Below are positions 1 to 64,000 of a stretch of DNA of 64,000 nt, in pieces (positions within the stretch are counted from its first letter, which is position 1; each line of letters begins with the position of its first letter). Source of the DNA: an uncultured Solirubrobacterales bacterium (GTDB lineage: Bacteria > Actinomycetota > Thermoleophilia > Solirubrobacterales > 70-9). The notes under the pieces were generated by a model. It had not been told where the DNA came from. It saw only the letters and a list, made by a program, of their open reading frames with translations, and did no database searches. Where the stretch lies: the NCBI GenBank assembly GCA_963798875.1, contig CAWCUT010000002.1, positions 1-64,000 of the forward strand. The letters are read 5' to 3'. Position numbers and translations under genes: made by a program.

Positions 1-1444
1 CGCCCGGCTTCTCGGCCTCCGCGTGCTCGGTCGGCGCCGGGGCCGACCCGTTGCCGTTGCTCGCCGCCGCAAGAGCGCCGTTGCCGTTTGCGCCCGGTGC
101 TGGAGCGACGTCCTCGCCCGCGTAGGCGCCGGGCTTCGGCCGCGGCTTGCCGCCGGGGAAGGCGAGCCGCAGGATCGTGCGCTGGACCATCAGCCACTGC
201 TGGCCGAACGGGCCGCTGTTGTACGGGAGCCCGTAGCGCTTGCAGATGTCCTTGACCTTGGGCGCGATCTCGGCGTAGCGCGTCGACGGCATATCCGGGT
301 AGAGGTGGTGCTCGACCTGGTAGCCGAGGTTGCCGCTGGCGACGTGGAACAGCGGTGAGCCTTCGATGTTCGCCGCGCCGCAGAGCTGCCGCACGTACCA
401 GCCGCCCTTGCTCTCGTTCTCCGCCTCCTCGGGGGTGTAGGTGTAGGTCTGGTCCGGGAAGTGGCCACAGAAGATGATCGCGTTCGACCACACGTTGCGG
501 ACGATGTTGGCGATCACGTCGGCCCACATCGTCGCCCGGAAGGTGCGCACGAACTCCTCGCCGAAGCTGGCGCCGAGCTCGATCGCCAGGTCGCCGCCCA
601 GGGAGCCGCGGCGGCCGGGCATGCGGCGCAGCAGGCCGCGCTTGGCGGTGCGTGCCGTGCCGGCCACGCCGCCCGCCTTGCGGGCGCGGCGCTTGCGCCA
701 GGCGGCGGCGCCGACGGCGACGCCACCCGCGATCACGCCGGAGAGCGCCGGGAAGGCGATGTAGTCCTTGGTGACCTGGGTGCGGGCCTTGCCGGCGATC
801 CCCTTCAGGTCCTCGATCATCTCCTCGCGCGATTTCTCGCCCTTGCGGATCGCGTCGAAGTCCATGTCGTGGAAGGCGACGCCCCACTCGAACAGGACCA
901 TGAGCAGCACGTTGTAGAAGGGCTGCAGCAGGTAGACGGGGTTCCACGGCTGCGTCGGGTCGATGCGCATGATCTCGTAGCCGAGGTCCTTGTCCTTGCC
1001 GCGCACGTTCGTGTACGTGTGGTGGATGTAGTTGTGGGAGTGCTTCCAGGCCTCCTTGGTCGAGGCGGTGTCCCAGTCCCAGGTCGAGGAGTGGATCTCG
1101 GGGTTGTTCATCCAGTCCCACTGGCCGTGCATGACGTTGTGGCCGATCTCCATGTTCTCGAGGATCTTCGCCATCGACAGCGCCGCGGTTCCGGCCGCCC
1201 AGGCGGGCTTGAAGCGGCTCGCGACGAGCAGGGCCCGGCCGAGGAGGGCGAGCCGGCGGTGCATCGCGATCATCGAGTGGATGTACTTCGCGTCGCGTTC
1301 GCCGAGGTCGCCGAACACCTCCTCGTGAATCGCGTCGAACTCCTTGCCGAGCGCTTCGATTTGCTCGGCGGACAGGCGCCTCAGCGGGCTCTCGATCCCG
1401 TCAGGGTCGATCACTGGCTTCTGGCTCTCGGTTGTCGCAGTCAT
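1..1444 (-). CDS. Membrane acyl-CoA/fatty-acid desaturase, DesA3-like. Partial: the C-terminus runs off the window's 5' edge.
   Basis: Reverse-strand translation from ATG (revcomp of cat at 1442-1444, preceded by GGAGA). Reads MTATTESQKPVIDP... with histidine boxes HNVMHGQW, HNYIHHTYTNV and QVEHHLYPDMP. Sits next to an FNR/2Fe-2S reductase, as in the mycobacterial desA3-Rv3230c pair. Not in the ORF track because it has no stop in the window. Confidence 0.8.
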   Translation of the reverse strand, partial: MTATTESQKPVIDPDGIESPLRRLSAEQIEALGKEFDAIHEEVFGDLGERDAKYIHSMIAMHRRLALLGRALLVASRFKPAWAAGTAALSMAKILENMEIGHNVMHGQWDWMNNPEIHSSTWDWDTASTKEAWKHSHNYIHHTYTNVRGKDKDLGYEIMRIDPTQPWNPVYLLQPFYNVLLMVLFEWGVAFHDMDFDAIRKGEKSREEMIEDLKGIAGKARTQVTKDYIAFPALSGVIAGGVAVGAAAWRKRRARKAGGVAGTARTAKRGLLRRMPGRRGSLGGDLAIELGASFGEEFVRTFRATMWADVIANIVRNVWSNAIIFCGHFPDQTYTYTPEEAENESKGGWYVRQLCGAANIEGSPLFHVASGNLGYQVEHHLYPDMPSTRYAEIAPKVKDICKRYGLPYNSGPFGQQWLMVQRTILRLAFPGGKPRPKPGAYAGEDVAPAPGANGNGALAAASNGNGSAPAPTEHAEAEKPG

Positions 1445-1508
1445 CGGGTCTCCATTTCTCCTCGGTGTACTTCGCTGTTACCCGCTTGCCGCGCTGCTGC
1501 CCGATTTC

Positions 1509-2612
1509 TCATAGCGCGATCTCCACGGGGCCCTCGGGGGCGTTCACGCAGATGCGGACCTTCGTTCCCTCCTCGCCGTGCACCTCACCCGAGCGCAGGT
1601 CTCGCAGGCGACCGGAGCAGAGCGTGCCGACGCACGTGTGGCAGATCCCCATCCTGCAGCCGTATTCGAGCTCGGCACCGGCCTCTTCGCCGGCGTCGAG
1701 GATCGGCGTGCTGCCGTCGCTGTGGGCCTCGATGCCGCTCTTCGTGAAGGTGATCCTGCCGCCCTCCCCGCCGGCGGCGCCCTCCCCGCCGATCACCGGC
1801 TGGAAGCGCTCGAGGTGGAGGCGATCGGTGATCCCCTCCTCTTCCCAGCGGACCTCGAAGTCCTCGATCATCTCGGCCGGGCCGCAGAGGAAGGTGTCGC
1901 GCTCGCGCCAGTCGGGGCAGAGCTCGTCGAGGTCGCCGGGGCGGATGCGTCCGTCGCCGGCCCGGGTGTGCTGCTCGTGCAGCTGCAGGCCGGAGCAGCG
2001 CGCGTCGAGCTCGCGCAGGCGCTCACCGAAGATGATGTCGTCGGAGCTCGGAGCCGAGTGCAGGTGGACGACGTCGCCGAGCGCGTCCTCGCGATCGAGG
2101 CAGCGCAGCATCGCCATGATCGGCGTGATCCCGCTGCCGGCGGAGATGAAGAGGATCCGCTCGGGACGCGGATCCGGGAGCACGAACTGGCCCTCGACGT
2201 CGGAGAGCGAGACGATCGCGCCGGGCCGCAGCTCGCTATTCACGTACGGAGAGACCTTGCCCTCCTCGACGAGCTTCGGCGTGATCGAGATGAAGCCGTC
2301 CGGGCGGCCGGGGTCCGAGGTGAGCGAGTAGGCGCGCCAGTGGCGGACGCCGGCGATGTCGAAGCCGATCCGCAGGTACTGGCCGGGCTCGTGGCCGGGC
2401 CAGGCGTGGCCGGGCCGGATCAGCACCGTGGTCGCCCCGCCCTGCTCGGGAATCAGCTCCTCGACCCGGCCGCGCAGCTCGCGCGTCGACCAGAGCGGGT
2501 TGATCAGCTCGAGGTAGTCGTCCGGCAGCAGCGGCGAGGTGAAGGCGCTGACCGCCTCCAGGATCCGGGCCCGCACCGGATGAACGACGGGCTTGGCACC
2601 GCGCTCAGCCAT
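1509..2612 (-). CDS. FAD/NAD(P)-binding oxidoreductase with a C-terminal 2Fe-2S ferredoxin domain; the electron-transfer partner of the desaturase.
   Basis: 367-aa ORF. FNR-like fold (RAYSL, GSGITP motifs). C-terminal Cys cluster CRMGICHTCVGTLCSG...C. RBS GGAAGGAGA upstream. Co-directional, 65 nt upstream of the desaturase. Confidence 0.85.
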   Translation of the reverse strand: MAERGAKPVVHPVRARILEAVSAFTSPLLPDDYLELINPLWSTRELRGRVEELIPEQGGATTVLIRPGHAWPGHEPGQYLRIGFDIAGVRHWRAYSLTSDPGRPDGFISITPKLVEEGKVSPYVNSELRPGAIVSLSDVEGQFVLPDPRPERILFISAGSGITPIMAMLRCLDREDALGDVVHLHSAPSSDDIIFGERLRELDARCSGLQLHEQHTRAGDGRIRPGDLDELCPDWRERDTFLCGPAEMIEDFEVRWEEEGITDRLHLERFQPVIGGEGAAGGEGGRITFTKSGIEAHSDGSTPILDAGEEAGAELEYGCRMGICHTCVGTLCSGRLRDLRSGEVHGEEGTKVRICVNAPEGPVEIAL

Positions 2613-2863
2613 CGACTCTCCTTCCGCGCCGACCGTATCGGATATCTGCGTACATGCCTTCCACTTACCCCTTGATAGCAGATCGTTACACCAACTGATG
2701 GCACATCAATTTGGTTGGCCAGTCAGCCAGTGGTGATACACGGGCACGTGTCGGTGGCCCTCCCGCCGACCTGCCGGTCGAGCGAGTGGAAGATTGGCGG
2801 GAATCGTTCCCCTCAATCACTCCACTCGCGTGGCCGGCCGTTTGCCCGGCGCGTGGCACGGGA

Positions 2864-3793
2864 ATGCCGGTGGGTATGGCTCTCGATGCAATGACGAGTG
2901 AACCGGCGCCCGGCACCGAGGCTCCCGGTGACGACGCCGTCTGCGTGCGGATCGATGAGTTCACCGATCCCCTCTGCCCGTGGGCCTACAGCGCCGAGCC
3001 CTTCCGGCGCCGGCTCCGCTGGCTGTACGAGGGCCGGATCAGCTGGACACCGCGCATGGTCGTGCTGGCCGACGACGCTGCCGCCCAGGCCGAGAAGGTT
3101 TGCTTCACCCCCGAGAAGCTCCGCGAGGGCCAGCGCCAGATCGCACGCGATCACAAGATGCCGATCGATACGCGCGAACGCGACTACGTGCCCGGCTCGC
3201 GCGACGCCTGCCGGGCGGTCGTCGCCGCCCGCCAGCACGGCGAGCCGCACCACGCCCGGGCCCTGCTGCGGGCGCTGCGCGTAGCCAACTTCTCGGGCCG
3301 GCAGATCGATAGGCGCGAGGTCATCGACGACGCCGCCGAGCGGGCCGGGATCGAGCCCGCCCACCTACGCCAGCAGGAGCTTCTGAACGAGACCGAGGCG
3401 GCGCTGGAGGCCGACATGGCGGCCGCGCGCGAGCCGCAACCGGCCGCGCGCGTGCTCGACCAGAAGCTCGCCAACTGGTCCGGCGGTCGTCGCTACACCT
3501 GTCCGAGCTACGAGATCACGCGCCTCTCCGACGGAGTGACGATCGCCGTCCCCGGCTTCCAGCCGTTCGCGGTCTACGACACGATCCTCGCCAACCTCGT
3601 GCCGGGGCTCGAGCGCCGCGACGCTCCGGAGACGGCACGCGAGGTCCTCGAGTGGTCGGCCGTGCCGATCAGCAGCCAGGAGGTCGCGGTGATGCTCGAC
3701 GTCGACTTCGAGGACGCCCGCGAGGAGCTCGGCCGGATCGCCGTGCTCGAGCCCGTCGGCGCCGACGGCTTTTGGACGCTGGCTGACGCCTAG
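2864..3793 (+). CDS. DsbA-like thioredoxin-fold protein (DSBA family); single-Cys CPWA variant.
   Basis: Motif VRIDEFTDPLCPWAYS near the N-terminus, typical of DSBA-family proteins. The ORF track start (2711) is probably over-extended; I chose the in-frame ATG at 2864. The start is uncertain (alternatives at 2876 and 2891). Confidence 0.55.
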   Translation: MPVGMALDAMTSEPAPGTEAPGDDAVCVRIDEFTDPLCPWAYSAEPFRRRLRWLYEGRISWTPRMVVLADDAAAQAEKVCFTPEKLREGQRQIARDHKMPIDTRERDYVPGSRDACRAVVAARQHGEPHHARALLRALRVANFSGRQIDRREVIDDAAERAGIEPAHLRQQELLNETEAALEADMAAAREPQPAARVLDQKLANWSGGRRYTCPSYEITRLSDGVTIAVPGFQPFAVYDTILANLVPGLERRDAPETAREVLEWSAVPISSQEVAVMLDVDFEDAREELGRIAVLEPVGADGFWTLADA

Positions 3794-3861
3794 ATGGCTA
3801 GAGGGCTCGTCCCGACCGCCTGCCCTTGCGGGCCCGCGATCCCCGCGCTACTTTTCGTCAC

Positions 3862-5151
3862 ATGGCTCGGGCGTCAAGCCATGCGCAGCTGATCGGGATC
3901 GCGCTCGCAGTTGCCGCGACGGCGCTGATTGCCGCCGGCCCGGCGCAGGCGGTGCCGAAGGTCAACGGCGTCTACGACCTCGACCCCTCCGAGATGCCCT
4001 TGTATCTGACCGAGGGTCCGGACGGGAACATCTGGCTGACGCTCTCGGGCGGCGCCAACGACGTCGCCCGGGTGACGCCCGCCGGCGTCGTCATCGAGTT
4101 CGACGTGGCGAACGTCAGCAACCCGGTCGGGATCGCGGCCGGCCCCGACGGCAACCTCTGGGTGACGCAGTCCGGCGGCGTTGCCTCCTTCGCACCCGCC
4201 GATCCGACGAACGCGACCGCGACGCCGATCGCGTCGCTGGCGGACCCGCGGGCCATCACCCCGGGCCCCGACGGCAACCTGTGGACGGCGAGCGGCGATC
4301 AGGTCTACGAGGTCCCGCCCGCGAACCCGGCCGGCTTCCAGCACTTCGCGGTGACGGGCATGGGCGCCCGCGGGATCAGCGCCGGGCCGAGCCTGATCTG
4401 GATCGCCGACTTCGGCGGCAAGCGGATCGTCAGCATGAAGACCGACGGTTCGGTCGCCAAGGCCTATACGGCGTCGGGCGGGCCGCAGGAGGTCACCGCG
4501 GGACCCGGCCAGCAGGTCGCCTTCGGCGATCCCACCGCGACGCCGCAGCAGATCGGGCGGATCAACCCGCCCAACAACCCGCTGACGCGAAACCTGCCGT
4601 CGATGACCGATCCGTTCGGCGTCACGTTCGGGGCCGACGGCGCCTACTGGTTCGCGCAGTTCGCGGTCAACACGCTCGGCCGGCTGACCCCCTCCGGCGC
4701 CTACACGACGCTCACCGGGCTGCCGGCCGCCTCAGGCCCCAGGTATCTGACGACGGGGCCGAACAACACGCTGTGGGTCGGCCTTCAAACCTCGCACCAG
4801 GTTGCGCGCGTGACCGGCGTGAGCAAGCCGCCGCCCAAGAAGGCGCCGGAGACGACGATCACGAAGGCGACCAAGCGCGTCCGCGCGGGTAAGCACGGCG
4901 CCAAGGCCAGCTTCCGATTCACGGCGACGCCGACGGCCGGGGCGAGCTTCGAGTGCGCGCTGCGCCGCCACCACAAGCGCAAAGGGAGCGAGAAGAAGCT
5001 GGCGAAGTTCACCTCATGCGCGAGTCCCGCGAAGTACCGGAAGCTGCGCAGGGGCAGCTGGACGTTCAGCGTCAGAGCGACGGCGAACGGCCTGACGGAC
5101 GCCTCGCCGGCGACCGCGGAGCTCAAGATCAAGCCGCGCCGCCGGCACTGA
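3862..5151 (+). CDS. Secreted beta-propeller protein with Vgb/streptogramin-lyase-like GPDGNLW repeats and a basic C-terminal tail.
   Basis: ATG at 3862 opens a signal peptide, MARASSHAQLIGIALAVAATALIAAGPAQA. Repeated ...GPDGN(I/L)W(V/L)T... blades. C-terminal Lys/Arg-rich extension. Confidence 0.6.
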   Translation: MARASSHAQLIGIALAVAATALIAAGPAQAVPKVNGVYDLDPSEMPLYLTEGPDGNIWLTLSGGANDVARVTPAGVVIEFDVANVSNPVGIAAGPDGNLWVTQSGGVASFAPADPTNATATPIASLADPRAITPGPDGNLWTASGDQVYEVPPANPAGFQHFAVTGMGARGISAGPSLIWIADFGGKRIVSMKTDGSVAKAYTASGGPQEVTAGPGQQVAFGDPTATPQQIGRINPPNNPLTRNLPSMTDPFGVTFGADGAYWFAQFAVNTLGRLTPSGAYTTLTGLPAASGPRYLTTGPNNTLWVGLQTSHQVARVTGVSKPPPKKAPETTITKATKRVRAGKHGAKASFRFTATPTAGASFECALRRHHKRKGSEKKLAKFTSCASPAKYRKLRRGSWTFSVRATANGLTDASPATAELKIKPRRRH

Positions 5152-5261
5152 GCCCGGCGCGCCGCGGCGAAGTCCCTGCAAATCTGCGCCCAGATCCGAG
5201 GGGCGCGCGGCGCAGCGTATGAGCGTTGCGTTAGCGCGGCGTTTTGTGTATCTTTCCGCGA

Positions 5262-5399
5262 AACCTGAAACCCATGCCGAATCTCCCCAATTGGGGAGAG
5301 CGGGGGAACCACAGTTCCCAGGGGCTAACTCACCAGCCGCAATTGGTGGGGGCGAAATCCTTTTGTCGCCAGCCCGACAGCTAACCCCGTAGGCGCACA
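5262..5399 (+). ncRNA. ydaO/yuaA-type cyclic-di-AMP riboswitch leader.
   Basis: Lower-GC leader directly 5' of an NlpC/P60 hydrolase gene. Contains CGAAUCUCCCC...GGGGAG...GGGGGAACC and the 3' block CCCGACAGCUAACCCCGUAGGCG, which matches the conserved ydaO terminal consensus (CCGACAGCUAACCUCGUAAGCG). The genomic context (cell-wall hydrolase) is the classical actinobacterial context for this riboswitch. Confidence 0.5.
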
Positions 5400-5411
5400 A
5401 AAGGAGTTCAA

Positions 5412-5972
5412 GTGCCCAAAGAGACCCTGAAGCGATGGCCCGTCAAGGCTTGGCTTCTGAGCGTCGCCGCAACCGTCGGTCTGGTTGCCCTCATCGCTCC
5501 CGCCGCAGCGTCGGCCGGCGGCGGCGGGGTCGGCGTCGGCTCGAGCCAGGACACCGTCCCCGGCAGCAAGGCGAAGCTCGTCCACGGACGTGCAGTCGCT
5601 CCCGCCAGCGCCCCCGACGAGGTCAAGGCCGTCATCGCCGCCGCCAACAAGATCCGCAACAAGCCCTACAAGTGGGGCGGCGGTCACGGCAAGTGGAAGG
5701 ACTCCGGCTACGACTGCTCCGGATCCGTCAGCTACGCGCTGCACGGCGGGCACCTGCTCAACAAGCCGCTCGACTCCGTCGGCTTCGAGCGCTACGGCGC
5801 GAAGAAGCACGGCAGCTGGATCACCGTGTACGGCTCCTCCAGCCACGCTTACATGGTCGTCGCCGGCCTGCGCTTCGATACGTCGATGACGCCGGGCAAC
5901 GGCCCCGGGTGGAGCAAGAAGATGCGCTCGACCCGCGAGAGCTACACCAAGCGCCACCCGCGCGGCTTCTAG
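5412..5972 (+). CDS. Secreted NlpC/P60-family peptidoglycan endopeptidase.
   Basis: GTG start after RBS AAGGAG. Signal peptide. NlpC/P60 active-site context KPYKWGGGHGKWKDSGYDCSGSVSYAL with downstream His (SHAYMV). Confidence 0.8.
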   Translation: MPKETLKRWPVKAWLLSVAATVGLVALIAPAAASAGGGGVGVGSSQDTVPGSKAKLVHGRAVAPASAPDEVKAVIAAANKIRNKPYKWGGGHGKWKDSGYDCSGSVSYALHGGHLLNKPLDSVGFERYGAKKHGSWITVYGSSSHAYMVVAGLRFDTSMTPGNGPGWSKKMRSTRESYTKRHPRGF

Positions 5973-6092
5973 CAAGCCGGCGGCGTCCGGGCACGCCTGA
6001 GGCCACCCACCGGCCGCCCACATGCCACCAGTATGCGGGCGGACCGGCGTGCGCCCTCAGCCGCCCCCGGACACTCGCCGCGTCTCCGACGC

Positions 6093-7115
6093 TCAGAGCA
6101 GCCGGAGCACGGCGCGCTCGATCCCCTCCCGGTCGGGGAAGGCGCCCGGATCAGCACCGCGCTCGATCCGCTCCAGGGCGCCGCGTACTGTCTCGCCCGA
6201 ATCGAAGCGGTCGAACACCCGCGGGTCGATGTAGGAAGCGCGGCAGACGGCCGGCGTGTTGTTGAGGTAGGCCGCCGTCTCGCGCACCGCCGCGTTCGCG
6301 ATCCGCTTGCGCTCGGCCTTCGTCGGGCGCCGCCTACCGCCGTCGGGCGCGTTGACAGCGAGCAGCACGGCGCAGAGCACGGTCGCGTTCCAGGTGCGGA
6401 AGTCCTTGGCGCTGAAGCCGGGGCCGGCGACTTCCTTGATGTACGCGTTGACGTGCTCGGAGGTGAGATCGCGCCACTCGCGGCCGCGGCGGAAGAGGAA
6501 GAGGTCCTGTCCCGGCTCGCCGCGCTTCTTCAGTGCCCTCAGCGTCGGCATCACCTGCGGCGCCGAGATCTGCTGATGGCCGCGCTTGCCGGACTTCGAC
6601 GGATAGTCGAAGACGGCGTCGCCGTCCTCGAAGGAGAGGTGCCGGCACTTGATCGTCGTCAGCCCGTAGCTCTCGTTCTCACTCTCGTAGCGCTCGCTGC
6701 CGACCCGGAAGAGGCCGAGGTCCAAGAGCGCGACGGCACACGCGCAGACCCGCTCGAAGACGAGGCCACGCTCGTCCAGCCCCGCCTCGATCCGCGCGCG
6801 CAGCTTCGGCAGGCGGCGCGCAAACTCCTCCATCTCCGCGAACTTGACCCGGTCGCGATGCTCGCGCCAGTCGTCGTGGTAGCGGTACTGCTTGCGCCCG
6901 GCGTCGTCGTAGCCGGTCGCCTGGATGTGACCACGCGGATCGGGACAGATCCACACGTCGGACCACGCCGGCGGGATCGCCAGGGCGCGAACCCGCTCGA
7001 GCGTCGCCTCGTCGGTGATCAGCTCGCCATCCTGCTCGTGGAAGCTGAAGCCGCCGCCACGCCGGGTCCGATGGATCCCCGGACCGGAGCAGTCGACTCG
7101 GCGCGTGCGAGGCAT
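6093..7115 (-). CDS. Bacterial type IB DNA topoisomerase (TopIB, poxvirus-like).
   Basis: 340 aa starting MPRTRRVDCSGPGIHRTRRGGGFSFHEQDGELI.... Conserved ALAIPPAWSDVWICPDP, GYDDAGRKQYRYH, FRVGSERYESENESYGLTT, SGKRGH, RTWNATV and the catalytic-Tyr context CRASYIDP. The 751-aa track ORF containing it is an over-extension. Confidence 0.8.
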   Translation of the reverse strand: MPRTRRVDCSGPGIHRTRRGGGFSFHEQDGELITDEATLERVRALAIPPAWSDVWICPDPRGHIQATGYDDAGRKQYRYHDDWREHRDRVKFAEMEEFARRLPKLRARIEAGLDERGLVFERVCACAVALLDLGLFRVGSERYESENESYGLTTIKCRHLSFEDGDAVFDYPSKSGKRGHQQISAPQVMPTLRALKKRGEPGQDLFLFRRGREWRDLTSEHVNAYIKEVAGPGFSAKDFRTWNATVLCAVLLAVNAPDGGRRRPTKAERKRIANAAVRETAAYLNNTPAVCRASYIDPRVFDRFDSGETVRGALERIERGADPGAFPDREGIERAVLRLL

Positions 7116-7278
7116 CGGCAGCCGAGAGGTACCCGTCCGGACCGGACGGGAAACGGCCACAGCCTCACCGTCCAACCGCCATGCCTGGCGCTGGTTGGCC
7201 CCTCGCCGGCCGTAGCCCCCTCGCCGGCGGGCGTTGACCGCCCTGGGCAGCGACGGGAGAGGGCGGGGCGAAGAATCA

Positions 7279-7371
7279 CGCCGGACGTCCGATCTTGGGC
7301 GACGTGTGGCGCGTTCATGCGCGCTGAGTGAAGCTACGCGCCACACCTCCGCGCACGCGGGACGTCCGGCG
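7279..7371. repeat. Nested inverted repeat (two-level hairpin).
   Basis: Outer arms cgccggacgtcc (7279-7290) and ggacgtccggcg (7360-7371). Inner arms gtgtggcgcg (7304-7313) and cgcgccacac (7337-7346). Both pairs are perfect complements. Contains the recurring motif GACGTGTGGCGCG. Confidence 0.5.
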
Positions 7372-7694
7372 CAGTCCTTCGCCTGGGCCCCGGGCGAGCC
7401 GTCCCGTCCATCCACCTCCTCGCCGCCCCGCAAGCCGTTGCCGCAGGCGGGCGACGCGGCCCCGCGCGGCACACCCCGCCGGCGAGCGGTTGACCGGAGC
7501 GGACTCGCATGCGAACCCACTGACGCTCCGGTGGGTTCGCAAACGGGCCTCCCCGGGTACCTTTGCCGCGTGTTCCGCCTCGTAACGCGCAAGCAGGACC
7601 GCTCGCAGGACTCCATTGCCTCGACGCCCGCGCCCGTGCAGGCCTTGTCGGACGCCGGGTTCGAGCGGCCGCTCGAGCGGGCCGGAGCAACGCT

Positions 7695-8636
7695 GTGAGC
7701 GCAGCCGAGGGGGCGGCGGGCCGCGTGCTCGTCGCCGGCGCGAACGGCTTCATCGGCCGGCGGCTGGTGACGGCGCTGCACCGGCGTGGCCGTCCCGTGC
7801 GGGCGCTGGCGCGCAGCCCCGAGCGGGCCGCCGCCGTGCTGCCCGGCGACGTCGAGCTGGCGATCGCCGACGTCGAGAGCGGCGAGGGCCTGACCGAAGC
7901 GCTCGCCGGCTGCGAGCACGCCTACTTCCTCGTTCACCTGATGGCCGGCGCCAACGCCGGCTACACCGAGCGGGAGCGCGCGAGCGCCGTCCTGTTCGCC
8001 GCCGCCGCCGCTGAGGCCGGCGTCGAGCGGATCTCCTACCTCGGCGGGCTCGGCGGCAACTCGCCGCATCTGACCTCCCGCCGGCAGACCGCCGAGGCGT
8101 TGATCGAGCAGGGCCCGCCGCTCACCTACTTTCGCGCGGCGATGATCGTCGGGCCCGGGAGCGAGTCCTACGAGCTGTTGCGCTCGATCGTCGAGCTGCT
8201 GCCGGTCGCGCCCGCGCCGAGCTGGCTCGAGAACCGGACGCAGCCGATCGGGGTGCGGGACGTGATCGCGTACCTGGCCGCCGCTCCCGACGTGCCGGAG
8301 TCGGCCGGCCGCGAGGTGCAGATCGGCGGCCCCGACGTGCTCAGCCACCGCGAGGTGATCGACGTGCTCGCGGCGCAGATGGGCAGGCGCGGTCCGCGCT
8401 GGCTGCCGGTCTCGGAGCGGATCGCGAAGCCCGAGGTGATGGCCGCCGGCGCGGCCTCACTGACGCGCGGCGACCCCGCCGTCGCCGCGGAGCTCGCCCT
8501 CGGGCTGCAGGAGGAGACGATCGTCACCGATCCGTCGGGCGCCGCCCCCTTCGGGATCCGGCCCGAGCCGCTGCCGGTCATCTTCCAGCGCTGCCTGATC
8601 GAGGCCGAGCGCGAGGCAGCGGCCGCGCACCGCTGA
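7695..8636 (+). CDS. NAD(P)-binding NmrA/SDR-family protein (atypical epimerase/reductase-like).
   Basis: Rossmann motif VLVAGANGFIGRRLV near the N-terminus. GTG at 7695; upstream ORF residues are low-complexity. An alternative start is the GTG at 7725. Confidence 0.7.
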   Translation: MSAAEGAAGRVLVAGANGFIGRRLVTALHRRGRPVRALARSPERAAAVLPGDVELAIADVESGEGLTEALAGCEHAYFLVHLMAGANAGYTERERASAVLFAAAAAEAGVERISYLGGLGGNSPHLTSRRQTAEALIEQGPPLTYFRAAMIVGPGSESYELLRSIVELLPVAPAPSWLENRTQPIGVRDVIAYLAAAPDVPESAGREVQIGGPDVLSHREVIDVLAAQMGRRGPRWLPVSERIAKPEVMAAGAASLTRGDPAVAAELALGLQEETIVTDPSGAAPFGIRPEPLPVIFQRCLIEAEREAAAAHR

Positions 8637-8666
8637 TAAGCAACCCCCGGCAAGCCGAAAGGAACC

Positions 8667-9113
8667 ATGCCCGAGTCAGTCAACGAGACCTGCGAGATCG
8701 ACGCCCCGCCAGAGGACGTGTGGGAGGTCCTGATGGATCCCGGCCGGCTCGGCGAGTGGGTCAGCGCCCACCGCAAGGTCGAGGACGTCCCCGAGCTGCC
8801 GCTCGGCGCCGGTGACAGGTTCCGCCAGCGGCTCGGCGTCGGGCCGGTCGGCTTCTGGGTCGAGTGGGAGATCGTCGAGGCCGAGCCGCCGTCGCTCGCG
8901 CGCTGGCGGGGCGAGGGGCCGGGCGGCTCGACCGCGAAGGTCAGCTACCGGCTCGCCGGCGACGGGGACGGCGGCACGCGCTTCGACTACGAGAACGACT
9001 TCGACCCGCCGGGCGGCCTGCTGGGCCAGGCGGCGAAGCGCGCGGTCAACGCCACGGCCGGCCACCGCGAGGCACGCAAGTCGCTGAAGGCGCTCGCCGG
9101 CCTGTTCGGCTGA
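8667..9113 (+). CDS. SRPBCC-superfamily protein (polyketide cyclase/dehydrase-like).
   Basis: 148-aa ORF with RBS AAAGGA. WEVLMDP...LGEWV...pattern typical of SRPBCC, CoxG or AHSA1-like proteins. Confidence 0.65.
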   Translation: MPESVNETCEIDAPPEDVWEVLMDPGRLGEWVSAHRKVEDVPELPLGAGDRFRQRLGVGPVGFWVEWEIVEAEPPSLARWRGEGPGGSTAKVSYRLAGDGDGGTRFDYENDFDPPGGLLGQAAKRAVNATAGHREARKSLKALAGLFG

Positions 9114-9119
9114 GGCTGC

Positions 9120-10106
9120 TCAGACGCCCGCGATCTCGGCGGGAGGCTGCGCCTGCGGGCGCCCGACGGGCTCGACGCTCTCCCCCGCCGGCTGGCGACG
9201 CGGCTCGAGCCGGCCGGCGGTGGCGACCGTCCACAGCGTCGCGACCCAGGTCAGCGTCGCGAGCCCGACGTGGAGCCAGACGATCTCGGCGGGCAGCTTC
9301 AGCCACCACTGGATGCCGCCAACCACCCCCTGGAGGACGAGCAGGCCGAGCACGAAGGTGAGTGGCCGGCGCGCCCGGTCGTCGGCGCCCCGGCGGCCGA
9401 GCAGGAACCAGACGGCGATCGCGCCGATGCCGAAGAGGGCGGCGATCAGCGAGTGGCGGGCGACGAGCCACTGCAACGTGTCGGAGCCCTCGAAGGTGAA
9501 GCGATGGACGAGCTGGCCCTCGTGCGCGCCGGCGTGCGGCCCCGCCGCGGTGCTCATCGTCCCGATCAGGATCGTCAGCTGGCCGAGCGGGATCAGCCCG
9601 CGGACCGCCCAGACGCCGAGCCGGTCGGAGGAGCGACGCCGGTCGTCGGGCTCGAAGCGGGAGAGCCAGACGAGCGCGAAGGCGGCGTCGAGCAGCATCA
9701 TCGAGAGGATGAAGTGGAGCATGACGAGGTCGGGCGCGAGGTCGAACTTGACGACGAGGGCGCCGAGCACGGCCTGGGCGATGACGCCGAGCGGCAGCAG
9801 CGCGCCGATCGCCGCCAGGTGCCAGCGGAAGGGACGGCGGAACCAGGCGAGTAGCGAGGCGGCGATCACGGCGAAGCCGACGAAGCCGGTGAGCAGCCGG
9901 TTGCCGTACTCGATCACCGCGTGGAGATCCGCCGGCGGCACGGCGCCGCCGTAGCACTTGGGCCAGTCCGGGCAGCCCAGGCCGGAGCCGGTGAGGCGCA
10001 CGGCCGCGCCCGTGAGCACGATCAGGACGAGCGCGCCGAGCGCGACCGAGGCGACGACGAAGTACGACTCCGGGCTGATCGAGAACTGGCGGATCCGCTG
10101 CAACAC
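9120..10106 (-). CDS. ctaA: Heme A synthase (COX15/CtaA).
   Basis: Polytopic membrane protein with the GCPDWPKCYG motif. 328 aa from a GTG start. Confidence 0.8.
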   Translation of the reverse strand: MLQRIRQFSISPESYFVVASVALGALVLIVLTGAAVRLTGSGLGCPDWPKCYGGAVPPADLHAVIEYGNRLLTGFVGFAVIAASLLAWFRRPFRWHLAAIGALLPLGVIAQAVLGALVVKFDLAPDLVMLHFILSMMLLDAAFALVWLSRFEPDDRRRSSDRLGVWAVRGLIPLGQLTILIGTMSTAAGPHAGAHEGQLVHRFTFEGSDTLQWLVARHSLIAALFGIGAIAVWFLLGRRGADDRARRPLTFVLGLLVLQGVVGGIQWWLKLPAEIVWLHVGLATLTWVATLWTVATAGRLEPRRQPAGESVEPVGRPQAQPPAEIAGV

Positions 10107-10198
10107 GACCGCCGTCAGGCTAGAGGAACCCAGCGCTCCGCTTCGTCGACGGAAGCCGCAATCAACTATCCGAACGAGGCTGCTGGTAGCTTGCGAAG

Positions 10199-11110
10199 AT
10201 GGTCTCCGAAGCCCTGAAGATCGCGGAGGAGGGTTCGCAGCTCGCCCGGGTCAACGGGATCGAGCTCTGCTACGACGAGTTCGGCGATCCGGAGGCGGAG
10301 ACGATCCTGCTGGTCATGGGGCTCGGCATGCAGATGCTCGCCTGGGACGCCGGAGTTCTGCGGGATGCTCGCCCAGCGAGGCTTCCACGTCGTCCGCTTC
10401 GACAACCGTGACGTCGGGCTCTCGACGAAGCTCGCCGGCCGCGTCAACATCCCGGCAGGGATGGTCGGGCTGACCGGTTCCGCCGTCTACACGCTCGACG
10501 ACATGGCCGCGGACACGCTCGGGCTGGTCGACCACCTCGAGCTCGATCGGGCCACCTGGTCGGCGTCTCGATGGGCGGCATGATCGGCCAGAAGGTCGCC
10601 GCGCACCTACCCCGACCGCGTCGCCAGCCTCTGCTCGATCATGTCGGGCACCGGGCGCCGGCGGATCTGGACGACGCCGCGGCTCGACGCCCTGCGGATG
10701 CTGATGCAGAAGCCGGCCCGCACGACCCGTGAGGCCTACATCGAGTCCGCGGCGACGATGTTCAGCGTCATCTCCTCGCCCGCCTATCCGCCCGAACCCG
10801 ACGCAGCTGCGCGAGCACGCCGGGCGCGCCTGGGACCGCTGCTTCTACCCGAGCGGCGTCGCCCGGCAGCTGATGGCCGTGCTGGCCTCGGGCGACCGCA
10901 CGCGCGAGCTGGCGAAGATCACCGCGCCGACGCTGGTGATCCACGGCCGCGAGGACCGGCTGATCCCGGTCCGCGCCGGGCGCAACACCGCCGCCGCGAT
11001 CCCGGCGCGCGAGCTCGAGCTGATCGACGGGATGGGCCACGACCTGCCGCCGGCCCTGTGGGAGCGGGTCGTCGAGCTGATCGTCCGCAACATCGGCCGG
11101 GCGCAGCCGG
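10199..11110 (+). pseudogene. Alpha/beta-hydrolase fold protein disrupted by at least 3 frameshifts.
   Basis: Pieces in three frames: GIELCYDEFGDPEAETILLVMGLG; HVVRFDNRDVGLS...[17 protein letters not shown]; [12 protein letters not shown]; TLVIHGREDRLIP...GMGHDLP. Together they make a complete alpha/beta hydrolase. Confidence 0.6.
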
Positions 11111-11143
11111 CGCCGAGCCGGCGCCGTCAGCGACTGACGGCGC

Positions 11144-13242
11144 TCAGCCGCCGGGCGCAGCCGCCTCGAAGGCGGCCGCGACGCCCTCGAGCAGGCGTCT
11201 CGGGCGTGAACGGCTTCTCGACGAAGCCCGCCTCGAGCTCACGGACGCCATCGCGCGAGATCGTGTCGCCCGTGTAGCCGGACATGAAGACGATGCCGAT
11301 CCCCGGATCGCAGCTCGCGCACGTCGGCGGGCGAGCTCGACTCCGGAGAGGCCCGGCATGACGATGTCGGTGAGCAGCACCGCGAAGCGCGATCTCCGCA
11401 GCGACGAGCAACTCGAGCGCCGCTCGGGCGCGGCCGCGACCTCGACGTCGTAGCCGCCCTCGACGAGCACCCGCTCGGTCAGCCGACGAACCATCGCGTC
11501 GTCCTCGACGAGCAGCACCCGGCGCGGCTGCTGCGTCGCCCTCGGCGGCGGGCGTCGCCGGCACCGCTGCATCGAGGCCGGCTGCAGCGACCTCGCTCGG
11601 CGACGGGCAGCAGGATGTCGACGTCCGTCCCGCCGCCCGGCTCGGAGGCGAGCTCGATCGAGCCGCCGAGGCCGGAGACGATCCCGTAGACGGTCGCCAG
11701 GCCGAGCCCGGAGCCCTCGCCGATCGGCTTCGTCGTGAAGAACGGCTCGAACGCCTTCTCCTGCACGGCTCGCGGCTCATGCCGACGCCGTCGTCGCTGA
11801 CCGTGAGCCGCACCCAGCGATAGCTCGGCGTCGCTGCGACCGGCGCGCTCGACGCTGATCCGGACCGTGCCGCCGTCCGGCATCGCGTCGCGGGCGTTGA
11901 CCGCGAGGTTGACGACGATCTGCTCGATCTGGCCGCGCGCCGGCCTCGATCGCGCGCAGGTCGCTCGCCAGTCGAGGTCTCGATCGAATAGCCCTCGCCG
12001 AGCGTGCGGCGCCAGCATGCGTTCGGCGCGCGGCGACCGCCTCGGCGACGTCGATCGGCTCGATCGCGACCACCTCCTGCCGCGAGAAGACGAGCAGCTG
12101 CCGGGTGAGCTCGGCGGCGCGGCGTCGCCGCCGCCTCGATCTCGTCGATCGACTCGCCTCGGACCGGCCCCGCCTGCGACGTGCTCGCGAGCGAAGGTCG
12201 CGTGGTTGAGGATGACGCCGAGCAGGTTGTTGAAGTCGTGGGCGATCCCACCGGTGAGCTGGCCCATCGCCTCGATCCGGCTGAGGCGCTGGAAGCGCGT
12301 CTCGAGGTCGCGCGCCCGCTCGCGCTCGTGCGCCGCCGCGAGCACGTGGCGAGGTCGCCTGCAGAAAGCCGACCTCGGCGACCGAGAAGTGCCGCTCGCC
12401 CCGGTGCGAAGGCGGCGAGCAGCGCCAGTCGGCCGGAAGGGGTCGCCGATCGCGACGCTGATCCCGTCCCGTGCGCCGCAGCGCGCGAAGAGCCCCTCGG
12501 GCGTCCAGCTCGGAGGGGTGTCCGTGATGACGACGCCGGTCCCGGTGCGCAGCAGCGCCGCTGCGTCGGTGCCCGCCAGCGGGATCCGCTCCGTCGGCCG
12601 CTCCTCCCCGCCCCAACCGCGACCGCCCTCGAAGCGCAGCACGCCGTTCTCGGCGTCGATGGCGAAGACGGCGACGAGCTCGATCGCCAACGATTCGGCG
12701 ACGATCTTCGCGGCCCGCGCGACGAGCTCGGTGCGCTCGATCCCGCCGATCGCCAGCGTGCCCAGCGCGGCCACGGGGCCGAGGCTGCTGGTCGCCGGCA
12801 GGTGCTCTCCGGGGGCACGGGCTGCCGAGGTGTCGAGGACGAGCGAACAGGTGCCCGCGATCGAGCCGTCGGGGCGGAAGTCGAGGCCCGAGCGAACCCG
12901 CGCCGGGAAGGTCGCGCCGTCCTTGCGCAGCAGCCGCAGGTCGTACTCGAGCGGCGTCTCGGGGATCCGCAACAGGGCCTCCCGGAGCCGTTGGGTGACG
13001 TCCGCCGTCGCGATCGGCAACTCCTCGGGCAGCCGCCCGATCGCCTGGGCCGCGGAGTAGCCAAACATCTCCTCAGCCGCCCCGCCCCATCCACTGATCA
13101 CCCGCGGCTCGCCGCTGAAGCGAATCAGCGCCACGCCAAGCGCCCGCAGCTGCGCCAGCACCACGGCCTCGCCCGCCGCGAAGGCAGCGTCGGGTCCCGC
13201 GCCAACCTGTCCCGACCCCCCGGGGTCCGCCCCATTGCTCAC
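11144..13242 (-). pseudogene. Hybrid sensor histidine kinase (PAS-HisKA-HATPase-REC) with multiple frameshifts.
   Basis: N-terminal PAS (LIRFSGEPRVISGWGGAAEEMFGYSAAQAIGRLPEEL). HisKA (GQLTGGIAHDFNNLL). HATPase (VNLAVNARDAMPDGGTVRI...GSGLGLATVYGIVSGLGGSIEL). C-terminal receiver (VLLVEDDAMVRRL...LLTDIVMPGLSG). Spread over at least 4 frames. Confidence 0.65.
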
Positions 13243-13454
13243 CTGTCGAGTCTCTACGACGTGTGCCCGCTGCGCAACCCCCCCGCTTAGGTGTACGGCG
13301 ATGGCCACCCGGACGCCATCGCCGCCATCGCCCGACCTGACGATGAGTCTTCCGGACTTCACCCCCTCCACGGTGGCAAAGCCCGGAGTGCTTCCGCCGG
13401 CCGTCGCCCGATTGGGCTGAAGTCGCGGGGATGACTCACTAGTAGCCTCGTCGC

Positions 13455-14294
13455 GTGCGGATCGGGATCGCAACCTGCGTGCACCCGCCGGCGCGGGACG
13501 AGGACATCGACTTCCTGCTGCCGGCGCTGCGCCGCCGGGGCGCCGAGGCCGAGGCGAAGCCCTGGAGCGATCCCGCGGTCGACTGGGCCGGCTACGACGT
13601 TGTCCTGATCAGCTCGACCTGGGACTACGACGAGCAGCTCGACGAGTTCCTCGCCTGGAGCAAGCGGGTCGGCGCGGCGACCGCGCTGCGCAACCCGGCC
13701 GCGACGGTCGCCTGGAACGTCGACAAGCGCTACCTGCGTGAGCTCGAGGCGGCCGGCGTCGCGACGATCCCGACGATCTGGACGGAGCCCGGTCAGGAGG
13801 AGGAGATCGAGCGCACCGTCGCCGAGCTTGGCTGGGGCGACGTGATCATCAAGCCCGTCGTCGACCTCGGCGCCCGGCGCCTGGCACGGGTCGAGACGCC
13901 GATGGTCGCCCGCATCCTCGAGGCGCTTGCGGCGCCGGGCATGGCGCAGCCCTTCCTGCGCCCCCTGCAGACCGAGGGTGAGCTCAGCCTCGTGTTCATC
14001 GGCGGCGAGCTGACCCACGCCGTCCGCAAGCGGCCCGCCCGCGGTGACTTCCGCGTCCAGCCGCAGTACGGGGGAACGGTCGAGCCGCTCGAGCCGCCGC
14101 CGGACGCGGTCGCGCTCGCCCGCGAGGCACTCGCCGCGGCACCGGGGGAGCCACTGTACGCACGCGCCGACTTGATCCGCGACGGCGACGGGAAGCTGCG
14201 CCTGATCGAGCTCGAGCTCATCGAGCCGGTCCTCTACTTGGGCTTCGCGCCGGCTGCCGCCGAGCGCCTCGCCCGGGCCCTGCTCGCAACCTGA
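13455..14294 (+). CDS. ATP-grasp domain protein (RimK/glutathione-synthetase-like). This is copy A of the duplicated unit.
   Basis: 279-aa intact ORF from a GTG start. ATP-grasp-like layout. Homologous to the truncated copy at 18590. Confidence 0.7.
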   Translation: MRIGIATCVHPPARDEDIDFLLPALRRRGAEAEAKPWSDPAVDWAGYDVVLISSTWDYDEQLDEFLAWSKRVGAATALRNPAATVAWNVDKRYLRELEAAGVATIPTIWTEPGQEEEIERTVAELGWGDVIIKPVVDLGARRLARVETPMVARILEALAAPGMAQPFLRPLQTEGELSLVFIGGELTHAVRKRPARGDFRVQPQYGGTVEPLEPPPDAVALAREALAAAPGEPLYARADLIRDGDGKLRLIELELIEPVLYLGFAPAAAERLARALLAT

Positions 14295-14773
14295 GCCCCA
14301 GGGCTCTCGTACAGATGTCGAGACGGCTTGCGGACGCTGATCGCGTGGCGCGGCGGCGCCGATGGTGAGGTCGCTGGGGGTCGTATCTGGGGACGCATCC
14401 CCGAGGAGACCTCATCAAGACGCATTCAGACATCGCAGGATCAGGGAGGGCGTGGATCGACGTCGCCGGCCGGTCTCGGGCGGGCAAACGCGCGGGCCTG
14501 GGCGGGCTGCCGGTCCGCGGACGTCCACTGCAGGGGAACGGGGCCGCCCGCCGCTGCGCACCGTTCCTCGCCGCGGCTGTCGCGGCGCTGGCGCTGACGG
14601 CAGCGAACGCCCCCGCCGACTCTGCCGACGAGCTCCTGGCCGCGACGATCGCCCTGCTCGGCGGCGCGCTGCTGGCCCGCTCACTGCCATGGCGGCGCCT
14701 GTCCGCGTCGGCGCAAGCGCTGCCGCCGCTCGCCTTCCTGGCAATCGTCGCGCTCGTCCGCGACGCGGAGGGA

Positions 14774-15511
14774 GTGGCCGTCGCAACGTTCACGCCGATG
14801 CTGGCGCTGCCCGTGATCTGGTTCGCCCTGTACGGCACGCGGACCGAGCTGGCCGTCTCGATCGGCCTCGCCGGCGCCGTCATCGCCGCGCCCGACCTGA
14901 TCGATCCGGACGGCGCGTCGCTGGAGCCGGCCGCCGCGGGCGTCTGGATCGTCGTCCTCGCGCTCGTCGGCTACGCGAGCTCGGCGATCGTCCGGGAGCG
15001 GGAACGCCTCCTCGACGAGGTCGGAAAGCTCGCCCGCACCGACCCGCTCACCGGGCTCGCCAACCGCCGCGGCTGGGGCGAGATGCTGCGCCGCGAGATC
15101 GCGCGCGCGGACCGCGACGAGGGACCGCTGTCGGTCGCGCTCGTCGACATCGACCGCTTCAAGGAGTTCAACGACCGCTACGGCCACGCCGCGGGCGACC
15201 GCCTGCTCAAGGAAGCCGCCTCGCGCTGGAGCTCGCAGATCCGCGAGATGGACCTGATCGCCAGGCACGGTGGAGAGGAGTTCGCGGTGCTGCTGCCGGG
15301 CGCCCGGGCAGCGGACGCGGCGTCCGTCGTCGAGCGCGTACGCAGCAGCGCTCCTGGAGGGATCACGATCTCGGGAGGCGTCGCGCAGCGTCAGCAGGGC
15401 GAAACCCCGGAGGCGCTCCTCGCCCGCGCCGACGCCGCCATGTACCAGGCCAAGCGCGAGGGCCGCGACGCGATCCGCGTCGCTCAGCGCTCGGCGACCA
15501 GCAACGTCTGA
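14774..15511 (+). CDS. GGDEF diguanylate cyclase with an N-terminal membrane domain (copy A). The membrane domain continues in-frame upstream to about 14400 with no canonical start.
   Basis: GGDEF core: RTDPLTGLANRRGWGE...VALVDIDRFKEFNDRYGHAAGDRLL...RHGGEEFAVLLPG. The upstream in-frame sequence encodes TM helices but lacks ATG, GTG or TTG back to a stop at 14366. The start is unresolved. Confidence 0.7.
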   Translation: MAVATFTPMLALPVIWFALYGTRTELAVSIGLAGAVIAAPDLIDPDGASLEPAAAGVWIVVLALVGYASSAIVRERERLLDEVGKLARTDPLTGLANRRGWGEMLRREIARADRDEGPLSVALVDIDRFKEFNDRYGHAAGDRLLKEAASRWSSQIREMDLIARHGGEEFAVLLPGARAADAASVVERVRSSAPGGITISGGVAQRQQGETPEALLARADAAMYQAKREGRDAIRVAQRSATSNV

Positions 15512-16316
15512 CAGGCGCGGCCGAGGGGGCCGCGCTCGTCGAGCAGCAGCGTGTCCGCCATGCCCTGCCCGTTCGGCTCGGGGATCGTGAGCGCGTCGAG
15601 GCAGACCCACTCCCCCGCCGGTAGCCGGTGCAGGTGGACGGTCAGGTCGACGTTGATGAACAGGTAGCGCTGAAAGTCGAGCGTCGAGCTGATTCCGTTG
15701 CCGGAGTCGGCGGCGACCATCACGCGCTGCAGCGACGTGGGCTCCTCCCCGGCGACGAGCGGGTGGCGCGAGCGCATCCAGCAGACGGCGGCGCCGGTCT
15801 CGAGGAAGCCGCCGCGCACGAACCGGTACTCCATCGCCGAGTGGTAGCCGACGGCCTCACCCGTCGGAAAGAAGACCTCGCTGGCCTCGAGCTCGCCGGG
15901 GGGCGGCGGCGGGCCCTGCTCGCCGCTCGGCCGCCCGGCGCGGGCGGGAGCCGAGCCCGGCCCACCGGCGCTCGCCAGCCCGTCGGGGTGCCGTCCTTGC
16001 GGACAAGGCGCACGTCGTGCTCGACCGGCGTCTCCGGCATCCGCAGCAGCGACTTCCGCACGCGCCGCGCCAGCAACGGGCTCGCGATCGGCAGCTCCTC
16101 CGGCCGGCAGCCGATCGCCTCCTCCGCGGTGAAGCCGAAGATCTCGGTCGCGGCCCCCTCCCAGGAGGTGATCCGGCGCTCGTCGCCGCTGAAGCGGATG
16201 AGGGCCGCGCCGAGCTGCAACAGGCGGGCGGTCACGGCGGCCTCTTCGGCCGCAGGCGCAGCCCCCGACTCCCCATCTGGCCTCCCCCAGCCAGCGGAAT
16301 CGCCGCCTGTGCTCAC
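15484..16316 (-). pseudogene. Chimeric remnant: a duplicated PAS-encoding 5' fragment of the sensor-kinase gene joined to the C-terminal half of a thioesterase-family gene (copy A).
   Basis: 15990-16316 encodes ALIRFSGDERRITSWEGAATEIFGFTAEEAIGCRPEELPIA..., about 75% nt identity to 12905-13242. 15484-15834 encodes MEYRFVRGGFLETGAAVCWMRSRHPLVAGEEP...HLHRLPAGEWVCLDA..., near-identical to 20037-20400. Confidence 0.5.
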
Positions 16317-16335
16317 AGGGAATTTGTACCGCTTC

Positions 16336-16770
16336 CTACGATTCCTGCCATGTGGCGCCGGCGCCTGATCGCGATTGCCGCCTGGGCGCCGGCGGTTGCG
16401 TGCCTCGGATTCGCCCTCCTGCGGGTGAGCGGAGCCGGGGGCGATCGCGGAGCTCGCGAGCTCCGACCCGGTCGCGTCGCGACGCCCGCGCTAACTCCGG
16501 CTCACCGGTTCTCGCGCCGCCAGAGAGGCGCAGGCCGGACCAGGTTACGTCGATCGCGCAGACCTTGTTGTCAACCAGGCCAAGTGGGAGCGCGAGCTCG
16601 CGGGGCACGTCCTCGGTGATGTCCGTGGCGACCCCGGAGGCCCGCTTCGGCCAGGCGACCCAGAGCCCGCCCGCGGGGTGGATCGCACCGCCGACCGGCT
16701 TGCGGCGGCGGCGTAGCTCGGCACGGCGCCGCCCGAACAGCGCGCCAACGTCCAGCGGGCCGCGTGCCAC
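16336..16770 (-). CDS. Hypothetical protein (possible gene remnant).
   Basis: GTG-initiated 144-aa ORF (WVARGPLDVGALFGRRRAEL...GGLWVAWPKRASGVATDITEDVP...). No confident family assignment. C-terminal third is low-complexity. Confidence 0.3.
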   Translation of the reverse strand: MARGPLDVGALFGRRRAELRRRRKPVGGAIHPAGGLWVAWPKRASGVATDITEDVPRELALPLGLVDNKVCAIDVTWSGLRLSGGARTGEPELARASRRDRVGARELRDRPRLRSPAGGRIRGTQPPAPRRQSRSGAGATWQES

Positions 16771-17049
16771 CCACTTCGTCGTGACGCCGTCGGGAAGCGG
16801 ACCGAGGCTCGCCGCGAAGCCGACCGGAGCGCCGGGCGTCGCCAGCGTCGAGCCGGACCAGATCCCGGCGTGCGGGGAGCGGAGTTAAGGGTGGCCGGCC
16901 GCGCCCACGTCGACGCGGTCGTCTCCATAAGAGTACGGCCGCCGCATGGCCTCACCAAGAAGAACGTATCGTGTTTCCCCATTGGCGAGATAACCAAATG
17001 AACTGCTATGTGACTTGACAAGCGGCCTCGGCTCGCCTACAAAACTCAT

Positions 17050-17580
17050 ATGGGCCCCGCTGGGAGAGGCCATGGTCGGAAGGGATACGCGGTCGTCGCG
17101 ACATCCTGGTTAGTTTGCGTGCTGCTGGTTGCTACCGATGCAGTGGGTCATACCCCCACTTCCCACGGCACAGCTTGGCAGGGGAAGGGAGGGTTCACAA
17201 CGTTGATTCCGCGATGCGTCAAGACTCTCTCCAGACTTGCTCATGGCACCCAGAATAAGGGCTTTGTTCGCACCACCACCGAGAGTTGGAAGAGCGCATT
17301 CAACGGCACTTGCAACTATACGAAGAACAAGGACAAGAACAAGATCGCTGCCAAATGGGATGTCTACCGGCGGTCAAAAGACGGCACATACAAGTACTGC
17401 GCGGGCTCCGCGTGGTATTACAATCCTAGTAGCACTTGGTCATATTCGGTGTACTACAACTTCCCAACCGTTCCGTGCAAGTGGGGTGCCTACCGGGCTA
17501 GGTCCTCCAGCTTCGTGAAACAGCACGGCAATTGGAAGGGTGGGTCGACGTGGTCCCCCCCACATTCATTCCCACCGTAG
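17050..17580 (+). CDS. Small secreted Cys/Trp/Tyr/Lys-rich protein encoded in a lower-GC island.
   Basis: N-terminal hydrophobic signal (AVVATSWLVCVLLVATDAVG). Mature region about 140 aa with 4 Cys, 7 Trp, many Tyr/Lys/Asn (…NGTCNYTKNKDKNK…YSVYYNFPTVPCKWGAY…). A/T-ending codons (aag, aac, tac) contrast sharply with the flanking genes. Confidence 0.55.
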   Translation: MGPAGRGHGRKGYAVVATSWLVCVLLVATDAVGHTPTSHGTAWQGKGGFTTLIPRCVKTLSRLAHGTQNKGFVRTTTESWKSAFNGTCNYTKNKDKNKIAAKWDVYRRSKDGTYKYCAGSAWYYNPSSTWSYSVYYNFPTVPCKWGAYRARSSSFVKQHGNWKGGSTWSPPHSFPP

Positions 17581-17586
17581 GCTGCG

Positions 17587-18018
17587 ATGATGCGTCTTCG
17601 ACCAATCCTCATTTCTATAGCGGCCATACTTCCGGTAGGGCTGGTAGTGCTGAGCGTAAGCCCGGCGTCCGACAGTCCGCGTGCCACGCATCCCGATACT
17701 GAGCTGACCGCAGCCTACGAGCCAGCGCTCCCGAAGGACGGCGACTTCGTACCAGTTGTGGGTCCGGACGGCAACGATGTTCGTTGTCCGAACGGCAAGC
17801 TCCTGAAGGTCGAGGTTGGGGGCCCGCCACCCGAAGTGTTCGTCGATCCCCCTCCCACCCAGCCAAGTGCTGCGCAACCGCCGGATGAGCCGCCTGCCGC
17901 TGGAGCCATCCTCGTACCAGCTGAACCGTTAGTTCCGATTTGCGGTGGGAAGGGAGGCACGGCGAACCCGCGATGGATTCCTCTCTCCCATCGTCACGCC
18001 GGAACGCAAGGTTCGTAG
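17587..18018 (+). CDS. Small secreted proline-rich protein (lower-GC island).
   Basis: Signal peptide MMRLRPILISIAAILPVGLVVLSVSPA. Pro-rich mature region (GGPPPEVFVDPPPTQPSAAQPPDEPPAAG) with 2 Cys. Confidence 0.45.
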   Translation: MMRLRPILISIAAILPVGLVVLSVSPASDSPRATHPDTELTAAYEPALPKDGDFVPVVGPDGNDVRCPNGKLLKVEVGGPPPEVFVDPPPTQPSAAQPPDEPPAAGAILVPAEPLVPICGGKGGTANPRWIPLSHRHAGTQGS

Positions 18019-18407
18019 CCGTCGCACTGGCTGCGGCCATGCTGGCAACTGGACTCAGTTCCCCGGGTTGTGGTGGCGGCACGGAACCAACAGCCGGCCC
18101 CGGCCCCGGCAGTGGCTCCCCCGTCAGTCTCGAGCGCGCAACGGAAATCGTCGAGAGGCGAGGCACCGAGATCCAGATGGCATATGACGGCGCCAGGACT
18201 GTGTCCCCGGCGCCTGCCAGCGGGGCGGGACCAAGAGATGCGGACGCGACTGAGGGGTTGTTCGTGATCAGGGTCTTGCTTGCGAGCGGCTCGAGGCAGC
18301 CGGCGAGGGAGCAGTCAGTCGACGGTGTGCCAATTGAGTTCCACGTACTTTCGCCGGGCGTGAGCGAATCGGCCCCTCCGCTGAATAGTGAGGGCGGTAA
18401 CCCGTAG
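17973..18407 (+). CDS. Small secreted protein or possible lipoprotein (lower-GC island).
   Basis: MDSSLPSSRRNARFVAVALAAAMLATGLSSPGCGG signal with a Cys shortly after the h-region. The ORF track start (17940) overlaps the preceding gene, so the internal ATG at 17973 is preferred. Confidence 0.4.
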   Translation: MDSSLPSSRRNARFVAVALAAAMLATGLSSPGCGGGTEPTAGPGPGSGSPVSLERATEIVERRGTEIQMAYDGARTVSPAPASGAGPRDADATEGLFVIRVLLASGSRQPAREQSVDGVPIEFHVLSPGVSESAPPLNSEGGNP

Positions 18408-18500
18408 CCATCAGGCGCCGAGTTGGCGCTGGCCGCCGAGTAGCTCGTTGACCCGGGTCAGGCCCGAGAGGCCCGGCGCTACGGCGCTGCCCGCGATAGC

Positions 18501-18526
18501 GTCCACGCCACACGTGTGGCGCGGAC
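18501..18526. repeat. 26-bp near-perfect palindrome carrying the recurring ACGTGTGGCGCG motif.
   Basis: gtccacgccacac|gtgtggcgcggac (one mismatch), immediately upstream of duplicated copy B. Confidence 0.5.
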
Positions 18527-18589
18527 GTGGCTTCAGATCTGACCGAGCCCACGGACGCGTCCACCCGTCGACCACTAGTCTCCCGCCGC

Positions 18590-19000
18590 GTGCGGATCGG
18601 GATCGCGACCTGCTCCCGCCCGCCGGCGCGGGACGAGGACATCGACTTCCTGCTGCCGGCGTTGCGGCGGCGGGGCGCCGAGGCCGAGGCCGCAGCCTGG
18701 ACCGACGCGAAGACCGATGGTCCGCCTTCGACACCGTCCTGATCAGCTCGACTTGGGACTACGACGAGCGCCTCGACGAGTTCCGTGCCTGGACCGACCG
18801 CACGGGCGGCGAAACGAAGCTGCTGAACCCTCCGGCGACCGTGGCCTGGAACCTCGACAAGCGCTACCTGCGCGAGCTCGAGGCAGCCGGCGTGGCGACG
18901 ATCCCTGCCGATGGTGCTCCGCTGGGGGTCGTATCCGGGGGATCGAACCCGGAGGGAGACCTCATCAACACCGACACAGACATGGCAAGCGCAGGGAGGC
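18590..19000 (+). pseudogene. Truncated, frameshifted ATP-grasp gene (copy B of the duplicated unit).
   Basis: Starts VRIGIATCSRPPARDEDIDFLLPALRRRGAEAEA... (about 85-90% nt identity to 13455 onward). Contains a frameshift. An internal deletion of about 0.5 kb removes the C-terminal half relative to copy A. Confidence 0.55.
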
Positions 19001-20030
19001 CGCCGATCGGCGGTCACGAGATCGACTACAGCCGCGGCAGGCGCGCTCCGGCCGCGATCCCAGAGCGAGGCCGGCCGCTCGAGGGGCGCGGCGCCTGGCG
19101 CCGCTGCGCGCCCTTCCTCGGGGCGCGGTGGCGGCGCTGTTGCTGAGCGCGTTCGTTGGGCCCGCGGCGCTGAGCGGCGCACAGCTCGTGCGGGCGCTGG
19201 CGGCGGTCGTCGGCGGCACCGTTGTCTCCCTGCTCGTCCCCTGGCAGCGACTGCCGGCGGCGGCGCAGGCGCTGCCGCCACTGCTCTTCCTCGTCTTCGT
19301 GGCGCTCGTCCGCAACGCGGAGGGAACCCCGGTGACGACGTTCACGCCGATGCTGGCGCTGCCGGTGATCTGGTTCGCCCTGTACGGGACCCAGCTCGAG
19401 CTCGGGGCCGGGATCGCCGCAGCGGGACTCGTGATCGCGCTGCCGCCGGTGCTGGATCCGGACGGCACGCTGAGCCGGGAGCTGCCCGCGGCCGGCATCT
19501 GGCTCGTCGTGCTGCTCCTCGCCGGCTACGCGACCTCGGCGCTCGTCCGCGAGCGCGAGCGGCTGCTGGGAGAGGTCGCGAAGCTGGCCCGCACCGACCC
19601 GCTCACGGGCCTCGCCAACCGCCGCGGCTGGGGCGAGCTGCTGCGGCGCGAGATCGCACGGGGCGAGCGCAGCGGCGCCCCGCTCTCGGTGGCGCTCGTC
19701 GACATCGACCGGTTCAAGGACTTCAACGACCGCTACAGGCACGGCGGGGGACCGGCTGCTGAAGGAGGCGGCCTCGCGCTGGAGCGCCCACGTCCGCGAC
19801 GATCGATGTGATCGCGCGGCACGGGGGTGAGGAGTTCGCGGTGCTGCTGCCAGGCGCGGGAGGCAGCGACGCGGTGGCCGTCGTCGAACGCATGCGGGCT
19901 GTCGCCCCCCGGGCATCACCTTCTCCGCCGGCATCGCAGAGTGGCGGCCGGGCGAGAGCCCTGACGCGCTGCTCGGGCGCGCGGACGCGGCCATGTATAG
20001 GGCCAAGCGCGAGGGCCGCGACGCTGTCCG
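18983..20030 (+). pseudogene. GGDEF diguanylate cyclase, copy B, with at least 3 frameshifts.
   Basis: ATG at 18983 (where copy A has ATC). TM region, then RTDPLTGLANRRGWGELLRRE...VALVDIDRFKDFNDRY, then a frameshift, then IARHGGEEFAVLLPG, then a frameshift, then GITFSAGIAEW...AMYRAKREGRD. About 70-85% aa identity to copy A. Confidence 0.6.
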
Positions 20031-20036
20031 GCTCGC

Positions 20037-20763
20037 TCAGCGCTCCGCGACGAGCAGCGTCTGACAGGCGCGGCCGAGCGGGCCGCGCTCGTCGAGCAGC
20101 AGCGTGTCCGCCATGCCCTGCCCGTTCGGCTCGGGGATCGTGAGCGCGTCGAGGCAGACCCACTCCCCCGCCGGCAGCCGGTGCAGGTGGACGGTCAGAT
20201 CGACGTTGATGAACAGGTAGCGCTGGAAGTCGAGCGTCGAGCTGATTCCGTTGCCGGAGTCGGCGGCGACCATCACGCGCTGCAGCGGCGTCGGGCTCCT
20301 CCCCGGCGACGAGCGGGTGGCGCATGCGCATCCAGCAGACGGCGGCGCCGGTCTCGAGGAAGCCGCCGCGCACGAACCGGTACTCCATCGCCGAGTGGTA
20401 GCCGACGTCCTCGCCGGTCGGAAAGAAGACCTCGCTGGCCTCGAGCTCGCCGGGGGCGGCGGCGGGCCCTGCTCGCCGCTCGGCCGCCCGGCGCGGGCGG
20501 GCGCCGAGCCCGGCCCATCGGCGCTCGCCAGCCCGTCGGGGATCGCCGGCGCCGATGCGGCCAGGCGCCAGGCCCGGGCCCGGATCAGCTCGCCGCCGCT
20601 CGCCGCTCGCCTCGCTCAGCGTCGCCTCGAGCAGCTCGACGCGGCGGCCGGCGCGAACCGTCGCCACGTCGACCCGCAGCTCGGCGATCGGCACCGGGCG
20701 CAGGATCTCGAACGTGATCCGGCCGACCGAGCGATCGCCGGGGCCGGCGCCGATCCCCGGCAT
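20037..20763 (-). pseudogene. Thioesterase-family (TesB/4HBT-like) protein, copy B. Full length but frameshifted.
   Basis: N-terminal GRITFEILRPVPIAELRVDVATVRAGRRVELLEA. C-terminal EYRFVRGGFLETGAAVCWMRMRHP...DFQRYLFINVDLTVHLHRLPAGEWVCLDA.... Pieces lie in at least 2 frames. Confidence 0.55.
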
Positions 20764-21099
20764 GCTGCTCGAGCGCGCGGGCGAGCAGGGCCGCGGGCGG
20801 GCCGGCGTGCTGGCTGGCGGCGTCCCAGGGGCCGCGGGTGAGCTCGGTCGAGCGAAAGGTCCGCCGCCCCCCGGCTCAGCGGCCGAGGGGCTCGAAGAAG
20901 CTCGAGGGCGAGCCGCTCAAGCGCGGGTCCGGGGATCGTGGACCATCCACGGGCGGCAGGCTACCCTCGGCACCCTGGCCGGGCTTGCAGCTCGCGAATC
21001 GCGTACCGTGCATGGGTCTCCTCAGGAGCGGCACGTTCAGGGGCCGGTAAGCGCCAGGACCTAGATTCCTGCTGAGATCCACGTCCCACAGGAGGAACC

Positions 21100-21518
21100 A
21101 TGGAAAAGGTTCAGAAGACGAGACCGCGAATGGCGCGAGCAGCTCTCCGATGAGGCAGTTCGAGGTGACCCGCAAGGCCGGGACCGAGCGCGCCTTCACC
21201 GGCCGCTACTGGGACGAGCAGGCCGACGGGACCTACCGTTGCGTGTGCTGCGGCCAGGAGCTGTTCGACTCCGAGACGAAGTTCGACTCCGGCACCGGCT
21301 GGCCGAGCTTCTACGAGCCGGCCGCCGACGCGCGGTCGAGACGAAGTCCGACAACAGCCTCTTCATGCGCCGCACCGAGGTGCTCTGCAGCCGCTGCGAC
21401 GCCCACCTCGGGCCACGTCTTCGAGGACGGCCCGGAGCCGACCGGGCAGCGCTTCTGCATCAACTCAGCCGCGCTCTCGCTGGATCAGCCGAGCGACGAG
21501 CCGGCACCAGACTCCTAA
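21100..21518 (+). CDS. msrB: Peptide-methionine (R)-S-oxide reductase MsrB, with about 4 apparent frameshifts.
   Basis: RBS AGGAGGA then ATG. Fragments [77 protein letters not shown] and [21 protein letters not shown] are distributed over three frames. Confidence 0.7.
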
Positions 21519-21721
21519 GACCAGGAGAGGGTTCGCAGCGACGGCGTGGGAACGGCACGCCGTCGCTCGGTCCTGCGCGGACGGCGGCGCGAGGGCCCGC
21601 TGCTCGGCGTCCTCGTCGGCTCACGTGCTGGCGCACGCTTCGCCTCCTGCGTCCTTGATCAGCGAGCCCTCGCACTCGCCGCCGGTATCCCTCTTTGGAT
21701 TTCTCCGGTTAGGCTCATCTC

Positions 21722-22214
21722 GTGGAGATCTTCGGGCTCGACGCCTGGCTCGTCTGGTTTCTGATCGGCATGGGGCTGCTGATCGTCGAGGTGGCGATCG
21801 CGTTCACGTTCTACGCGGCGCCGATCGCGCTCGGCGCGTTCGGGGCGGCGATCGTCGCGGCGCTCGGCGGCGGGATCGAGCTGCAGCTCGTCGCCTTCAT
21901 CATCGGCTCGCTGCTCTCGCTCGCCTTCCTGCGGCCGCTCGTCGCGCCAGCACCTGCAGCCGCCCGACGCGGAGAAGGCCTCGAACGTGCAGAGCCTGAT
22001 CGGGCGCCGGGCGGTGGCGCTGCAACGGGTCGACGTCGACTCAGGCACGGTCCGGCTCGGCGACGACGTCTGGTCGGCGCGGACACCGATCCGAGGATCT
22101 CGTGATCGAGGAGGGCGCGCGCGTCGAGGTCGTCGACATCCGCGGCGTCTACGCCTACGTAGAGCCGATGCCCATGCAACCGTCCGAGCCGGCCGCGGCC
22201 GGCGGGGAGGAGTG
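21722..22214 (+). CDS. NfeD-like membrane protein (partner of the SPFH protein), frameshifted.
   Basis: N-terminal TM helices (MEIFGLDAWLVWFLIGMGLLIVEVAIAF...). C-terminal OB-fold-like (GRRAVALQRVDVDSGTVRLGDDVWSART...VEVVDIRGVYAYVEP). At least 2 frame changes. Confidence 0.55.
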
Positions 22215-22219
22215 AACAG

Positions 22220-23200
22220 ATGACCCCGTTCCCGCAACCGTGCCGCTCGCGGCCGTCAACGGCGGTCGCGATCGCGCTCGCCGCGCTCGCGATCTTCGTG
22301 CTCGATCACGCTCGCCGCCGCCGTCAAGATCGTGCCGCAGGCGCGCGCCGGGGTGGTCGAGCGGCTCGGCCGCTACCAGCGCACGCTGCAGCCGGGCCTG
22401 GCCCTGCTGATCCCGTTCGTCGACCGCGTGCTGCCGCAGATCGATCTGCGCGAGCAGGTCGTCACCTTCCCGCCTCAGGCCGTGATCACCGAGGACAACG
22501 TCAACGTCAACATCGACACCGTCGTCTACTACACGATCATCGACCCGAAGGCCGTGACTTACGAGGTCGCCCAGCCGATCCGCGCGATCGAGCAGCTGAC
22601 GATCACGACGCTGCGCAACGTGATCGGCTCGCTCGACCTCGAGGAGGCGCTGACCAGCCGCGACTCGATCAACGCACCAGCTGCGCACGGTGCTGGACGA
22701 GGCGACCGGCAAGTGGGGAATCCGCGTCAACCGGATCGAGCTCAAGGCGATCGACCCGCCGCCGACGATCCAGGAGGCGATGGAGAAGCAGATGCGGGCC
22801 GAGCGCGACAAGCGCGCCGCGATCCTCAACGCCAGGGCGCGAAGGAGTCCTCGATCCTCGTCGCCGACGGCGAGAAGCAGTCGGCCGTGCTGCGCGCAGA
22901 GGGCGCCAAGGAGGCGGCGATCCTCGACGCCCAGGGCGACCGCGAGGCGCAGGCGCTGCGGGCGGAGGGCGAGGCGATGGGCATCAAGACCGTCTTCGAC
23001 AGCCTGCACAAGGGCGAGGTCGACGAGGGCATCCTCACCTACCTCTACCTGGAGATGCTGCCCCAGCTCGCCGCCGGGCGAGGCGAACAAGCTGTTCCTG
23101 ATCCCGCAGGAGATCACCGAGGCGCTGGGCACGGCTCGGCAAGAGTCGATCGGCGACGCGCTGCCGAAGCCGCCCAAGCGCGCGCGAGGCCGCCGGCTCG
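22220..23200 (+). CDS. SPFH/band-7 (stomatin/HflC-like) protein with at least 4 apparent frameshifts.
   Basis: Segments [35 protein letters not shown]...[50 protein letters not shown] and [31 protein letters not shown]... lie in alternating frames. The 3' end is approximate. Confidence 0.6.
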
Positions 23201-23279
23201 GACATCGACGAGGCGAGCCGTCGCCGCGCGCGCGGCATCGACTCCTCAGACCGTCGAGCCGCCGCCGCGACTGTCGACC

Positions 23280-24600
23280 TCCGCATGTGCGGGAAACGGC
23301 ACGCTAGGCGCGACGAGCCGCCGAGCTCGGCGGGGCGCCGCGCTCGACGAGGACCGTGCGGGACGGCGACCGAGCCGTCGGCGCGCTGGTGGTTCTCGAT
23401 GATCGCGATCAGCGTGCGGCCGACGGCGACGGCCGTGCCGTTCAGCGTGTTGACGGGCTCCGGCGAGGCGCCCTCCGCCGCGCGGAAGCGGCAGTTGAGG
23501 CGGCGCGCCTGGTAGTCGGTCGTGTTCGAGGTCGAGGTCAGCTCGCGGTAGCGCTCCTGGCTCGGGATCCACGCCTCGCAGTCGAACTTGCGGGCGGCGG
23601 GCGCGCCGAGGTCACCGACGGCGATGTCGACGACGCGGTAGGGGATCTCGAGCGCCCGCAGGATCTGCTCCTCGATCGCGAGCAGGCGCTGGTGCTCGGC
23701 CTCGGCCTCCTCGGGCCGGACGAAGCTGAACATCTCGACCTTGTCGAACTGGTGCACGCGGAAGATCCCGCGCGTGTCCTTGCCGGCGGCGCCGGCCTCG
23801 CGGCGGAAGCAGGTCGAGATGCCGGCGTAGCGGATCGGCGAGCGTCGGCGCCGTCGAGGATCTCGTCGGCGTGCAGGGCGGCGAGCGAGACCTCGGAGGT
23901 GCCGACGAGGAAGAGCTCGTCCTTGGGGACCTCGTAGATCATCTCGCGCTCGCCCGGGAAGAAGCCGGTCCCGTACAGCGGCGTCCTCGCGGACGAGGAC
24001 CGGCGGCACGACCGGGTACGAAGCCCTGCGCGCTCGGTCACCTCGACGGCGAAGCGGATCAGCGCCAGCTCGACGAGGACGAGGTCGCCCGATCAGGTAG
24101 GCGAAGCGCGAGCCGGAGGCCTCCGCCGCCTTCTCGGTCTCGATCAGGCCGAGCGCCCGGCCGATCTCGAGGTGGTCGCGGACCTCGAAGTCGAACGCGG
24201 GCCGCTCGCCGACCTCGCGCAGCACGACCGCGTCCTCGTCGGTGTCGCCGTCGGGCGCGTCGGGATGCGGGCGGGTTGGGAAGCGTCGCCGCGAGCCGGT
24301 CGCGCTCGGACTCGACCTCCGCGAGCTCGCCCTCGAGCTCCTTGATCCGCGCCGAGACCTCGCGCATCGCCGCGATCGCCTCGTCCGCGTCGCGGCCCTC
24401 GCGCTTGGCGAGGCCGATCGCGTCGGAGGCCTCGTTGCGCTCGGCCCGCAGCCCCTCGACCTCGGGCAAGCAGCTCACGGCGGCGGGCGTCGAGGCGGAG
24501 CAGCTCGTCGAGGTCGGCGTCGGCGCCGATCCGGGCGAGGGCGGCGCGTGCCGGCGCGGGGTCGTCGCGGATCCGCTTCAGGTCGAGCAGGGTCGCCCCC
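23280..24600 (-). CDS. serS: Seryl-tRNA synthetase, with at least 4 apparent frameshifts. Boundaries are approximate.
   Basis: N-terminal coiled coil ([21 protein letters not shown]...[19 protein letters not shown]). Class II core ([83 protein letters not shown]). Pieces are in several frames and no clean ATG start is found. Confidence 0.65.
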
Positions 24601-24605
24601 GCCGC

Positions 24606-25068
24606 TCAACCGTTGGAGTCGTAGTTCGCCGTCGGGGCGTTGCCGGGCTTGGAGTCCTCCTGCTGCTGCAGGGACTCGTCCTGGTTCGGCGACGGCCGCG
24701 GCGGAATCGACCGCCTGCGTGCCGGAGTAGTCGGCGATGAACTTGGCGACCCGCTTCGCGTCCTCGCCGACGACGATGTTCTGGGGCATGATCGAGCCGG
24801 AGATGCCGCCGTTCTCGATCGCGTACAGCGCGTGCGCGTAGTCGACCTTGCGCTGGTCGAGGTTCGGGCCCTGCTGGCGCAGCGTCCTGTTGCCCGAGCC
24901 CTGCGTGCCGGCGGCGTCCAGCGTGTGGCAGCCGCCGCAGCGCTGGGAGAAGATCGTGGCGGCCGCATAATCGGGGTCATTGGCGGCCACGCTGACGCCT
25001 TCGCTGCCGCAGGCAGCGACGCCGAGGGCGCAGAGCGCGAGTGCGATCAGTACGTAAAGGGGCCGCAC
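24606..25068 (-). CDS. Class I c-type cytochrome lipoprotein; C-terminal frameshift.
   Basis: Lipobox LGVAACGS. Heme-binding CGGCH. Met ligand region GSIMPQN. The tail continues in another frame (…ADYSGTQAVDSAAAVAEP then …QQEDSKPGNAPTANYDSNG). Confidence 0.6.
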
Positions 25069-25098
25069 GCGGGCGGCATCATACTTCGGACGCCCCCG

Positions 25099-25599
25099 AT
25101 GTCCGCCGCAGACCCGACCACCCCCGAGATCGACCCCGGCGAGCTCCGCGCCGCCATGTCGCGCTTCCCGACCGGAGTCACCGTCGTCACGGCGCCGACG
25201 GCCGACGGCCCGGCCGGGCTGGCTGCCAACGCCGTCACCTCGCTTTCACTCGAGCCGCCGCTGATGCTCGCCTGCCTCGACCGCGGCTCGCGCACGCTGC
25301 GCGCCGTCGAGGCGGCAGGCCGCTTCGGCGTCAACGTCCTCGGCGCCGAGGGCGAGGAGCTCGCCCGGGCCTTCGGCCGCAAGATCCCGATGGCGGAGAA
25401 GTGGGAAGGCGTCGGCCACTCCGACAGAGACGGCCTGCCGCGCCTCGACGCCGCGATCGTCTTCATCGCCTGCACGATGCGCGACGTGCTCGCCGGCGGC
25501 GACCACGTGATCGTCACCGGCGCGGTCGACTCGATCGCCGAGCGCGACGGTAGTCCGCTGCTGTTCGTCGACGGCGCCTACAGGCCCGCTTCCGGCTGA
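25099..25599 (+). CDS. Flavin reductase (FMN-binding split-barrel, HpaC-like).
   Basis: FPTGVTVVT...GLAANAVTSLSLEPPLMLACL...GDHVIVTGAV pattern. ATG at 25099 is the first sensible start inside the longer track ORF. Confidence 0.7.
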   Translation: MSAADPTTPEIDPGELRAAMSRFPTGVTVVTAPTADGPAGLAANAVTSLSLEPPLMLACLDRGSRTLRAVEAAGRFGVNVLGAEGEELARAFGRKIPMAEKWEGVGHSDRDGLPRLDAAIVFIACTMRDVLAGGDHVIVTGAVDSIAERDGSPLLFVDGAYRPASG

Positions 25600-26063
25600 C
25601 CGGCCCCTGGCTCGCGCAGGTCCGTGCGGCTGAAGGCCCGGGTCGCGCCTTCGTCGACGCTGCCCGGCAACCCGACGCGCAGCCGCGTGGCTCCGATCAG
25701 CAGCTCGTCGCCGTCATCCAGGCGGCGCCGGCCGGCGATGCGCTCGCCGTTCAGGAACGTTCCATTGCGCGAGGTGCCGTCGTCGACCACCGTCCAGTCG
25801 TCGCCGACCGGCTCCAGGCGGGCATGCAGGCGCGAGGCGCCCTCGTCCCAGTGCAGCGAGATGTCCATCCAGGAGCCGCGCCCGATCGTCACCGAGCCGC
25901 TCTCGGGCAGCTCGTAGATGCGCTGCTGGCTGCGCATGTCCCGGAAGAGGACGTAGGGCCGGGCACGGGCTTCCGCGTCGAGGCGCGACACCCGCTCCGT
26001 TGGCGAGGCGGCCGCGAAACCGTCCTCGTCCGCACCGTCTTGCTCGCTGCCCATCGGCAACAC
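25578..26063 (-). CDS. FHA-domain protein.
   Basis: FHA signature TIGRGS...ISLHWDEGASRLHARLEP...WTVVDDGTSRNGTFLNGERI. Confidence 0.7.
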   Translation of the reverse strand: MLPMGSEQDGADEDGFAAASPTERVSRLDAEARARPYVLFRDMRSQQRIYELPESGSVTIGRGSWMDISLHWDEGASRLHARLEPVGDDWTVVDDGTSRNGTFLNGERIAGRRRLDDGDELLIGATRLRVGLPGSVDEGATRAFSRTDLREPGAGQPEAGL

Positions 26064-26123
26064 CTCCTCTCGAACGAGAGTAGCGCCGCGGCGGCAATGG
26101 TCAAGCCGCGAGAGGAGCTACAT

Positions 26124-26603
26124 CTAGAGCTGGACGGCGGCCGCCCGCAGGGCGAGGCCGAGGATGACGAGCGCGCCGACGGCCATGATCCCGGTCTCGC
26201 GGCGGACGATCGCGGCGGCGACGGCCTGCTGGCGCCCGCGCGGCAGCGACTCGAAGTCGAGGCCCTCGAGCTCGTGCTCGTTGGCTTGCCAGCGGGCGCC
26301 CTCGGCGAGCAGCGAGACGAGCACCGGCAGGACGCCGTACAGGTAGTGCAGGTTGGCGGCCTCGTGGCCGAGCAGGAGCAGGATCGCGCCGATCGCGACC
26401 TGGACGACGACGGCGACCTGGGCGAAGCGCAGCAGGTACCAGAAGGCGACCGAAGGCCGGCGCGTGTACCAGCAGAAGCCGCCCCACGCCCCGGCGAGCA
26501 GGTTGGAGGCGATCACCGTGATGCCGCAGATGACGTGGACCGTGACCACGCGGCGGAACTGTAGTGAGGGACGCTCAGCGAACCGGATACAGTGGGCCTG
26601 CAA
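26124..26603 (-). CDS. Hypothetical membrane protein.
   Basis: Hydrophobic 159-aa ORF with several predicted TM helices. It overlaps the nuoA upstream region and the start is uncertain, so confidence is low. Confidence 0.3.
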
Positions 26604-26631
26604 GCCCGCAGGAAGGATCGGCCGGCAGCAA

Positions 26632-26991
26632 ATGCTCCAGAGCTATCTCCCAGTGATCGTCTTCGCCGGCCTCGGCATCGCCGTCGGCGGCGCCTTCACG
26701 GCGCTCAACAAGGTCCTCGGACCGTCGAAGCCGAACGCGGTCAAGTCCGAGGCCTACGAGTGCGGGCTGCCCTCCGACATCCAGCGGACGTTCCGCTTCG
26801 GAATCAGCTTCTACATGATCGCGATGCTGTTCATCCTCTTCGACATCGAGGTCGTCTTCCTGTATCCGGTGGGCGTGATCCTGAACGGCGCCTCGAGCGT
26901 CTTCGTGCTCGTCGAGGTGCTCGTCTTCGCCGCGCTGCTGCTCGTCGCGCTCGCCTACGTCTGGCGCCGGGGGGCCCTCAACTGGAGGTAG
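26632..26991 (+). CDS. nuoA: NADH-quinone oxidoreductase subunit A.
   Basis: [31 protein letters not shown]...AYECG...[10 protein letters not shown]. Internal ATG of the track ORF 26353-26991. Confidence 0.85.
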
Positions 26992-27077
26992 AGCGGCACA
27001 AGCTGCGCGGCCTGCAGCCGCTCGACCAGCCCCGCAGCCCCGAGGAGCTGCGGATCCGGCAGCTCCGCGCGCGCGAC

Positions 27078-27923
27078 ATGCAGCGTGGCGATCTCGACGG
27101 TCCCGACCTCGAGGAGTACGTCGAGCAGCGGCTGCTGACGACGACGATGGACAAGGCCATCGCCTGGGCGCGCGGCAATGCGATGTGGCCGGCGACGTTC
27201 GGCCTCGCCTGCTGCGCGATCGAGATGATGTCGATGGTCTCGGCCCGCTACGACACCGCCCGCTACGGCGCCGAGGTCTTCCGCGCCTCGCCGCGGCAGG
27301 CCGACATGCTGATCCTCTCGGGCCGGGTCTCGATCAAGATGGTCCCGGTCATCCGCCGCATCTACGACCAGATGCTGGAGCCGAAGTGGGTGCTCTCCAT
27401 GGGGGCCTGCTCTTCCTCCGGCGGGATGTTCGCCAACTACGCGGTCGTCCAGGGCGCCGACAAGTTCCTGCCGGTCGACATCCACATCCCCGGCTGCCCG
27501 CCGCGGCCGGAGGCGCTGATGTACGGGATCCTGAAGCTGCGCGACAAGGTCCTCGGCGACCCGGACCTCGGCTGGCGCGACCAGTACGCGGCCCACGGGA
27601 CCGAGGAGGACGAGCGCCCCTGGCAGGCGGGCGCGATTCGGAGTCGAGCGGGCCGGCGCGGCCCCCTCCGACGGCCGGCTCGTCGGCAAGGCCGACGCCG
27701 GCCGCGCCGAGAAGCTGATCGCCGACGCGGAGCTGATCAAGCTCGCCCAGGAGCCGGTCTCCGAGTCGGAGATGGTCCGCGACGCGGCCTCCCGCGCGCG
27801 GGGCACCGCCGACGGCGAGGAGAGCTCGATGCCGGGCACGCGCGCCGACAGCGGCGAGGCGGAGAGCCGCAGGCGGGCGACGGGAGACTGGGACGATGCC
27901 TGACGCACCCGGCCTCGAGCTGA
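27078..27923 (+). CDS. nuoB: NADH-quinone oxidoreductase subunit B with a long low-complexity C-terminal tail, possibly frameshifted.
   Basis: [51 protein letters not shown]...[10 protein letters not shown]...CPPRPEAL. The core ends around 27600. The remaining 300 nt read as Arg/Gly junk in-frame but as plausible protein in another frame. Confidence 0.75.
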
Positions 27924-28426
27924 TCGCGCACGAGATCAACACGCGCCACGACGGCGCCGTGATCGGGACCAGCTACGACCGGGCCCAGCCGGTGCTGCTG
28001 ACGACGCCGGAGCACATCCGCGAGGTCCTCCGCTGGCTCAGGGAGGCGCCGGGGCAGGAGTACGGGTTCCTCGCCTCGTTGCACGCCGCCGATTACCTGC
28101 CGGCCGAGCCCCGCTTCGCGGTCCACTACGAGCTGCTCAACATGAACCGCGTGGAGCGGCTCTCGGTCAAGTGCCTGATCGCCGAGCCCGCGGACGGCGC
28201 GCTGCCGCAGTCGCACACGGTCGTCGACATCTTCCCGACGGCCTACTTCCAGGAGCGCGAGGCCTACGACTTCTTCGGCATCGTCTTCGAGGGCCATCCC
28301 GATATGCGCCGGATCCTCTTGCCCGAGGACTACGTCGGCTGGCCGCAGCGCCGCGACTTCCCGGTCGGCGGCGATCCCGTGATCTTCACGAACACCGAGA
28401 ACGAGGTCCCGGGCTGGACCCGGTAG
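27896..28426 (+). CDS. nuoC: NADH-quinone oxidoreductase subunit C.
   Basis: 176-aa ORF with ...[30 protein letters not shown]...[27 protein letters not shown].... Confidence 0.85.
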
Positions 28427-28507
28427 GCGGCAGGACGATGGCGACACCGACACGACCAACCGGCCCCGACGAGAAGCTACGCGGACACCACGCGCACGGT
28501 CGAGGAG

Positions 28508-29752
28508 ATGGGCCGCGACGCGGTCGGCCGCACCGAAGCGCAGGTAATCGGCACCTCGCCGATCGAGCACACCGCGATCGAGCGCGAGGAGGAGCTCTTC
28601 ACGGTCAACATGGGGCCGCACCACCCCGCGACGCACGGCGTCCTGCGGCTGCTCGTCTCGCTCGAGGGCGAGGTCGTCCGCGACCTCAAGCCGGTGATGG
28701 GCTACGTCCACACCGGGATCGAGAAGTCCTGCGAGGAGAAGTCGTACTGGAAGGTGATCCCGTTCGTGGAGCGGATGGACTACCTCTCCTACTACTTCAA
28801 CGCGGAGGCCTTCTGCGGCGCCGTCGAGAAGCTGCTCGAGCTCGAGATCCCGCCCCGCGCCAAGTGGCTGCGGACGCTGCACATGGAGCTCAACCGGATC
28901 AGCTCGCACCTCGTCGGGCTCGGTACGACGGCGCTCGACCTCGGCGCGATGTCGATGTTCTGGTACTGCTTCCGCGAGCGCGACAAGATCCTCGACCTGA
29001 TGGAGATGTCGTCGGGGCAGCGCATGCACACGCGCTACTTCCAGGTCGGCGGCGTGATCGAGGACATCCCGCTCGGCTTCGAGGAGAAGGTGCTCGCCTT
29101 CTGCGACGACATGCCGAACCGCGTCGACCAGTACGCGGCGCTGCTGCAGAACAACGAGATCTTCCTGCAGCGGACCAAGGACGTCGGCGTCGTCTCCGCC
29201 GAGCGCCTGCTCGACCTCGGCGTCACCGGGCCGCTGCTGCGCGCCGCGGGCGTGCCCTGGGATCTGCGCAAGGTCGATCCCTACCTCGCCTACGGCGAAG
29301 TCGACTTCGACGTCCCCGTCGGCACCGTCGGCGACAACTGGGATCGCTTCATCGTCCGGACCGAGGAGATGCGGCAGTCGACGCGGATCATCCGCCAGTG
29401 CGTCGAGAAACTGCCCGAGGGTCCGTGGATCGCCGACGATCGCAAGATCGTGCTGCCGCCGCGGCACGAGCTCGGCACCTCGATGGAAGCCCTGATCCAC
29501 CACTTCAAGCTCGTCACCGAGGGCTTCCGCGTGCCGCCCGGCGAGGTCTACAACCCGATCGAGTCGCCGCGCGGCGAGCTCGGCTGCTTCGTCGTCGCCG
29601 ACGGCTCCGCGAAGCCGGCCCGCGTGCACATGCGCGAGCCCAGCTTCGTCAACCTGCAGTCGCTGCGCGACATGTGCATCGACGAGTACGTCGCCGACAT
29701 GATCGCCAACCTCGCCTTCCTCGACCCGATCCTCGGAGGCATCGACCGGTGA
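28508..29752 (+). CDS. nuoD: NADH-quinone oxidoreductase subunit D.
   Basis: VNMGPHHPATHGVLRL...SSMEALIHHFKLVTEGFRVPPGEVY...SPRGELG. The N-terminus may be truncated by a frameshift: an upstream out-of-frame ATG at 28438 gives a more typical length. Confidence 0.85.
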   Translation: MGRDAVGRTEAQVIGTSPIEHTAIEREEELFTVNMGPHHPATHGVLRLLVSLEGEVVRDLKPVMGYVHTGIEKSCEEKSYWKVIPFVERMDYLSYYFNAEAFCGAVEKLLELEIPPRAKWLRTLHMELNRISSHLVGLGTTALDLGAMSMFWYCFRERDKILDLMEMSSGQRMHTRYFQVGGVIEDIPLGFEEKVLAFCDDMPNRVDQYAALLQNNEIFLQRTKDVGVVSAERLLDLGVTGPLLRAAGVPWDLRKVDPYLAYGEVDFDVPVGTVGDNWDRFIVRTEEMRQSTRIIRQCVEKLPEGPWIADDRKIVLPPRHELGTSMEALIHHFKLVTEGFRVPPGEVYNPIESPRGELGCFVVADGSAKPARVHMREPSFVNLQSLRDMCIDEYVADMIANLAFLDPILGGIDR

Positions 29753-30503
29753 GCCGAGGATCCGGACGAGGCCGAGGGCGAGCACCGACCGCCGAGAGCG
29801 GCAAGCCGCCCGTGCCCGAGGAGGGCACGCCACCGGGCGACGAGCAGGCCGGGCGCCGAGGTCGGCCGATCGGCGCCGAGGAGGAGAGTCAGGGCCACTA
29901 CCGCGAGCCCGACGGCCGGCGTCGAGGTTCCCGACGATCTCCGCGCCGAGATCGAGGCGGCTCTCGCCCGCTACCCGCAGAAGCGCTCCGCCTCGCTGCC
30001 GGCCCTGCATGCGATCCAGGCCCGCTACGGCTGGTGCACGCCGGAGGGAATCGAGCAGGCGGCAGCGGTCATGGACGTCGACCCGGCCTACCTCGAGTCG
30101 GTCGCGAGCTTCTACGACCTCTTCCACCTCGAGCCCGCCGGCCAGCCACCAGGTGCTCGTCTGCACCAACATCTCCTGCTGGATGCGCGGCGCCGACGAA
30201 CTGCTCGACGCGGTCTGCAAGGCAGCGGGCGCCGACCGACACGAGGCCGGCCACGGCGGCACCGTCAACGAGGCCGGCGACATGTTCGTGAGCGGCTTCG
30301 AGTGCCTCGGCGCCTGCGACATCGCGCCGATGACCTCAGTCGACGGCGTCTACTACGGCCCGCTGGAGGACGCGGACGCGCAGACGCTCATCGACCAGCT
30401 CCGCAGCGGCGCCGACGTCCTGCCGGAGAAGGCCCTGAAGCGCGAGGCCGCGGCGGGCGGCCCCGAGCCCGAGCCGGATCCCCGCGTCGCCGACGCCGGC
30501 TGA
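29749..30503 (+). CDS. nuoE: NADH-quinone oxidoreductase subunit E with 2 apparent frameshifts.
   Basis: GTG start overlaps the nuoD stop (GTGA). Core LRAEIEAALARYPQKRSASLPALHAIQARYGWCTPEGIEQAAAVMDVDPAYLESVASFYDLFHLEPAGQ, then frameshift, then HQVLVCTNISCWMRGADELLDAVCKAAG...GFECLGACDIAPMTSVDGVYYG. Frame changes near 29883 and near 30150. Confidence 0.75.
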
Positions 30504-30518
30504 GGGCGGGGCGTCACG

Positions 30519-30550
30519 CCGGCGCGGGCGTCTCCCGCCGGCGTTTGCAG
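30519..30550 (+). terminator. Candidate intrinsic terminator after nuoE.
   Basis: GC-rich inverted repeat gccggcgcgggcg/cgcccgccggc followed by GTTTGC, immediately after the nuoE stop. Weak U-tract. Confidence 0.3.
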
Positions 30551-30905
30551 TGAGGGAAGTCGGCCGAAGTGAGCCTTCCGTGCTCCCGCGCGCGCCTCTC
30601 ATGACGGAATCGCGTGGCCTCGCGGTCCCCGGCAAGGACACTGGTCACGTTGCACCGCAACCTGCGGTGGAACGTGACCACTCGCCTAAACGGCCTCCCA
30701 ACCCGTCACGGAAGCCAAACGCCCTCGCGCCTTCCGTGACACCTCCGTAGGCCCACACCCCTTACTGCTCCCGAGGCATCACCCGTCCGCCGGGGTCCCG
30801 GCCCCGCGGGGCGTAACCCCACCGCGCACAATCGCCAGCCTCAATCGCTCGCATCGGAGCCACCCCGTCGCGGGGCGTCACGCCATCGCCCGCGAGGGGG
30901 GCCTC

Positions 30906-31290
30906 ACTCCCAGGGCAGCCGGACCGGCCGGCCCGGCGAGTAGCCCAGCGAGAGCCAGTCGTGCAGGCCGCCGCGGTAGTAGAGGAGTGCCTCCGGCGGG
31001 GCGCCGGCGGCGAGCAGGGCCTTGATCGCGCGGGGCGTGGCCCGGCACTGCGGGCCGTTGCAGAAGAGAGCGACCGGGGCACGCTCGACGAGCTCGATCG
31101 ACGTGCTCGGCGATCTCCGCCGAGGGGATTGCGACGGCGCCGGGAATCGTGCCGTGCGCGACCGACTCAGGAATCCGGGTGTCGACGGCGAGCCCGCCGG
31201 CCTCGAGATGCTCGATCAGCTCGAGCTCGCCGATCGTCTCGACGCCCGGCGCGAGCCGCAGCGGCTGCACGGTGCCCCAGCTCGAGTCGA
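30906..31290 (-). CDS. Single-domain rhodanese (sulfurtransferase) with one frameshift. Start is approximate.
   Basis: …ELIEHLEAGGLAVDTRIPESVAHGTIPGAVAIPSAEIAEHVD, then frameshift, then ELVERAPVALFCNGPQCRATPRAIKALLAAGAPPEALLYYRGGLHDWLSLGY. Active-site Cys in CNGPQC. Confidence 0.55.
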
Positions 31291-31455
31291 CGGTGACGAA
31301 GCCGTCGCCCGCCCTGAGCGGGATCGCTCGGGACGTCGGTCGGCGGTGTGGCGCAGGTACGGGCCTTCGGGCGGCCTGAGGGAGCGTCGCCCGACCGGGT
31401 CGGCAAGGTCGTGCGGTGCATCGGTGGGGGCAGTGCCTGTGAGGGCGGCATCGGA

Positions 31456-32666
31456 CTAACCGACCCTCACGCCGCGGCTGCGCGAGGCGAGGAAGAGGCG
31501 CTCGAAGGCGAGCTTCGCCCAGTGCGCCTGCGGTCCGTGCATGATCCGCGGGTTCTCGCTGTCGCCGAGCACGTGGTCGGCCTTGAAGATGACGCCGTTG
31601 TTGCCGGCGTCGAGGACGCAGACCGCGGCGAGGTCGGCGAGCGGCAGCTCCTCGTGCAGCGCCATCGTCGATGTCGGCGGCGATGTTGCGCGCGGCGACC
31701 TCGGCCATCTTCTCGCTCATGTGCCCGGTCTTCGGGACCCCGGCCGGCACCGGCGTCTCGCCGGGCGGCGGGATCGCGATGTCGACCCCGGCGGCGAACA
31801 CCTCGGGGTGATCGACGTGGCGGTACTGGGCGTCGACGGGAATGAAGCCCATCGGGTTGGCGAGGCCCTCGGTGTCGCGGACCACGTCGACCCCGGTGAA
31901 CGGCGGCACGATCATCGAGAAGCTGAAGGGCAGCGTGCGGCCGCCCTCGAGGTGCATCTCGCCGTCGTCGACGCGCTCGATCTCGTTGTTGGTGATCCCC
32001 TCGATCCCGAGCCGGTCGAAGAACTTGCCGACCATCTCGGAGGAATTGCCCACGCCGCCGAGACCGAAGTGGCCGAGGAACGGCTCGGCCGTGACGAAGG
32101 TGACGGGGGCGACGTCCTCGAGCCCCGCCTTCTTGATCCGGTGCTTGACGTTGAAGAGGAACTCGTAGGAGGCGCCGAAGCAGCAGCCGCCCTGGGCGGT
32201 GCCGATCACGACCGGGCCCGGGTCGTCGAGGAACCGCTCCCAGGACTCGCGGGCGTGCGAGCGCGTGCTCGAGGTTGCAGATCGAGCTCGTGTAGCCGCT
32301 CCTCGGGGCCGAGGCCGGCGATCTTCTCGAAGGCGAGCCGCGGGCCCGTCGCCAGCAGCAGCCGGTCGTACGGAGCGTCTGCCCACCCGAGGTCGCGACC
32401 TCGCGGTTGGCGAGATCGATCCGCGTCGCCGCCTCGTTGACGAAGCGGATCCCCTTGCGCTCGTACATCGGCGCCAGCGGGAAGGTGACGTCGTCGGGCT
32501 CGCGGATGCCGAGCGGCAGCCAGATCAGCGACGGGATGAAGGTGAAGTCCTCGCGCGGGTCGAGGACGACGACCTCGTGCTCGTCGGCGAGCTGCTTGCG
32601 GAGCTCGAGCGCCGCGGTCAGCCCCGCGAAGCTCGAACCGACGACGACGACACGTTGGGCTGGCAA
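31456..32666 (-). CDS. sqr: Sulfide:quinone oxidoreductase-like FAD-dependent pyridine-nucleotide-disulfide oxidoreductase, frameshifted.
   Basis: RBS GGAGG plus TTG start. N-terminal RVVVVGSSFAGLTAALELRKQL...VVVLDPREDFTFIPSLIWLPLG. Middle CCFGASYEFLFNVKHRIKKAG...FVTAEPFLGHFGLGGVGNS. C-terminal MHGPQAHWAKLAFERLFLA. Pieces lie in at least 3 frames. Confidence 0.65.
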
Positions 32667-32837
32667 GGCGAACCTCCTGATCGGGAACCGGCCCCCCGTT
32701 CGAGGAGCTGCCCCCGATGGTGCCCTTAGCCGCAGGCGCCTACATCCGTGGCGCGGCGCCGACGGCCTGCGGGTATCCCGCAACGCCGCCCGTCGCCGGG
32801 CGGTGGGCCGGGCACGAGGCCGGAGGCGGGACTCAGC

Positions 32838-33610
32838 TCAGGAGCCGGAGGCCTTCTGGATCGCGTCCTCGACCTGGCCGGTCGACGGCGCGGCACCGAC
32901 GACCTGCGTGCCGCCGGGGCCCTCGACGAGCAGCGAGGGCGTGCTCGAGAAGCCCTTCTCGCTGGCTTCCTTCTGGATGGCCTGCAGCTGCTTCGTCCAC
33001 TTGTCGGAGTTGCGCGAGGTGTTCCAGGCGTCGATGTCCTTGACGCCGGCCGCCTCGGCGACGTCCGTCAGGAACTCGTCGGTGACGTAGCCCGAGTTCT
33101 CCGTGCCCTGGTTGGCGTAGAAGGTCTCGACGAACTGCCAGTAGCGGCCCTGCTCGGAGGCCGCCAGCGCCGCCTTCGCGGCGTCGACGGACTGCGGGCC
33201 GATGATGATGAAGTTCTTGAACTCGATGTTGGCGTCGCCGGCGTGACCGGGCCGGAGAGGAGCTCGGGGATCGACTTGTCGCTGAATGCCTTGCAGGCGG
33301 GGCACTGCAGGTCGCCGAACTCGACGATCGTCGCCTTCGCGTTCGGGTCGCCAAGCACGGTTCCGTTCTGATCGAGGCCGTTGACGAGATCGACGGTCGA
33401 GTTGGTCGTGATCTCGTTGGCGTTGCCCCCGCTGGAGTCGCTGCCGGACTGGCTGATCACGATCAACGCGACGACGACCACCACCGCAATCAGCGCCACG
33501 CCGCCGATGATCGCGAACATGCGCTGGCGCGCGGCCTGGCTCGATTCGGCCTGCTCGGCCTCGAGCCGTTCCTGCCGTCGCTGTTCCTTCTCGTCCTTGC
33601 GGGATGCCAT
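32838..33610 (-). CDS. DsbA-like thiol:disulfide oxidoreductase (membrane-anchored), one frameshift.
   Basis: N-terminal TM (MFAIIGGVALIAVVVVVALIV). Thioredoxin active site GDLQCPACKAF. The C-terminal half (…GRYWQFVETFYANQGTENSGYVTDEFL…) is in a second frame. Confidence 0.6.
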
Positions 33611-33639
33611 CCGGTCGGGTGTCCTCTCTGGGGTGGGGT

Positions 33640-34116
33640 CTAGCTGGGTAGGGGCTCTCGCGGTGCCGTGCTAACGCCGGCGAACCGTATCCCGCGCAGC
33701 AGGCTAACGATGAGCACGAGGGTCATGACGATCGCGCTGCCCACGCACCACTGGCAGATCGCGTTGATGACGAAGAGCTCCAGGTAAGTCAGGTAGGCGG
33801 AGAAGCCGAAGCCGATCAGCGCCGCGAGGATGCCGAGCATCCGGCCGGGGTCGCCGGGTAGCGCTGCGGCGACGAGCACCGCGACGTAACCGAGCAGCCC
33901 GAGCACAGGAACCGGGATGCCGGCGAGCTTCGCGTAATCGGAGTGCTGCACGGTCTCACAGCCGCCACCGAAGGCGCAGACGGGGTTGTCGCCGCCGGCG
34001 TAGTGCTCGATCGTCAGGTAGACGGCGATCCCAAGGCCGATCAGGCCAAGCACGCCGAGCGTTATCCGCAGACGTCGTTCGGTCACGCCTCTTCTCCGCG
34101 CTGCGCCACGCCGCAA
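33640..34116 (-). CDS. Vitamin K epoxide reductase (VKOR) family protein.
   Basis: Four-TM protein with CAFGGGC and CQWC motifs. Adjacent to the DsbA-like gene, the usual actinobacterial DsbA/VKOR pairing. Confidence 0.75.
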   Translation of the reverse strand: MRRGAARRRGVTERRLRITLGVLGLIGLGIAVYLTIEHYAGGDNPVCAFGGGCETVQHSDYAKLAGIPVPVLGLLGYVAVLVAAALPGDPGRMLGILAALIGFGFSAYLTYLELFVINAICQWCVGSAIVMTLVLIVSLLRGIRFAGVSTAPREPLPS

Positions 34117-34195
34117 GGGTAAGCGGTTCCCATCTTCCGCACCTAAACACCTACGGGCACCGCGGGTGGCGGGTTCACTGCAGCTGTGCTACTCT

Positions 34196-34216
34196 CATTC
34201 ACAACTGTTTAGTTGT
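34196..34216. promoter_or_regulatory. Candidate ArsR-family operator.
   Basis: AT-richer sequence cattCACAACTgtttAGTTGTata with the perfect 6-4-6 inverted repeat ACAACT/AGTTGT, about 25 nt upstream of the arsR-like start. Confidence 0.4.
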
Positions 34217-34237
34217 ATAGCTTGAAAGGCAACCCAG

Positions 34238-34579
34238 ATGGCCCTTCCGTCACCGATCCCTGAGCCCGTCGTCGAGCTCATCGCCGGGCGCTTCCGGCTC
34301 CTCAGCGAGCCGATGCGGATCCGCGCCCTCGACCAGCTGCGGGAGGCCGGCGAGGCCTCCGTCAGCGAGCTCTCCGAGGCACTGGGCACGAGTCAGCAGA
34401 ACGTCTCCAAGCACCTCGGCGCCCTCCATGGCGACGGCATCGTCAGCCGCCGCAAGGACGGCAACCGCGTGCTCTACGCGATCGCCGACGACTCCGTGCT
34501 CGAGATCTGTGAAGCCGTCTGCGGCGGCATCGAACGCCGCGTCGGCGAGCTCTCCAACGCCCTGGCGGCGGTGGCCTGA
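34238..34579 (+). CDS. ArsR/SmtB-family transcriptional regulator.
   Basis: Winged-helix core (LSEPMRIRALDQL...ASVSELSEALGTSQQNVSKHLGALHGDGIV). C-terminal CEAVCGG pair of Cys. Stop overlaps the downstream ATG (TGATG). Confidence 0.8.
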   Translation: MALPSPIPEPVVELIAGRFRLLSEPMRIRALDQLREAGEASVSELSEALGTSQQNVSKHLGALHGDGIVSRRKDGNRVLYAIADDSVLEICEAVCGGIERRVGELSNALAAVA

Positions 34580-36714
34580 TGAGCGCTGCAAGCACTTCAC
34601 CTGTCGCACCGGTCGTCGTCGGACCGGTCGGGCGCCTCGGCGCCTGGGCCGGCTCCCACTTCCGCACCGTCCTGATCGCGTGGATCGTGATCGTCGTCGG
34701 CCTCGGCTTCTTCGCGCCGAAGGTCGAGACGGCGCTCTCCGGCGCCGGCTGGGAGGCGAGCGGCTCCGAATCGGTCGCCGCCCGCCAGCAGCTCGACACG
34801 CAGTTCGGGGGCCTCTCCTCCAGCGCCCTGCAGGTCGTGGTCAGCTCGAGCACGCTGAGCTCCGGCGACCCCGCCTTCGACGCTGTCGTCGCCAAGACCG
34901 GCCACGTGCTTGCCGGCGATCAGCGCGTCGCCCGCGTGATCCCGCCGCGGCAGTCCGGCGCGATCTCGCCCGATGGCCACACGGTCGTCGTGCAGGCCGC
35001 CGCCGGTGCGAACAGCAACGACATGGTCCGCGCCGCCGACGACCTCAAGGGTCCCCTCGCCGCCGCCGGTAACGATCAGGTCACGGTCGCCCTGACGGGG
35101 TCCTCCGGCATGTGGTCGGACTTCAACGAGGCGAACCGCAACGCGATGATGAAGTCGGAGGTGATCTCCTGGCCGGTGACGCTGACGATCCTGCTGCTCG
35201 CCTTCGGATCGCTCGTCGCCGCCGGTCTGCCGCTGATGCTGACGATCATGGGGCTGGCCGCCGCGGCCGGATCCCTCTACCTCGGCTCGCAGCTCTTCGA
35301 CATCTCGATCTGGGCGATGAACTTCGCGCTCATGTTCGCGCTGGCGCTCGGCATCGATTACGCGCTGTTCATCGTCTACCGCTTCCGCGGCGCCCTCTTC
35401 GGCGCCGAGCGTGACCCGGTCGAGGCCGCCGCCGTGACGATGGACACGGCCGGCAAGGCCGTCCTGTTCAGCGGCATGACCGTGCTGATCTCGCTCTCGG
35501 CGGTGATGCTCGTCCCGAGCCCGGCCTTCAGATCGATGGCGCTCGGGATCATGCTCGCCGTGATCTTCGTCCTCGGCGCGTCGCTGACGCTGCTGCCGGC
35601 CGTGCTCGCCAAGCTCGGCCCGAAGATCGACTCATTGAGCCTGCCCTGGGTGCACTCCGGCGAGCACCGCTCGGCGCGCTTCGCCGCCTGGGGCGAGCGG
35701 ATCTGGCGACGGCCGCTGCTCTACGGCATGCCGGCGCTGCTGTTGCTCGTCCTTCTGGCGCTGCCGATCCTGCGCCTCGACACCGGCATGCCGTCGATCA
35801 AGGTCGTGCCCGAGGGCGACTCTTCGCGGACCGGCTACCAGCAGATCACCTCGGCCTTCGGCCCCGGTGCTCCCGGCACCCTGCAACTCGTCGGCCCGGC
35901 GGCGCAGGTGAAGATGGCCGCCAACGAGGCAAAGGCCGACCCCGGCGTTGCCGCCGTGCAGCCGATCCTCGCGGGCCCGCAGGGCGGCGCCATGGTCCAG
36001 GTGGTCCCGGCGTCGGATCCGTCCGCGAGCGCCACGGGCGCGACGATCGACAGGCTCCGCAGCGAGCTGCCCAACCAGGTGCTCGTCGGCGGCGCGGTCG
36101 CCGAGAACCACGACCTCGAGCAGCTGCTCAAGGACCGGACGCCGCTGGTCATCGGGGTCGTGCTCGTGCTCGGCTTCCTGCTGCTGCTCGTTGCCCTGCA
36201 GGCACCGCTGGTCGCCGCGCTCGGCGTGATCACCAACCTGCTCGCGGTCAGCGCCGCGTTCGGCGCGGCGACGCTGATCTTCCAGGACGGGCACCTGTCC
36301 GGCCTGCTCGGATTCGAGTCGCAGGGCTTCCTCGACGCGTGGGCGCCCGTGTTCTTCTTCGCGATGGTCTTCGCCATCTCGATGGACTACACGGTCTTCC
36401 TGCTGTCCTCGGCAAAGGAGCACTGGGACCGCAGCCACAACGCCCGCGAGGCGATGGTCGGTGGGCTCGCCCACTCCGGCCGCGTGATCTTCGCGGCGGC
36501 CGGCGTGATGGTCGCGGTGTTCCTCACGTTCGCGCTCTCGGGCCCGCTGCCGCCGAAGGAGATGGGCGTGATCCTCGGGATCGCGGTGCTCCTCGACGCG
36601 CTGCTCGTGCGGCTGCTGCTCGTGCCCGTCCTGCTCCGTTTCGCAGGCGCCGCCGCGTGGGCCGTGCCCCGCCGGTTGCAGAAGCTGCTGCCGAACGTAC
36701 GCTTCGGTCACTGA
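34579..36714 (+). CDS. MMPL-family (RND superfamily) membrane transporter.
   Basis: 711 aa, intact. Two MMPL-type transmembrane bundles separated by periplasmic domains. Confidence 0.8.
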   Translation: MSAASTSPVAPVVVGPVGRLGAWAGSHFRTVLIAWIVIVVGLGFFAPKVETALSGAGWEASGSESVAARQQLDTQFGGLSSSALQVVVSSSTLSSGDPAFDAVVAKTGHVLAGDQRVARVIPPRQSGAISPDGHTVVVQAAAGANSNDMVRAADDLKGPLAAAGNDQVTVALTGSSGMWSDFNEANRNAMMKSEVISWPVTLTILLLAFGSLVAAGLPLMLTIMGLAAAAGSLYLGSQLFDISIWAMNFALMFALALGIDYALFIVYRFRGALFGAERDPVEAAAVTMDTAGKAVLFSGMTVLISLSAVMLVPSPAFRSMALGIMLAVIFVLGASLTLLPAVLAKLGPKIDSLSLPWVHSGEHRSARFAAWGERIWRRPLLYGMPALLLLVLLALPILRLDTGMPSIKVVPEGDSSRTGYQQITSAFGPGAPGTLQLVGPAAQVKMAANEAKADPGVAAVQPILAGPQGGAMVQVVPASDPSASATGATIDRLRSELPNQVLVGGAVAENHDLEQLLKDRTPLVIGVVLVLGFLLLLVALQAPLVAALGVITNLLAVSAAFGAATLIFQDGHLSGLLGFESQGFLDAWAPVFFFAMVFAISMDYTVFLLSSAKEHWDRSHNAREAMVGGLAHSGRVIFAAAGVMVAVFLTFALSGPLPPKEMGVILGIAVLLDALLVRLLLVPVLLRFAGAAAWAVPRRLQKLLPNVRFGH

Positions 36715-36748
36715 TGCGAAAGCCAACCAACGAGCCAAGGAGTCACCG

Positions 36749-38131
36749 ATGATCTTCCGACAGTTCCTGCAGGAGGACCTCTCGTGCGCCTCCTACATGG
36801 TCGGCGACGGCGATTCCGTCGCGATCGTCGATCCGAAGTTCGAGATCGACGAGTACCTGCAGACGGCCCGTTACCTCGGGGTGAAGATCGAGCACGTGCT
36901 CGAGACGCACAACCACGCCGATCACGTCTCCGGCCACGGCCGGCTGGCGGCGGCGACCGGGGCGACGATCCATGTGCACCGGCTCGCCGACCCCGACTAC
37001 GAGCACGAGTCCTTCGACGACGGCTGGGAGCTGGAGCTCGGCGATCTCGTGATCCGCGCGCTGCACACGCCGGGCCACCGGCCCGAGCACACGGCGTTCG
37101 CGCTGATCGACCGCTCGCGCTCCGACGACCCCTGGGCGGTGCTGACCGGCGACACGCTGTTCGTCGGCGACGTCGCCCGGCCGGATCTCGCGATCGACAA
37201 GACCGAGGGCGCCCGCGGGATCTTCGAGTCGCTGCACGGCAAGCTGCTCGGCCTGCCGGCGGACACCGAGATCTGGCCCGGCCACCTCGGCGGCTCGATG
37301 TGCGGCTCCGGCGCGATGAGCCCGAAGATCGCCTCGACGATCGGTTTCGAGCGCGCCCACAACGAGCTGCTTGCGATCAACGACTCCGAGGAGTTCGTCG
37401 CCGCCTCGCTCGAGCGGATCGGCTCCCAGCCGCCGAACTTCCGCAACATCGTCGCGATCAACCGCGGCGAGCTGCTCACCGACGGCGTCGACGCGCACCC
37501 GCTGACGCCGGGCCAGCTGCAGCGCCGGATCGACGACGGGGCGTTCCTCGTCGACACGCGAACGACGATGCAGTTCGGCGACGCCCACATCCCCGGTGCC
37601 ACGCACATCTCGATCCTCGGCCCGGGCTTCGCCTCGCGGCTCGCGTGGCTCGCCACACCCGACCAGGAAATCGTCTTCGCCGGGCGCGACGACGCCGACG
37701 GCGTCCGCGCGGTGCAGCTCGCCCAAGCCGTCGGCCTGCGCAACCTCGGCGGCTTCCTCGACGGCGGCATGACCGCCTGGCGCGAGGAGGAACGGCCGGT
37801 GGAGCGGACCGAGCGGCTCACGGTCGGTGAGCTCAAGGAGCGCTGGGACGCGGGCGAGATCGAAGTCCTCGACGTGCGCGAGCCCGGCGAGTACGAGGAG
37901 GGCCACATCCCCGGCGCCCGCAACCTCGTCTGGCACGACATCGACCAGCTCCCCGCCGACGTCGACGGCAAGCCGGTGGCGACGATCTGCCAGGGCGGCA
38001 CCCGGGCCGGGATCGCGGCGAGCCTGCTGCAGCGCTTCGGCGCCGAGCGGGTCGCCTACGTCCCCCGCGGTGGCATGAGCGCCTGGCGGGAGCAGGGCTT
38101 GCCGCTCGAGGATCCCCGGGCCGCGGACTGA
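36749..38131 (+). CDS. Metallo-beta-lactamase-fold persulfide-dioxygenase-like enzyme fused to two rhodanese domains (CstB/Blh-like).
   Basis: HNHADHVSGHGR (HxHxDH) MBL motif. Two C-terminal rhodanese modules with Cys in ICQGGTRAG. 460 aa, intact. Confidence 0.75.
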   Translation: MIFRQFLQEDLSCASYMVGDGDSVAIVDPKFEIDEYLQTARYLGVKIEHVLETHNHADHVSGHGRLAAATGATIHVHRLADPDYEHESFDDGWELELGDLVIRALHTPGHRPEHTAFALIDRSRSDDPWAVLTGDTLFVGDVARPDLAIDKTEGARGIFESLHGKLLGLPADTEIWPGHLGGSMCGSGAMSPKIASTIGFERAHNELLAINDSEEFVAASLERIGSQPPNFRNIVAINRGELLTDGVDAHPLTPGQLQRRIDDGAFLVDTRTTMQFGDAHIPGATHISILGPGFASRLAWLATPDQEIVFAGRDDADGVRAVQLAQAVGLRNLGGFLDGGMTAWREEERPVERTERLTVGELKERWDAGEIEVLDVREPGEYEEGHIPGARNLVWHDIDQLPADVDGKPVATICQGGTRAGIAASLLQRFGAERVAYVPRGGMSAWREQGLPLEDPRAAD

Positions 38132-38196
38132 TCGCCGGCGAGGCGTCACGTTCCATGTCGTCACGACATGCTTCGTAACCAGCCGGCGGGGCGCCG

Positions 38197-38970
38197 ATGA
38201 GCGGCCTCGAGGCGGCACCGCTCGGCCTCGCGATCGGCCTCTTGATGGGCGCCTTCGGCGGTGGCGGCTCGCTGCTCGCCGTGCCGCTGCTCGTCTACGT
38301 CGTCGGCCAGGACGTGCGCGAGGCGCAGGCGACCTCCCTCGTGATCGTGATCGCCGGGGCGCTGGCGGCGCTCGCCGCCTACCTGCGCACCGACGACGTG
38401 CGCCTCCGCGCCGGCATTGCCTTCGGCCTGGCCGCCGGCGTCAGCGCGCTCGCCGGCTCCGTTGTCAACCGGCACCTGAACCCCGACCTGCTGCTGCTCA
38501 TCTTCAGCCCGCTGATGGTCGCCGGGGCGGCGGCCCTCGTCAGCGACGCCGCGCGCCGGCCGGCCCAGTTCCGGCCGTGGCGCTTCGGCATCTCACGCTC
38601 AAGCGTCGTGCGCGTCATCGTCTACGGCCTCGCGGTCGGTTGGATCACGGGCTTGTTCGGCGTCGGCGGGGGCTTCGTGATCGTCCCGGTGCTTGTCCTG
38701 GGCCTGCGCTTCTCGACGATCGAGGCGGTGGCGACGAGCCTGCTGATCGTGATCATCGGCTCCGGCTTCGCGCTCGTCGACCGGATCGCCTCCGGCGACG
38801 TCGACTGGAGCATCGCGATCCCGCTCTCGATCGCCGCGGCCCTCGGCGCGCTCGCCGGCCATCAGGTCGCCGAGCGCTACGACGGCGAGCGGCTGCGCCA
38901 GGCACTCGCCGTGGTCATCGTTGGGGCCGCCGTCTACACGGCGATCCGCTCGGCCGCGGCGCTGATCTGA
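38197..38970 (+). CDS. TauE/SafE-family sulfite/organosulfur exporter.
   Basis: Eight-TM duplicated 4-TM architecture, 257 aa. Glycine-rich helices typical of DUF81/TauE. Confidence 0.7.
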   Translation: MSGLEAAPLGLAIGLLMGAFGGGGSLLAVPLLVYVVGQDVREAQATSLVIVIAGALAALAAYLRTDDVRLRAGIAFGLAAGVSALAGSVVNRHLNPDLLLLIFSPLMVAGAAALVSDAARRPAQFRPWRFGISRSSVVRVIVYGLAVGWITGLFGVGGGFVIVPVLVLGLRFSTIEAVATSLLIVIIGSGFALVDRIASGDVDWSIAIPLSIAAALGALAGHQVAERYDGERLRQALAVVIVGAAVYTAIRSAAALI

Positions 38971-38979
38971 GCGCAGCCG

Positions 38980-40566
38980 TTAGCTGCGCGCGGCGTCGTT
39001 GCCGGGCGCGAACTCCCGGGCCGTCTGGCGGCGCAGGACTGCCACGCCGAACGCGGTCAGCGCCGCGAGCAGGATGAAGACGAGCACCTGCCCGATGCCC
39101 TGGACGCCCGGCATGAAGGACAGCCACAGCAGGTAGACGCCGGCGACGATCGTGTACGTGCCGACCGGGTGATCGCGCAGGAAGGGGGCGATGAAGCGAC
39201 GCGACGCCACGGCATAGCGGCTCGGCCCGGCGAGCGCCGCGGCAGCGAGGAACCCGAGGCCGATGACGAGGATGAAGCGGGCCCGGTCGCGCAGCGACTG
39301 GGAGAGGATGTCCCACACTGACTCGATGGCCGGCTTGACGGTTTCGGTGCTCGCCAGGGAGCCGACCTCGTTGCCGATCAGGCGCTTGGCCGTGAGCACG
39401 ACGAGCGTCGCGACAACGATGCCGCCGCCGACCGCGCTCAGCGCCTCCCGGCGCCAGCCCTTGGCGAGATAGAGCGCGGCGATGAAGAGGAAGAAGACGA
39501 GCAGCGGCAGCACGATGCCCAGGTTGCGGAGCACCTTGACGGCCGTCTGAATGCCGCTCAGCTCGTTGGAGTCCATCAGCACGAGCTGGCCCGGGTTCTG
39601 GACGACCTGGCTGTCGAGCAGCGTCGTTACCCGGCCCTGCAGCGTGGCGAGGTTGGCATCGAGCGCCTCGACGTTCGCCCGGCTCGGATCCTTGAGCACG
39701 ACTGCGGTGCGGTGCTCGAGCACGACGAGCCGGTGCTTGACGTCGGCGAGGACGCCCTTGAGGTCGGAGAGCTTGCCCTGCAGCTGCGAGGGCACCTTGT
39801 CCTCGATGCCGGCGATCTTCTTCTGCAGGCCCTTGATCTGGGTGACCAGGTCGCCGGCGAGCGTGTTGAGCTCCGTGAGGTTGGTCCGGGTCTCGGAATC
39901 GAGCACGCCCGTCTGCGCCTGGGCGATGCCGGCCCGGACCGAGGAGATCTTGCCCTGCGCCTCGGTGAGCCGGTCGCGGAGCGTTACCGAGAAGTCCTGG
40001 ATGAAGCTCTGAATCTGCTCGATCGTCGCCGGATTGACTCCGAGCCGGGCAGCCAGATCGGCGATTACGGCGCCGTACTGGAAGGTGACCTCGCCGTTGG
40101 TGGTCGAGACGAACTGGCCCTTGTCCTCGATCAACGAGACGAACTGTTTGTGTGCCGCGGTCACCGCGCCGGAGACGAGCCCCTGGACCTGGGGCGAGGC
40201 GAGCGCCTTCTCGGCCACGTTGGTGGCGAGGTCCCTCGTCACGGCCGCGATCGGGCCCGCGAACGGCTGCACCTGGGGCGGCAGCTTCGCCTCGATCTGA
40301 GCCTGGACGTCGACGTCCTTGTAGAGCTGGTCGACGGCGAAGACGCTGAGCTGCTCCTGGACGTCGGAGTCGGCGAGGATCGAGTCCGTCGTCTTGCTGA
40401 CCTGGTTCGTGTCGAGCAGCGCCTCCTGGACCCAGTTGGCCGTGATCGAGAAGATCAGCAGGATCGAGGCGACGACGACGAGCGTCCAGACGCCCGCCCG
40501 ATGGCGCCTGTGGGCGGCAGGGAGCTCGGCCGTCGGTTGATCGGCTTTGCCGGCCATGGTCGGCAC
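38980..40566 (-). CDS. Hypothetical membrane protein with a long extracytoplasmic coiled-coil domain.
   Basis: 528 aa. N-terminal TM helix, then a Q/T/V/K/D-rich heptad-like region of about 300 aa, then about 4 C-terminal TM helices. Intact ORF. No recognisable family. Confidence 0.5.
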   Translation of the reverse strand: MPTMAGKADQPTAELPAAHRRHRAGVWTLVVVASILLIFSITANWVQEALLDTNQVSKTTDSILADSDVQEQLSVFAVDQLYKDVDVQAQIEAKLPPQVQPFAGPIAAVTRDLATNVAEKALASPQVQGLVSGAVTAAHKQFVSLIEDKGQFVSTTNGEVTFQYGAVIADLAARLGVNPATIEQIQSFIQDFSVTLRDRLTEAQGKISSVRAGIAQAQTGVLDSETRTNLTELNTLAGDLVTQIKGLQKKIAGIEDKVPSQLQGKLSDLKGVLADVKHRLVVLEHRTAVVLKDPSRANVEALDANLATLQGRVTTLLDSQVVQNPGQLVLMDSNELSGIQTAVKVLRNLGIVLPLLVFFLFIAALYLAKGWRREALSAVGGGIVVATLVVLTAKRLIGNEVGSLASTETVKPAIESVWDILSQSLRDRARFILVIGLGFLAAAALAGPSRYAVASRRFIAPFLRDHPVGTYTIVAGVYLLWLSFMPGVQGIGQVLVFILLAALTAFGVAVLRRQTAREFAPGNDAARS

Positions 40567-40665
40567 CCTATGCGAGCGCGCCAGGCGGCACCATCACCCT
40601 GATCGGGCGATCTTCCCGGACGGCCCAGATCCCGACCCCGCACGCCGTTCCGGTAGGTTTTTCCC

Positions 40666-41979
40666 GTGCCTGAGACACGGATGCTGTTCCGCAACATCGA
40701 CGATCCGGAGCTGCGGACGCTGGCCGGATACAAGCGCCGCGGCGGCTACACGGCGATCGAAAAGGCGTTCAGGGGCATCGAGCCCGACGAGCTCCTGCAC
40801 GATCTCGAGGACTGCGGCCTGCGCGGCCGCGGCGGCGCCGGCTTCTCGATGGGCAAGAAGGCGGGCTTCCTGCCACGCGGGTCGATGCAGAAGTACCTGT
40901 GCTGCAACGCCGACGAGTCCGAGCCGGGCACCTTCAAGGACCGCGAGCTGATGTTCAAGAACCCGCACCAGCTGATCGAGGGGATCGCAATCGCGGGTAT
41001 GGCCGCCGACACGACGAAGGCCTTCATCTTCATCCGCGGCGAGTACGCCGAGGTCGCCGACGTGCTCGACGAAGCCGTCGCCGAGGCGTACGCGGCGGGC
41101 TACCTGGGCGAGAACCTCCTCGGCACCGGGACGACCGTGGACCTCGTCGTCCACCGCGGCGCCGGCGCCTACATCTGCGGCGAGGAGACGGCGCTGCTCG
41201 ACGCGCTCGAGGGCAAGCGCGGCAACCCGCGACTGAAGCCCCCCTTCCCCGCGATCCAGGGCCTGTACGGCGGGCCGACGCTGATCAACAACGTCGAGAC
41301 GCTGAGCAACGTCCCGCACGTGGTCAACAACGGCGCCGACTGGTTCAAGAGCTTCGGCACCGAGCAGTCGACGGGGACAAAGGTCGTCTCGGTCTCCGGC
41401 TGCGTCAAGCGGCCCGGCAACTACGAGGTCGAGCTCGGCATCCCGAGCCGTGAGCTCATCTACGACCTGGCCGGCGGGCCGCTCGTCGGTGACGTCAAGG
41501 CGTGGTACCCGGGCGGCTCCTCCGCCCCCGTCCTCGGTCCCGAGGAGCTCGACCTGCCGTACACGTTCGAGGACATGGCCGACGCCGGCTCGATGCTCGG
41601 CTCCGGGGCGATCATCGTCGCCGACCAGACCGTCTCGATCCCGCACATGGCGCTGCGCACGGCGCGCTTCTACCACCACGAGTCGTGCGGCAAGTGCACG
41701 CCCTGCCGGGAGGGCACGAACTGGACGGTGAAGATGCTCGAGCGGGTCGTCCGCGGCGAGGCGACGCCGATGGACCTCGACATCATCGCCTCCGTCCAGG
41801 AGAACATCATCGGCCACTGCCTGTGCGTGCTCGGCGACGCGATGGCGATGCCGGTCGCCTCGATGGTCAAGCGCTGGCGCTCGGAGTTCGAGGACGTGAT
41901 CGCCAAGGCCCGCGACGCCGCGCTCGCGCCCCTCGACGTCGAGCCGGCGATCGCGACGCCGGTCGGCGTCGGCGCCTAA
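40666..41979 (+). CDS. nuoF: NADH-quinone oxidoreductase subunit F.
   Basis: 437 aa, intact. GAGAYICGEETALL NADH/FMN site and CGKCTPCREG 4Fe-4S motif. Confidence 0.9.
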   Translation: MPETRMLFRNIDDPELRTLAGYKRRGGYTAIEKAFRGIEPDELLHDLEDCGLRGRGGAGFSMGKKAGFLPRGSMQKYLCCNADESEPGTFKDRELMFKNPHQLIEGIAIAGMAADTTKAFIFIRGEYAEVADVLDEAVAEAYAAGYLGENLLGTGTTVDLVVHRGAGAYICGEETALLDALEGKRGNPRLKPPFPAIQGLYGGPTLINNVETLSNVPHVVNNGADWFKSFGTEQSTGTKVVSVSGCVKRPGNYEVELGIPSRELIYDLAGGPLVGDVKAWYPGGSSAPVLGPEELDLPYTFEDMADAGSMLGSGAIIVADQTVSIPHMALRTARFYHHESCGKCTPCREGTNWTVKMLERVVRGEATPMDLDIIASVQENIIGHCLCVLGDAMAMPVASMVKRWRSEFEDVIAKARDAALAPLDVEPAIATPVGVGA

Positions 41980-42060
41980 CGATCCAGCCGCCCGCTGCAG
42001 GGCCGGCTGCGGAGGAAGGACCACGGCAGGGTCCGGCGGGCCTCCGGCGAAGACCTCGCC

Positions 42061-42528
42061 GTGCCCTCCAAGCCGGACAGCTCGATGGCTCAGCGCTACA
42101 TGGAACGGCGCGTCGAGGAAAAGGGGCTGCTGCCGCGGATCGCGGCCTCGCTGATCGCGACTGCGTGGGTCGCGGCGATCGTCGTCTTCGGGATCGTCGA
42201 GCATCTGATCGACCCCGACACCTTCGGTTCGGTCTGGTACGGGATGTGGTGGGCGACGCAGACCGTGACCACCGTCGGCTACGGCGACGTCGTCCCGCAA
42301 AATGGCGCCGGGCAACTCGTCGCGACGGTCCTGATGGTCGGGGGCCTCTCCTTCTTCGCCGTGCTCACGGGCTGGATCACGACCGCCTTCGTCACCCGAG
42401 CGCAGTCGCTGCGCGACCGTGGGCCTGAGCTGGCGGTCGAGGAGAAGCTGGACCGGCTCACCGCCGAGATCACGGCGCTGCAGGAGCAGGTCGCGCGGCT
42501 CGGGCCGCCGGCCAAGGGCGGCGTCTAG
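42061..42528 (+). CDS. Two-TM potassium channel (KcsA-like).
   Basis: Selectivity filter TTVGYGDV between two TM helices. C-terminal coiled coil. Confidence 0.75.
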   Translation: MPSKPDSSMAQRYMERRVEEKGLLPRIAASLIATAWVAAIVVFGIVEHLIDPDTFGSVWYGMWWATQTVTTVGYGDVVPQNGAGQLVATVLMVGGLSFFAVLTGWITTAFVTRAQSLRDRGPELAVEEKLDRLTAEITALQEQVARLGPPAKGGV

Positions 42529-42548
42529 ATCTAGATGGTTGATCCCAC

Positions 42549-43934
42549 CTAGGTCGGCGCAGGCGGCGGATCCGCCCCGGAGCCCGCGCGCGCTGCGGCG
42601 GGCTCGTCGTCCTCGTCCGACGGCTGCGGCAGCTCGATCACGACCAGGTAGGCGACGACGACGCCGACGATGATCAGCGGGCTCGTGCCGAGCCCCGAGC
42701 CGGCGGTGAGCACGAGCGCCAGGACCGTGGCCGAGAGCGGCAGCCGCAGGACCGCGACGACCGCGGCGCCGATGCCGACCGCGATCGCCGGCGTCAGCTC
42801 GAAGCCCGGCAACCGCGACGCCATGATCCCGCCGGCGGTGCCGAGGAAGATCGCCGGGAAGACCGGGCCGCCGCGGAAGCTGCCGAGCGAGATCCCGTAG
42901 GCGATCCCCTTGAGCGCGATCAGAACGGCAAGGGCCCCCGTCGACCAGGCGGCGGCGTCGTGGACCAGCGGCGCGACCTGCACCTCGCCCGAGAAGAAGA
43001 CCTCGTCGGCGCCCTTGTCGGTGATCTGCGCGAACACGATCGCGAGCACCGAAACCGTCGCCCCGATCAGTGGCAGCACGACGAAAGGACGGCGCAGGGC
43101 AGCGGGCTCGACCCGGCGGCCGATGATGAAGATGAGGTGCACGGCCACGGCGATCACGACCGCAAGCGGGATCGTCCACAGGAAGTCGACCGCATCCGGG
43201 CGCGCGAAGGCGGGCAGGCTGATCGGCCCGAGCGCGATGGCCGAGGTGTCGAGGCCGGTCCACGAGCCCATGCCGGTGGCCAGCAGCGAGCCGATCCCGG
43301 AGGCGAGCAGACCGGGGATCAGGATGAGCGGCAGCCGCTGCTTGTCGAGCCCGGCCGCCTCGACCAGCAGTACTGCCGCGATCACGGGCGAGCCGAACAG
43401 GAACGAGATCGCGGCGAAGACGCCCGCAAAGGCGATGATCAGCTGCGCCTCCGGCGGCGAATCGGAGGCCGCCTGGCGGATCAGCAGGAAGCCGAGCCCG
43501 CCGCCGACGGCGATCAGCGGCGCCTCGGGACCGAGCACGATGCCGAGGCCAATGCCGGCGAGCGCGGCGAGCAGGACTCCGGGCAGGTCGATCGGCTCGG
43601 TCGGCGTCGCGTTGAGCCCGCGGACTGGAATGTGCCCGCCCTTCCCTGGCATGCGCGCAACGGCGAAGGCGACGAGCACGCCGGCGATGACGAGGAACGG
43701 CAGCGACCACCAGTCCGGGGTGCTGTCGAAGCCGAAGGTGTCGGGCAGGTCGTCGTAGACGCCGACCTGGATCTGGTGGATCGCCTCGAGAAAGCACCAG
43801 GCGACGAGCGAGGAGACGATGCCGACGATCGCCGCCAGCACGAGCAGCTTGAGGAACGAACGCTGCCGCATCACGGCCATCGGGTCGGGCCCTCCCGCCG
43901 GCGGCTGGGGCTGGGCGGCCTGCGCCTCCATCAT
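42549..43934 (-). CDS. ClC-family voltage-gated chloride channel/transporter.
   Basis: 461 aa polytopic protein with ClC-like GKGGHIP and GPEAPL segments. Confidence 0.7.
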   Translation of the reverse strand: MMEAQAAQPQPPAGGPDPMAVMRQRSFLKLLVLAAIVGIVSSLVAWCFLEAIHQIQVGVYDDLPDTFGFDSTPDWWSLPFLVIAGVLVAFAVARMPGKGGHIPVRGLNATPTEPIDLPGVLLAALAGIGLGIVLGPEAPLIAVGGGLGFLLIRQAASDSPPEAQLIIAFAGVFAAISFLFGSPVIAAVLLVEAAGLDKQRLPLILIPGLLASGIGSLLATGMGSWTGLDTSAIALGPISLPAFARPDAVDFLWTIPLAVVIAVAVHLIFIIGRRVEPAALRRPFVVLPLIGATVSVLAIVFAQITDKGADEVFFSGEVQVAPLVHDAAAWSTGALAVLIALKGIAYGISLGSFRGGPVFPAIFLGTAGGIMASRLPGFELTPAIAVGIGAAVVAVLRLPLSATVLALVLTAGSGLGTSPLIIVGVVVAYLVVIELPQPSDEDDEPAAARAGSGADPPPAPT

Positions 43935-43969
43935 CGGGCCGAGCCTATGGGAAACGCCCCTGCACGGAT

Positions 43970-43986
43970 CACCCGGTCAGGGTGAT
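43970..43986. promoter_or_regulatory. Palindromic motif TCACCCGGTCAGGGTGA (site 1 of the recurring family).
   Basis: Perfect 6-5-6 inverted repeat about 85 nt upstream of the 44071 gene. The identical 17-mer occurs at 46596-46612. Confidence 0.45.
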
Positions 43987-44070
43987 GCTCGCGGCCCTGC
44001 GCCTGCGCTGGAGTTCAATATGGTGCCGACCGCGCGCCGGCGCGGTTCACACCAACAGGAGGATCAGGCG

Positions 44071-44490
44071 ATGCCGACCCAGGCCTACCAACCGAACAAC
44101 TTCCGTTTCGTCGAGCGCCCGCAGCTCGGGACCATCGGCGAGCGCCTCACCGTCGCCGGCTGGCTCGGGCTGATCGGCCTCCTCAACCTCTTCTACGCGA
44201 TCGCGGTGATCGCCGGCTCGGACATCTTCATCACCACCGCTTCCTGGCTCGTCGGCGACGCGCGGCCCTGGGGCTGGCTGATGCTGGTCGTCGCCCTGAT
44301 CCAGCTCGCCGCCGTCCCGGCGGCGGCGCTCGGCATGAAGCCTGGCCTGTGGATCGCCGTCATCTCGGCGATCGCCCACATCGCGGCAGCGATCATGTTC
44401 ATGACCGACGAGTTCGTGCTCGGGCTGCTCCTCATACTCGTCGACATCGCCATCCTGCTCGCCGCGGCGATCGCGATCGAAGACGCCTGA
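44071..44490 (+). CDS. Small DUF-type membrane protein (paralog A).
   Basis: RBS AGGAGG then ATG. 139 aa with 3-4 TM helices. Paralogous to 46130-46546 (shared …G.D.F.T…W.G…G…IQL…A… pattern). Confidence 0.6.
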   Translation: MPTQAYQPNNFRFVERPQLGTIGERLTVAGWLGLIGLLNLFYAIAVIAGSDIFITTASWLVGDARPWGWLMLVVALIQLAAVPAAALGMKPGLWIAVISAIAHIAAAIMFMTDEFVLGLLLILVDIAILLAAAIAIEDA

Positions 44491-44870
44491 GCGGCGTCTG
44501 GCCAGGCTGGTCCGGGCTGGGTCGGCGGGGGGTGGCGGCAGCTCCAGCCCCTTACGCCGCGCGGACCGGCGTTGCCGGCGAAGGGCGTGGCAGCGCGAGG
44601 GCACTGAGGGAGGTCGGTTGAGAAGGGGGGTGGGCTTGGGCGTTCCTTGTCGACTTTTCCATCTATATGACGGGAAAGTCGACGAGGTTCGGTGCCGCGG
44701 GCCCAGCGGGCCCAGCGGGCCCAGAGATGGACTTCGCCTGCGCCCCTCGGTGCCCAAAGGCGGTCAACCTTCCGCCGGCGTCGGGGTTGGGCCCGCGGCG
44801 ACCGCCGGAACGCAAACGGCCGGCGACCCGAGGGCCGCCGGCCGCTGCTCGAACCTCTCGAGACGGCGCC

Positions 44871-45167
44871 TCAGCCGAGGATCTTGGCCTTCTGGGCCGC
44901 GAACTCTTCCTCGGTGAGGACGCCGCTGTCGCGGAGCTCGCCGAGCTGCTTGAGCTGCGCGATCGGATCTGCCGCGGGCGCCGCCGGGGCGGCGGGCTGC
45001 GCCTGCTCAGCCATCTGCTGCTCGGTCCCCATGTCGACGCCGGTGTAGGGGTCGCGGCCCTGGTCGGCCCAGCGCTGGTGCTGGCGCTTTTGGACGCGAC
45101 CGCTGACGGCGGTCGCCGTGCCGGCGACGACGGCGGTGCGGGCTACTCCTCGAATCAGTCCTGGCAT
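44871..45167 (-). CDS. SHOCT-domain protein.
   Basis: C-terminal LKQLGELRDSGVLTEEEFAAQKAKILG (SHOCT). ATG preceded by AAGGAG. The longer track ORF is an over-extension. Confidence 0.6.
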   Translation of the reverse strand: MPGLIRGVARTAVVAGTATAVSGRVQKRQHQRWADQGRDPYTGVDMGTEQQMAEQAQPAAPAAPAADPIAQLKQLGELRDSGVLTEEEFAAQKAKILG

Positions 45168-45213
45168 TGTCTCGCTCCTTGTTCGCTGAGTGGTCGAAGT
45201 GTGACGGGGCCGG

Positions 45214-45768
45214 TCAGCCCTCGAGCTCGTCGAGCGCTGCGAGCAGCGCCTGCACCGGGATCCTGCCGCTGGCGACGAGCTGGCCACCGGAGCGACGCAC
45301 GGCGGACGCGAAGGGCGCCGCCCACGAGTTCTCGTAGACGAGCAGCGCCGCCGCGGTCCCGGGCTCGAGCGCCTCGGCCGCCTCGGCAAGGTCCTCGTCG
45401 CCGATCAGCCCCGAGGAGGCGCCGGCGAAGACCTGCAGATGCTCCGCCGGACCACCGAGGTCCTCGAGGTCAAGCGCTGCGATCGTGCCGTCCTCGCCCT
45501 TGACGAAGACCGCGAGGTCGAGGACGCGGATGATGCCCCGCTCGACCAGGTCGAGGAGCAGCGGCATGGCCTCTCCGTTGGGCTGCCGGTCGGGCCACTC
45601 GACCAGGATGTAATCGATCGGGCCGACCTCGTCCAGTTCTTCGCTCGCCACCTCTACCACCTCTCGGTTCAACTCAGGTTTCCGGTTATGGGCGCAGGCT
45701 ATCTCGGTCGCATGGCTGGGCATCACCCGGATCGAGTGACGTCCGCCAGGCTCGCCGACGGCTCGCAC
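45214..45768 (-). CDS. Hypothetical protein (DUF, often paired with SHOCT in actinobacteria).
   Basis: …GPIDYILVEWPDRQPNGEAMPLLLDLVERGIIRVLDLAVFVKGEDGTIAALDLED… No catalytic motifs recognised. Confidence 0.4.
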   Translation of the reverse strand: MRAVGEPGGRHSIRVMPSHATEIACAHNRKPELNREVVEVASEELDEVGPIDYILVEWPDRQPNGEAMPLLLDLVERGIIRVLDLAVFVKGEDGTIAALDLEDLGGPAEHLQVFAGASSGLIGDEDLAEAAEALEPGTAAALLVYENSWAAPFASAVRRSGGQLVASGRIPVQALLAALDELEG

Positions 45769-45800
45769 TCGGCGGCGGCGGGCCCGACGCGGCTTCGGGG

Positions 45801-46073
45801 ATGGTCGTCATCCAGCTGCTCTCGAACGGACCCCTACAGCAGGTCGTGCAAGCGATCGCCTACGGGGCGGCGCTCGGCCTCAATCCGCTCGCCGTACTGA
45901 TCCTGACGATCGGCGCCGGCGCCCTGTTCGGCGCCGTCGGCCTGGTGCTCGCCGCGCCCGTGACCTCGGCGATCATCCGCATCTCCGCCGACCTCGCAAA
46001 GGCGCGGGAGGCGGAGCGGCGCCCTCAGCCCAGGGCGCGCCGGCCCCGTAACCCGGCGGCGCCTGACCGGTGA
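45801..46073 (+). pseudogene. C-terminal remnant of an AI-2E (PerM) family transporter.
   Basis: …LGLNPLAVLILTIGAGALFGAVGLVLAAPVTSAIIRISADL… matches only the last about 80 aa of AI-2E transporters. No upstream body. Confidence 0.35.
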
Positions 46074-46129
46074 ACGACGAGCGGGGCCCGCAGGCCCCGC
46101 TCGAGGTGTGCTTTGTTCGGTCGGTGGCG

Positions 46130-46546
46130 CTAGACCCTCGGCCCGGGCGCGGGCTCGTCCGGGTCCCACTCGATGACACCCCAGACGACCCAGATGCAGA
46201 GGAGGAACACGCCGAACGACCACCACGGGTAGTGGCCGCCCATTCCAACCAGCGCCTCGATCGCGCCGATGCTGCCGGCGGCGATCGCGATCACGCGGCC
46301 GTAGATGTGGCCGGCGATCAGCGAGGCACCGCCCGTGAGCTGGATGATGCCGAGGACGATCAGCACCCAACCGTACGTATGCAGGTTGGTGAAGACGAAG
46401 CGCGTATCGCCGACGAAGACGTTCGCGTCACCGAGCGCGCCGATCCCGTAGATGATGTTGATGAAGCCGATGATCAGCAGCAAAGTCGCCGCGAACACCG
46501 CGCGTCCTGAACCCTTCATGTTCGTTCTCCTTTCGCGAGGAGGCAA
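46130..46546 (-). CDS. Small DUF-type membrane protein (paralog B).
   Basis: 138 aa with 3-4 TM helices. Homologous to 44071-44490. Preceded, in gene orientation, by the same 17-bp palindrome (46596-46612). Confidence 0.6.
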   Translation of the reverse strand: MPPRERRTNMKGSGRAVFAATLLLIIGFINIIYGIGALGDANVFVGDTRFVFTNLHTYGWVLIVLGIIQLTGGASLIAGHIYGRVIAIAAGSIGAIEALVGMGGHYPWWSFGVFLLCIWVVWGVIEWDPDEPAPGPRV

Positions 46547-46595
46547 TCCCCTCGTGGTTGCGGAACGAAGGTAGGCCGCCTGTTGCCGGCCACCG

Positions 46596-46612
46596 TCACC
46601 CGGTCAGGGTGA
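46596..46612. promoter_or_regulatory. Palindromic motif TCACCCGGTCAGGGTGA (site 2).
   Basis: Identical 17-mer to site 1. About 50 nt upstream of the paralog B start. Lies between the gad stop and the paralog. Confidence 0.45.
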
Positions 46613-46628
46613 TCTTCGCCGCACCCGC

Positions 46629-48032
46629 TCAATAGCCTGTCGCCGACTTGACCTTCGCACGCTCGCTCTCGTGGGCGCCGCCCTTGCTCTCGAGCGTCTC
46701 GCAGGCCGCCCCGATGTCGTCGGCGAGCGTCGAGACGAGCGTGTGGCTGAAGTTGAGCTTGACCAGCGCCCGCAGCATCTTCACGTGGTCGGCCTTCGGC
46801 GGCATCGTGTAGGCGGGCAGCATCCAGTTGCGCTCCGCCGCGACCTGCCAGGCGATGTCGAACTCATCGAAGCGGTCCTCGTCGGCAAGGTTGAACGCAA
46901 CGAGCGGCAGTTGCTCCTCTCCGTCGCCGATCAGTTGGAAGCGGCCCATGTCGCGCAGGCGCGAGGCGAGCAGCTGCGCGTTCTCGTGCATCACGCTCAT
47001 CACGTAGCGATAGCCCTCGAAACCGAAGCGGCAGAAGTTGTAGTACTGCGCCAGAACCATCGCCGAGCCCGTCGAGAAGTTGAGCGTGAACGTCGCGTCC
47101 GTCTTGCCGAGGTAGTTCTCGTAGAAGACGAGGTCCTCGGCCAGATCGGCCTTCTCGCGGAAGATGAGCCAGCCGATGCCCGGGTAGACCATCCCGAACT
47201 TGTGCCCGGAGACGTTGATCGAGCGCACCTGCTCGAGCCGGAAGTCCCACTCGCGATCGGGGTAGAGGAAGGGCCAGACGAAGCCGCCGCTGGCCGCATC
47301 GACGTGCAGCGGCACGTCGATGCCCTTCTCCTGCTTGAGCCGGACGAGCAGCGAGTTGATCCCCTCGATGTCGTCGGCGTGACCGGTGAACGTCGTGCCG
47401 AGCACGGCGGCGACGCCGATCGTGTTCTCGTCGACGTGCGGCTCCACGTCCTCGGGCCCGATCGTGTACTTGTCGGGCTGCAGCGGGACGATCCGCGGCT
47501 CGACGTCGAAGTAGCGGCAGAACTTCTCCCAGACGACGTGCACGTCGCCGCCGAAGACGAGGTTGGGGCTGTCGGTCGGCCGGCCCGCGGCCTGCTGACG
47601 CTGGCGCCACTTCCACTTCAGCGACAGGGCGCCGAGCATGATCGCCTCCGAAGAACCCTGGGTGCGGGCACCGGTCGTCTCGCCTGGCGCGTTGAACAGG
47701 CTGGCGAGGATGCGGATGCAGCGCTGCTCGATCTCGGCCGTGCGCGGGTACTCGGCGTGGTCGATGAAGTTGCGGTGGAGGTTCATCGCGACCACGCGCT
47801 GCGCCTCCGGCTCCATCCACGTGGTGACGAAGGTGGCCAGGTTGCGCTCGGGAACGCCGTCGAGGACGAGCTCCTCGCCGATCAGGCGCATCGCGTCGAC
47901 CGCCGGCATACCGTGCGAGGGCAACTCACCGTCGGGCGGTCCCTCGGTCAGGAACTTGTTGCCGAACTTGCCGATGAAGCCGTCGTCATCGATCGGGTTC
48001 ACCGCACCGTGGTCGTTCGCCTTGCTGCTCAC
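46629..48032 (-). CDS. gadB: Glutamate decarboxylase (PLP-dependent).
   Basis: RBS GAGGAG plus GTG start. Strong GAD similarity throughout (…LATFVTTWMEPEA…NVSGHKFGMVYPGIGW… PLP-lysine region). The track ORF start at 48320 is over-extended. Confidence 0.8.
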   Translation of the reverse strand: MSSKANDHGAVNPIDDDGFIGKFGNKFLTEGPPDGELPSHGMPAVDAMRLIGEELVLDGVPERNLATFVTTWMEPEAQRVVAMNLHRNFIDHAEYPRTAEIEQRCIRILASLFNAPGETTGARTQGSSEAIMLGALSLKWKWRQRQQAAGRPTDSPNLVFGGDVHVVWEKFCRYFDVEPRIVPLQPDKYTIGPEDVEPHVDENTIGVAAVLGTTFTGHADDIEGINSLLVRLKQEKGIDVPLHVDAASGGFVWPFLYPDREWDFRLEQVRSINVSGHKFGMVYPGIGWLIFREKADLAEDLVFYENYLGKTDATFTLNFSTGSAMVLAQYYNFCRFGFEGYRYVMSVMHENAQLLASRLRDMGRFQLIGDGEEQLPLVAFNLADEDRFDEFDIAWQVAAERNWMLPAYTMPPKADHVKMLRALVKLNFSHTLVSTLADDIGAACETLESKGGAHESERAKVKSATGY

Positions 48033-48141
48033 GCTTCTCCTCGTTCCGTATCCCCCGCCGTGCGAGGCTCGGAGGCGAGCGTGAAGCGCCGCGCGAGCAC
48101 GCGCATCACCACGTCTGGGTGAAACGGGGACCGCGCCCCGG

Positions 48142-49566
48142 TCAGTCCGGCTCGGGCGGCGCCAGCTCCAGCCGGCCGTCCTCGATCGCCTGCGAGAACT
48201 CCGCGAAGTCGCTCTCGTTGCGGTCCGCGTAGGCGGCGGCGAAGGAGCCCATCGCCTTCGAGAACCCCTTGCCGCCCCCGAGGTAGCCTGCGATCGCGAT
48301 CGGATCGCCGCCGCGGGCATGCGCGCCGGCGAGCGTCGTGCCGCAGACGCGGCCGAACGTGGCGAGATCGCCGGGCGTCATCTCCTCGATCCGGGCCGAG
48401 GCCTTGGCATCCCAGAGTTGCCGCACGTAGAAGTGACGCTCGGGCTCGGAGCGGATCGTCGCGGACGTCCAGCCGAGGAGGATGTCGCCGGCCGCCTGCA
48501 TCAGGCGCTGACCCTCGACGACGCGGCGGCCATGGTGCGAGTAGACGGACGGACCCGTATACGGCTCGAGTACCGAGGCCTCGGCCTCCTTGATCTGCAG
48601 GAAGAGCGGGTCGCTGTCGTCACGGCCGATCAGCAGGGCGATCCACGCGCGCGTGCCGACGCTGCCGACGCCGACCACCTTGCGTCCGGCATCGACGAAG
48701 CGGTACTTACGCAGCAGGTGCTTGTTCTCGTCCGCGAGCGAATCCAGGTAGGAACCGAGCACCTGGTTGACGAGCTCGGCGACGAGGTCGGCCTCGTCCG
48801 GGGCGATCTCGCGCGTCGGGACGAGAACGGGCGGCTGCGAGCGGATCCGGAGCTTCCCGTCGACGCGCTCGGTGAGCTTCGCCAGCGCCCGCATCCGCGT
48901 CTTCGAGGCCGCCTTGGCGGCGTTGCGGTCGATCGCCTTGCGCCGGCGGGAGTCGACCGAGCGCCGGTACTCCTCGAGCGGGCCCTCCGCCTCGAAGCGG
49001 CGGTAGCGGACGTCGATGTGGCCGAGCTCGGCGAGCTCGGCCATCGTCGTCGCGTAGGTGGAGACGGCCGCGACAACGGCGTCGCGCCGCTGCGGGCGGT
49101 CGAACCCGCGATTGCGCCCGGCGATCTCGAAGCTCGCCGCGAGCCGCTTGACGTCCCATTCCCATGGGCCGGGGTGCGTCTCGTCGAAGTCGTTGCAGTC
49201 GAGCACGATGCGCCGGTCGGCGGCGGCGAAGCCGCCGAAGTTGGAGAGGTGGGCGTCGCCGCAGAGCTGCGTGCGCAGTCCCGCGTCGGGAGTGCCGCTC
49301 AGGTCGGCGGCCATGATCGCCGCCGCGCCCCGGTAGAAGGTGAACGCCGAGTCGAGCATCCGCCGGTGGCGCAGCGGCAGCAGCTCCTGCAGCCGCGCGG
49401 TCTCCTGCGCCTCGAGGATCGCTACGGGGTCGACGCCGGCGGGCCGATCGAACTCCGCGTGGCTCGAGCGCGGCGCCGTCCCTCGCGCGGCCCGGCCCAG
49501 CTCGCGGCGCTCCTCGGGGCTGAGCTCAGCCCACGGCAGCGTCAGGATCGCCGCGGCGGTTGCCAT
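48142..49566 (-). CDS. DUF2252-domain protein.
   Basis: 474 aa, intact. LRHRRMLDSAFTFYRGAAAIMAADL...QLCGDAHLSNFGGFAAADRRIVLDCNDFDETHPGPWEWDVKRLAAS matches the DUF2252 pattern. Confidence 0.65.
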   Translation of the reverse strand: MATAAAILTLPWAELSPEERRELGRAARGTAPRSSHAEFDRPAGVDPVAILEAQETARLQELLPLRHRRMLDSAFTFYRGAAAIMAADLSGTPDAGLRTQLCGDAHLSNFGGFAAADRRIVLDCNDFDETHPGPWEWDVKRLAASFEIAGRNRGFDRPQRRDAVVAAVSTYATTMAELAELGHIDVRYRRFEAEGPLEEYRRSVDSRRRKAIDRNAAKAASKTRMRALAKLTERVDGKLRIRSQPPVLVPTREIAPDEADLVAELVNQVLGSYLDSLADENKHLLRKYRFVDAGRKVVGVGSVGTRAWIALLIGRDDSDPLFLQIKEAEASVLEPYTGPSVYSHHGRRVVEGQRLMQAAGDILLGWTSATIRSEPERHFYVRQLWDAKASARIEEMTPGDLATFGRVCGTTLAGAHARGGDPIAIAGYLGGGKGFSKAMGSFAAAYADRNESDFAEFSQAIEDGRLELAPPEPD

Positions 49567-49602
49567 CCACCCGATCGTACGCCCACGCGGCGGCCTTCCA
49601 GC

Positions 49603-49619
49603 TCACCCGATCGGGGTGA
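49603..49619. promoter_or_regulatory. Palindromic motif TCACCCGATCGGGGTGA (site 3).
   Basis: In the divergent intergenic region between DUF2252 (minus) and the 49653 membrane protein (plus). About 35 nt upstream of the plus-strand ATG. Confidence 0.4.
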
Positions 49620-49652
49620 TGTTGCCGCTCCTCCCCCAGATAGCTTGCGGCG

Positions 49653-50291
49653 ATGGCCGTACATGCGGGAACCCTGAAGGCCCGACCCGGGCTGCCGCGG
49701 CTGATCGGCGGCCTCTTCGCGATCGGCTCGGTCTGCTTCTTCGTCGGTCCCTTCCCCGGCTTCGTCAACCTGGTCGGTGCCGAAGCCGACGGCATCACCT
49801 TCTTCGTCGGCTCGCTCTTCTTCACGTCGGCGGCGCTGCTACAGGCACTCGAGGCGCACGGCAAGGACAGGCTGCCGACGCTGATCCAGTTTGCCGGCAC
49901 GATCTTCTTCAACGTCAACACCTACCGGGCGCTGCAGACGACGATCGACAACTCCGACGTCAACAGGCTGATCTGGGCGCCGGAGGCGATCGGCTCCGCC
50001 TGCTTTCTGATCTCGGGCGCGATGGCGTTCGCCGACATCCGCGGTCAGGGCTTCTCGCTGCGGCACAGCGCCGAGGGCAGGATCGCCTCGATCAACCTGG
50101 CGGGCTGCGTCTTCTTCGTGATCGCCACGATCGCCTCTTACGTCGTCCCGAAGACGGGCGACGCGCTCGACCTCGCGGCCGCGAACTGGAGCACGGCGCT
50201 CGGCGCGCTCTGCTTCTTCGCGGGCGCCGTGATCCTCGCGCGCGCCTCTGCGCCTGACTCAGCGGGCGAGCGGCCGCGCGTCGCCGGCTGA
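49653..50291 (+). CDS. Hypothetical polytopic membrane protein.
   Basis: 212 aa with about 6 TM helices. No family recognised. Confidence 0.5.
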   Translation: MAVHAGTLKARPGLPRLIGGLFAIGSVCFFVGPFPGFVNLVGAEADGITFFVGSLFFTSAALLQALEAHGKDRLPTLIQFAGTIFFNVNTYRALQTTIDNSDVNRLIWAPEAIGSACFLISGAMAFADIRGQGFSLRHSAEGRIASINLAGCVFFVIATIASYVVPKTGDALDLAAANWSTALGALCFFAGAVILARASAPDSAGERPRVAG

Positions 50292-50416
50292 CGGCAGCCG
50301 CTGCGGCTTGGGTGAGGCCGGGGGCGCTACCGGTGCCGGCGTCGGGGGCGGCAGGTAGGAGCCGGTCGCGATCGCGATCGCCCGTAGCAGTGGGGTCCGG
50401 CGCACCACCAGCTTGC

Positions 50417-50770
50417 TCATGGCCCGTGATCCCCGGCGGCAGCGCCCGGCAAGCCCATGCCCAGCGCCAGCATCAGCTCGGGAGCGGCGGCGATCGCCCG
50501 CGCCTCCCCGACCAACGGCGCGACGGCGCGAAGCAGCTCCAACAACTCGGCGGGCGTAACCCCGGCGTCGATCGCGGCCGTCACCTGGCGACCGTAGGCG
50601 GCGGGCGGCGCATCGAGCGCCGTCGAAACGGCAAGACGGACGAGCGCCACGGTGCGCTCACCGAGGGCCGAGGCCGGCGGCTGCTCGCCGAGCCCTCCGG
50701 CCAACGCCTCGGGCCGGCCCGAGGCGACCTCCGCCAACGCCCTGTGAACCTCGGTCTCGCTCGCGCCCAT
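50417..50770 (-). CDS. AhpD/carboxymuconolactone-decarboxylase-like protein.
   Basis: Internal ATG (MGASETEVHRALAEV…) of track ORF 50417-50914. Helical AhpD-like fold features. The palindrome site lies about 60 nt upstream. Confidence 0.5.
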   Translation of the reverse strand: MGASETEVHRALAEVASGRPEALAGGLGEQPPASALGERTVALVRLAVSTALDAPPAAYGRQVTAAIDAGVTPAELLELLRAVAPLVGEARAIAAAPELMLALGMGLPGAAAGDHGP

Positions 50771-50829
50771 GTCTCCTCGTTGCCCTCGTCGCCGAGTCCG
50801 AAAGCTATGGGCAGCGGCCTCGGCGATCA

Positions 50830-50846
50830 TCACCCGAACGGGGTGA
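50830..50846. promoter_or_regulatory. Palindromic motif TCACCCGAACGGGGTGA (site 4).
   Basis: 6-5-6 inverted repeat upstream of the AhpD-like gene on the minus strand, just 3' of the LAL regulator stop. Confidence 0.4.
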
Positions 50847-50852
50847 GGGCGT

Positions 50853-53204
50853 TCAGCCGGGCTGACGGATCGCCGCTTTTGCCTCGCGCGACGCCCCCGA
50901 GCCGGGCAGCTCACCGCCGGCGATCAGCCCCGCGGCCTGGGCGACGTCGACCGCCTCCGCACGCGAGCTGACGCCGAGCTTGCGGTAGATCGATCGTGCC
51001 TGGGACTTGACCGTGTTGGTCGACACGAACAGCTGCGCGGCGATCTCGCGGAAGCTGTGGTGGGTCGGCAGCTGGTGCAGGAGGCGGAGCTCCGCCGGGG
51101 TCAGCGGCCAGCGCGTCTCGCCACCGGAGGCGGCGGCCTCCTCGCGTGCCCGGCCGAGCATCTCCTCGAGGACGGGCGCCCCGACCGCCCGCCGCACGTG
51201 CGGCTCGGCCTCGTCGAGCCAGCGATGGGCGCCGGCGAAGTCGTCGAGCTGCAGCAGCGCCCGGGCGAGGACGATCCGCGCCTCGGCCTCGTACCAAGAA
51301 CTCATATCGGTGATCGCTGGAATCAGCGCGGCGGCCTGCCGCGCCGACGTGACTGCATCGTTGACCCGGCCGCGGCGAGCTTTGATCAAGGCCGTCACCG
51401 CGATCGCCAGCGCCTGAGTCTCGTGCCTATCGATCCCGTAGCGCTGGACCGTCGCCGCACTGTGTTCCTCGAGCGCCCAGGCCTCGGTCTCGGCACCGGC
51501 GTCAAGCAGGAGGAGTGCGTGCTGCGCGAGGCAGAGGCTGCGGACCGTCGGCGCGGCGCGGTCGCCGAGCCGGGCGCCCTCGGCGAGCGCCTCGGCAGCA
51601 CCGTCTCCGTCGCCGCCGAGATGCCGGGCGACGCCCTCGATGAAGCAGGCGAGCGAGCGCCACGGATCGCTCTCGGGAAGGAGGGCGCGGGCTCTGGCGC
51701 CGGCATCAAGCGCATCCGGGAGTGCTACCGCGATGCCGCCGGAGGCGGCGATCAGGTCCGCCCCGAACTCGATCGAGGAGCGCTCGTCCTTGGGCACGAA
51801 CTCGAGCGCCGCCCGGGCAGCCGCCGTCAGGCGGTCGACGCCGGCGCCGTCGCCGGCGTTCAGGTCGAGCGCCGCCTGTGTCAACGCCAGCTGCGGGTTC
51901 GCCAGGATCGTCGCGTCGCTGAAGCGCGCCAGCCACGCCGCGACGCCCGCGACGCGCCCATGGCTGGCGTAGTCGGGCACGTGCTCCCACAGCAGGCGAC
52001 CGGCGGCAACCTCATCACCGCTGGTGATCGCGTGCTCGATCGCCCGATCGGCATCGCCCCGCTCGGCGTAGATGCGGCTCGCGCGCAGCTGCAGCTCCCT
52101 GAGGCGGCCGGAGCCGCGGCGCTCTAGTTCGCCGAGCAACATCTCGCGCAAGAGCGCGTGATAGCGGAAGTCGCGGTCGAAGCGGTCAAGCGGAATCACG
52201 AGCGGGTTCGACTGCGAGAGCCGGCGCAGGTCCTCGGCCGATCCCTGGCGGCCGAGCAGCGCGTCGCAGGCTTCCCCGTCGAGCTGCTCGAGCACCGAGC
52301 ATTCGATCAGGAAGGTGCGATCCTCTTCCTCGAGGACCGAGATCAACTCCTCGCGCAGGTAGTCGGCGATCACGCGGTCCTCTCCGGTAAAGCGCCGGAT
52401 CGCGTCGTCGGCATCGGGCGCATCGGCGAGTGAGAGGGCGGCCAGGTAGACCGCGACCGGCCAACCCTCCGTGTGCTCCGCGAGCTCCTTGAGTGGGCCA
52501 GGACCGAGCTCGATCCCGGCGACCTCGAGGAACGCGGCGATCTCGCCCCGCGTCATTGCCAGCGGCTTCGGCCCGATCTCGGCGAGGCGACCCTCAGCGC
52601 GCAGCCGGCCGAGCTTCAGTCCCGGATCGCCGCGGGTCGCCACCGCCAGTTGCGAGCCCTCCGGCATCGCCATTGCCAGTGCGCGGATCAGCTCGAGCGC
52701 CCCTGGATCGGAGACGAGATGGAAGTCGTCGAGGACGATGACGAAGGGGCGCTCGCGGGCGGCCACCAGCGCGGCCAGCCGCGGGGTCACCGAAGAGATG
52801 AGACCCGGGCGTGCGCCCACGAGCAGATCGAAGACGGCCGGATCAACCGGGTCGATCGAGTCGAGGACGGTGGCCAGCGTCCGGGCGAGGAAGACAGGAT
52901 CGTTGTCGCGATCGTCGATCGTCACCCAGCCGAACGGACGCGGGTCGGCGGCGTCCCATTCGGTCAGCAGTGTCGTCTTGCCGGATCCGGCCGGCGCCGC
53001 CAGCAAGAGCATTGCGCAGCGCGCGTAGACGTCGAGCTGCTCGACCAGACGCCGCCGTGTGATCAGTCCCCGTTCGGGGCTCCATGCCGGGCTTGGCAGG
53101 CGCAGCGGAACGGGTGCCGCTGCGTTCTCGCTGCTCGCTTGTACCCCGATGGTGCGTCGACCTCCAGCGATCTGCCACGTGCCCAGGCTTGGGCCGAAGG
53201 GCAC
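50853..53204 (-). CDS. LAL-family (large ATP-binding LuxR) transcriptional regulator.
   Basis: N-terminal P-loop (LAAPAGSGKTTLL). Long TPR-like helical middle. C-terminal LuxR HTH (LTPAELRLLHQLPTHHSFREIAAQLFVSTNTVKSQARSIYRKLGVSSRAEAV). The true start is probably somewhat downstream of the track start. Confidence 0.75.
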   Translation of the reverse strand: MPFGPSLGTWQIAGGRRTIGVQASSENAAAPVPLRLPSPAWSPERGLITRRRLVEQLDVYARCAMLLLAAPAGSGKTTLLTEWDAADPRPFGWVTIDDRDNDPVFLARTLATVLDSIDPVDPAVFDLLVGARPGLISSVTPRLAALVAARERPFVIVLDDFHLVSDPGALELIRALAMAMPEGSQLAVATRGDPGLKLGRLRAEGRLAEIGPKPLAMTRGEIAAFLEVAGIELGPGPLKELAEHTEGWPVAVYLAALSLADAPDADDAIRRFTGEDRVIADYLREELISVLEEEDRTFLIECSVLEQLDGEACDALLGRQGSAEDLRRLSQSNPLVIPLDRFDRDFRYHALLREMLLGELERRGSGRLRELQLRASRIYAERGDADRAIEHAITSGDEVAAGRLLWEHVPDYASHGRVAGVAAWLARFSDATILANPQLALTQAALDLNAGDGAGVDRLTAAARAALEFVPKDERSSIEFGADLIAASGGIAVALPDALDAGARARALLPESDPWRSLACFIEGVARHLGGDGDGAAEALAEGARLGDRAAPTVRSLCLAQHALLLLDAGAETEAWALEEHSAATVQRYGIDRHETQALAIAVTALIKARRGRVNDAVTSARQAAALIPAITDMSSWYEAEARIVLARALLQLDDFAGAHRWLDEAEPHVRRAVGAPVLEEMLGRAREEAAASGGETRWPLTPAELRLLHQLPTHHSFREIAAQLFVSTNTVKSQARSIYRKLGVSSRAEAVDVAQAAGLIAGGELPGSGASREAKAAIRQPG

Positions 53205-53444
53205 GTTATGGGCCGGGGCGGGGCCTCACTCAGTACTTACCCGTAGAAGGCGCGCGCCGCCTCACCCGATTGGGGCTAGAAGTGCCGCCTCTGCAGCGCA
53301 TAGCTTCTCTGCATCCTCTTCGACCTGCCGACATGGGTACTGGCGCTCACGATCGTCGCCGCAACCTTCGGGGCGACGGCGCTCGGCGCCTGGGTCGGCC
53401 GGCACTCCCGGCATCTGAGCGAGCACCTCAGCGAGCCGCTCGGC

Positions 53445-54089
53445 GTGCTGCAGGGAGCGCTGCTCGGCGTGGTCGGGCTGATCCTCGCCTTCGGCCTCTC
53501 GCTGGCACTCTCCCGCTACGAGGACAGGCGGGCGACGATCGTCGGCGAGGCGAATGCGATCGGCACGACGTACCTGCGTGCGCAGCTGCTCGAGCCCGGC
53601 ATCCGCGGCCCCTCCCTCAGGCTGCTCGACAGCTACGCGCACCAGGCGGTCGACGTCGCCGACCGGGTCCCCGGCAGCGACACCGAGAAGGCAGCAGTGG
53701 CGAACGAGGAGTCGCTGCAGGAACGCCTCTGGGCCCTGGCCCGGCGCGCCGTCGCCGAGCAGCCGGTCGCAACTGGACCGCGTCTGTACGTCGAGACGCT
53801 GAACAACATGATCGATGCTCAGGGGACGCGCCAGGCGGCGCTCGCCAACCGGGTTCCGCACCCGGTGCTGCTGCTCGAGCTGCTCGGCGGCGCCGTTGCA
53901 CTGGCGCTGCTCGCCGGCTACCTGGCAATGATCGGGCGCGGGGGCAGCGCCGTCTTCGTGATCGCCGGCCTCGTCGCCTTCCTGCTCTTCGTCATCGCTG
54001 ACCTCGACCGGCCGACGCGAGGGCTGATCAAGGTCCCCGACACCCCGCTCGAGAACCAGTACCAGTCGCAGCTGCACCCACCCGGGTAG
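53445..54089 (+). CDS. DUF4239 (bestrophin-like) membrane protein.
   Basis: GTG start. …RYEDRRATIVGEANAIGTTYLRAQLLEP… The in-frame TM region upstream (to about 53300) lacks a canonical start. A weaker palindrome variant, TCACCCGATTGGGGCT, lies at 53262-53277. Confidence 0.5.
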   Translation: MLQGALLGVVGLILAFGLSLALSRYEDRRATIVGEANAIGTTYLRAQLLEPGIRGPSLRLLDSYAHQAVDVADRVPGSDTEKAAVANEESLQERLWALARRAVAEQPVATGPRLYVETLNNMIDAQGTRQAALANRVPHPVLLLELLGGAVALALLAGYLAMIGRGGSAVFVIAGLVAFLLFVIADLDRPTRGLIKVPDTPLENQYQSQLHPPG

Positions 54090-54187
54090 CCAGGCACGCC
54101 CGAGGGCCTGCCTGGGTTCCTGTTCAGGTAGGTTGAGCGGGTGATCGACGTCACTCGCAAGTTCCCTCTGTCACTAGGTCGGACCGC

Positions 54188-56708
54188 TTGAGCAAGGCCG
54201 AGAAACCGCAGATCACGATCGTCGTCGACGGCGTCGAGATCGAGACCACGGAAGGCCGGATGCTGGTCGACGCCGCCAAGTCCGGCGACGTCGAGATCCC
54301 GGTCTTCTGTTACGAGCCGAAGCTCGGCGACCCGGTCGGCGCCTGCCGCATGTGCCTGGTCGAGATCGAGGGCATCCCAAAGCTGCAGACCGCCTGCTCG
54401 ACCCCGGTCCGGGACGGGATGGTCATCTACACGCAGACCGACCGGGTCAAGGAGGCGCAGAACGCGGTCGTCGAGTTCCTGCTCGTCAACCACCCACTCG
54501 ATTGCCCCGTCTGCGACAAGGGCGGCGAGTGCCCGCTGCAGGACATCTCGATGGGCTGGGGTCCCGGCCGCAGTCGCGTCACCGATCCGAAGCGCCACTT
54601 CCAAAAACCGATCCCGCTGAGCCCGCTGATCAAGATCGACCGCGAGCGCTGCATCCTCTGCTACCGCTGCGTGCGCTTCAGCCAGGAGGTCGCCGAGGAC
54701 GAGCACCTGCAGCTGCTCGAGCGCGGCCCGAAGACGTTCGTCGGGACCTTCAACGACCGGCCCTACTCCGCCCCCTTCCACGGCAACATCATCGAGCTCT
54801 GTCCCGTCGGCGCCCTGACCTCGCAGACGTACCGCTTCCGGGCGCGGCCGTGGGACATCGAGGACGCGGGTTCGGTCTGCACGCTCTGCCCGAGCCAGTG
54901 CAACGTCAAGTTCACCGTCCGCGACGAGCAGGTCGTCCGCGTCCTCGGCCGCGACAACCACGACGTCGACGACGGCTGGCTCTGCGACAAGGGCCGCTTC
55001 GGCTTCGAGATGTTTGCCTCCGACAATCGACCGCTGGGGCCGCAGGTGCGGACCGGCGGCGCGCTCGGTGAAGCGACCTGGGCCGAAGCACTGGAGCGAA
55101 CCGCACGCGGGCTGACCGAGGCGCACGGCAAGGTCGCCGCGATCGTCGGCGGCGGCGCCTCGAACGAGGAGGCCTACTTGATCCAGCGCATGGTTCGCGG
55201 CCCGCTCGCCTCCCACGACGTCGTCGGCGCCGAGCACGGCGCCGTCCCCGCCGCGTCGCGCGCGGCGCTCTCCGATCCGGACCTCGCCCTCTCGATGGGC
55301 GACATCGACGGCGCCGACGCGATCCTCGTGGTCGGCACGGACCCGATGCACGACATGCCGATCCTCGAGCTGCGGATCCGCAAGGCCGTGCGCCGCCACG
55401 GTTCCGACCTGCTCGTCGCGACCGAGCGCCCGACGGCGCTCGACGGTGGCGCGGCGGTGGGCTCCTCCGGATGCCTGGAGGCGGCGCGGTATGCACCCGG
55501 CGGCGCGGCGGCCTTCCTCGCCTCGCTGGCCGCCGAGCTGCAGGGCGAAGGCGATGGCGCCAACGGCTTCGCCGAGGCTCTGCGCGGAGCGGAGGACGTG
55601 GCGATCGTGTGGGGCGAGCGGATCTCGACCGGTCCCGGCGGCGAGAGCGCCGTCTCCTCGCTGCTCGAGATCGCCGACGCGCTCGGGCTCGCCGGGCAAG
55701 CCCGGCAGCGGCCTGCTCGAGGTTCCCGCTCGCCGCCAATGGCCGCGGCCTCCGCGAGGCGGGCGCCTACGAGAACGTCGGCCCGGGGCTGGTGCCGCTC
55801 GCCCGCAGCGGGCGCGACGCCGATGCGATCCGCGAGGCGCTCGAAGCCGGCGAGCTCGAGGCCCTGATCCTCTGGGATGTCGACCCGGTTCGCGACTTCG
55901 CCGACCCCGAGGGCTGGGCGCGGGCGATCGGCGCCGCCAACTTCACCCTGAGCGTCTCGATGTTCGACGGTGCCAGCGCCAAGGGCGCCGACGTGCACCT
56001 GCCGGCGGAGACACACGCCGAGAAGGAGGGCAGCGTCACCCACCCGGACGGGCGCCTGCAGCGGGTCCGGCCCTCGGTGCCGCATCCGGGGGCGGTGCGG
56101 CCCCTGTGGCAGGCGCTGACCGAGCTCAGCGCGCAACTCGGCGACGAGACCGGCGCCGGCACCGCCGGTGAGGTCTTCGAGCTGCTCGCCGCCGAAGCGC
56201 CGATCTACGCCGGGCTCACCTACGACCGGATCGGCGGCACCGGGATCCGCTGGCAGGAGGTCAACGCCGCGGCCGGCGCCCGAGCGGCTCGGCCGCCCCC
56301 GCCCCCGTGCCGCACGCCACCGAGCCGGCAGCCGGGATGCTGCGACTCGGCACCTACCACGACCTCTGGGCCGACTACGTCGCCGAGCGCAACCCGAGCC
56401 TCGAGTACCTCTCACCGCCGCAGACGCTCGAGCTCAGCGAAGGCGCCGCGCGCGGGCTCGGCGTCGGCAACGGAACCGAGGTGATCGTCACCGGCGAGAC
56501 CGGCGAGGAGCTGCGCGCCGTCGTCGCGATCCGGCCGCGGATGCCCGACGACGTCGGCTTCTTGATCGAGGGCACCGCCGAGGACGCCGCGAACCTGCTC
56601 GGCGAGGCGCGCGCGATCAGCGTCGCCGTCGCGCCTGCGGCGGAGGAGGACGAGGCACCGGCCCTCGGCGTCTCGGCCCGCGAGAAGGTCGCAGTGGTAG
56701 CCCGATGA
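54188..56708 (+). CDS. nuoG: NADH-quinone oxidoreductase subunit G with 2 apparent frameshifts.
   Basis: N-terminal 2Fe-2S/4Fe-4S Cys clusters (CYEPKLGDPVGACRMC…CPVCDKGGEC…CILCYRCVRF…CPVGAL…CTLCPSQC). Molybdopterin-like domain continues in a second frame (55471-) and a third (56307-56708). The stop overlaps the nuoH start (ATGA). Confidence 0.8.
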
Positions 56709-57715
56709 GCATCGCCGACGTCAGCTTCGCCGAGGCGACCTGGCTGCTCGTCCTCAAGTCGATCGTGATCTTCTTCGTGATCCTCTCGCTCGTGCCGATC
56801 ATCCTGGTCATCGAGCGCAAGCTGCTCGGCCGCTTCCAGGCGCGCTACGGCCCCAACCGCGTCGGCCCCTTCGGGCTGATGCAGCCGATGGCCGACGTGC
56901 TCAAGCTGCTCACCAAGGAGAGCTACAAGCCCGACAACGCGGTCCCCTACCTGTGGGCGATCGCGCCGGCCCTGGTCATCCTGAGCGCCACGGCGACGCT
57001 CGCGATCATTCCCTTCGGCGACGTCGACGGCAAGGTCGGCCTGTACGGGATCGACGTGCCGATCGGGATCCTCTACGCCTTCGCCTTCGGCTCGATCTCC
57101 TTCTACGGGCTGCTGCTCGGCGGCTGGGCGTCGGGGTCGAAGTTCAGCTTCATGGGCGCAATGCGCTCGGCCGCGCAGCTGATCTCCTACGAGATCTCGA
57201 TGGGACTCTCGCTGCTCGGCGTGGTCATGATGGCCGGCTCACTCAGCCTCGTCGACATCTCCAACGCCCAGGCGGACACCGTCTGGTACGTGATCCCCCA
57301 GTTCGTCGGCTTCATCATCTTCATGGTCTCCGGCTTCGCCGAGTCCAACCGCGCCCCGTTCGACTTGGCGGAGGCCGACGCCGAGCTCGTCGCCGGCTAC
57401 AACACCGAGTACGGCGGCATGCGCTTCGGCTCTTTCTTCATGGCCGAGTACATGGAGATGATCGTCGTCAGCGGCATCGCCGCGGCGATGTTCCTCGGCG
57501 GCTGGCACCTGCCCTTCGGCCTGCACACCCCAGCGCTCATCGGCGTACTCGTGATGCTCGCCAAGATCTTCATCCTGCTGATCTTCTTCATCTGGATCCG
57601 GGCGACGCTGCCACGGCTGCGCTACGACCAGCTGATGTCGCTCGGGTGGAAGGTCCTGCTGCCGCTGGCGACGCTCAACGTGCTGGTCACCGCGGTGCTC
57701 GTCACCGTCACCTGA
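56705..57715 (+). CDS. nuoH: NADH-quinone oxidoreductase subunit H.
   Basis: MSIADVSFAEATWLLVLKSIVIFF…ERKLLGRFQARYGPNRVGPFGLMQPMADVLKL… Internal ATG of track ORF 56168-57715. Confidence 0.85.
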   Translation: MSIADVSFAEATWLLVLKSIVIFFVILSLVPIILVIERKLLGRFQARYGPNRVGPFGLMQPMADVLKLLTKESYKPDNAVPYLWAIAPALVILSATATLAIIPFGDVDGKVGLYGIDVPIGILYAFAFGSISFYGLLLGGWASGSKFSFMGAMRSAAQLISYEISMGLSLLGVVMMAGSLSLVDISNAQADTVWYVIPQFVGFIIFMVSGFAESNRAPFDLAEADAELVAGYNTEYGGMRFGSFFMAEYMEMIVVSGIAAAMFLGGWHLPFGLHTPALIGVLVMLAKIFILLIFFIWIRATLPRLRYDQLMSLGWKVLLPLATLNVLVTAVLVTVT

Positions 57716-57779
57716 GCACCTGAGCGGCCACCGAAGCGCGCCGTCGACGCCGCGCGACGGTCGCCGCGGGCGGCACCCC

Positions 57780-57965
57780 CGCCCCAGAGGGGAACCTCGG
57801 CCGAAAGAACACGCCTGACGTCCCCAAGACCCCTACGTTCGGCGCGGTGCTTCCGTATAGGGAAAGGAACACGCCACAGGTATCGCCGATCGCGACGTGT
57901 GGCGCGTTGGTTCCTCGATGCCGCCTCCGCCTCACTCCGCTGCAAGACGTGTGGCACACGCCTTC
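57780..57965. repeat. Imperfect tandem and inverted repeats in the nuoH-downstream intergenic region.
   Basis: GAAAGAACACGCC (about 57804) and GAAAGGAACACGCC (about 57862). GACGTGTGGCGCGTT (57895-57909) and GACGTGTGGCACACGCC (57946-57962). AGGAACACGCCACAG is nearly complementary to CTGTGGCGCGTTGGTTCCT. Confidence 0.45.
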
Positions 57966-58037
57966 GGCCATGTCTGTTAGCTTTCTGTGAGCGACGCTCA
58001 CGGAACGCTCAGTCGTGAAGTAGGCGTCGCTTCTTCG

Positions 58038-58550
58038 CATATGGACATCGGCAGCGCCCGCAGCACCCGTACGCCCGCACTCGCGATCGCCCTCGTGGCG
58101 AGCCTGCTCGCGATCCTGGTCGTTGCCGGCGGCGCCGCGGCACGCGGTGGCGGGATCGGCACCGGCGACGGTGGCGGTGGTGGTGGCAAGGGCTCGTGGA
58201 GCGGCAAGCTCAAGGGCGTCTCCCCCTCCTACGCGAAGTTCTCCGGCCTCGTCTCGAAGAAGACGCGGCTCTCGTTGCGCGTGATGGGAGCCTGGTCGCT
58301 CGCCGAGGGCGGGCCCAAGGACAATCCGCTCAACATCGGCCCCGGCAAGCGCTTCGGCACGGTCGGCAAGGGGGCAAGAGCGACCACCAACCTGCTCCAC
58401 GAAGACCGCTATCGCAGGATCCTCCGCAGCCGCAACCTCTCCGACGGCATGCAGATCAAGGCGATCGCCAACTCACCCTGGTGTCCGGGCTGCCACGGCT
58501 ACGGCAAGCTCCTGCACAGCGCCTACAAGCAGGTCAAGGTCAAGCACTGA
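58038..58550 (+). CDS. Hypothetical secreted Gly-rich protein.
   Basis: MDIGSARSTRTPALAIALVASLLAILVVAGGAAA signal. Gly run. C-terminal CPGCHGYGK. ATG at 58038 within track ORF 57987-58550. Confidence 0.4.
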   Translation, partial: HMDIGSARSTRTPALAIALVASLLAILVVAGGAAARGGGIGTGDGGGGGGKGSWSGKLKGVSPSYAKFSGLVSKKTRLSLRVMGAWSLAEGGPKDNPLNIGPGKRFGTVGKGARATTNLLHEDRYRRILRSRNLSDGMQIKAIANSPWCPGCHGYGKLLHSAYKQVKVKH

Positions 58551-59638
58551 GCGCTGGCGGGGTTCTGTCCCCCAGCGGGTGATGGCACGCGGCCCAGTGA
58601 CCCTCGCCGTAGTCGACGAACTCGGGCTCGATCTCCGAGCAGACGTCGGTCGCGTACGGGCAGCGGGTGTGGAAGCGGCAGGCTGAAGGGGGGTTCGCCG
58701 GGCTCGGCACGTCGCCCTCGAGGATCTGATGCGTGCGCTCGCGGTTTGCGCGCGGGTCGGGAATCGGAATCGCGTTGAGCAGCGACTGCGTGTAGGGGTG
58801 GATCGGGTTCGTGTAGACGGCCTCCGCCGGGCCGAGCTCGACGATCTTGCCCAGGTACATGACCGCGATCCGGTCGGCGACGTGGCGGACCACGCCGAGG
58901 TCGTGAGCGACGAAGACGTAGGCGAGGTCGAGATCGTCCTGCAGGTCCTCGAGCAGGTTGATGATCTGCGCCTGGATCGAGACATCGAGCGCCGAGACCG
59001 GCTCGTCGGCGACGATCAGCTTCGGCTTCAGCGCCAGCGCCCGGGCGATGCCGATCCGCTGCCGCTGGCCGCCTGAGAACTCGTGCGGGAAGCGGTTGTA
59101 GTGCTCGGGGCTGAGCCCGACGCGCTCGAGCAGCTCGCCGACCGCCTCCTTGACCCCGTCGTGCTCGACGATGCCGTGCAGGCGCATCGGGTCGCCGACG
59201 ATCTGGGCGACGCGCTTGCGCGGGTTCAGCGAGGCGTAGCGGGTCCTGGAAGATCATCTGCATTCGCGGGCGCAGCTTCCGCATCTCGCTGCCCGACAGT
59301 CCGGTGATCTCGCGGCCTTCGAAGCGGACCGAGCCCGAGGTCGGCTCGAGCAGCTGCAGCACGGTCCGGCTCAGCGTCGACTTGCCGCAGCCGGACTCAC
59401 CGACGAGGCCGAGCGTCTCGCCGGCATTGACCGTGAAGGAGACGTCGTCGACGGCCTGGACCGAGCCGATCTGCTTGTCGAAGATAATCCCGCGGGTGAT
59501 CGGGAAGTGCTTGACGAGGTGGTCGACCTGGAGGATCGGCGTCTCGTCAGCGTGCGGGTTGGCGGCCTTGATCTCGGCGACGTCGACCGAGGTGCCCTCG
59601 CCCTGCTTGATCGGCTCGCCGCCCTCCTGCTCGCTCAC
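58523..59638 (-). CDS. Oligopeptide/dipeptide ABC transporter ATP-binding protein (OppF/DppF-like) with 1 frameshift.
   Basis: Walker [16 protein letters not shown] then frameshift near 59230, then [15 protein letters not shown] (signature), Walker B LIVADEP. C-terminal Cys-rich OppF extension. Confidence 0.7.
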
Positions 59639-60714
59639 GATCCCTCCCCTCCGCTCGCGCTTGCCGTCTCGGCCGACTCAGGCGCCTCGGGCGACTCGAG
59701 CCCGAACTCGCCACCCTCAACCACCCGCAGCTCCTTCTTCTGCTCGGGGTCGAGCCAGCAGCGGTCGAGATGCTCCGGCGCACCGCCGCGGTGCTCGAGC
59801 TCGGGTAGCTGCCGGCACTTGTCGAAGGCGTGCGGGCAGCGGGGCTCGAAGGCGCAGCCGGTTGGCGGCGTGATCAGCGACGGCGGCTGCCCCGCGATCT
59901 GGGCGAGTCGCGCCGTCCGCGCCTGATCGATCCGGGTCAGCGAGCCGAGCAGGCCCCAGCTGTAGGGATGTTGGGGGTCGTAGAAGATGTCGTCGAGGGT
60001 GCCCGACTCGACCACGCGGCCTCCGTACATGACGAGCACGCGGTCGGCGACCTCGGCGATCACGCCGAGGTCGTGGGTGATCATGATCACGGCCATTCCG
60101 AAGCGCTTGCGCAGGCTCTCCAGCAGGCGCAGGATCTGCGCCTGTGTCGTGACATCGAGCGCCGTCGTCGGCTCGTCGGCGATCAGCACCTGGGGATCGT
60201 TGGTCAGCGCCATCGCGATCATCACGCGCTGCCGCATGCCACCGCTGAACTCGTGCGGGTACTCGCCCATGCGGCGCTCGGGGTCGGGGATCCCGACGAG
60301 CCCGAGTAGCTCGACCGCGCGTGCCTCCGCGTCGCCGTCGGAGAGGTTGCGGTGCACCTGGATCGCCTCGACGAGCTGCTTGCCGACCTTGAAGAACGGG
60401 TGCAGAGAGGAGAGCGGGTCCTGGAAGATCATCGAGATGCCGTTGCCGCGGATCGCGCGCAGGTCGTCGTCCTTCAGCGAGATCAGGTCGCGGCCCTCGA
60501 AGTGGGCGGTGCCGGTGATCGTCGTGTTGTCGGCCCGCGTCAGGCCCAGTAGCGAGAGGTTCGTGACGCTCTTGCCGGAGCCCGACTCGCCGACGATGCC
60601 GACGGTCTCCCCGGGCGCGATCTCGAAGCTGACGCCGTTGACCGCCTGCACGACACCGTCCTCGGTCGCGAAGCGGACCTCGAGGTCGGAGACTTTGAGG
60701 ATCGGCTCGCTCAC
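59635..60714 (-). CDS. Oligopeptide/dipeptide ABC transporter ATP-binding protein (OppD/DppD-like).
   Basis: [34 protein letters not shown]. 359 aa, intact. Start overlaps the upstream permease stop. Confidence 0.8.
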
Positions 60715-61706
60715 TCGTACCTCACCCGCGGGTCCAGGTAGGCGTAGGCGACGTCGACGACAAGGTTCAGGATGATGATGAAGAAGGCACCGAACATGGT
60801 GATCCCCTGGATCATCGGCAGGTCGGAGCGGCTGATCGCGTTGAAGGTTTCGAGGCCGAGGCCGGGGATGTTGAAGACGCTCTCGGTGAGGATCGCGTTA
60901 CCGGCCAGGAGCACGGCGACGTCGAGGCCGAGCAGCGTGATGATCGGCGTGATCGCGCTGCGCAAGGCGTGTTTGAGCACGACCGTTCGTTCCGGCACCC
61001 CCTTCGCCCGGGCCGTCCGGATGTAGTCCTGGTCCATCACCTCGAGCATCTGCGAGCGCAGATATCGGGCGTAGATGGCCGCGGTGGCCGCGGCTAATAC
61101 CGCCCAGGGCAAGATCATCGAGCCGACCTTGCCGGCGAAGTCCGTCGCCTGCCCGTAGGAACCGATGCCGGGGAAGATCTTGAAGATGCCGACGTCGTCG
61201 GCAAACAGGTAGAGCGCGACGAGGCCGAGCCAGAAGACCGGGGCCGAGATCAGGATCAGCGACGAGGTCATCGTCGTCCGGTCGAGCAGGGAGCGGCGCT
61301 TGACGGCCGAGATGATGCCGATCGGGATCGCGATCAAGAGCCAGAGGATCGTGGCGCCGATGACGAGCATGGCCGTTGCCGGCAGGTCGCTGAAGATGAC
61401 GTCCTTGACGTCGGCGTTGGACTGGTAGCTGTGGCCGAAATACAGCGGCCCGGTAGCGTCGGTGCCCGGCAGGTCGAGGGGGGTGAAGACGCCCTTGATG
61501 TAGATCCAGAACTGGGTCAGGACCGACTTGTCGAGGCCGAGGGAGTGGCGAATCGCCTCGATCTGATCCTGGTTGGCCTGGCGGCCGGCGCGCAGCTGCG
61601 CGGGGTCGGCCGAGGGGAAGACGTAGAAGAGGACGAAGATGACACCGCTGACGATGATCAACAGCAGGATCGCCCAGAGCAGGCGGCGGATGATGTAGCG
61701 GAGCAT
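60711..61706 (-). CDS. ABC transporter permease (OppB/DppB-like).
   Basis: MLRYIIRRLLWAILLLIIVSGVIFVLF… and EAA-like loop. 331 aa, intact. Confidence 0.8.
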   Translation of the reverse strand: MLRYIIRRLLWAILLLIIVSGVIFVLFYVFPSADPAQLRAGRQANQDQIEAIRHSLGLDKSVLTQFWIYIKGVFTPLDLPGTDATGPLYFGHSYQSNADVKDVIFSDLPATAMLVIGATILWLLIAIPIGIISAVKRRSLLDRTTMTSSLILISAPVFWLGLVALYLFADDVGIFKIFPGIGSYGQATDFAGKVGSMILPWAVLAAATAAIYARYLRSQMLEVMDQDYIRTARAKGVPERTVVLKHALRSAITPIITLLGLDVAVLLAGNAILTESVFNIPGLGLETFNAISRSDLPMIQGITMFGAFFIIILNLVVDVAYAYLDPRVRYE

Positions 61707-61800
61707 CTAGTGCGTCGGGGGGCGGAAGCGGTTTGCATGCCGGGGCCCCGGCCCCCTCGCCGCCGCGGCGGCGAGGGGGCTCGGGTGCCTCAGCGCCCGG

Positions 61801-63607
61801 TCAGGGCTTCAGCGACGTGAACGAGAGATCCCAGTTCGCGTTCGCCTTGTTGACCACGCCGGCGACGTCCGCCGACTGGATGTTGGCCTGGTCATCCCAG
61901 ATGTACGGGATGGCCGGAGCCTGTGCGCTGATCATGTCGTCGACCTGACCCCATGCAGCCGCGCGCTCCTGCGGGTCGGTGACCAACGAGGCCTTGTTGA
62001 TGGCCTTGTTGATCTCCGGCACGTTGAGCTGCGGCCAGTTGGAGTTGTTCTCCGGGACGATGTTCTCCCCGTTGAACGTCGGGTCGAGCATCGACTGGCC
62101 GTCGTTGAAGTCCTTCAGCCAGCCCACGTTCGGGCAGACCTGCGGAGCGTTCGAAGGAACGCTGCAGAACTTCGTGTACATGATGTCGTGCGTGACCTTC
62201 TGCAGGTTGACGTCGAAGCCGAGCTCCTCGAGCTGGCTCTTCGCAACCTCGGCCGTGTCGGACCCGGGTGGCGAGTCGTCGGCGACCATCGTGATCTTGC
62301 AGTCCGAGCCCTCGCACTTACCGCTCGAGAAGCCGGCCTTCTTCATGTAGGAGGCCGCCAGGCTCGGGTCGCCATCCGGATTCTTGGTGAAATCCAGATC
62401 GGGACCCGCGAGGCCACCCGCCTGCTCGAAGCCGGGGAAGTCCGGCGGCAGGTAGTGGGTGGCGACCGGACCGGTCAGCTCACCACCGCGCGTGTTGCGC
62501 AGATCGGTGCGGTTCGCGTTCGCGATCACGGCCTTGCGGACGTTGATGTCGTCGAACGGCGCCTTCTGCGTGTTCAGGGCGATGTAGCGGTTGCCACCGC
62601 TCGGGGTCAGCGTCAGCTGACCCTGCTCACCACTCTGAACCGCCTGCTTGATCGCCGACGGCGGCGTCGTGAAGTCGCCGTTGACGAGGTCGCTGCCGGT
62701 GAGGATCTTCTTCGACGCGGAGACCGTGTCGGCGAAGCCCTCCTGCACCTTGATCTCGTCCAGGTACGCCGGGCGGTAGTCGCCGTCCGGGTTCCAGTTC
62801 GGATTGCGAACCAGGTCGATCGTCTTGTTCGGCGTGTACTGCTTGATCATGTACGGGCCGGTCGCGACCTGGTTCTCACCGTAGGTCGAGGGGTTCTTGG
62901 CGTCGTACTTCTTCGCGTACTCCTCCGGGACCGGGGAGCTGACCGGCAGGGTCAGCGCGCCGATCACGCCCGCCGAGCTCGTCTTCGTGAGCTCGATCTG
63001 CAGCGTCGTGTCGTCCGGTGTAGTGATCCCCTTGATGTCGGGGGCGCCACCGGTCGGGTTGTCCTGAGCCTGCTTGACCGCGTCCTGGATGCCGACGACG
63101 TCCTTCAGGTACGTCTGCACGTAGCCGTTCGGGACACCGGGCAGCAAGCGAGCGCTCGATCGCGTACTTGACGTCGGCCGAGGTGACCGTCCGATTGACC
63201 GGCGGCGAGAACTTGACGTCAGGACGGATCTTGTAGGTGATCGTCTTGCCGTCGTCGCTGACGGTCGGCGCCTCCGCGGCGAGTGCCGGGGTCGGATCCT
63301 CGATGTCGGCGGGCGCGTAGGCCTCGAGCGGAGTCTGCGTCGCCCCATCGATCATGAACGACCACTGGTAATAGGCCGCGCCGGGATCGATGTAGTCGAC
63401 ATCGCTGGCCGCGATCACGGTCAGGGTGCCGCCCTTTTGCGCGTTGTCGGGCGGTGTCGTCGGCGCGGCGTACTTGGACTGTGCGTCCGAGACGCCGCTC
63501 TCGCTACTCGTGCTGCTGCTACTGCCGCTGCTGCCGCAGGCCGCGAGGACCAGCGCGGCGGTCAGCGCCATTCCGGGTATCAAGACCCGGAGCAAGCTTC
63601 GTCGCAT
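61801..63607 (-). CDS. ABC transporter substrate-binding lipoprotein (family 5, OppA/DppA-like) with 1 frameshift.
   Basis: RBS GAAAGGAAG plus ATG. Lipobox LVLAACGSS. SBP_bac_5-like body in two frames (frameshift near 63150). Confidence 0.7.
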
Positions 63608-63666
63608 TGTTCTTCCTTTCGTTCCGGAGACCGGGCTGATACCCGGCTTTTCCTCTCTCTTGTTGT

Positions 63667-64000
63667 TCAAGACTTCCTGCCTCCACGCGGATCGAGCGCG
63701 TCCTGCATCGCATCGCCGATGAAGTTGAAGGCGAGTACGGTGAGGACGAGGGCCACGCCCGGGAACAGCATGTACCACCATGCCTCGCTGAAGATCGGGG
63801 TCGCGTCGGAGATCATCTGCCCCCAGCTCGGCTTGTCGGTGACGCCGACGCCGAGGAAGGAGAGCGCCGCCTCGTAAAGGATCACCTGCGGGATCAGGAC
63901 CGACGCGTAGACGACGATCGGCGCCATCAGGTTCGGCAGCAGCTCACGGAAGATGATCCTCGAGTTCGTCGCGCCGACGGCACGGGCGGATTCGATGAAC
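63667..64000 (-). CDS. ABC transporter permease (OppC/DppC-like), C-terminal part. The gene continues beyond the 3' edge.
   Basis: …EAALSFLGVGVTDKPSWGQMISDATPIFSEAWWYMLFPGVALVLTVLAFNFIGDAMQDALDPR… The upstream portion is read in the reverse frame to the window end (63928-64000: TNSRIIFRELLPNLMAPI…). Confidence 0.7.
   Translation of the reverse strand, partial: FIESARAVGATNSRIIFRELLPNLMAPIVVYASVLIPQVILYEAALSFLGVGVTDKPSWGQMISDATPIFSEAWWYMLFPGVALVLTVLAFNFIGDAMQDALDPRGGRKS

Follow-up and report, generated by a model that had tools for sequence, protein, structure and literature searches.

A putative cst-type sulfide-detoxification cluster, built around a conserved ArsR–MMPL pair, within the nuo operon of an uncultured Solirubrobacterales bacterium

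What system is formed by the sulfide-detoxification genes that lie wedged in the respiratory complex I (nuo) operon of a soil actinobacterium, and how might it be regulated? We addressed this in an uncultured Solirubrobacterales bacterium, using a 64-kb stretch of its DNA (hereafter the window) in which nuoA–E lie upstream and nuoF directly downstream of these genes, in keeping with the placement given in the preliminary description of the locus. Family searches recovered all eight gene products named there, in the same order and at essentially the same positions, from the end of the rhodanese stop codon at 30904 to the TauE stop at 38970 (Table 1). The assignments hold for each protein, including the rhodanese, the sulfide:quinone oxidoreductase (SQR) and the DsbA-like protein, whose frames had to be corrected (see below). 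The gene for a 528-residue membrane protein, present in the related assemblies L001, L002 and L025 and absent from L003, L005, L006 and L041, is confined to the closest relatives and probably lies outside the system; searches of Pfam and NCBIfam gave no family above cut-off for its product. Elsewhere in the window the nuo operon is also split by unrelated genes.

Table 1. Features of the cluster and its downstream flank, with positions in the window.
Feature	Position	Strand	Supporting observation
Rhodanese, single-domain sulfurtransferase	30904..31451	-	active-site loop FCNGPQC; PF00581, 35.6 bits (frame-corrected)
Sulfide:quinone oxidoreductase (SQR), closest to type I	31457..32666	-	match to 3SZ0 (frame-corrected)
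DsbA-like thiol:disulfide oxidoreductase, membrane-anchored	32838..33610	-	CPAC; Thioredoxin_4, 76.7 bits; DSBA, 37.4 bits
VKOR-family quinone-dependent disulfide generator, DsbA partner	33640..34116	-	PF07884, 103 bits
Predicted ArsR operator, ACAACT-GTTT-AGTTGT	34201..34216	.	perfect inverted repeat
ArsR/SmtB-family repressor, 113 aa	34238..34579	+	HTH_5
MMPL-family RND transporter, 711 aa	34579..36714	+	PF03176, 228 bits
CstB-type persulfide dioxygenase-sulfurtransferase, 460 aa	36749..38131	+	Lactamase_B and two rhodanese domains; 3TP9, 3R2U
TauE/SafE-family anion exporter, 257 aa	38197..38970	+	PF01925, 149.6 bits
Membrane protein, 528 aa, between TauE and nuoF	38980..40566	-	five predicted transmembrane segments

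The frame-corrected SQR, which starts with TTG behind AGGAGG, matched Pyr_redox_2, aligned over its full length with the Acidithiobacillus ferrooxidans enzyme (3SZ0; E = 1e-90) and also matched that of Aquifex (3HYV; E = 1e-72); alignment to the solved structures places equivalents of all three catalytic cysteines, Cys128, Cys160 and Cys356. The DsbA-like protein has an N-terminal transmembrane segment (residues 34–52), and VKOR carries its four canonical cysteines (C47, C53 and C121-x-x-C124). Outside the nuo-embedded clade neither of them accompanies the cluster, and their part in the pathway is presumptive.

In the fusion enzyme an MBL-fold dioxygenase domain is followed first by a rhodanese-like domain and then, at the C terminus, by a catalytic rhodanese domain. 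The protein aligns collinearly with 3TP9 (E = 6e-52) and with Staphylococcus aureus CstB (3R2U; E = 6e-40). The metal ligands of a persulfide dioxygenase are present, in the motifs HNHADH (54–59) and TPGH (107–110) and the GD ligand D135, as are all of the CstB-specific residues: the C185–G186 loop, the C-terminal rhodanese cysteine C414, and the arginines R377 and R419. These hallmarks lead to thiosulfate without released sulfite (PMC12934615). Because every one of them is kept, we predict that the product is thiosulfate rather than free sulfite. The route originally envisaged, from sulfide through persulfide and sulfite to export, thus keeps its overall logic, in which sulfide and then persulfide are oxidized and an anion is exported, but not its sulfite step. 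TauE contains no cysteine, and tauE lies 3' of cstB in every orthologous locus as well as in the cultured Miltoncostaea marina.

The regulator had been described as BigR/SqrR-like, lacking the N-terminal sensing cysteine and carrying a C-terminal CxxxC instead. The cysteine arrangement was confirmed. C91 and C95 are the only cysteines in ArsR, leaving its N-terminal half with none; they form a C-E-A-V-C motif (C-[E/D]-x-V-C among homologues) in the N-terminal half of helix α5, which spans residues 86–112 in an AlphaFold model (pLDDT 92.6). The pair is kept in all 120 close homologues compared, in paralogues of 45% identity and in 92 of the 150 best cluster representatives. The BigR/SqrR label, however, is wrong by both sequence and fold ranking, and we rejected this identity: the protein scored 39 bits against the BigR model (cut-off 155), and Foldseek placed Rv0081, SrnR and NolR first, with BigR 34th and SqrR 40th. 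The nearest relative of solved structure is Rv0081 (E = 5e-12, 35% identity; fold TM 0.76–0.85), and the known ArsR-family persulfide sensors all fall into one sequence cluster (PMC10054925), to which this protein does not belong. Neither does it group with any defined metal sensor of the family: the classical α3 and α5 ligand sets, sought by alignment, are absent. Persulfide sensing by C91 and C95 is our conjecture; with two cysteines per protomer at the helix that forms the dimer, binding of a thiophilic metal or of an Fe–S cluster could equally well occur.

The perfect ACAACT-N4-AGTTGT operator reported earlier is present (ACAACTGTTTAGTTGT), 22 bases before the ArsR start codon (ATG), within the 121-base divergent intergenic region between VKOR and ArsR. 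It is the sole match in the 64-kb window at up to two mismatches; the scan for the palindrome gave no second operator upstream of sqr. The site is kept in L001, L025 and L003, is nearly kept in L002 and L006, and occurs with at most two mismatches upstream of 63 of 78 homologous ArsR genes, compared with 41 of 5000 random segments.

The MMPL transporter, whose presence in such a cluster had been thought unusual, is a genuine part of the unit. Its gene adjoins that of ArsR, with start and stop codon overlapping in the sequence ATGA, and the arrangement recurs elsewhere. The protein is free of cysteine, with about 12 transmembrane segments, aligns with MmpL3 (E = 2e-43) with both Asp–Tyr proton-relay pairs intact (D260–Y261 and D603–Y604), and scores 181 bits against the MmpL3 family model, the cut-off of which is 1400. 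Orthologues 72–81% identical occur across many assemblies; any assignment of a substrate is conjectural.

We then asked how widely the arrangement is shared. The nuo-embedded cluster was counted in eight related Solirubrobacterales assemblies, some of them partial (L001–L006, L025 and L041). The order nuoE, dsbA–VKOR divergent from arsR–mmpL–cstB–tauE, then nuoF, is found in L001, L002, L003, L006 and L025; L004, which has no MMPL, and L005 are cut by contig ends and agree over the parts covered, and in L041 the cluster lies 3' of nuoE but not before nuoF. SQR has been lost from L002, and L003 and L006 have neither SQR nor rhodanese. Beyond this clade, ArsR and MMPL are paired in many sequences from soil metagenomes: the two genes adjoin in 43 of 80 metagenome loci, and in about 38 of the 80 a small YgaP-like membrane gene stands between them. 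Among the 28 metagenome loci with a length of 4 kb or more, 13 have an SQR, MBL, rhodanese or TauE match, whereas the comparison set, the 56 kb of the window outside the cluster, gave none. Paralogous regulators of 45% identity with the same cysteine pair lie beside CstB and a divergent TauE (L007–L009, L014 and L031), SQR is divergent to ArsR in L052, L060, L061, L098 and L117, and M. marina has overlapping genes in the order arsR–ygaP-like–mmpL–rhodanese–cstB–tauE. Of all its partners the regulator is most constantly found with MMPL, rather than with the sulfur enzymes.

On the basis of the gene identities, the catalytic residues, the synteny and the conserved operator and cysteine pair we favour, by a modest degree, the view that this is a cst-type cluster for detoxification of sulfide and reactive sulfur, organized around a conserved ArsR–MMPL pair and inserted between nuoE and nuoF in a Solirubrobacterales clade. 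Repression, its inducer and the cysteine chemistry, all of which we infer, would operate as follows. An ArsR dimer bound at the palindrome would repress arsR–mmpL–cstB–tauE and probably also the opposing VKOR–dsbA(–sqr–rhodanese) genes. Incoming sulfide would be oxidized by SQR at the membrane, passing electrons to menaquinone and generating sulfane sulfur, and the resulting persulfides or polysulfides would modify C91 and C95 and release the repressor; as the two cysteines are one helical turn apart, a tri- or tetrasulfide bridge, formed inside one protomer or linking two, seems likely. Rhodanese would shuttle the sulfane sulfur, the CstB-type enzyme would convert two thiol persulfides to thiosulfate by means of its Cys-Gly loop and C-terminal rhodanese cysteine, and TauE would export the oxyanion. 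The proton-driven, cysteine-free MMPL may rid the membrane of a sulfur species of hydrophobic or amphiphilic character, our best guess for its cargo being elemental or polysulfide sulfur produced by SQR.

It is possible, though we think it rather doubtful, that ArsR and MMPL constitute an independent export module for a lipid, drug, quinone-like electrophile or thiophilic metal(loid) conjugate, in which the cysteine pair senses the compound or general thiol stress and the sulfide genes are frequent neighbours outside any persulfide-sensing control. The pair does occur without nearby sulfur genes in the Gaiellaceae loci L042/L043, in L044 and in Solirubrobacter pauli (L126), so that sulfur stress may not be its sole or primary signal. 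Elsewhere ArsR neighbours a ClC channel, Nramp and thioredoxin, or tRNA synthetases; the S. pauli pair has a sulfatase or FGE-sulfatase close by, and in L001 a sulfatase follows nuoF; and the top structural relatives of the regulator (SmtB in addition to those named above) are not BigR or SqrR. On the other hand, several gene orders repeat the link to SQR, dioxygenase, rhodanese and TauE, and in M. marina MMPL sits inside a tight operon with ArsR on one side and rhodanese–cstB–tauE on the other. The intervening YgaP-like gene also argues against such a module, as in E. coli this domain is part of a rhodanese that an ArsR-type sulfur sensor controls; so do the lack of ars, cad and czc-type genes nearby and the missing metal ligand sets of ArsR.

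We consider it improbable that the cluster serves energy conservation instead of detoxification, with sulfide as an auxiliary donor to the menaquinone pool, and with the nuo placement and the quinone-reducing VKOR reflecting co-regulated quinone-linked dehydrogenases. That SQR is closest to the type I enzymes, which have high affinity and come from lithotrophs, and that the nuoE–nuoF location is conserved would suit this view, as would the short tauE–nuoF gap, about 30 bases in L005 and about 100 in L003 and L006, from which it follows that nuoF and the genes beyond it could share the ArsR operon transcript. Yet SQR is dispensable in three of the relatives, the CstB–TauE route would export thiosulfate, leaving the sulfur incompletely oxidized, the ArsR–MMPL–CstB–TauE unit stands outside nuo in M. 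marina and L007–L009, and insertions in the nuo operon are not confined to this cluster.

The state of the genes in this assembly also has to be considered. Three-frame translation and comparison with L001 revealed eight single-base indels: three in rhodanese (near 31411, 31325 and 31096), four in SQR (near 32371, 32299–32315, 32256 and 31657) and one in the DsbA-like gene (near 33243). The three genes are therefore not intact open reading frames as written, which the preliminary description, correct in the identities of its contiguous gene list, had missed. We believe that the frameshifts are probably errors of long-read assembly, because nuoE and nuoG (and another gene in the same assembly) are also broken, because L001, at 94.7% DNA identity, is broken in different genes (nuoC/D and MMPL), and because SQR substitutions relative to L001 fall mainly at third codon positions (8, 6 and 44 at first, second and third positions; 76% third). 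The corresponding counts for DsbA are 12, 3 and 29; the closest relatives are long-read soil MAGs; and intact orthologues exist for rhodanese (L025, L040 and L041) and for SQR (L025 and L041). That the three are real pseudogenes, in a strain losing the sulfide-oxidizing half of the cluster, as has already happened to sqr in the L002 lineage, strikes us as very improbable: the indels are packed into 2.75 kb, more tightly than uniform error would give, with none in the adjacent 5.3 kb from VKOR to TauE, what L002 lacks is precisely sqr, and SQR and rhodanese are missing from L003 and L006, but indels of this kind also occur in the housekeeping genes nuoE and nuoG, the breaks in L001 fall elsewhere, the frame-corrected proteins have neither in-frame stops nor loss of catalytic residues, and SQR, with its third-position bias, is the most conserved gene in comparison with L041.

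Among characterized systems, the S. aureus cst operon (tauE / cstR–cstA–cstB–sqr) shares with the present cluster SQR, a sulfurtransferase, the three-domain CstB with its Cys-Gly loop, C-terminal rhodanese cysteine and two arginines, TauE, and a dithiol repressor. That repressor is the CsoR-family CstR rather than an ArsR protein, the sulfurtransferase is the multidomain CstA where a single rhodanese is found here, SQR here is closest to type I, and the staphylococcal operon has neither MMPL nor DsbA–VKOR. The BigR operon of Xylella and Agrobacterium, SqrR and YgaV (ArsR SSN cluster 4) likewise combine an ArsR repressor that uses two cysteines with a neighbouring dioxygenase-rhodanese fusion and sulfur anion transporters, and E. 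coli ygaV–ygaP is paralleled by the YgaP-like transmembrane gene in the loci of relatives; their cysteine pair spans α2 and α5 (PMC10054925), whereas here both cysteines are in α5 (i, i+4) and the α2 position is Leu. In the four-gene CsoR–PDO–rhodanese–TauE circuit of Streptomyces coelicolor (PMC7533328), also an actinobacterial set for sensing and removing sulfane sulfur, a CsoR-like repressor binds a palindrome and a single-domain dioxygenase yields sulfite; unlike the present cluster, it lacks SQR and MMPL and lies outside nuo. Rv0081 of Mycobacterium tuberculosis (ArsR SSN cluster 3) is similarly a non-metal ArsR protein without the classical ligand sets, but has no cysteine aligned to C91 or C95, and its context is hypoxia and formate hydrogenlyase, not sulfur genes or MMPL. 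Mycobacterial MmpL3 and MmpL4/5 share the fold class, the 12 transmembrane segments and the Asp–Tyr relay pairs in TM4 and TM10; the MMPL described here is much shorter and cysteine-free, and in place of TetR or MarR regulation and neighbouring lipid or siderophore synthesis genes it has sulfur-oxidation genes and, presumably, control by ArsR. The enzyme set, then, is ordinary and follows known cst logic, and the new part is the regulator, in a previously undescribed pairing with MMPL.

The genes of the cluster stand in the order and at the coordinates that a preliminary description had given them, as judged by the gene calls, profile matches and nuo neighbours in the window (G+C about 70%). 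The placement inside nuo also proved right: nuoA, B, C, D and E lie directly upstream of the cluster, and nuoF lies downstream past one extra gene. The latter encodes a 528-aa membrane protein, which was considered as a member of the system and left out, since it matches no family and occurs in the closest relatives alone. A promoter and terminator scan of 30.4–40.8 kb returned no promoter-like site and a single terminator-like site, inside mmpL. The cluster observation is real, given the caveat of frame breaks in some of its genes.

Positions of the features discussed in the text
Feature	Position	Strand	Remarks
Rhodanese, SQR, membrane-anchored DsbA-like protein, VKOR	30904–34116	minus	
Operator palindrome	34201–34216		ACAACTGTTTAGTTGT
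ArsR, MMPL, MBL-fold protein with two rhodanese domains, TauE/SafE exporter	34238–38970	plus	mmpL, 34579–36714; tauE, 38197–38970
Membrane protein, family unassigned	38980–40566, between tauE and nuoF	minus	528 aa
Insertion of ~12 kb between nuoF and nuoG	41980–54090		K+ channel, ClC channel, two DUF7144 proteins, DUF6325, PLP-dependent (glutamate-type) decarboxylase, DUF2252, large LuxR/AAA regulator, bestrophin-like protein
Oligopeptide-type ABC transporter after nuoH	within 57700–63351	opposite to nuoH	two ATPases, permease, family-5 binding protein
Further frame-broken genes	23600–25020; 29822–30503 (nuoE); 54188–56690 (nuoG)		single-base breaks relative to short-read assemblies

Three-frame translation showed that rhodanese, SQR (sulfide:quinone oxidoreductase) and DsbA are not single open reading frames in the window: the frame switches four times across three frames in SQR, three times in rhodanese and once in DsbA, and alignment to relatives reduces every switch to a single-base insertion or deletion. 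These indels lie near 31411, 31325 and 31096 in rhodanese, near 32371, 32299–32315, 32256 and 31657 in SQR, and near 33243 in DsbA. On the aligned sequences, we judge these breaks to be assembly errors, because other genes of the window are broken too, because the closest relative, assembly L001 (94.7% DNA identity), is broken elsewhere, because all three genes are uninterrupted in the related assemblies L025 and L041, and because the substitutions keep a third-position bias. Relative to L003 and L005, which are short-read assemblies, nuoE carries one break of like kind, and nuoG and the gene at 23.6–25.0 kb carry two each; indel noise appears to extend across the whole window. In L001, nuoC/nuoD and mmpL are broken, rhodanese and DsbA are intact, and SQR has one break. 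Substitutions between the window and L001 at codon positions 1/2/3 number 8/6/44 in SQR and 12/3/29 in DsbA, a bias that matches that of intact genes. The nearest relatives, ‘MFD’ soil MAGs, have long contigs, as would fit long-read indel noise. In a GC3 frame plot, the phase also switches at further points of the 10–25 kb region.

Recent real decay, which would make rhodanese, SQR and DsbA pseudogenes, would have to be reconciled with the like breaks in these other genes, with the retained codon-position bias against L001, and with SQR being the best-conserved gene of the cluster in comparison with L041. We reject it as the leading reading and consider it very improbable, even though the eight indels fall within 2.75 kb and the adjoining 5.3 kb has none, a clustering that exceeds the expectation for uniform error, and even though sqr has been cleanly deleted in the sister lineage L002.

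Read as assembly errors, the breaks can be corrected, and the frame-corrected SQR then aligns end to end with the Acidithiobacillus ferrooxidans (E 1e-90) and Aquifex (E 1e-72) enzymes and matches Pyr_redox_2 with 59.8 bits. Its SSIC, GGCCFG and AAVC motifs align with C128, C160 and C356 of A. ferrooxidans SQR; the flavoprotein disulfide reductase fold and three catalytic cysteines of a type I SQR are thus present, in a frame interrupted by four single-base changes. TauE matches PF01925 with 149.6 bits over profile positions 2–236 of 237.

The MBL-fold protein retains every persulfide-dioxygenase metal ligand, both the HxHxDH motif and the His/His/Asp set (HNHADH 54–59, TPGH 107–110 and D135 of the GD motif), in alignment with CstB 3R2U, 3TP9, BpPRF and ETHE1. 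Pfam recognizes two rhodanese stretches in it, giving the three-domain architecture of CstB, and its residues 1–454 align to 3TP9 4–473 and residues 1–441 to Staphylococcus aureus CstB 3R2U 25–459. The hallmarks of CstB are a Cys-Gly pair (C201-G202) in a CstB-specific loop, the catalytic C408, and R370 and R413, the two arginines steering the S-sulfonate; CstB-type enzymes convert two persulfides to thiosulfate, and sulfite is not released (2026 preprint, PMC12934615). These residues align with C185-G186, C414, R377 and R419 of the fusion, which should, by analogy, produce thiosulfate, and no free sulfite, from two thiol persulfides. The pathway had been described as leading from persulfide to sulfite and export; the logic of persulfide oxidation followed by export holds, but the product does not, since the CstB residues predict thiosulfate (PMC12934615), and the pathway now reads persulfide to thiosulfate to export.

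DsbA (CPAC motif) and VKOR, with cysteines C47 and C53 as the loop pair and C121 and C124 as the membrane-helix CxxC, are encoded 29 bases apart and have the features of an actinobacterial DsbA–VKOR pair. They share a regulatory region with arsR and are found with the cluster in the nuo-embedded clade alone. Their presence could possibly be explained by extracytoplasmic disulfide repair under sulfide stress, or by a shared link to the quinone pool.

Divergent dsbA–VKOR and arsR–mmpL–cstB–tauE genes lie between nuoE and nuoF in the related assemblies L001, L002, L003, L006 and L025. L004 and L005 end at contig edges, the parts covered matching this arrangement, with mmpL missing from L004; in L041 the cluster follows nuoE, but glycosyltransferase genes, not nuoF, lie downstream of tauE. 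The sqr–rhodanese pair is accessory, being found among the nuo-embedded loci only in the window, L001, L025 and L041. In L002, sqr is precisely missing (4299–4308, versus 31452–32712 in the window), leaving rhodanese next to dsbA. With sqr missing from L002 and mmpL from L004, the make-up of the cluster is modular across the clade.

In the window, nuo is itself interrupted, by ~12 kb of unrelated genes between nuoF and nuoG and by a second break after nuoH. Unlike in the window, nuoF adjoins nuoG in L003, L005 and L006. NuoI–N do not follow nuoH; an ABC transporter takes their place, which puts the nuo genes of this genome in at least four pieces. Because unrelated genes also break the operon elsewhere, the conserved position of the cluster may have no functional meaning. 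In relatives lacking the 528-aa gene, tauE and nuoF lie on the same strand, separated by about 30 bases in L005 (3345–3377) and by up to about 105 bases in L003 (~12180–12286) and L006 (~12177–12282); given such short gaps, nuoF and the genes beyond it might be transcribed there from the ArsR-controlled promoter.

The regulator belongs to the ArsR family by profile (PF01022, 47 bits; NF033788, 80.5 bits against a cut-off of 55) and by its model (pLDDT 92.6), which has the canonical winged-helix elements of the family, with α5 at residues 86–112. A BigR/SqrR-like identity, as originally proposed, did not survive comparison. Its best solved relatives are Rv0081, SrnR, NolR and SmtB, with BigR (E 4e-7) and SqrR (E 3e-6) behind them; Foldseek places BigR at rank 34 and SqrR at rank 40, and the BigR equivalog model NF040642 gives 39.3 bits, below its cut-off of 155. 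All described ArsR persulfide sensors have one cysteine in α2 and one in α5 and fall in one sequence cluster of a similarity network, in which Rv0081 stands for a separate, largely uncharacterized cluster (PMC10054925). With the BigR/SqrR/HlyU group (cluster 4 of the network) our regulator shares co-location with genes for a sulfurtransferase, a dioxygenase and a sulfur transporter, but neither sequence membership nor the α2 cysteine. C91 and C95, forming a CxxxC in α5, are its only cysteines, and a nearly invariant leucine, Leu31, occupies the α2 sensing position; the unusual cysteine pattern first noticed is thereby borne out. By HMMER coordinates, C91 and C95 would precede the equivalent of SqrR Cys107 by one and two helical turns.

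Nor does the regulator group with a defined metal sensor. Compared with α5 of SmtB, D84 alone is kept, with S86, G97 and R100 in place of H106, H117 and E120, and α3 is free of cysteine in the alignment, where an α3 or α3N CXC metal site was sought. Metal sensing through the classical α5 or α3 sites was therefore rejected, as the ligand sets are missing.

The motif [LIM]-C-[ED]-x-[VI]-C occurs in all 120 of the closest database homologues (64–100% identity), and provides the sole cysteines in 116 of them. It is also kept in a paralogue group of 45% identity. Of the 150 best cluster representatives (clustering at 50% identity), 92 have it, and many of the others are truncated. We conclude from these alignments that ArsR proteins with a mid-α5 CxxxC are a large, distinct subfamily. 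The site goes unmentioned in a 2026 preprint on ArsR allostery and in a 2024 review of metallostasis.

The predicted ACAACT-N4-AGTTGT operator fared well. The palindrome, ACAACTGTTTAGTTGT, is the sole such site in the window, with no second operator anywhere in the cluster, the surroundings of sqr included, at 3 mismatches, and it is kept in orthologous intergenic regions. Of 78 homologous arsR genes, taken from metagenomes and genomes, 63 have an upstream match with up to 2 mismatches, compared with 41 of 5000 random 123-base segments, and the predicted consensus extends to about CACAACT-N4-AGTTGTG. The 45%-identity paralogues have a different palindrome, AACCATATGGTT; at their loci L007–L009, L014, L031 and L035, CxxxC is kept and the upstream palindrome, TTCAACCATATGGTTATA, differs. 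This suggests, on the sequences compared, two ArsR regulators with separate predicted operators within one bacterial group.

The main companion of the regulator is MMPL. A transporter of 57–85% identity adjoins arsR in 43 of 80 metagenome loci; 28 of the loci span 4 kb or more, and of these 19 carry MMPL and 13 a match to SQR, MBL, rhodanese or TauE, for which the same search found nothing in the 56 kb of the window outside the cluster. The arsR–mmpL pair occurs by itself in Gaiellaceae, in locus L044 and in Solirubrobacter pauli. The paralogous arsR adjoins cstB and tauE, with no mmpL, at L007, L008, L014 and L031; MMPL is present at L009. The membership of MMPL in a sulfide cluster, at first thought unusual, stands, and MMPL clearly belongs to the unit, but the regulator is not tied mainly to sulfur genes, as the pair also occurs without them. 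In S. pauli (L126:11136–14493), genes for a sulfatase, an FGE-sulfatase and a HAD protein adjoin the pair, and in L001 a sulfatase gene lies downstream of nuoF (L040:17922–20276); such neighbours may hint at sulfated substrates, or may be coincidental.

The complete genome of cultured Miltoncostaea marina has arsR, a small membrane protein gene, mmpL, rhodanese, cstB and tauE overlapping or abutting, followed by an OsmC-family gene; the operon is at about 726.2–732.0 kb of CP064655.1. For the small membrane protein, the YgaP-like transmembrane domain gives 24.0 bits, just under its cut-off of 25.3, and about 38 of the 80 metagenome loci have a gene of this kind separating arsR from mmpL. These proteins have 60–90 aa and a G-x-C-P motif, the M. 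marina form (L125:8741–8995) matching the domain only marginally. A related form is encoded divergently upstream of arsR in L041 (7615–7890), L006 and L004; the window has neither.

MMPL itself matches PF03176 with 228 bits and has about 12 transmembrane segments by hydropathy. Its GIDY (D260-Y261) and SMDY (D603-Y604) motifs align with D256-Y257 (TM4) and D645-Y646 (TM10) of MmpL3, and both Asp-Tyr proton-relay pairs are retained. MMPL (711 aa), TauE (257 aa) and the 528-aa protein contain no cysteine. Exact-sequence look-ups of MMPL and CstB from the window gave no recorded entry. We would guess, with low confidence, that MMPL clears hydrophobic zero-valent sulfur from the membrane. Our literature searches returned no relevant paper joining ArsR, persulfide and MMPL, and none connecting an MmpL with SQR or a persulfide dioxygenase.

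The best-supported reading of these sequences is that ArsR would repress the divergent promoters from the palindrome and be released when sulfane sulfur modifies C91 and C95. One helical turn apart, the two cysteines would be ill-suited to a simple disulfide, but additional sulfur atoms could bridge them. For SqrR, a cysteine geometry favouring a sulfur-bridged link over a disulfide is said to give persulfide specificity, and by analogy the spacing of C91 and C95 may do the same. A broader proposal, which we put forward as speculation and think rather unlikely, is that ArsR with the α5 CxxxC, the YgaP-like protein and the cysteine-free MMPL make up a widespread actinobacterial module that senses sulfane sulfur by an intrahelical or inter-protomer polysulfide ‘staple’ and pumps out membrane zero-valent sulfur (S8 or polysulfide, from SQR or soil). 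If true, the sensing site would be new to the ArsR family, and the substrate class new to MMPL/RND transporters.

If a second large ArsR lineage senses sulfur, such sensing would have evolved more than once on the ArsR scaffold, and a second cysteine geometry would offer a natural test of the dependence of persulfide specificity on cysteine spacing. Its constant association with a proton-driven MMPL suggests a transport step missing from described bacterial sulfide-handling systems, and the intact operon of M. marina makes these ideas directly testable. What is new is an ArsR subfamily that combines a mid-α5 CxxxC with a conserved operator and has MMPL, and often a YgaP-like membrane protein as well, for a partner; the detoxification enzymes, and the presence of such a cluster in a soil actinobacterium, are ordinary. 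The first interpretation is thus kept in outline and revised in the product, the family of the regulator and the regulator's main partner. In enzyme set and logic, the cluster matches the cst operon of S. aureus and the CsoR–PDO–rhodanese–TauE circuit of Streptomyces (PMC7533328), and it differs from both in the family of its repressor.

Follow-up and report, generated by a model that had tools for sequence, protein, structure and literature searches.

The palindrome TCACCC-N5-GGGTGA recurs around the gene for a 783-aa LAL-family regulator in a Solirubrobacterales genome, and its copies are very probably binding sites of that regulator, predicted to act as activator sites replacing the -35 element. 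We infer the LAL as the binder, activation as the effect and the positions of the transcription starts from the placement, spacing and conservation of the copies in the window (the whole 64 kb stretch analysed here) and in related loci. It is most likely, from the same sequence evidence, that the LAL switches on about ten promoters through the palindrome. A preliminary description of this DNA had proposed a promoter-proximal transcription-factor operator and a compact regulon around a LAL/LuxR regulator, and the finding of intergenic, conserved sites at gene starts supports that view. The motif had also been regarded as novel, which it is not, as TCATCC-5nt-GGATGA has been published for MalT (ACSP50_3915) of Actinoplanes sp. 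SE50/110 (PMC7567727). The site type has been on record since 2020, and the motif of the window is its Y/R variant.

Copies of the palindrome and their placement

Four exact copies of TCACCC-N5-GGGTGA are present in the window, against 0.00 expected from 100 dinucleotide shuffles of the window (Table 1). The repeated motif of the preliminary description is therefore real, with spacers as it had quoted them; its positions 46596, 49603 and 50830 were right, and 43970 was off by one and is corrected here to 43969. Its site list held the four exact copies and the weak one at 53262 but missed three one-mismatch copies, starting at 40594, 45723 and 48106. Seven sites with at most one mismatch thus span 40594-50846, compared with 0.33 expected per 64 kb, and the remaining 51 kb of the window, beyond the island, has none. 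Two-mismatch sites occur at the level of chance alone (six seen against 7.6 expected for the relaxed motif), and the one at 53262, in which the LAL-side half-site is perfect, is counted only because the same place keeps it in two other genomes (TAGCCCCGATCGGGTGA and TAGCCCCGATTGGGTGA). All eight sites lie within 40.6-53.3 kb, surrounding the LAL gene, and all eight are intergenic, although the non-coding fraction of the island is only about 10%. Earlier gene calls were mostly right, including the 783-aa LAL, two paralogous membrane proteins (here assigned to DUF7144), glutamate decarboxylase, DUF2252, SHOCT and the CMD/AhpD-like protein, and the gene assigned to DUF4239 is present, the family now being named Bestrophin-like.

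Table 1. Palindromes and genes of the island (positions in the window; targets are predicted)
Feature	Position	Strand	Description
525-aa protein, predicted target	38980..40557	-	start codon 36 nt from palindrome edge
Palindrome TCACCCTGATCGGGCGA, 1 mismatch	40594..40610		putative promoter site of the minus-strand 525-aa gene
ClC-type chloride channel or antiporter, predicted target	42549..43934	-	Pfam Voltage_CLC
Perfect palindrome TCACCCGGTCAGGGTGA	43969..43985		between ClC gene (-) and DUF7144a (+)
DUF7144 membrane protein, paralogue a	44071..44490	+	Pfam DUF7144
DUF6325-SHOCT operon, predicted target	44871..45650	-	Pfam
SHOCT-domain protein	44871-45167	-	Pfam
DUF6325	45214-45650	-	Pfam
Palindrome TCACCCGGATCGAGTGA, 1 mismatch	45723..45739		putative promoter site of DUF6325-SHOCT operon
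DUF7144 membrane protein, paralogue b, predicted target	46130..46522	-	Pfam DUF7144, E=4e-19
Perfect palindrome TCACCCGGTCAGGGTGA	46596..46612		putative promoter site of DUF7144b
Glutamate decarboxylase, predicted target	46629..48035	-	NCBIfam TIGR01788, 556.6 bits vs equivalog cut-off 380.4
Palindrome TCACCACGTCTGGGTGA, 1 mismatch	48106..48122		upstream of glutamate decarboxylase gene
DUF2252 protein, predicted target	48142..49566	-	Pfam, E=1e-134
Perfect palindrome TCACCCGATCGGGGTGA	49603..49619		two putative divergent promoters
YrhK-like membrane protein, predicted target	49653..50291	+	weak Pfam YrhK match
Carboxymuconolactone decarboxylase (CMD, AhpD-like) family protein, predicted target	50417..50770	-	Pfam CMD
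Perfect palindrome TCACCCGAACGGGGTGA	50830..50846		7 nt past LAL stop codon; putative promoter site of CMD/AhpD-like gene
LAL regulator, 783 aa, proposed palindrome binder	50853..53204	-	Pfam AAA_16, AAA_22, GerE
Degenerate palindrome TCACCCGATTGGGGCTA, 2 mismatches	53262..53278		between LAL gene (-) and bestrophin-like gene (+)
Bestrophin-like (DUF4239) membrane protein, predicted target	53313..54089	+	Pfam Bestrophin-like

Promoter geometry and predicted target genes

Counts of the -10 hexamer TAnnnT show a sharp maximum 21-23 nt away from the edge of the palindrome, with 22 hits among 78 site-directions in the genomic loci, and in the independent metagenome set offset 22 alone accounts for 54 hits among 101 sites. 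Start codons stand 33-36 nt from the edge for four genes of the window and 34-37 nt from it for many more in other loci, and no sigma-70-type -35/-10 pair was found anywhere in the island. The two distances together suggest that the palindrome replaces the -35 element, a predicted geometry that is of the class-II activator type, and the position of the start codons in the window suggests that the mRNAs of those several genes are probably leaderless.

Towards the 525-aa protein, which has no match in Pfam or NCBIfam, the site at 40594 is followed by TAGGGT at 23 nt from the edge and, 7 nt further on, by ATG 40557; no properly spaced -10 was found in the direction of nuoF. The preliminary description placed a perfect palindrome upstream of each of the two DUF7144 paralogues. 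The site at 46596 has TACCTT at 22 nt towards DUF7144b, but the properly spaced -10 at 43969 faces the ClC gene (TAGGCT at 21 nt, ATG 43934 at 34 nt). On the plus side of 43969 there is no TAnnnT at 21-23 nt and the start codon of DUF7144a is 85 nt from the edge, so that this paralogue is only a possible target, its spacing not being canonical. The sites at 45723 (TAGCCT at 21 nt) and 50830 (TAGCTT at 22 nt) are directed to their minus-strand genes, and that at 49603 has a -10 and a start codon on either side, TACGAT at 23 nt with ATG 49566 at 36 nt on the minus strand and TAGCTT at 21 nt with ATG 49653 at 33 nt on the plus strand; both of its mRNAs are probably leaderless. At 53262, the plus side has TAGCTT at 22 nt, and there the pattern of synonymous change indicates coding from ATC 53313 with the start codon uncertain; towards the LAL, where no TAnnnT occurs at the standard offset, the 22-nt position is taken by a conserved TAAGTA. 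The weakest pairing of site and target is that of 48106 with glutamate decarboxylase, for which no TAnnnT was found at 21-23 nt in the window; in the alignment with one relative (L001), TACTCT is seen by eye roughly where expected. These last two directions and that towards DUF7144a are the three without TAnnnT at the standard offset.

Among 70 non-redundant cases of a canonically spaced palindrome promoter, the commonest first genes are DUF7144, CMD and LAL, tied at 8/70 each. ClC is the first gene behind palindrome promoters in three loci, glutamate decarboxylase genes lie behind palindromes in other loci too, and the YrhK-like gene adjoins a palindrome in L006. DUF6325 and SHOCT adjoin LAL homologues in L003-L005 and L007-L009, and not in L006.

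Conservation and linkage to the LAL regulator

The LAL is predicted to be a STAND ATPase resembling MalT, with a LuxR-type HTH at its C-terminus. Its N-terminal 400 aa match the E. coli MalT structure 8bob (E=6.8e-36), its Walker A motif is APAGSGKTT, and its DNA-binding domain, at about residues 695-783, shares 40% identity with the one in E. coli MalT; the best NCBIfam match is MalT at 238.7 bits, which is below the equivalog cut-off of 537. Comparison loci comprised nine genomic loci (L001-L009) and 80 soil-metagenome loci, all fetched by anchoring on the LAL, which means that the counts below show tight linkage to it and not that it is the only candidate. In two related Solirubrobacterales MAGs (L001 and L002), with LALs 94% and 84% identical to that of the window, the orthologous intergenic regions keep all seven of the positions compared, namely 53262 and the sites with at most one mismatch other than 40594, as the earlier proposal of a regulon would lead one to expect. 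At four of them (45723, 49603, 50830 and 53262) the sequence separating the palindrome from the -10 has diverged, whereas both elements are retained.

Among LAL homologues down to 36% identity the motif generalises to TCAYCC-N5-GGRTGA. Seven further genomic loci, with LAL homologues of 36-64% identity, contain 32 such sites against about one expected, 30 of them intergenic. The soil-metagenome loci total 642 kb and yield 58 exact sites where 0.1 would be expected, and 55 one-mismatch sites where the expectation is 4.7; 62 of the 80 loci have at least one. An unbiased count of perfect 6-N-6 palindromes puts TCACCC spaced by 5 nt first. Only four of the 113 metagenome sites are inside the LAL gene, 25 are within 100 nt past its end and 22 fall in the 300 nt ahead of the match. 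Half-sites of 101 metagenome sites are TCACCC 114 times and TCATCC 35 times.

A mechanism can be suggested in which some signal would turn the LAL into an active ATP-bound oligomer, two of whose C-terminal HTH domains would occupy the two half-sites. Relative to the transcription start, the palindrome would then have its centre about 43 bp upstream and the edge facing the promoter at 33-36 nt, and the bound LAL could recruit RNA polymerase to promoters having a TAnnnT -10 and no -35 hexamer, one site being able to serve two divergent promoters. Several targets would probably be transcribed as leaderless mRNAs, and the LAL probably activates its own gene, which is among the commonest first genes behind such promoters. 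The regulon in the window would comprise the 525-aa protein, the ClC channel, DUF6325-SHOCT, DUF7144, glutamate decarboxylase, DUF2252, the YrhK-like protein, the CMD/AhpD-like protein, the bestrophin-like channel and the LAL itself. An acid or ion-stress role is plausible from this gene content (glutamate decarboxylase, ClC, HdeD-like), and the genes of pH or ion-homeostasis type, which are glutamate decarboxylase, ClC, a K+ channel and the bestrophin-like channel, with HdeD-like DUF308 in relatives, are circumstantial indications of such a function. Content of oxidative-stress type amounts to one CMD/AhpD-like gene and nothing beyond.

The palindrome could instead be the operator of a different transcription factor encoded elsewhere, with the LAL merely one of its targets. 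Every comparison locus was picked via the LAL, a NarL-type response regulator with a GerE HTH adjoins the LAL in L008 with a HisKA_3 kinase nearby, and the window has an ArsR-family regulator at 34226-34579, all of which leave some room for this. We nevertheless consider it unlikely, since the LAL is the sole regulator common to all motif loci and the gene tables of L003-L009 show no second one that recurs, the half-site GGRTGA is similar to the MalT core GGA(T/G)GA, the DNA-binding domain is related to that of MalT, and deletion of the Actinoplanes LAL silences motif-bearing genes (PMC7567727). Repression, by the LAL or another factor blocking the -35 region and with induction by release, is quite improbable. 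A protein over -35 to -51 would equally block RNA polymerase, but repressor sites need no fixed distance to the -10, and here it is 21-23 nt, mostly 22, across about 140 sites; the promoters are without a recognisable -35 hexamer, as expected if activator-dependent, and the precedents in the MalT family are activators.

The copies might instead work in the transcript, as intergenic terminators, attenuators or processing sites. In favour of this, perfect copies can fold into a GC-rich stem of 6-7 bp closed by a 5-nt loop, and the sites at 46596, 48106 and 50830 lie just 3' of the point where the preceding minus-strand gene stops. We think such a role very unlikely: there is no T run after any copy and none was called a terminator, folding energies are ordinary (z-scores -0.9 to -3.1), and a search of 40000-54500 against Rfam gave no family even at E<=1. 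Mismatches are uncompensated, TCACTC/GGGTGA and TCACCA/GGGTGA being kept unchanged in orthologues, and sites in divergent regions are upstream of both inferred transcription starts and would therefore not be transcribed. There is hardly any likelihood that the copies are a dispersed REP- or MITE-like repeat, or a chance cluster, without regulatory meaning, for which only the repetition itself speaks. A dispersed repeat was one refutation envisaged in the preliminary description, and the window and fetched loci do not bear it out, as copies with at most one mismatch are confined to the island within the window, their spacers vary, their flanks are unrelated apart from the -10 hexamer, and all are intergenic and oriented to gene starts.

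Comparison with known systems

The proposed activation by the LAL through the palindrome is closely paralleled in Actinoplanes sp. SE50/110, where the site of the LAL-type MalT (ACSP50_3915), TCATCC-5nt-GGATGA, extends into the -35 region (Droste et al. 2020, PMC7567727). The motif accompanies 17 transcription starts, its end lying 34.4 +/- 1.0 nt upstream; malT deletion lowered transcription of 42 of 51 genes of the region, overexpression raised 39, and the regulon responds to growth on maltose (PMC7567727). That evidence consists of genetics and the motif, without gel-shift or footprint, and its authors connected their motif with GGA(T/G)GA, the core hexamer of E. coli MalT (PMC7567727). In both systems, by prediction in the window, a LAL gene is embedded among co-regulated membrane and transport genes that are for the most part uncharacterised, and each promoter has a single 6-5-6 palindrome whose 3' end stands about 34 nt before the start of transcription. 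SHOCT, DUF1269, DUF308, AI-2E transporter, DUF2252, diacylglycerol kinase and MFS genes are common to the Actinoplanes regulon and the LAL-palindrome loci, and in both gene order is reshuffled among relatives with the sites kept. Differences are that half-site position 4 is mostly C in window-type loci and T in Actinoplanes, that the host belongs to the Solirubrobacterales (class Thermoleophilia) and not the Micromonosporaceae, and that the island, with about 13 genes in about 13 kb, is smaller. Many window promoters appear leaderless, unlike those of Actinoplanes, and glutamate decarboxylase, ClC, DUF7144, DUF6325 and CMD are found where Actinoplanes instead has arginine deiminase genes, amylase and glucosidase. 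The likeness, for a window known from sequence alone, is one of site, predicted geometry and gene families.

E. coli MalT works by activation, with a promoter-side box overlapping the -35 region at about -35 (PMC7567727). It resembles the LAL of the window in being a STAND ATPase with a C-terminal LuxR-type HTH, and its core hexamer resembles the half-site GGRTGA. Its boxes, however, are asymmetric decamers, GGGGA(T/G)GAGG, in several copies including direct repeats, in contrast to the single 17-bp inverted repeat seen here, and its regulon is for maltodextrin uptake and catabolism, none of those genes being in the window.

LuxR/TraR quorum-sensing activators place a LuxR-type HTH dimer on a palindrome of about 18-20 bp, the lux box, which is centred near -42 and overlaps the -35 region for class-II-type activation. 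The HTH type is alike here, as are the palindrome position and class-II-type geometry predicted for the window, but those proteins are small, with an N-terminal acyl-homoserine-lactone-binding domain, whereas the LAL, an ATP-dependent STAND protein, has 783 aa, and the lux-box sequence is unrelated to the palindrome. In the acid fitness island of E. coli the LuxR-family activator GadE controls glutamate decarboxylase, an HdeD-type membrane protein being included, and ClC belongs to the extreme acid resistance of the same organism. GadE, however, is small, and its GAD box is AT-rich and unrelated to the palindrome; the resemblance, which is one of analogy only, lies in a LuxR-family regulator, glutamate decarboxylase and ClC in the window and in DUF308/HdeD-like regulon members in its relatives.

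Distribution and conservation of the palindrome

The repeated palindrome TCACCC-N5-GGGTGA of the preliminary description is real and statistically strong. In the whole window it occurs exactly at 43969, 46596, 49603 and 50830, compared with no occurrence in 100 dinucleotide-preserving shuffles, and a window scan with mismatches allowed added one-mismatch sites at 40594, 45723 and 48106. When the motif was relaxed to TCAYCC-N5-GGRTGA with at most one mismatch, seven sites were found against 0.33 expected; these span 40594-50846, and no such site was found in the other 51 kb of the window. The two-mismatch class is at chance level (six observed versus 7.6 expected in the window), and like the rest of that class the sites at 58566 and 13404, the latter in front of an ATP-grasp gene, were discounted. 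The two-mismatch site at 53262, already flagged as a weaker variant, gains nothing from its class by count and is therefore retained only for its conservation in the two orthologous loci described next. All eight sites are intergenic, though non-coding DNA makes up only about 10% of the palindrome-bearing island.

Two orthologous loci from uncultured Solirubrobacterales metagenome-assembled genomes (L001 and L002, with LALs 94% and 84% identical) were retrieved with the window LAL regulator, a MalT-like LuxR-family protein, as query, and the window is assigned to that order accordingly. The preliminary description took a lack of conservation in orthologous intergenic regions as counting against a regulon; instead, the palindrome is present in both loci at 7 of the 7 positions compared. 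The intergenic alignments show the palindrome fixed together with a TAnnnT hexamer close to it, and the intervening sequence varies at 49603, 45723, 50830 and 53262.

More distant relatives were taken from a graded series of LAL homologues obtained by protein search, from which seven contigs (L003-L009, LALs 36-64% identical) were chosen. In these, 32 sites match the relaxed motif perfectly or with a single mismatch, where about one was expected, and 30 of them are intergenic. A further 80 loci (642 kb) came from soil-metagenome contigs scanned with an alignment of these LALs, and here there were 58 exact sites (0.1 expected) and 55 one-mismatch sites (4.7 expected); 62 of the 80 have one site or more. 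Among all perfect 6-N(0-10)-6 palindromes counted in the metagenome loci, TCACCC with a 5-nt spacer was the commonest. The LAL gene is flanked by sites on both sides in the window and likewise in L001-L009 and 62/80 metagenome loci. Only 4 of 113 metagenome sites lie within the LAL gene; 25 fall no more than 100 nt past its end, the same placement as site 50830 of the window, and 22 no more than 300 nt ahead of the match start. L004-L009 and the metagenome loci also contain TCATCC/GGATGA sites and mixed sites. A switch of specificity between C and T at half-site position 4 according to LAL clade was rejected; mixed sites account for 42/101 metagenome sites and are common within single loci, so that position 4 is simply tolerant. 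At divergent gene pairs in some relatives there are two palindromes 25-73 bp apart, one per promoter, whereas the divergent pair at 49603 in the window shares a single site.

Promoter geometry and the LAL regulator

In 8 of the 12 site-directions of the window, the edge of the palindrome is followed at 21-23 nt by a TAnnnT hexamer. When the window and L003-L009 were pooled there were 22 matches at these offsets against a background of 0-2 at each other offset, and in an independent set of 101 non-redundant metagenome sites 54 matches stood at offset 22, with no more than three at any other. The oriented consensus is aTCACCCg.ttcGGGTGATGc, a variable stretch and TAGc.T. No sigma-70-type -35/-10 pair was found anywhere in the island. 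In front of the 525-aa, ClC, DUF2252 and YrhK-like genes an ATG follows 33-36 nt from the edge, 6-7 nt past the hexamer, and these mRNAs are probably leaderless. From the position of the hexamer the predicted transcription start lies 33-36 nt from the edge, and the palindrome is thus predicted to span about -35 to -51, with its centre near -43, in promoters that have no -35 hexamer. Such a tight distance to the -10 element fits an activator that contacts RNA polymerase and not a repressor.

Site 40594 was considered as a nuoF promoter and rejected because its nuoF side lacks a -10 hexamer at the usual spacing, and for this reason it is assigned to the divergent gene for the 525-aa protein, which appears to be a leaderless target. 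This gene has a strong coding signal (GC3 0.94); its product has no Pfam or NCBIfam match and shares 39% identity with one protein whose gene follows a palindrome promoter in another locus. For the bestrophin-like gene no in-frame ATG, GTG or TTG precedes GTG 53445 (window 53301-53445, plus strand), yet third codon positions change synonymously between the window, L001 and L002 in a way that shows the sequence to be coding from ATC 53313 on, a codon that is ATT in L001 and ATC in L002. The distance from the -10 hexamer of the 53262 promoter to this codon is exactly 6 nt, and the bestrophin-like mRNA may therefore also be leaderless, beginning with AUC or AUU. The homologue in L003 (9024-9812) has a GTG start two codons further upstream.

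The LAL regulator of 783 aa contains AAA_16, AAA_22 and GerE domains with GSGKT as Walker A, and WHD_MalT is annotated in its homologues. It has the hallmarks of the LAL family, namely an N-terminal P-loop NTPase, a C-terminal LuxR-type helix-turn-helix and a length within about 700-1000 aa. Over its first 400 residues it matches 8bob, a structure of E. coli MalT (E=6.8e-36), and its best NCBIfam match is MalT (NF003420) at 238.7 bits, which is under the equivalog cut-off of 537. Compared with E. coli MalT, as taken from the MG1655 record, the C-terminal DNA-binding domain is 40% identical and the recognition helices are alike (NTVKSQA in the LAL, TTIKTHI in MalT). None of the 120 LAL homologues listed could be traced to Actinoplanes.

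Other explanations of the palindrome must be weighed against activation by the LAL. That it is a dispersed repeat has practically nothing in its favour, as there are no copies in the window outside the island and the flanks of the copies are unrelated. It is also extremely improbable that it acts at the RNA level as a hairpin, terminator or structured element: the region has no Rfam match, folding energies are ordinary (z-scores -0.9 to -3.1), no copy is followed by a T-run or was called as a terminator, and the predicted transcription starts are downstream of many of the sites. Moreover, the half-site mismatches TCACTC (45723) and TCACCA (48106) are passed on unchanged in L001 and L002 with no compensation in the other arm. 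Repression from this site is quite unlikely when the spacing to the -10 element is fixed and the -35 hexamer is missing from the promoters.

Every comparison locus was anchored on the LAL, and this leaves some room for a different binding protein. We nevertheless consider this unlikely, for no second regulator recurs in the gene tables of L003-L009. No CsoR-, Crp- or DosR-type genes are present in the island. The BldD box is TNAC-N5-GTNA, and the TCAC-N9-GTGA layout is not known from this box, from CsoR/RicR-type C-tract/G-tract palindromes and the DosR/DevR box, or from CRP/FNR boxes and NnaR and PhoP repeats; all of these operators were dropped by comparison of layout. The link between palindrome and LAL that had been proposed at the outset is most likely correct, given that no other regulator recurs and that the genetics of Actinoplanes point to the LAL.

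Gene content of the island and its relatives

Features of the island, its flanks and selected relatives. Coding frames in the window were picked by third-position GC and genes named from Pfam and NCBIfam.
Feature	Location	Strand	Remark
525-aa protein	38980-40557	-	without known family
nuoF-like	40666-41979	+	
K+ channel	41980-42528	+	
ClC channel	42549-43934	-	
DUF7144 (a)	44071-44490	+	
Non-coding gap	44480-44880		380 nt, between convergent DUF7144 (a) and SHOCT genes
Inverted repeat in gap	44645-44687		19-nt arms, AT-rich core
Tandem repeat in gap	44697-44724		three 9-nt units (GCGGGCCCA)
Hairpin in gap	44817-44844		GC-rich
SHOCT	44871-45167	-	
DUF6325	45214-45650	-	
AI-2E transporter remnant (probable)	45801-46073	+	
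DUF7144 (b)	46130-46522	-	
Glutamate decarboxylase	46629-48035	-	above TIGR01788 equivalog cut-off
DUF2252	48142-49566	-	
YrhK-like	49653-50291	+	
CMD/AhpD-like	50417-50770	-	
LAL regulator	50853-53204	-	
Bestrophin-like (DUF4239)	ends 54089	+	
nuoG-like	54188-55867	+	
nuoH-like	56120-57715	+	
Paired palindromes, L004	12332/12387, 13970/14026		divergent pairs
Paired palindromes, L005	13067/13140		divergent pair
Paired palindromes, L007	6924/6949		divergent pair
NarL-type response regulator, L008	12156-12830		adjoins LAL (39% identical to window LAL)
HisKA_3 histidine kinase, L008	20649-22148		8 kb from LAL

The LAL island of roughly 12 kb splits the nuoF-like gene from the nuoG-like and nuoH-like genes, and the same split is seen in L003 (7906-8910 and 21337-22289), whose LAL is 64% identical. 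The idea that a complete nuo operon is interrupted was rejected, as only these nuo-like genes flank the island, and no nuoA-E genes were found upstream of the nuoF-like gene. At 559 aa the nuoG-like ORF is short, and the nuoH-like one is extended at the N terminus by about 200 aa; a frameshift or an assembly error could account for this. Further upstream (34226-38970, plus strand), genes for an ArsR-family regulator, an MMPL transporter, a metallo-beta-lactamase-rhodanese fusion and a TauE/SafE exporter form a cluster without the palindrome that resembles a unit for handling sulfur or persulfide. The 90-aa AI-2E ORF matches only the C-terminal end of the transporter (model positions 274-324 of 327) and has probably decayed from a full-length gene; in Actinoplanes MalT regulates an AI-2E transporter gene that is intact (PMC7567727).

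In most of L003-L009 the LAL adjoins the DUF6325, SHOCT, DUF7144, DUF2252, ClC and glutamate decarboxylase families, together with CMD, SfLAP, a Phage_holin_4_2/phosphodiesterase protein and YrhK. Their combination varies from locus to locus, and L006 has neither DUF6325 nor SHOCT. In L008 nine or ten palindromes are scattered across the whole 22 kb, which, with its response regulator and kinase, suggests a larger island, possibly with a second layer of control.

The first ORF behind each canonically spaced palindrome promoter gave 70 non-redundant products, which were scanned against Pfam. Eight each were DUF7144, CMD and the LAL itself, followed by DUF6325 (seven), SHOCT (five), DUF1269 (four), glutamate decarboxylase, DUF308 and ClC (three each), and DUF2252 and DUF2254 (two each); families found once include Usp, MIP, MFS and SfLAP. 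The position of the LAL as first gene in 8/70 cases would indicate that autoregulation is frequent. One DUF308 product matches the HdeD acid-resistance family, under the cut-off. A role in acid or ion stress would fit this gene content.

Relationship to the MalT systems of Actinoplanes and E. coli

The motif had been put forward as novel and unrecognised, but a site of this type is already described from the MalT/LAL regulon of Actinoplanes sp. SE50/110 (Droste et al. 2020, PMC7567727). There the LAL regulator MalT (ACSP50_3915) activates a 51-gene region, and a MEME motif, TCATCC-5nt-GGATGA, was found upstream of 17 transcription starts with its 3' end 34.4 +/- 1.0 nt before the start, overlapping the -35 region. 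Deletion of malT lowered expression of 42 of the 51 genes and overexpression raised 39; target transcription is also tied to growth on maltose. The paper presents genetics and a motif and reports no direct binding assay. According to the authors, maltose genes are not under the control of this MalT, and its motif resembles the E. coli MalT core hexamer GGA(T/G)GA. Supplementary Tables S3 and S4 include SHOCT, three DUF1269, an AI-2E transporter, DUF308, diacylglycerol kinase and MFS, and DUF2252 is listed in the supplementary tables for A. missouriensis (PMC7567727).

Judged from sequence, we consider the island to be a Solirubrobacterales member of this regulon and not a new kind of system. 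Our literature search found no published work after the 2020 paper extending the MalT/LAL palindrome beyond Micromonosporaceae, and the only characterised example of the site type is now extended across a class boundary, into an order that is abundant in soil and barely studied. Added to the Actinoplanes work are the wide occurrence of the system among soil Actinomycetota, a conserved core gene set and, as predictions, frequent leaderless promoters and autoregulatory sites. About ten genes, mostly without known function (among them those for DUF7144, DUF6325, SHOCT, DUF2252, the YrhK-like and the family-less 525-aa protein), receive a testable regulatory assignment, and the 17-bp palindrome, 22 nt, TAGnnT and an often leaderless start might serve as a search pattern in annotation. 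No general principle is altered, and the value is accordingly incremental.

The core gene set suggests that the published 'maltose' label may reflect the growth condition rather than function. It is conceivable, though we regard it as doubtful, that the Actinoplanes regulon and the island are one old LAL regulon across classes of Actinomycetota with a role in pH/ion homeostasis or resting-state survival and not in sugar use. Its core would comprise small membrane proteins (DUF7144, DUF6325-SHOCT, DUF1269, HdeD-like DUF308), ion channels (ClC, K+, bestrophin-like) and amino-acid pathways that consume protons, namely glutamate decarboxylase in the island and arginine deiminase in that of Actinoplanes. 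The signal for the LAL would then be a metabolite linked to stress and not maltotriose.

The system differs from that of E. coli in several respects. The window LAL falls short of the MalT equivalog threshold, and neither the island nor the set of genes behind palindrome promoters includes mal-type genes for maltodextrin transport or catabolism. MalT boxes in E. coli are asymmetric (GGGGA(T/G)GAGG), in multiple copies and partly direct repeats, whereas each promoter here has one inverted repeat and only the core hexamer is similar. From Actinoplanes the island differs in its host and in the preference for C at half-site position 4, and the two share the 6-5-6 architecture, with Y/R at that position, an LAL/LuxR-family gene within the cluster of motif-bearing genes, and a distance from edge to start of about 34 nt there and, as estimated from the -10 elements and start codons, 33-36 nt here. 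Common to Actinoplanes and to the window or its related loci are also SHOCT, DUF1269, DUF308, AI-2E, DUF2252, diacylglycerol kinase and MFS.
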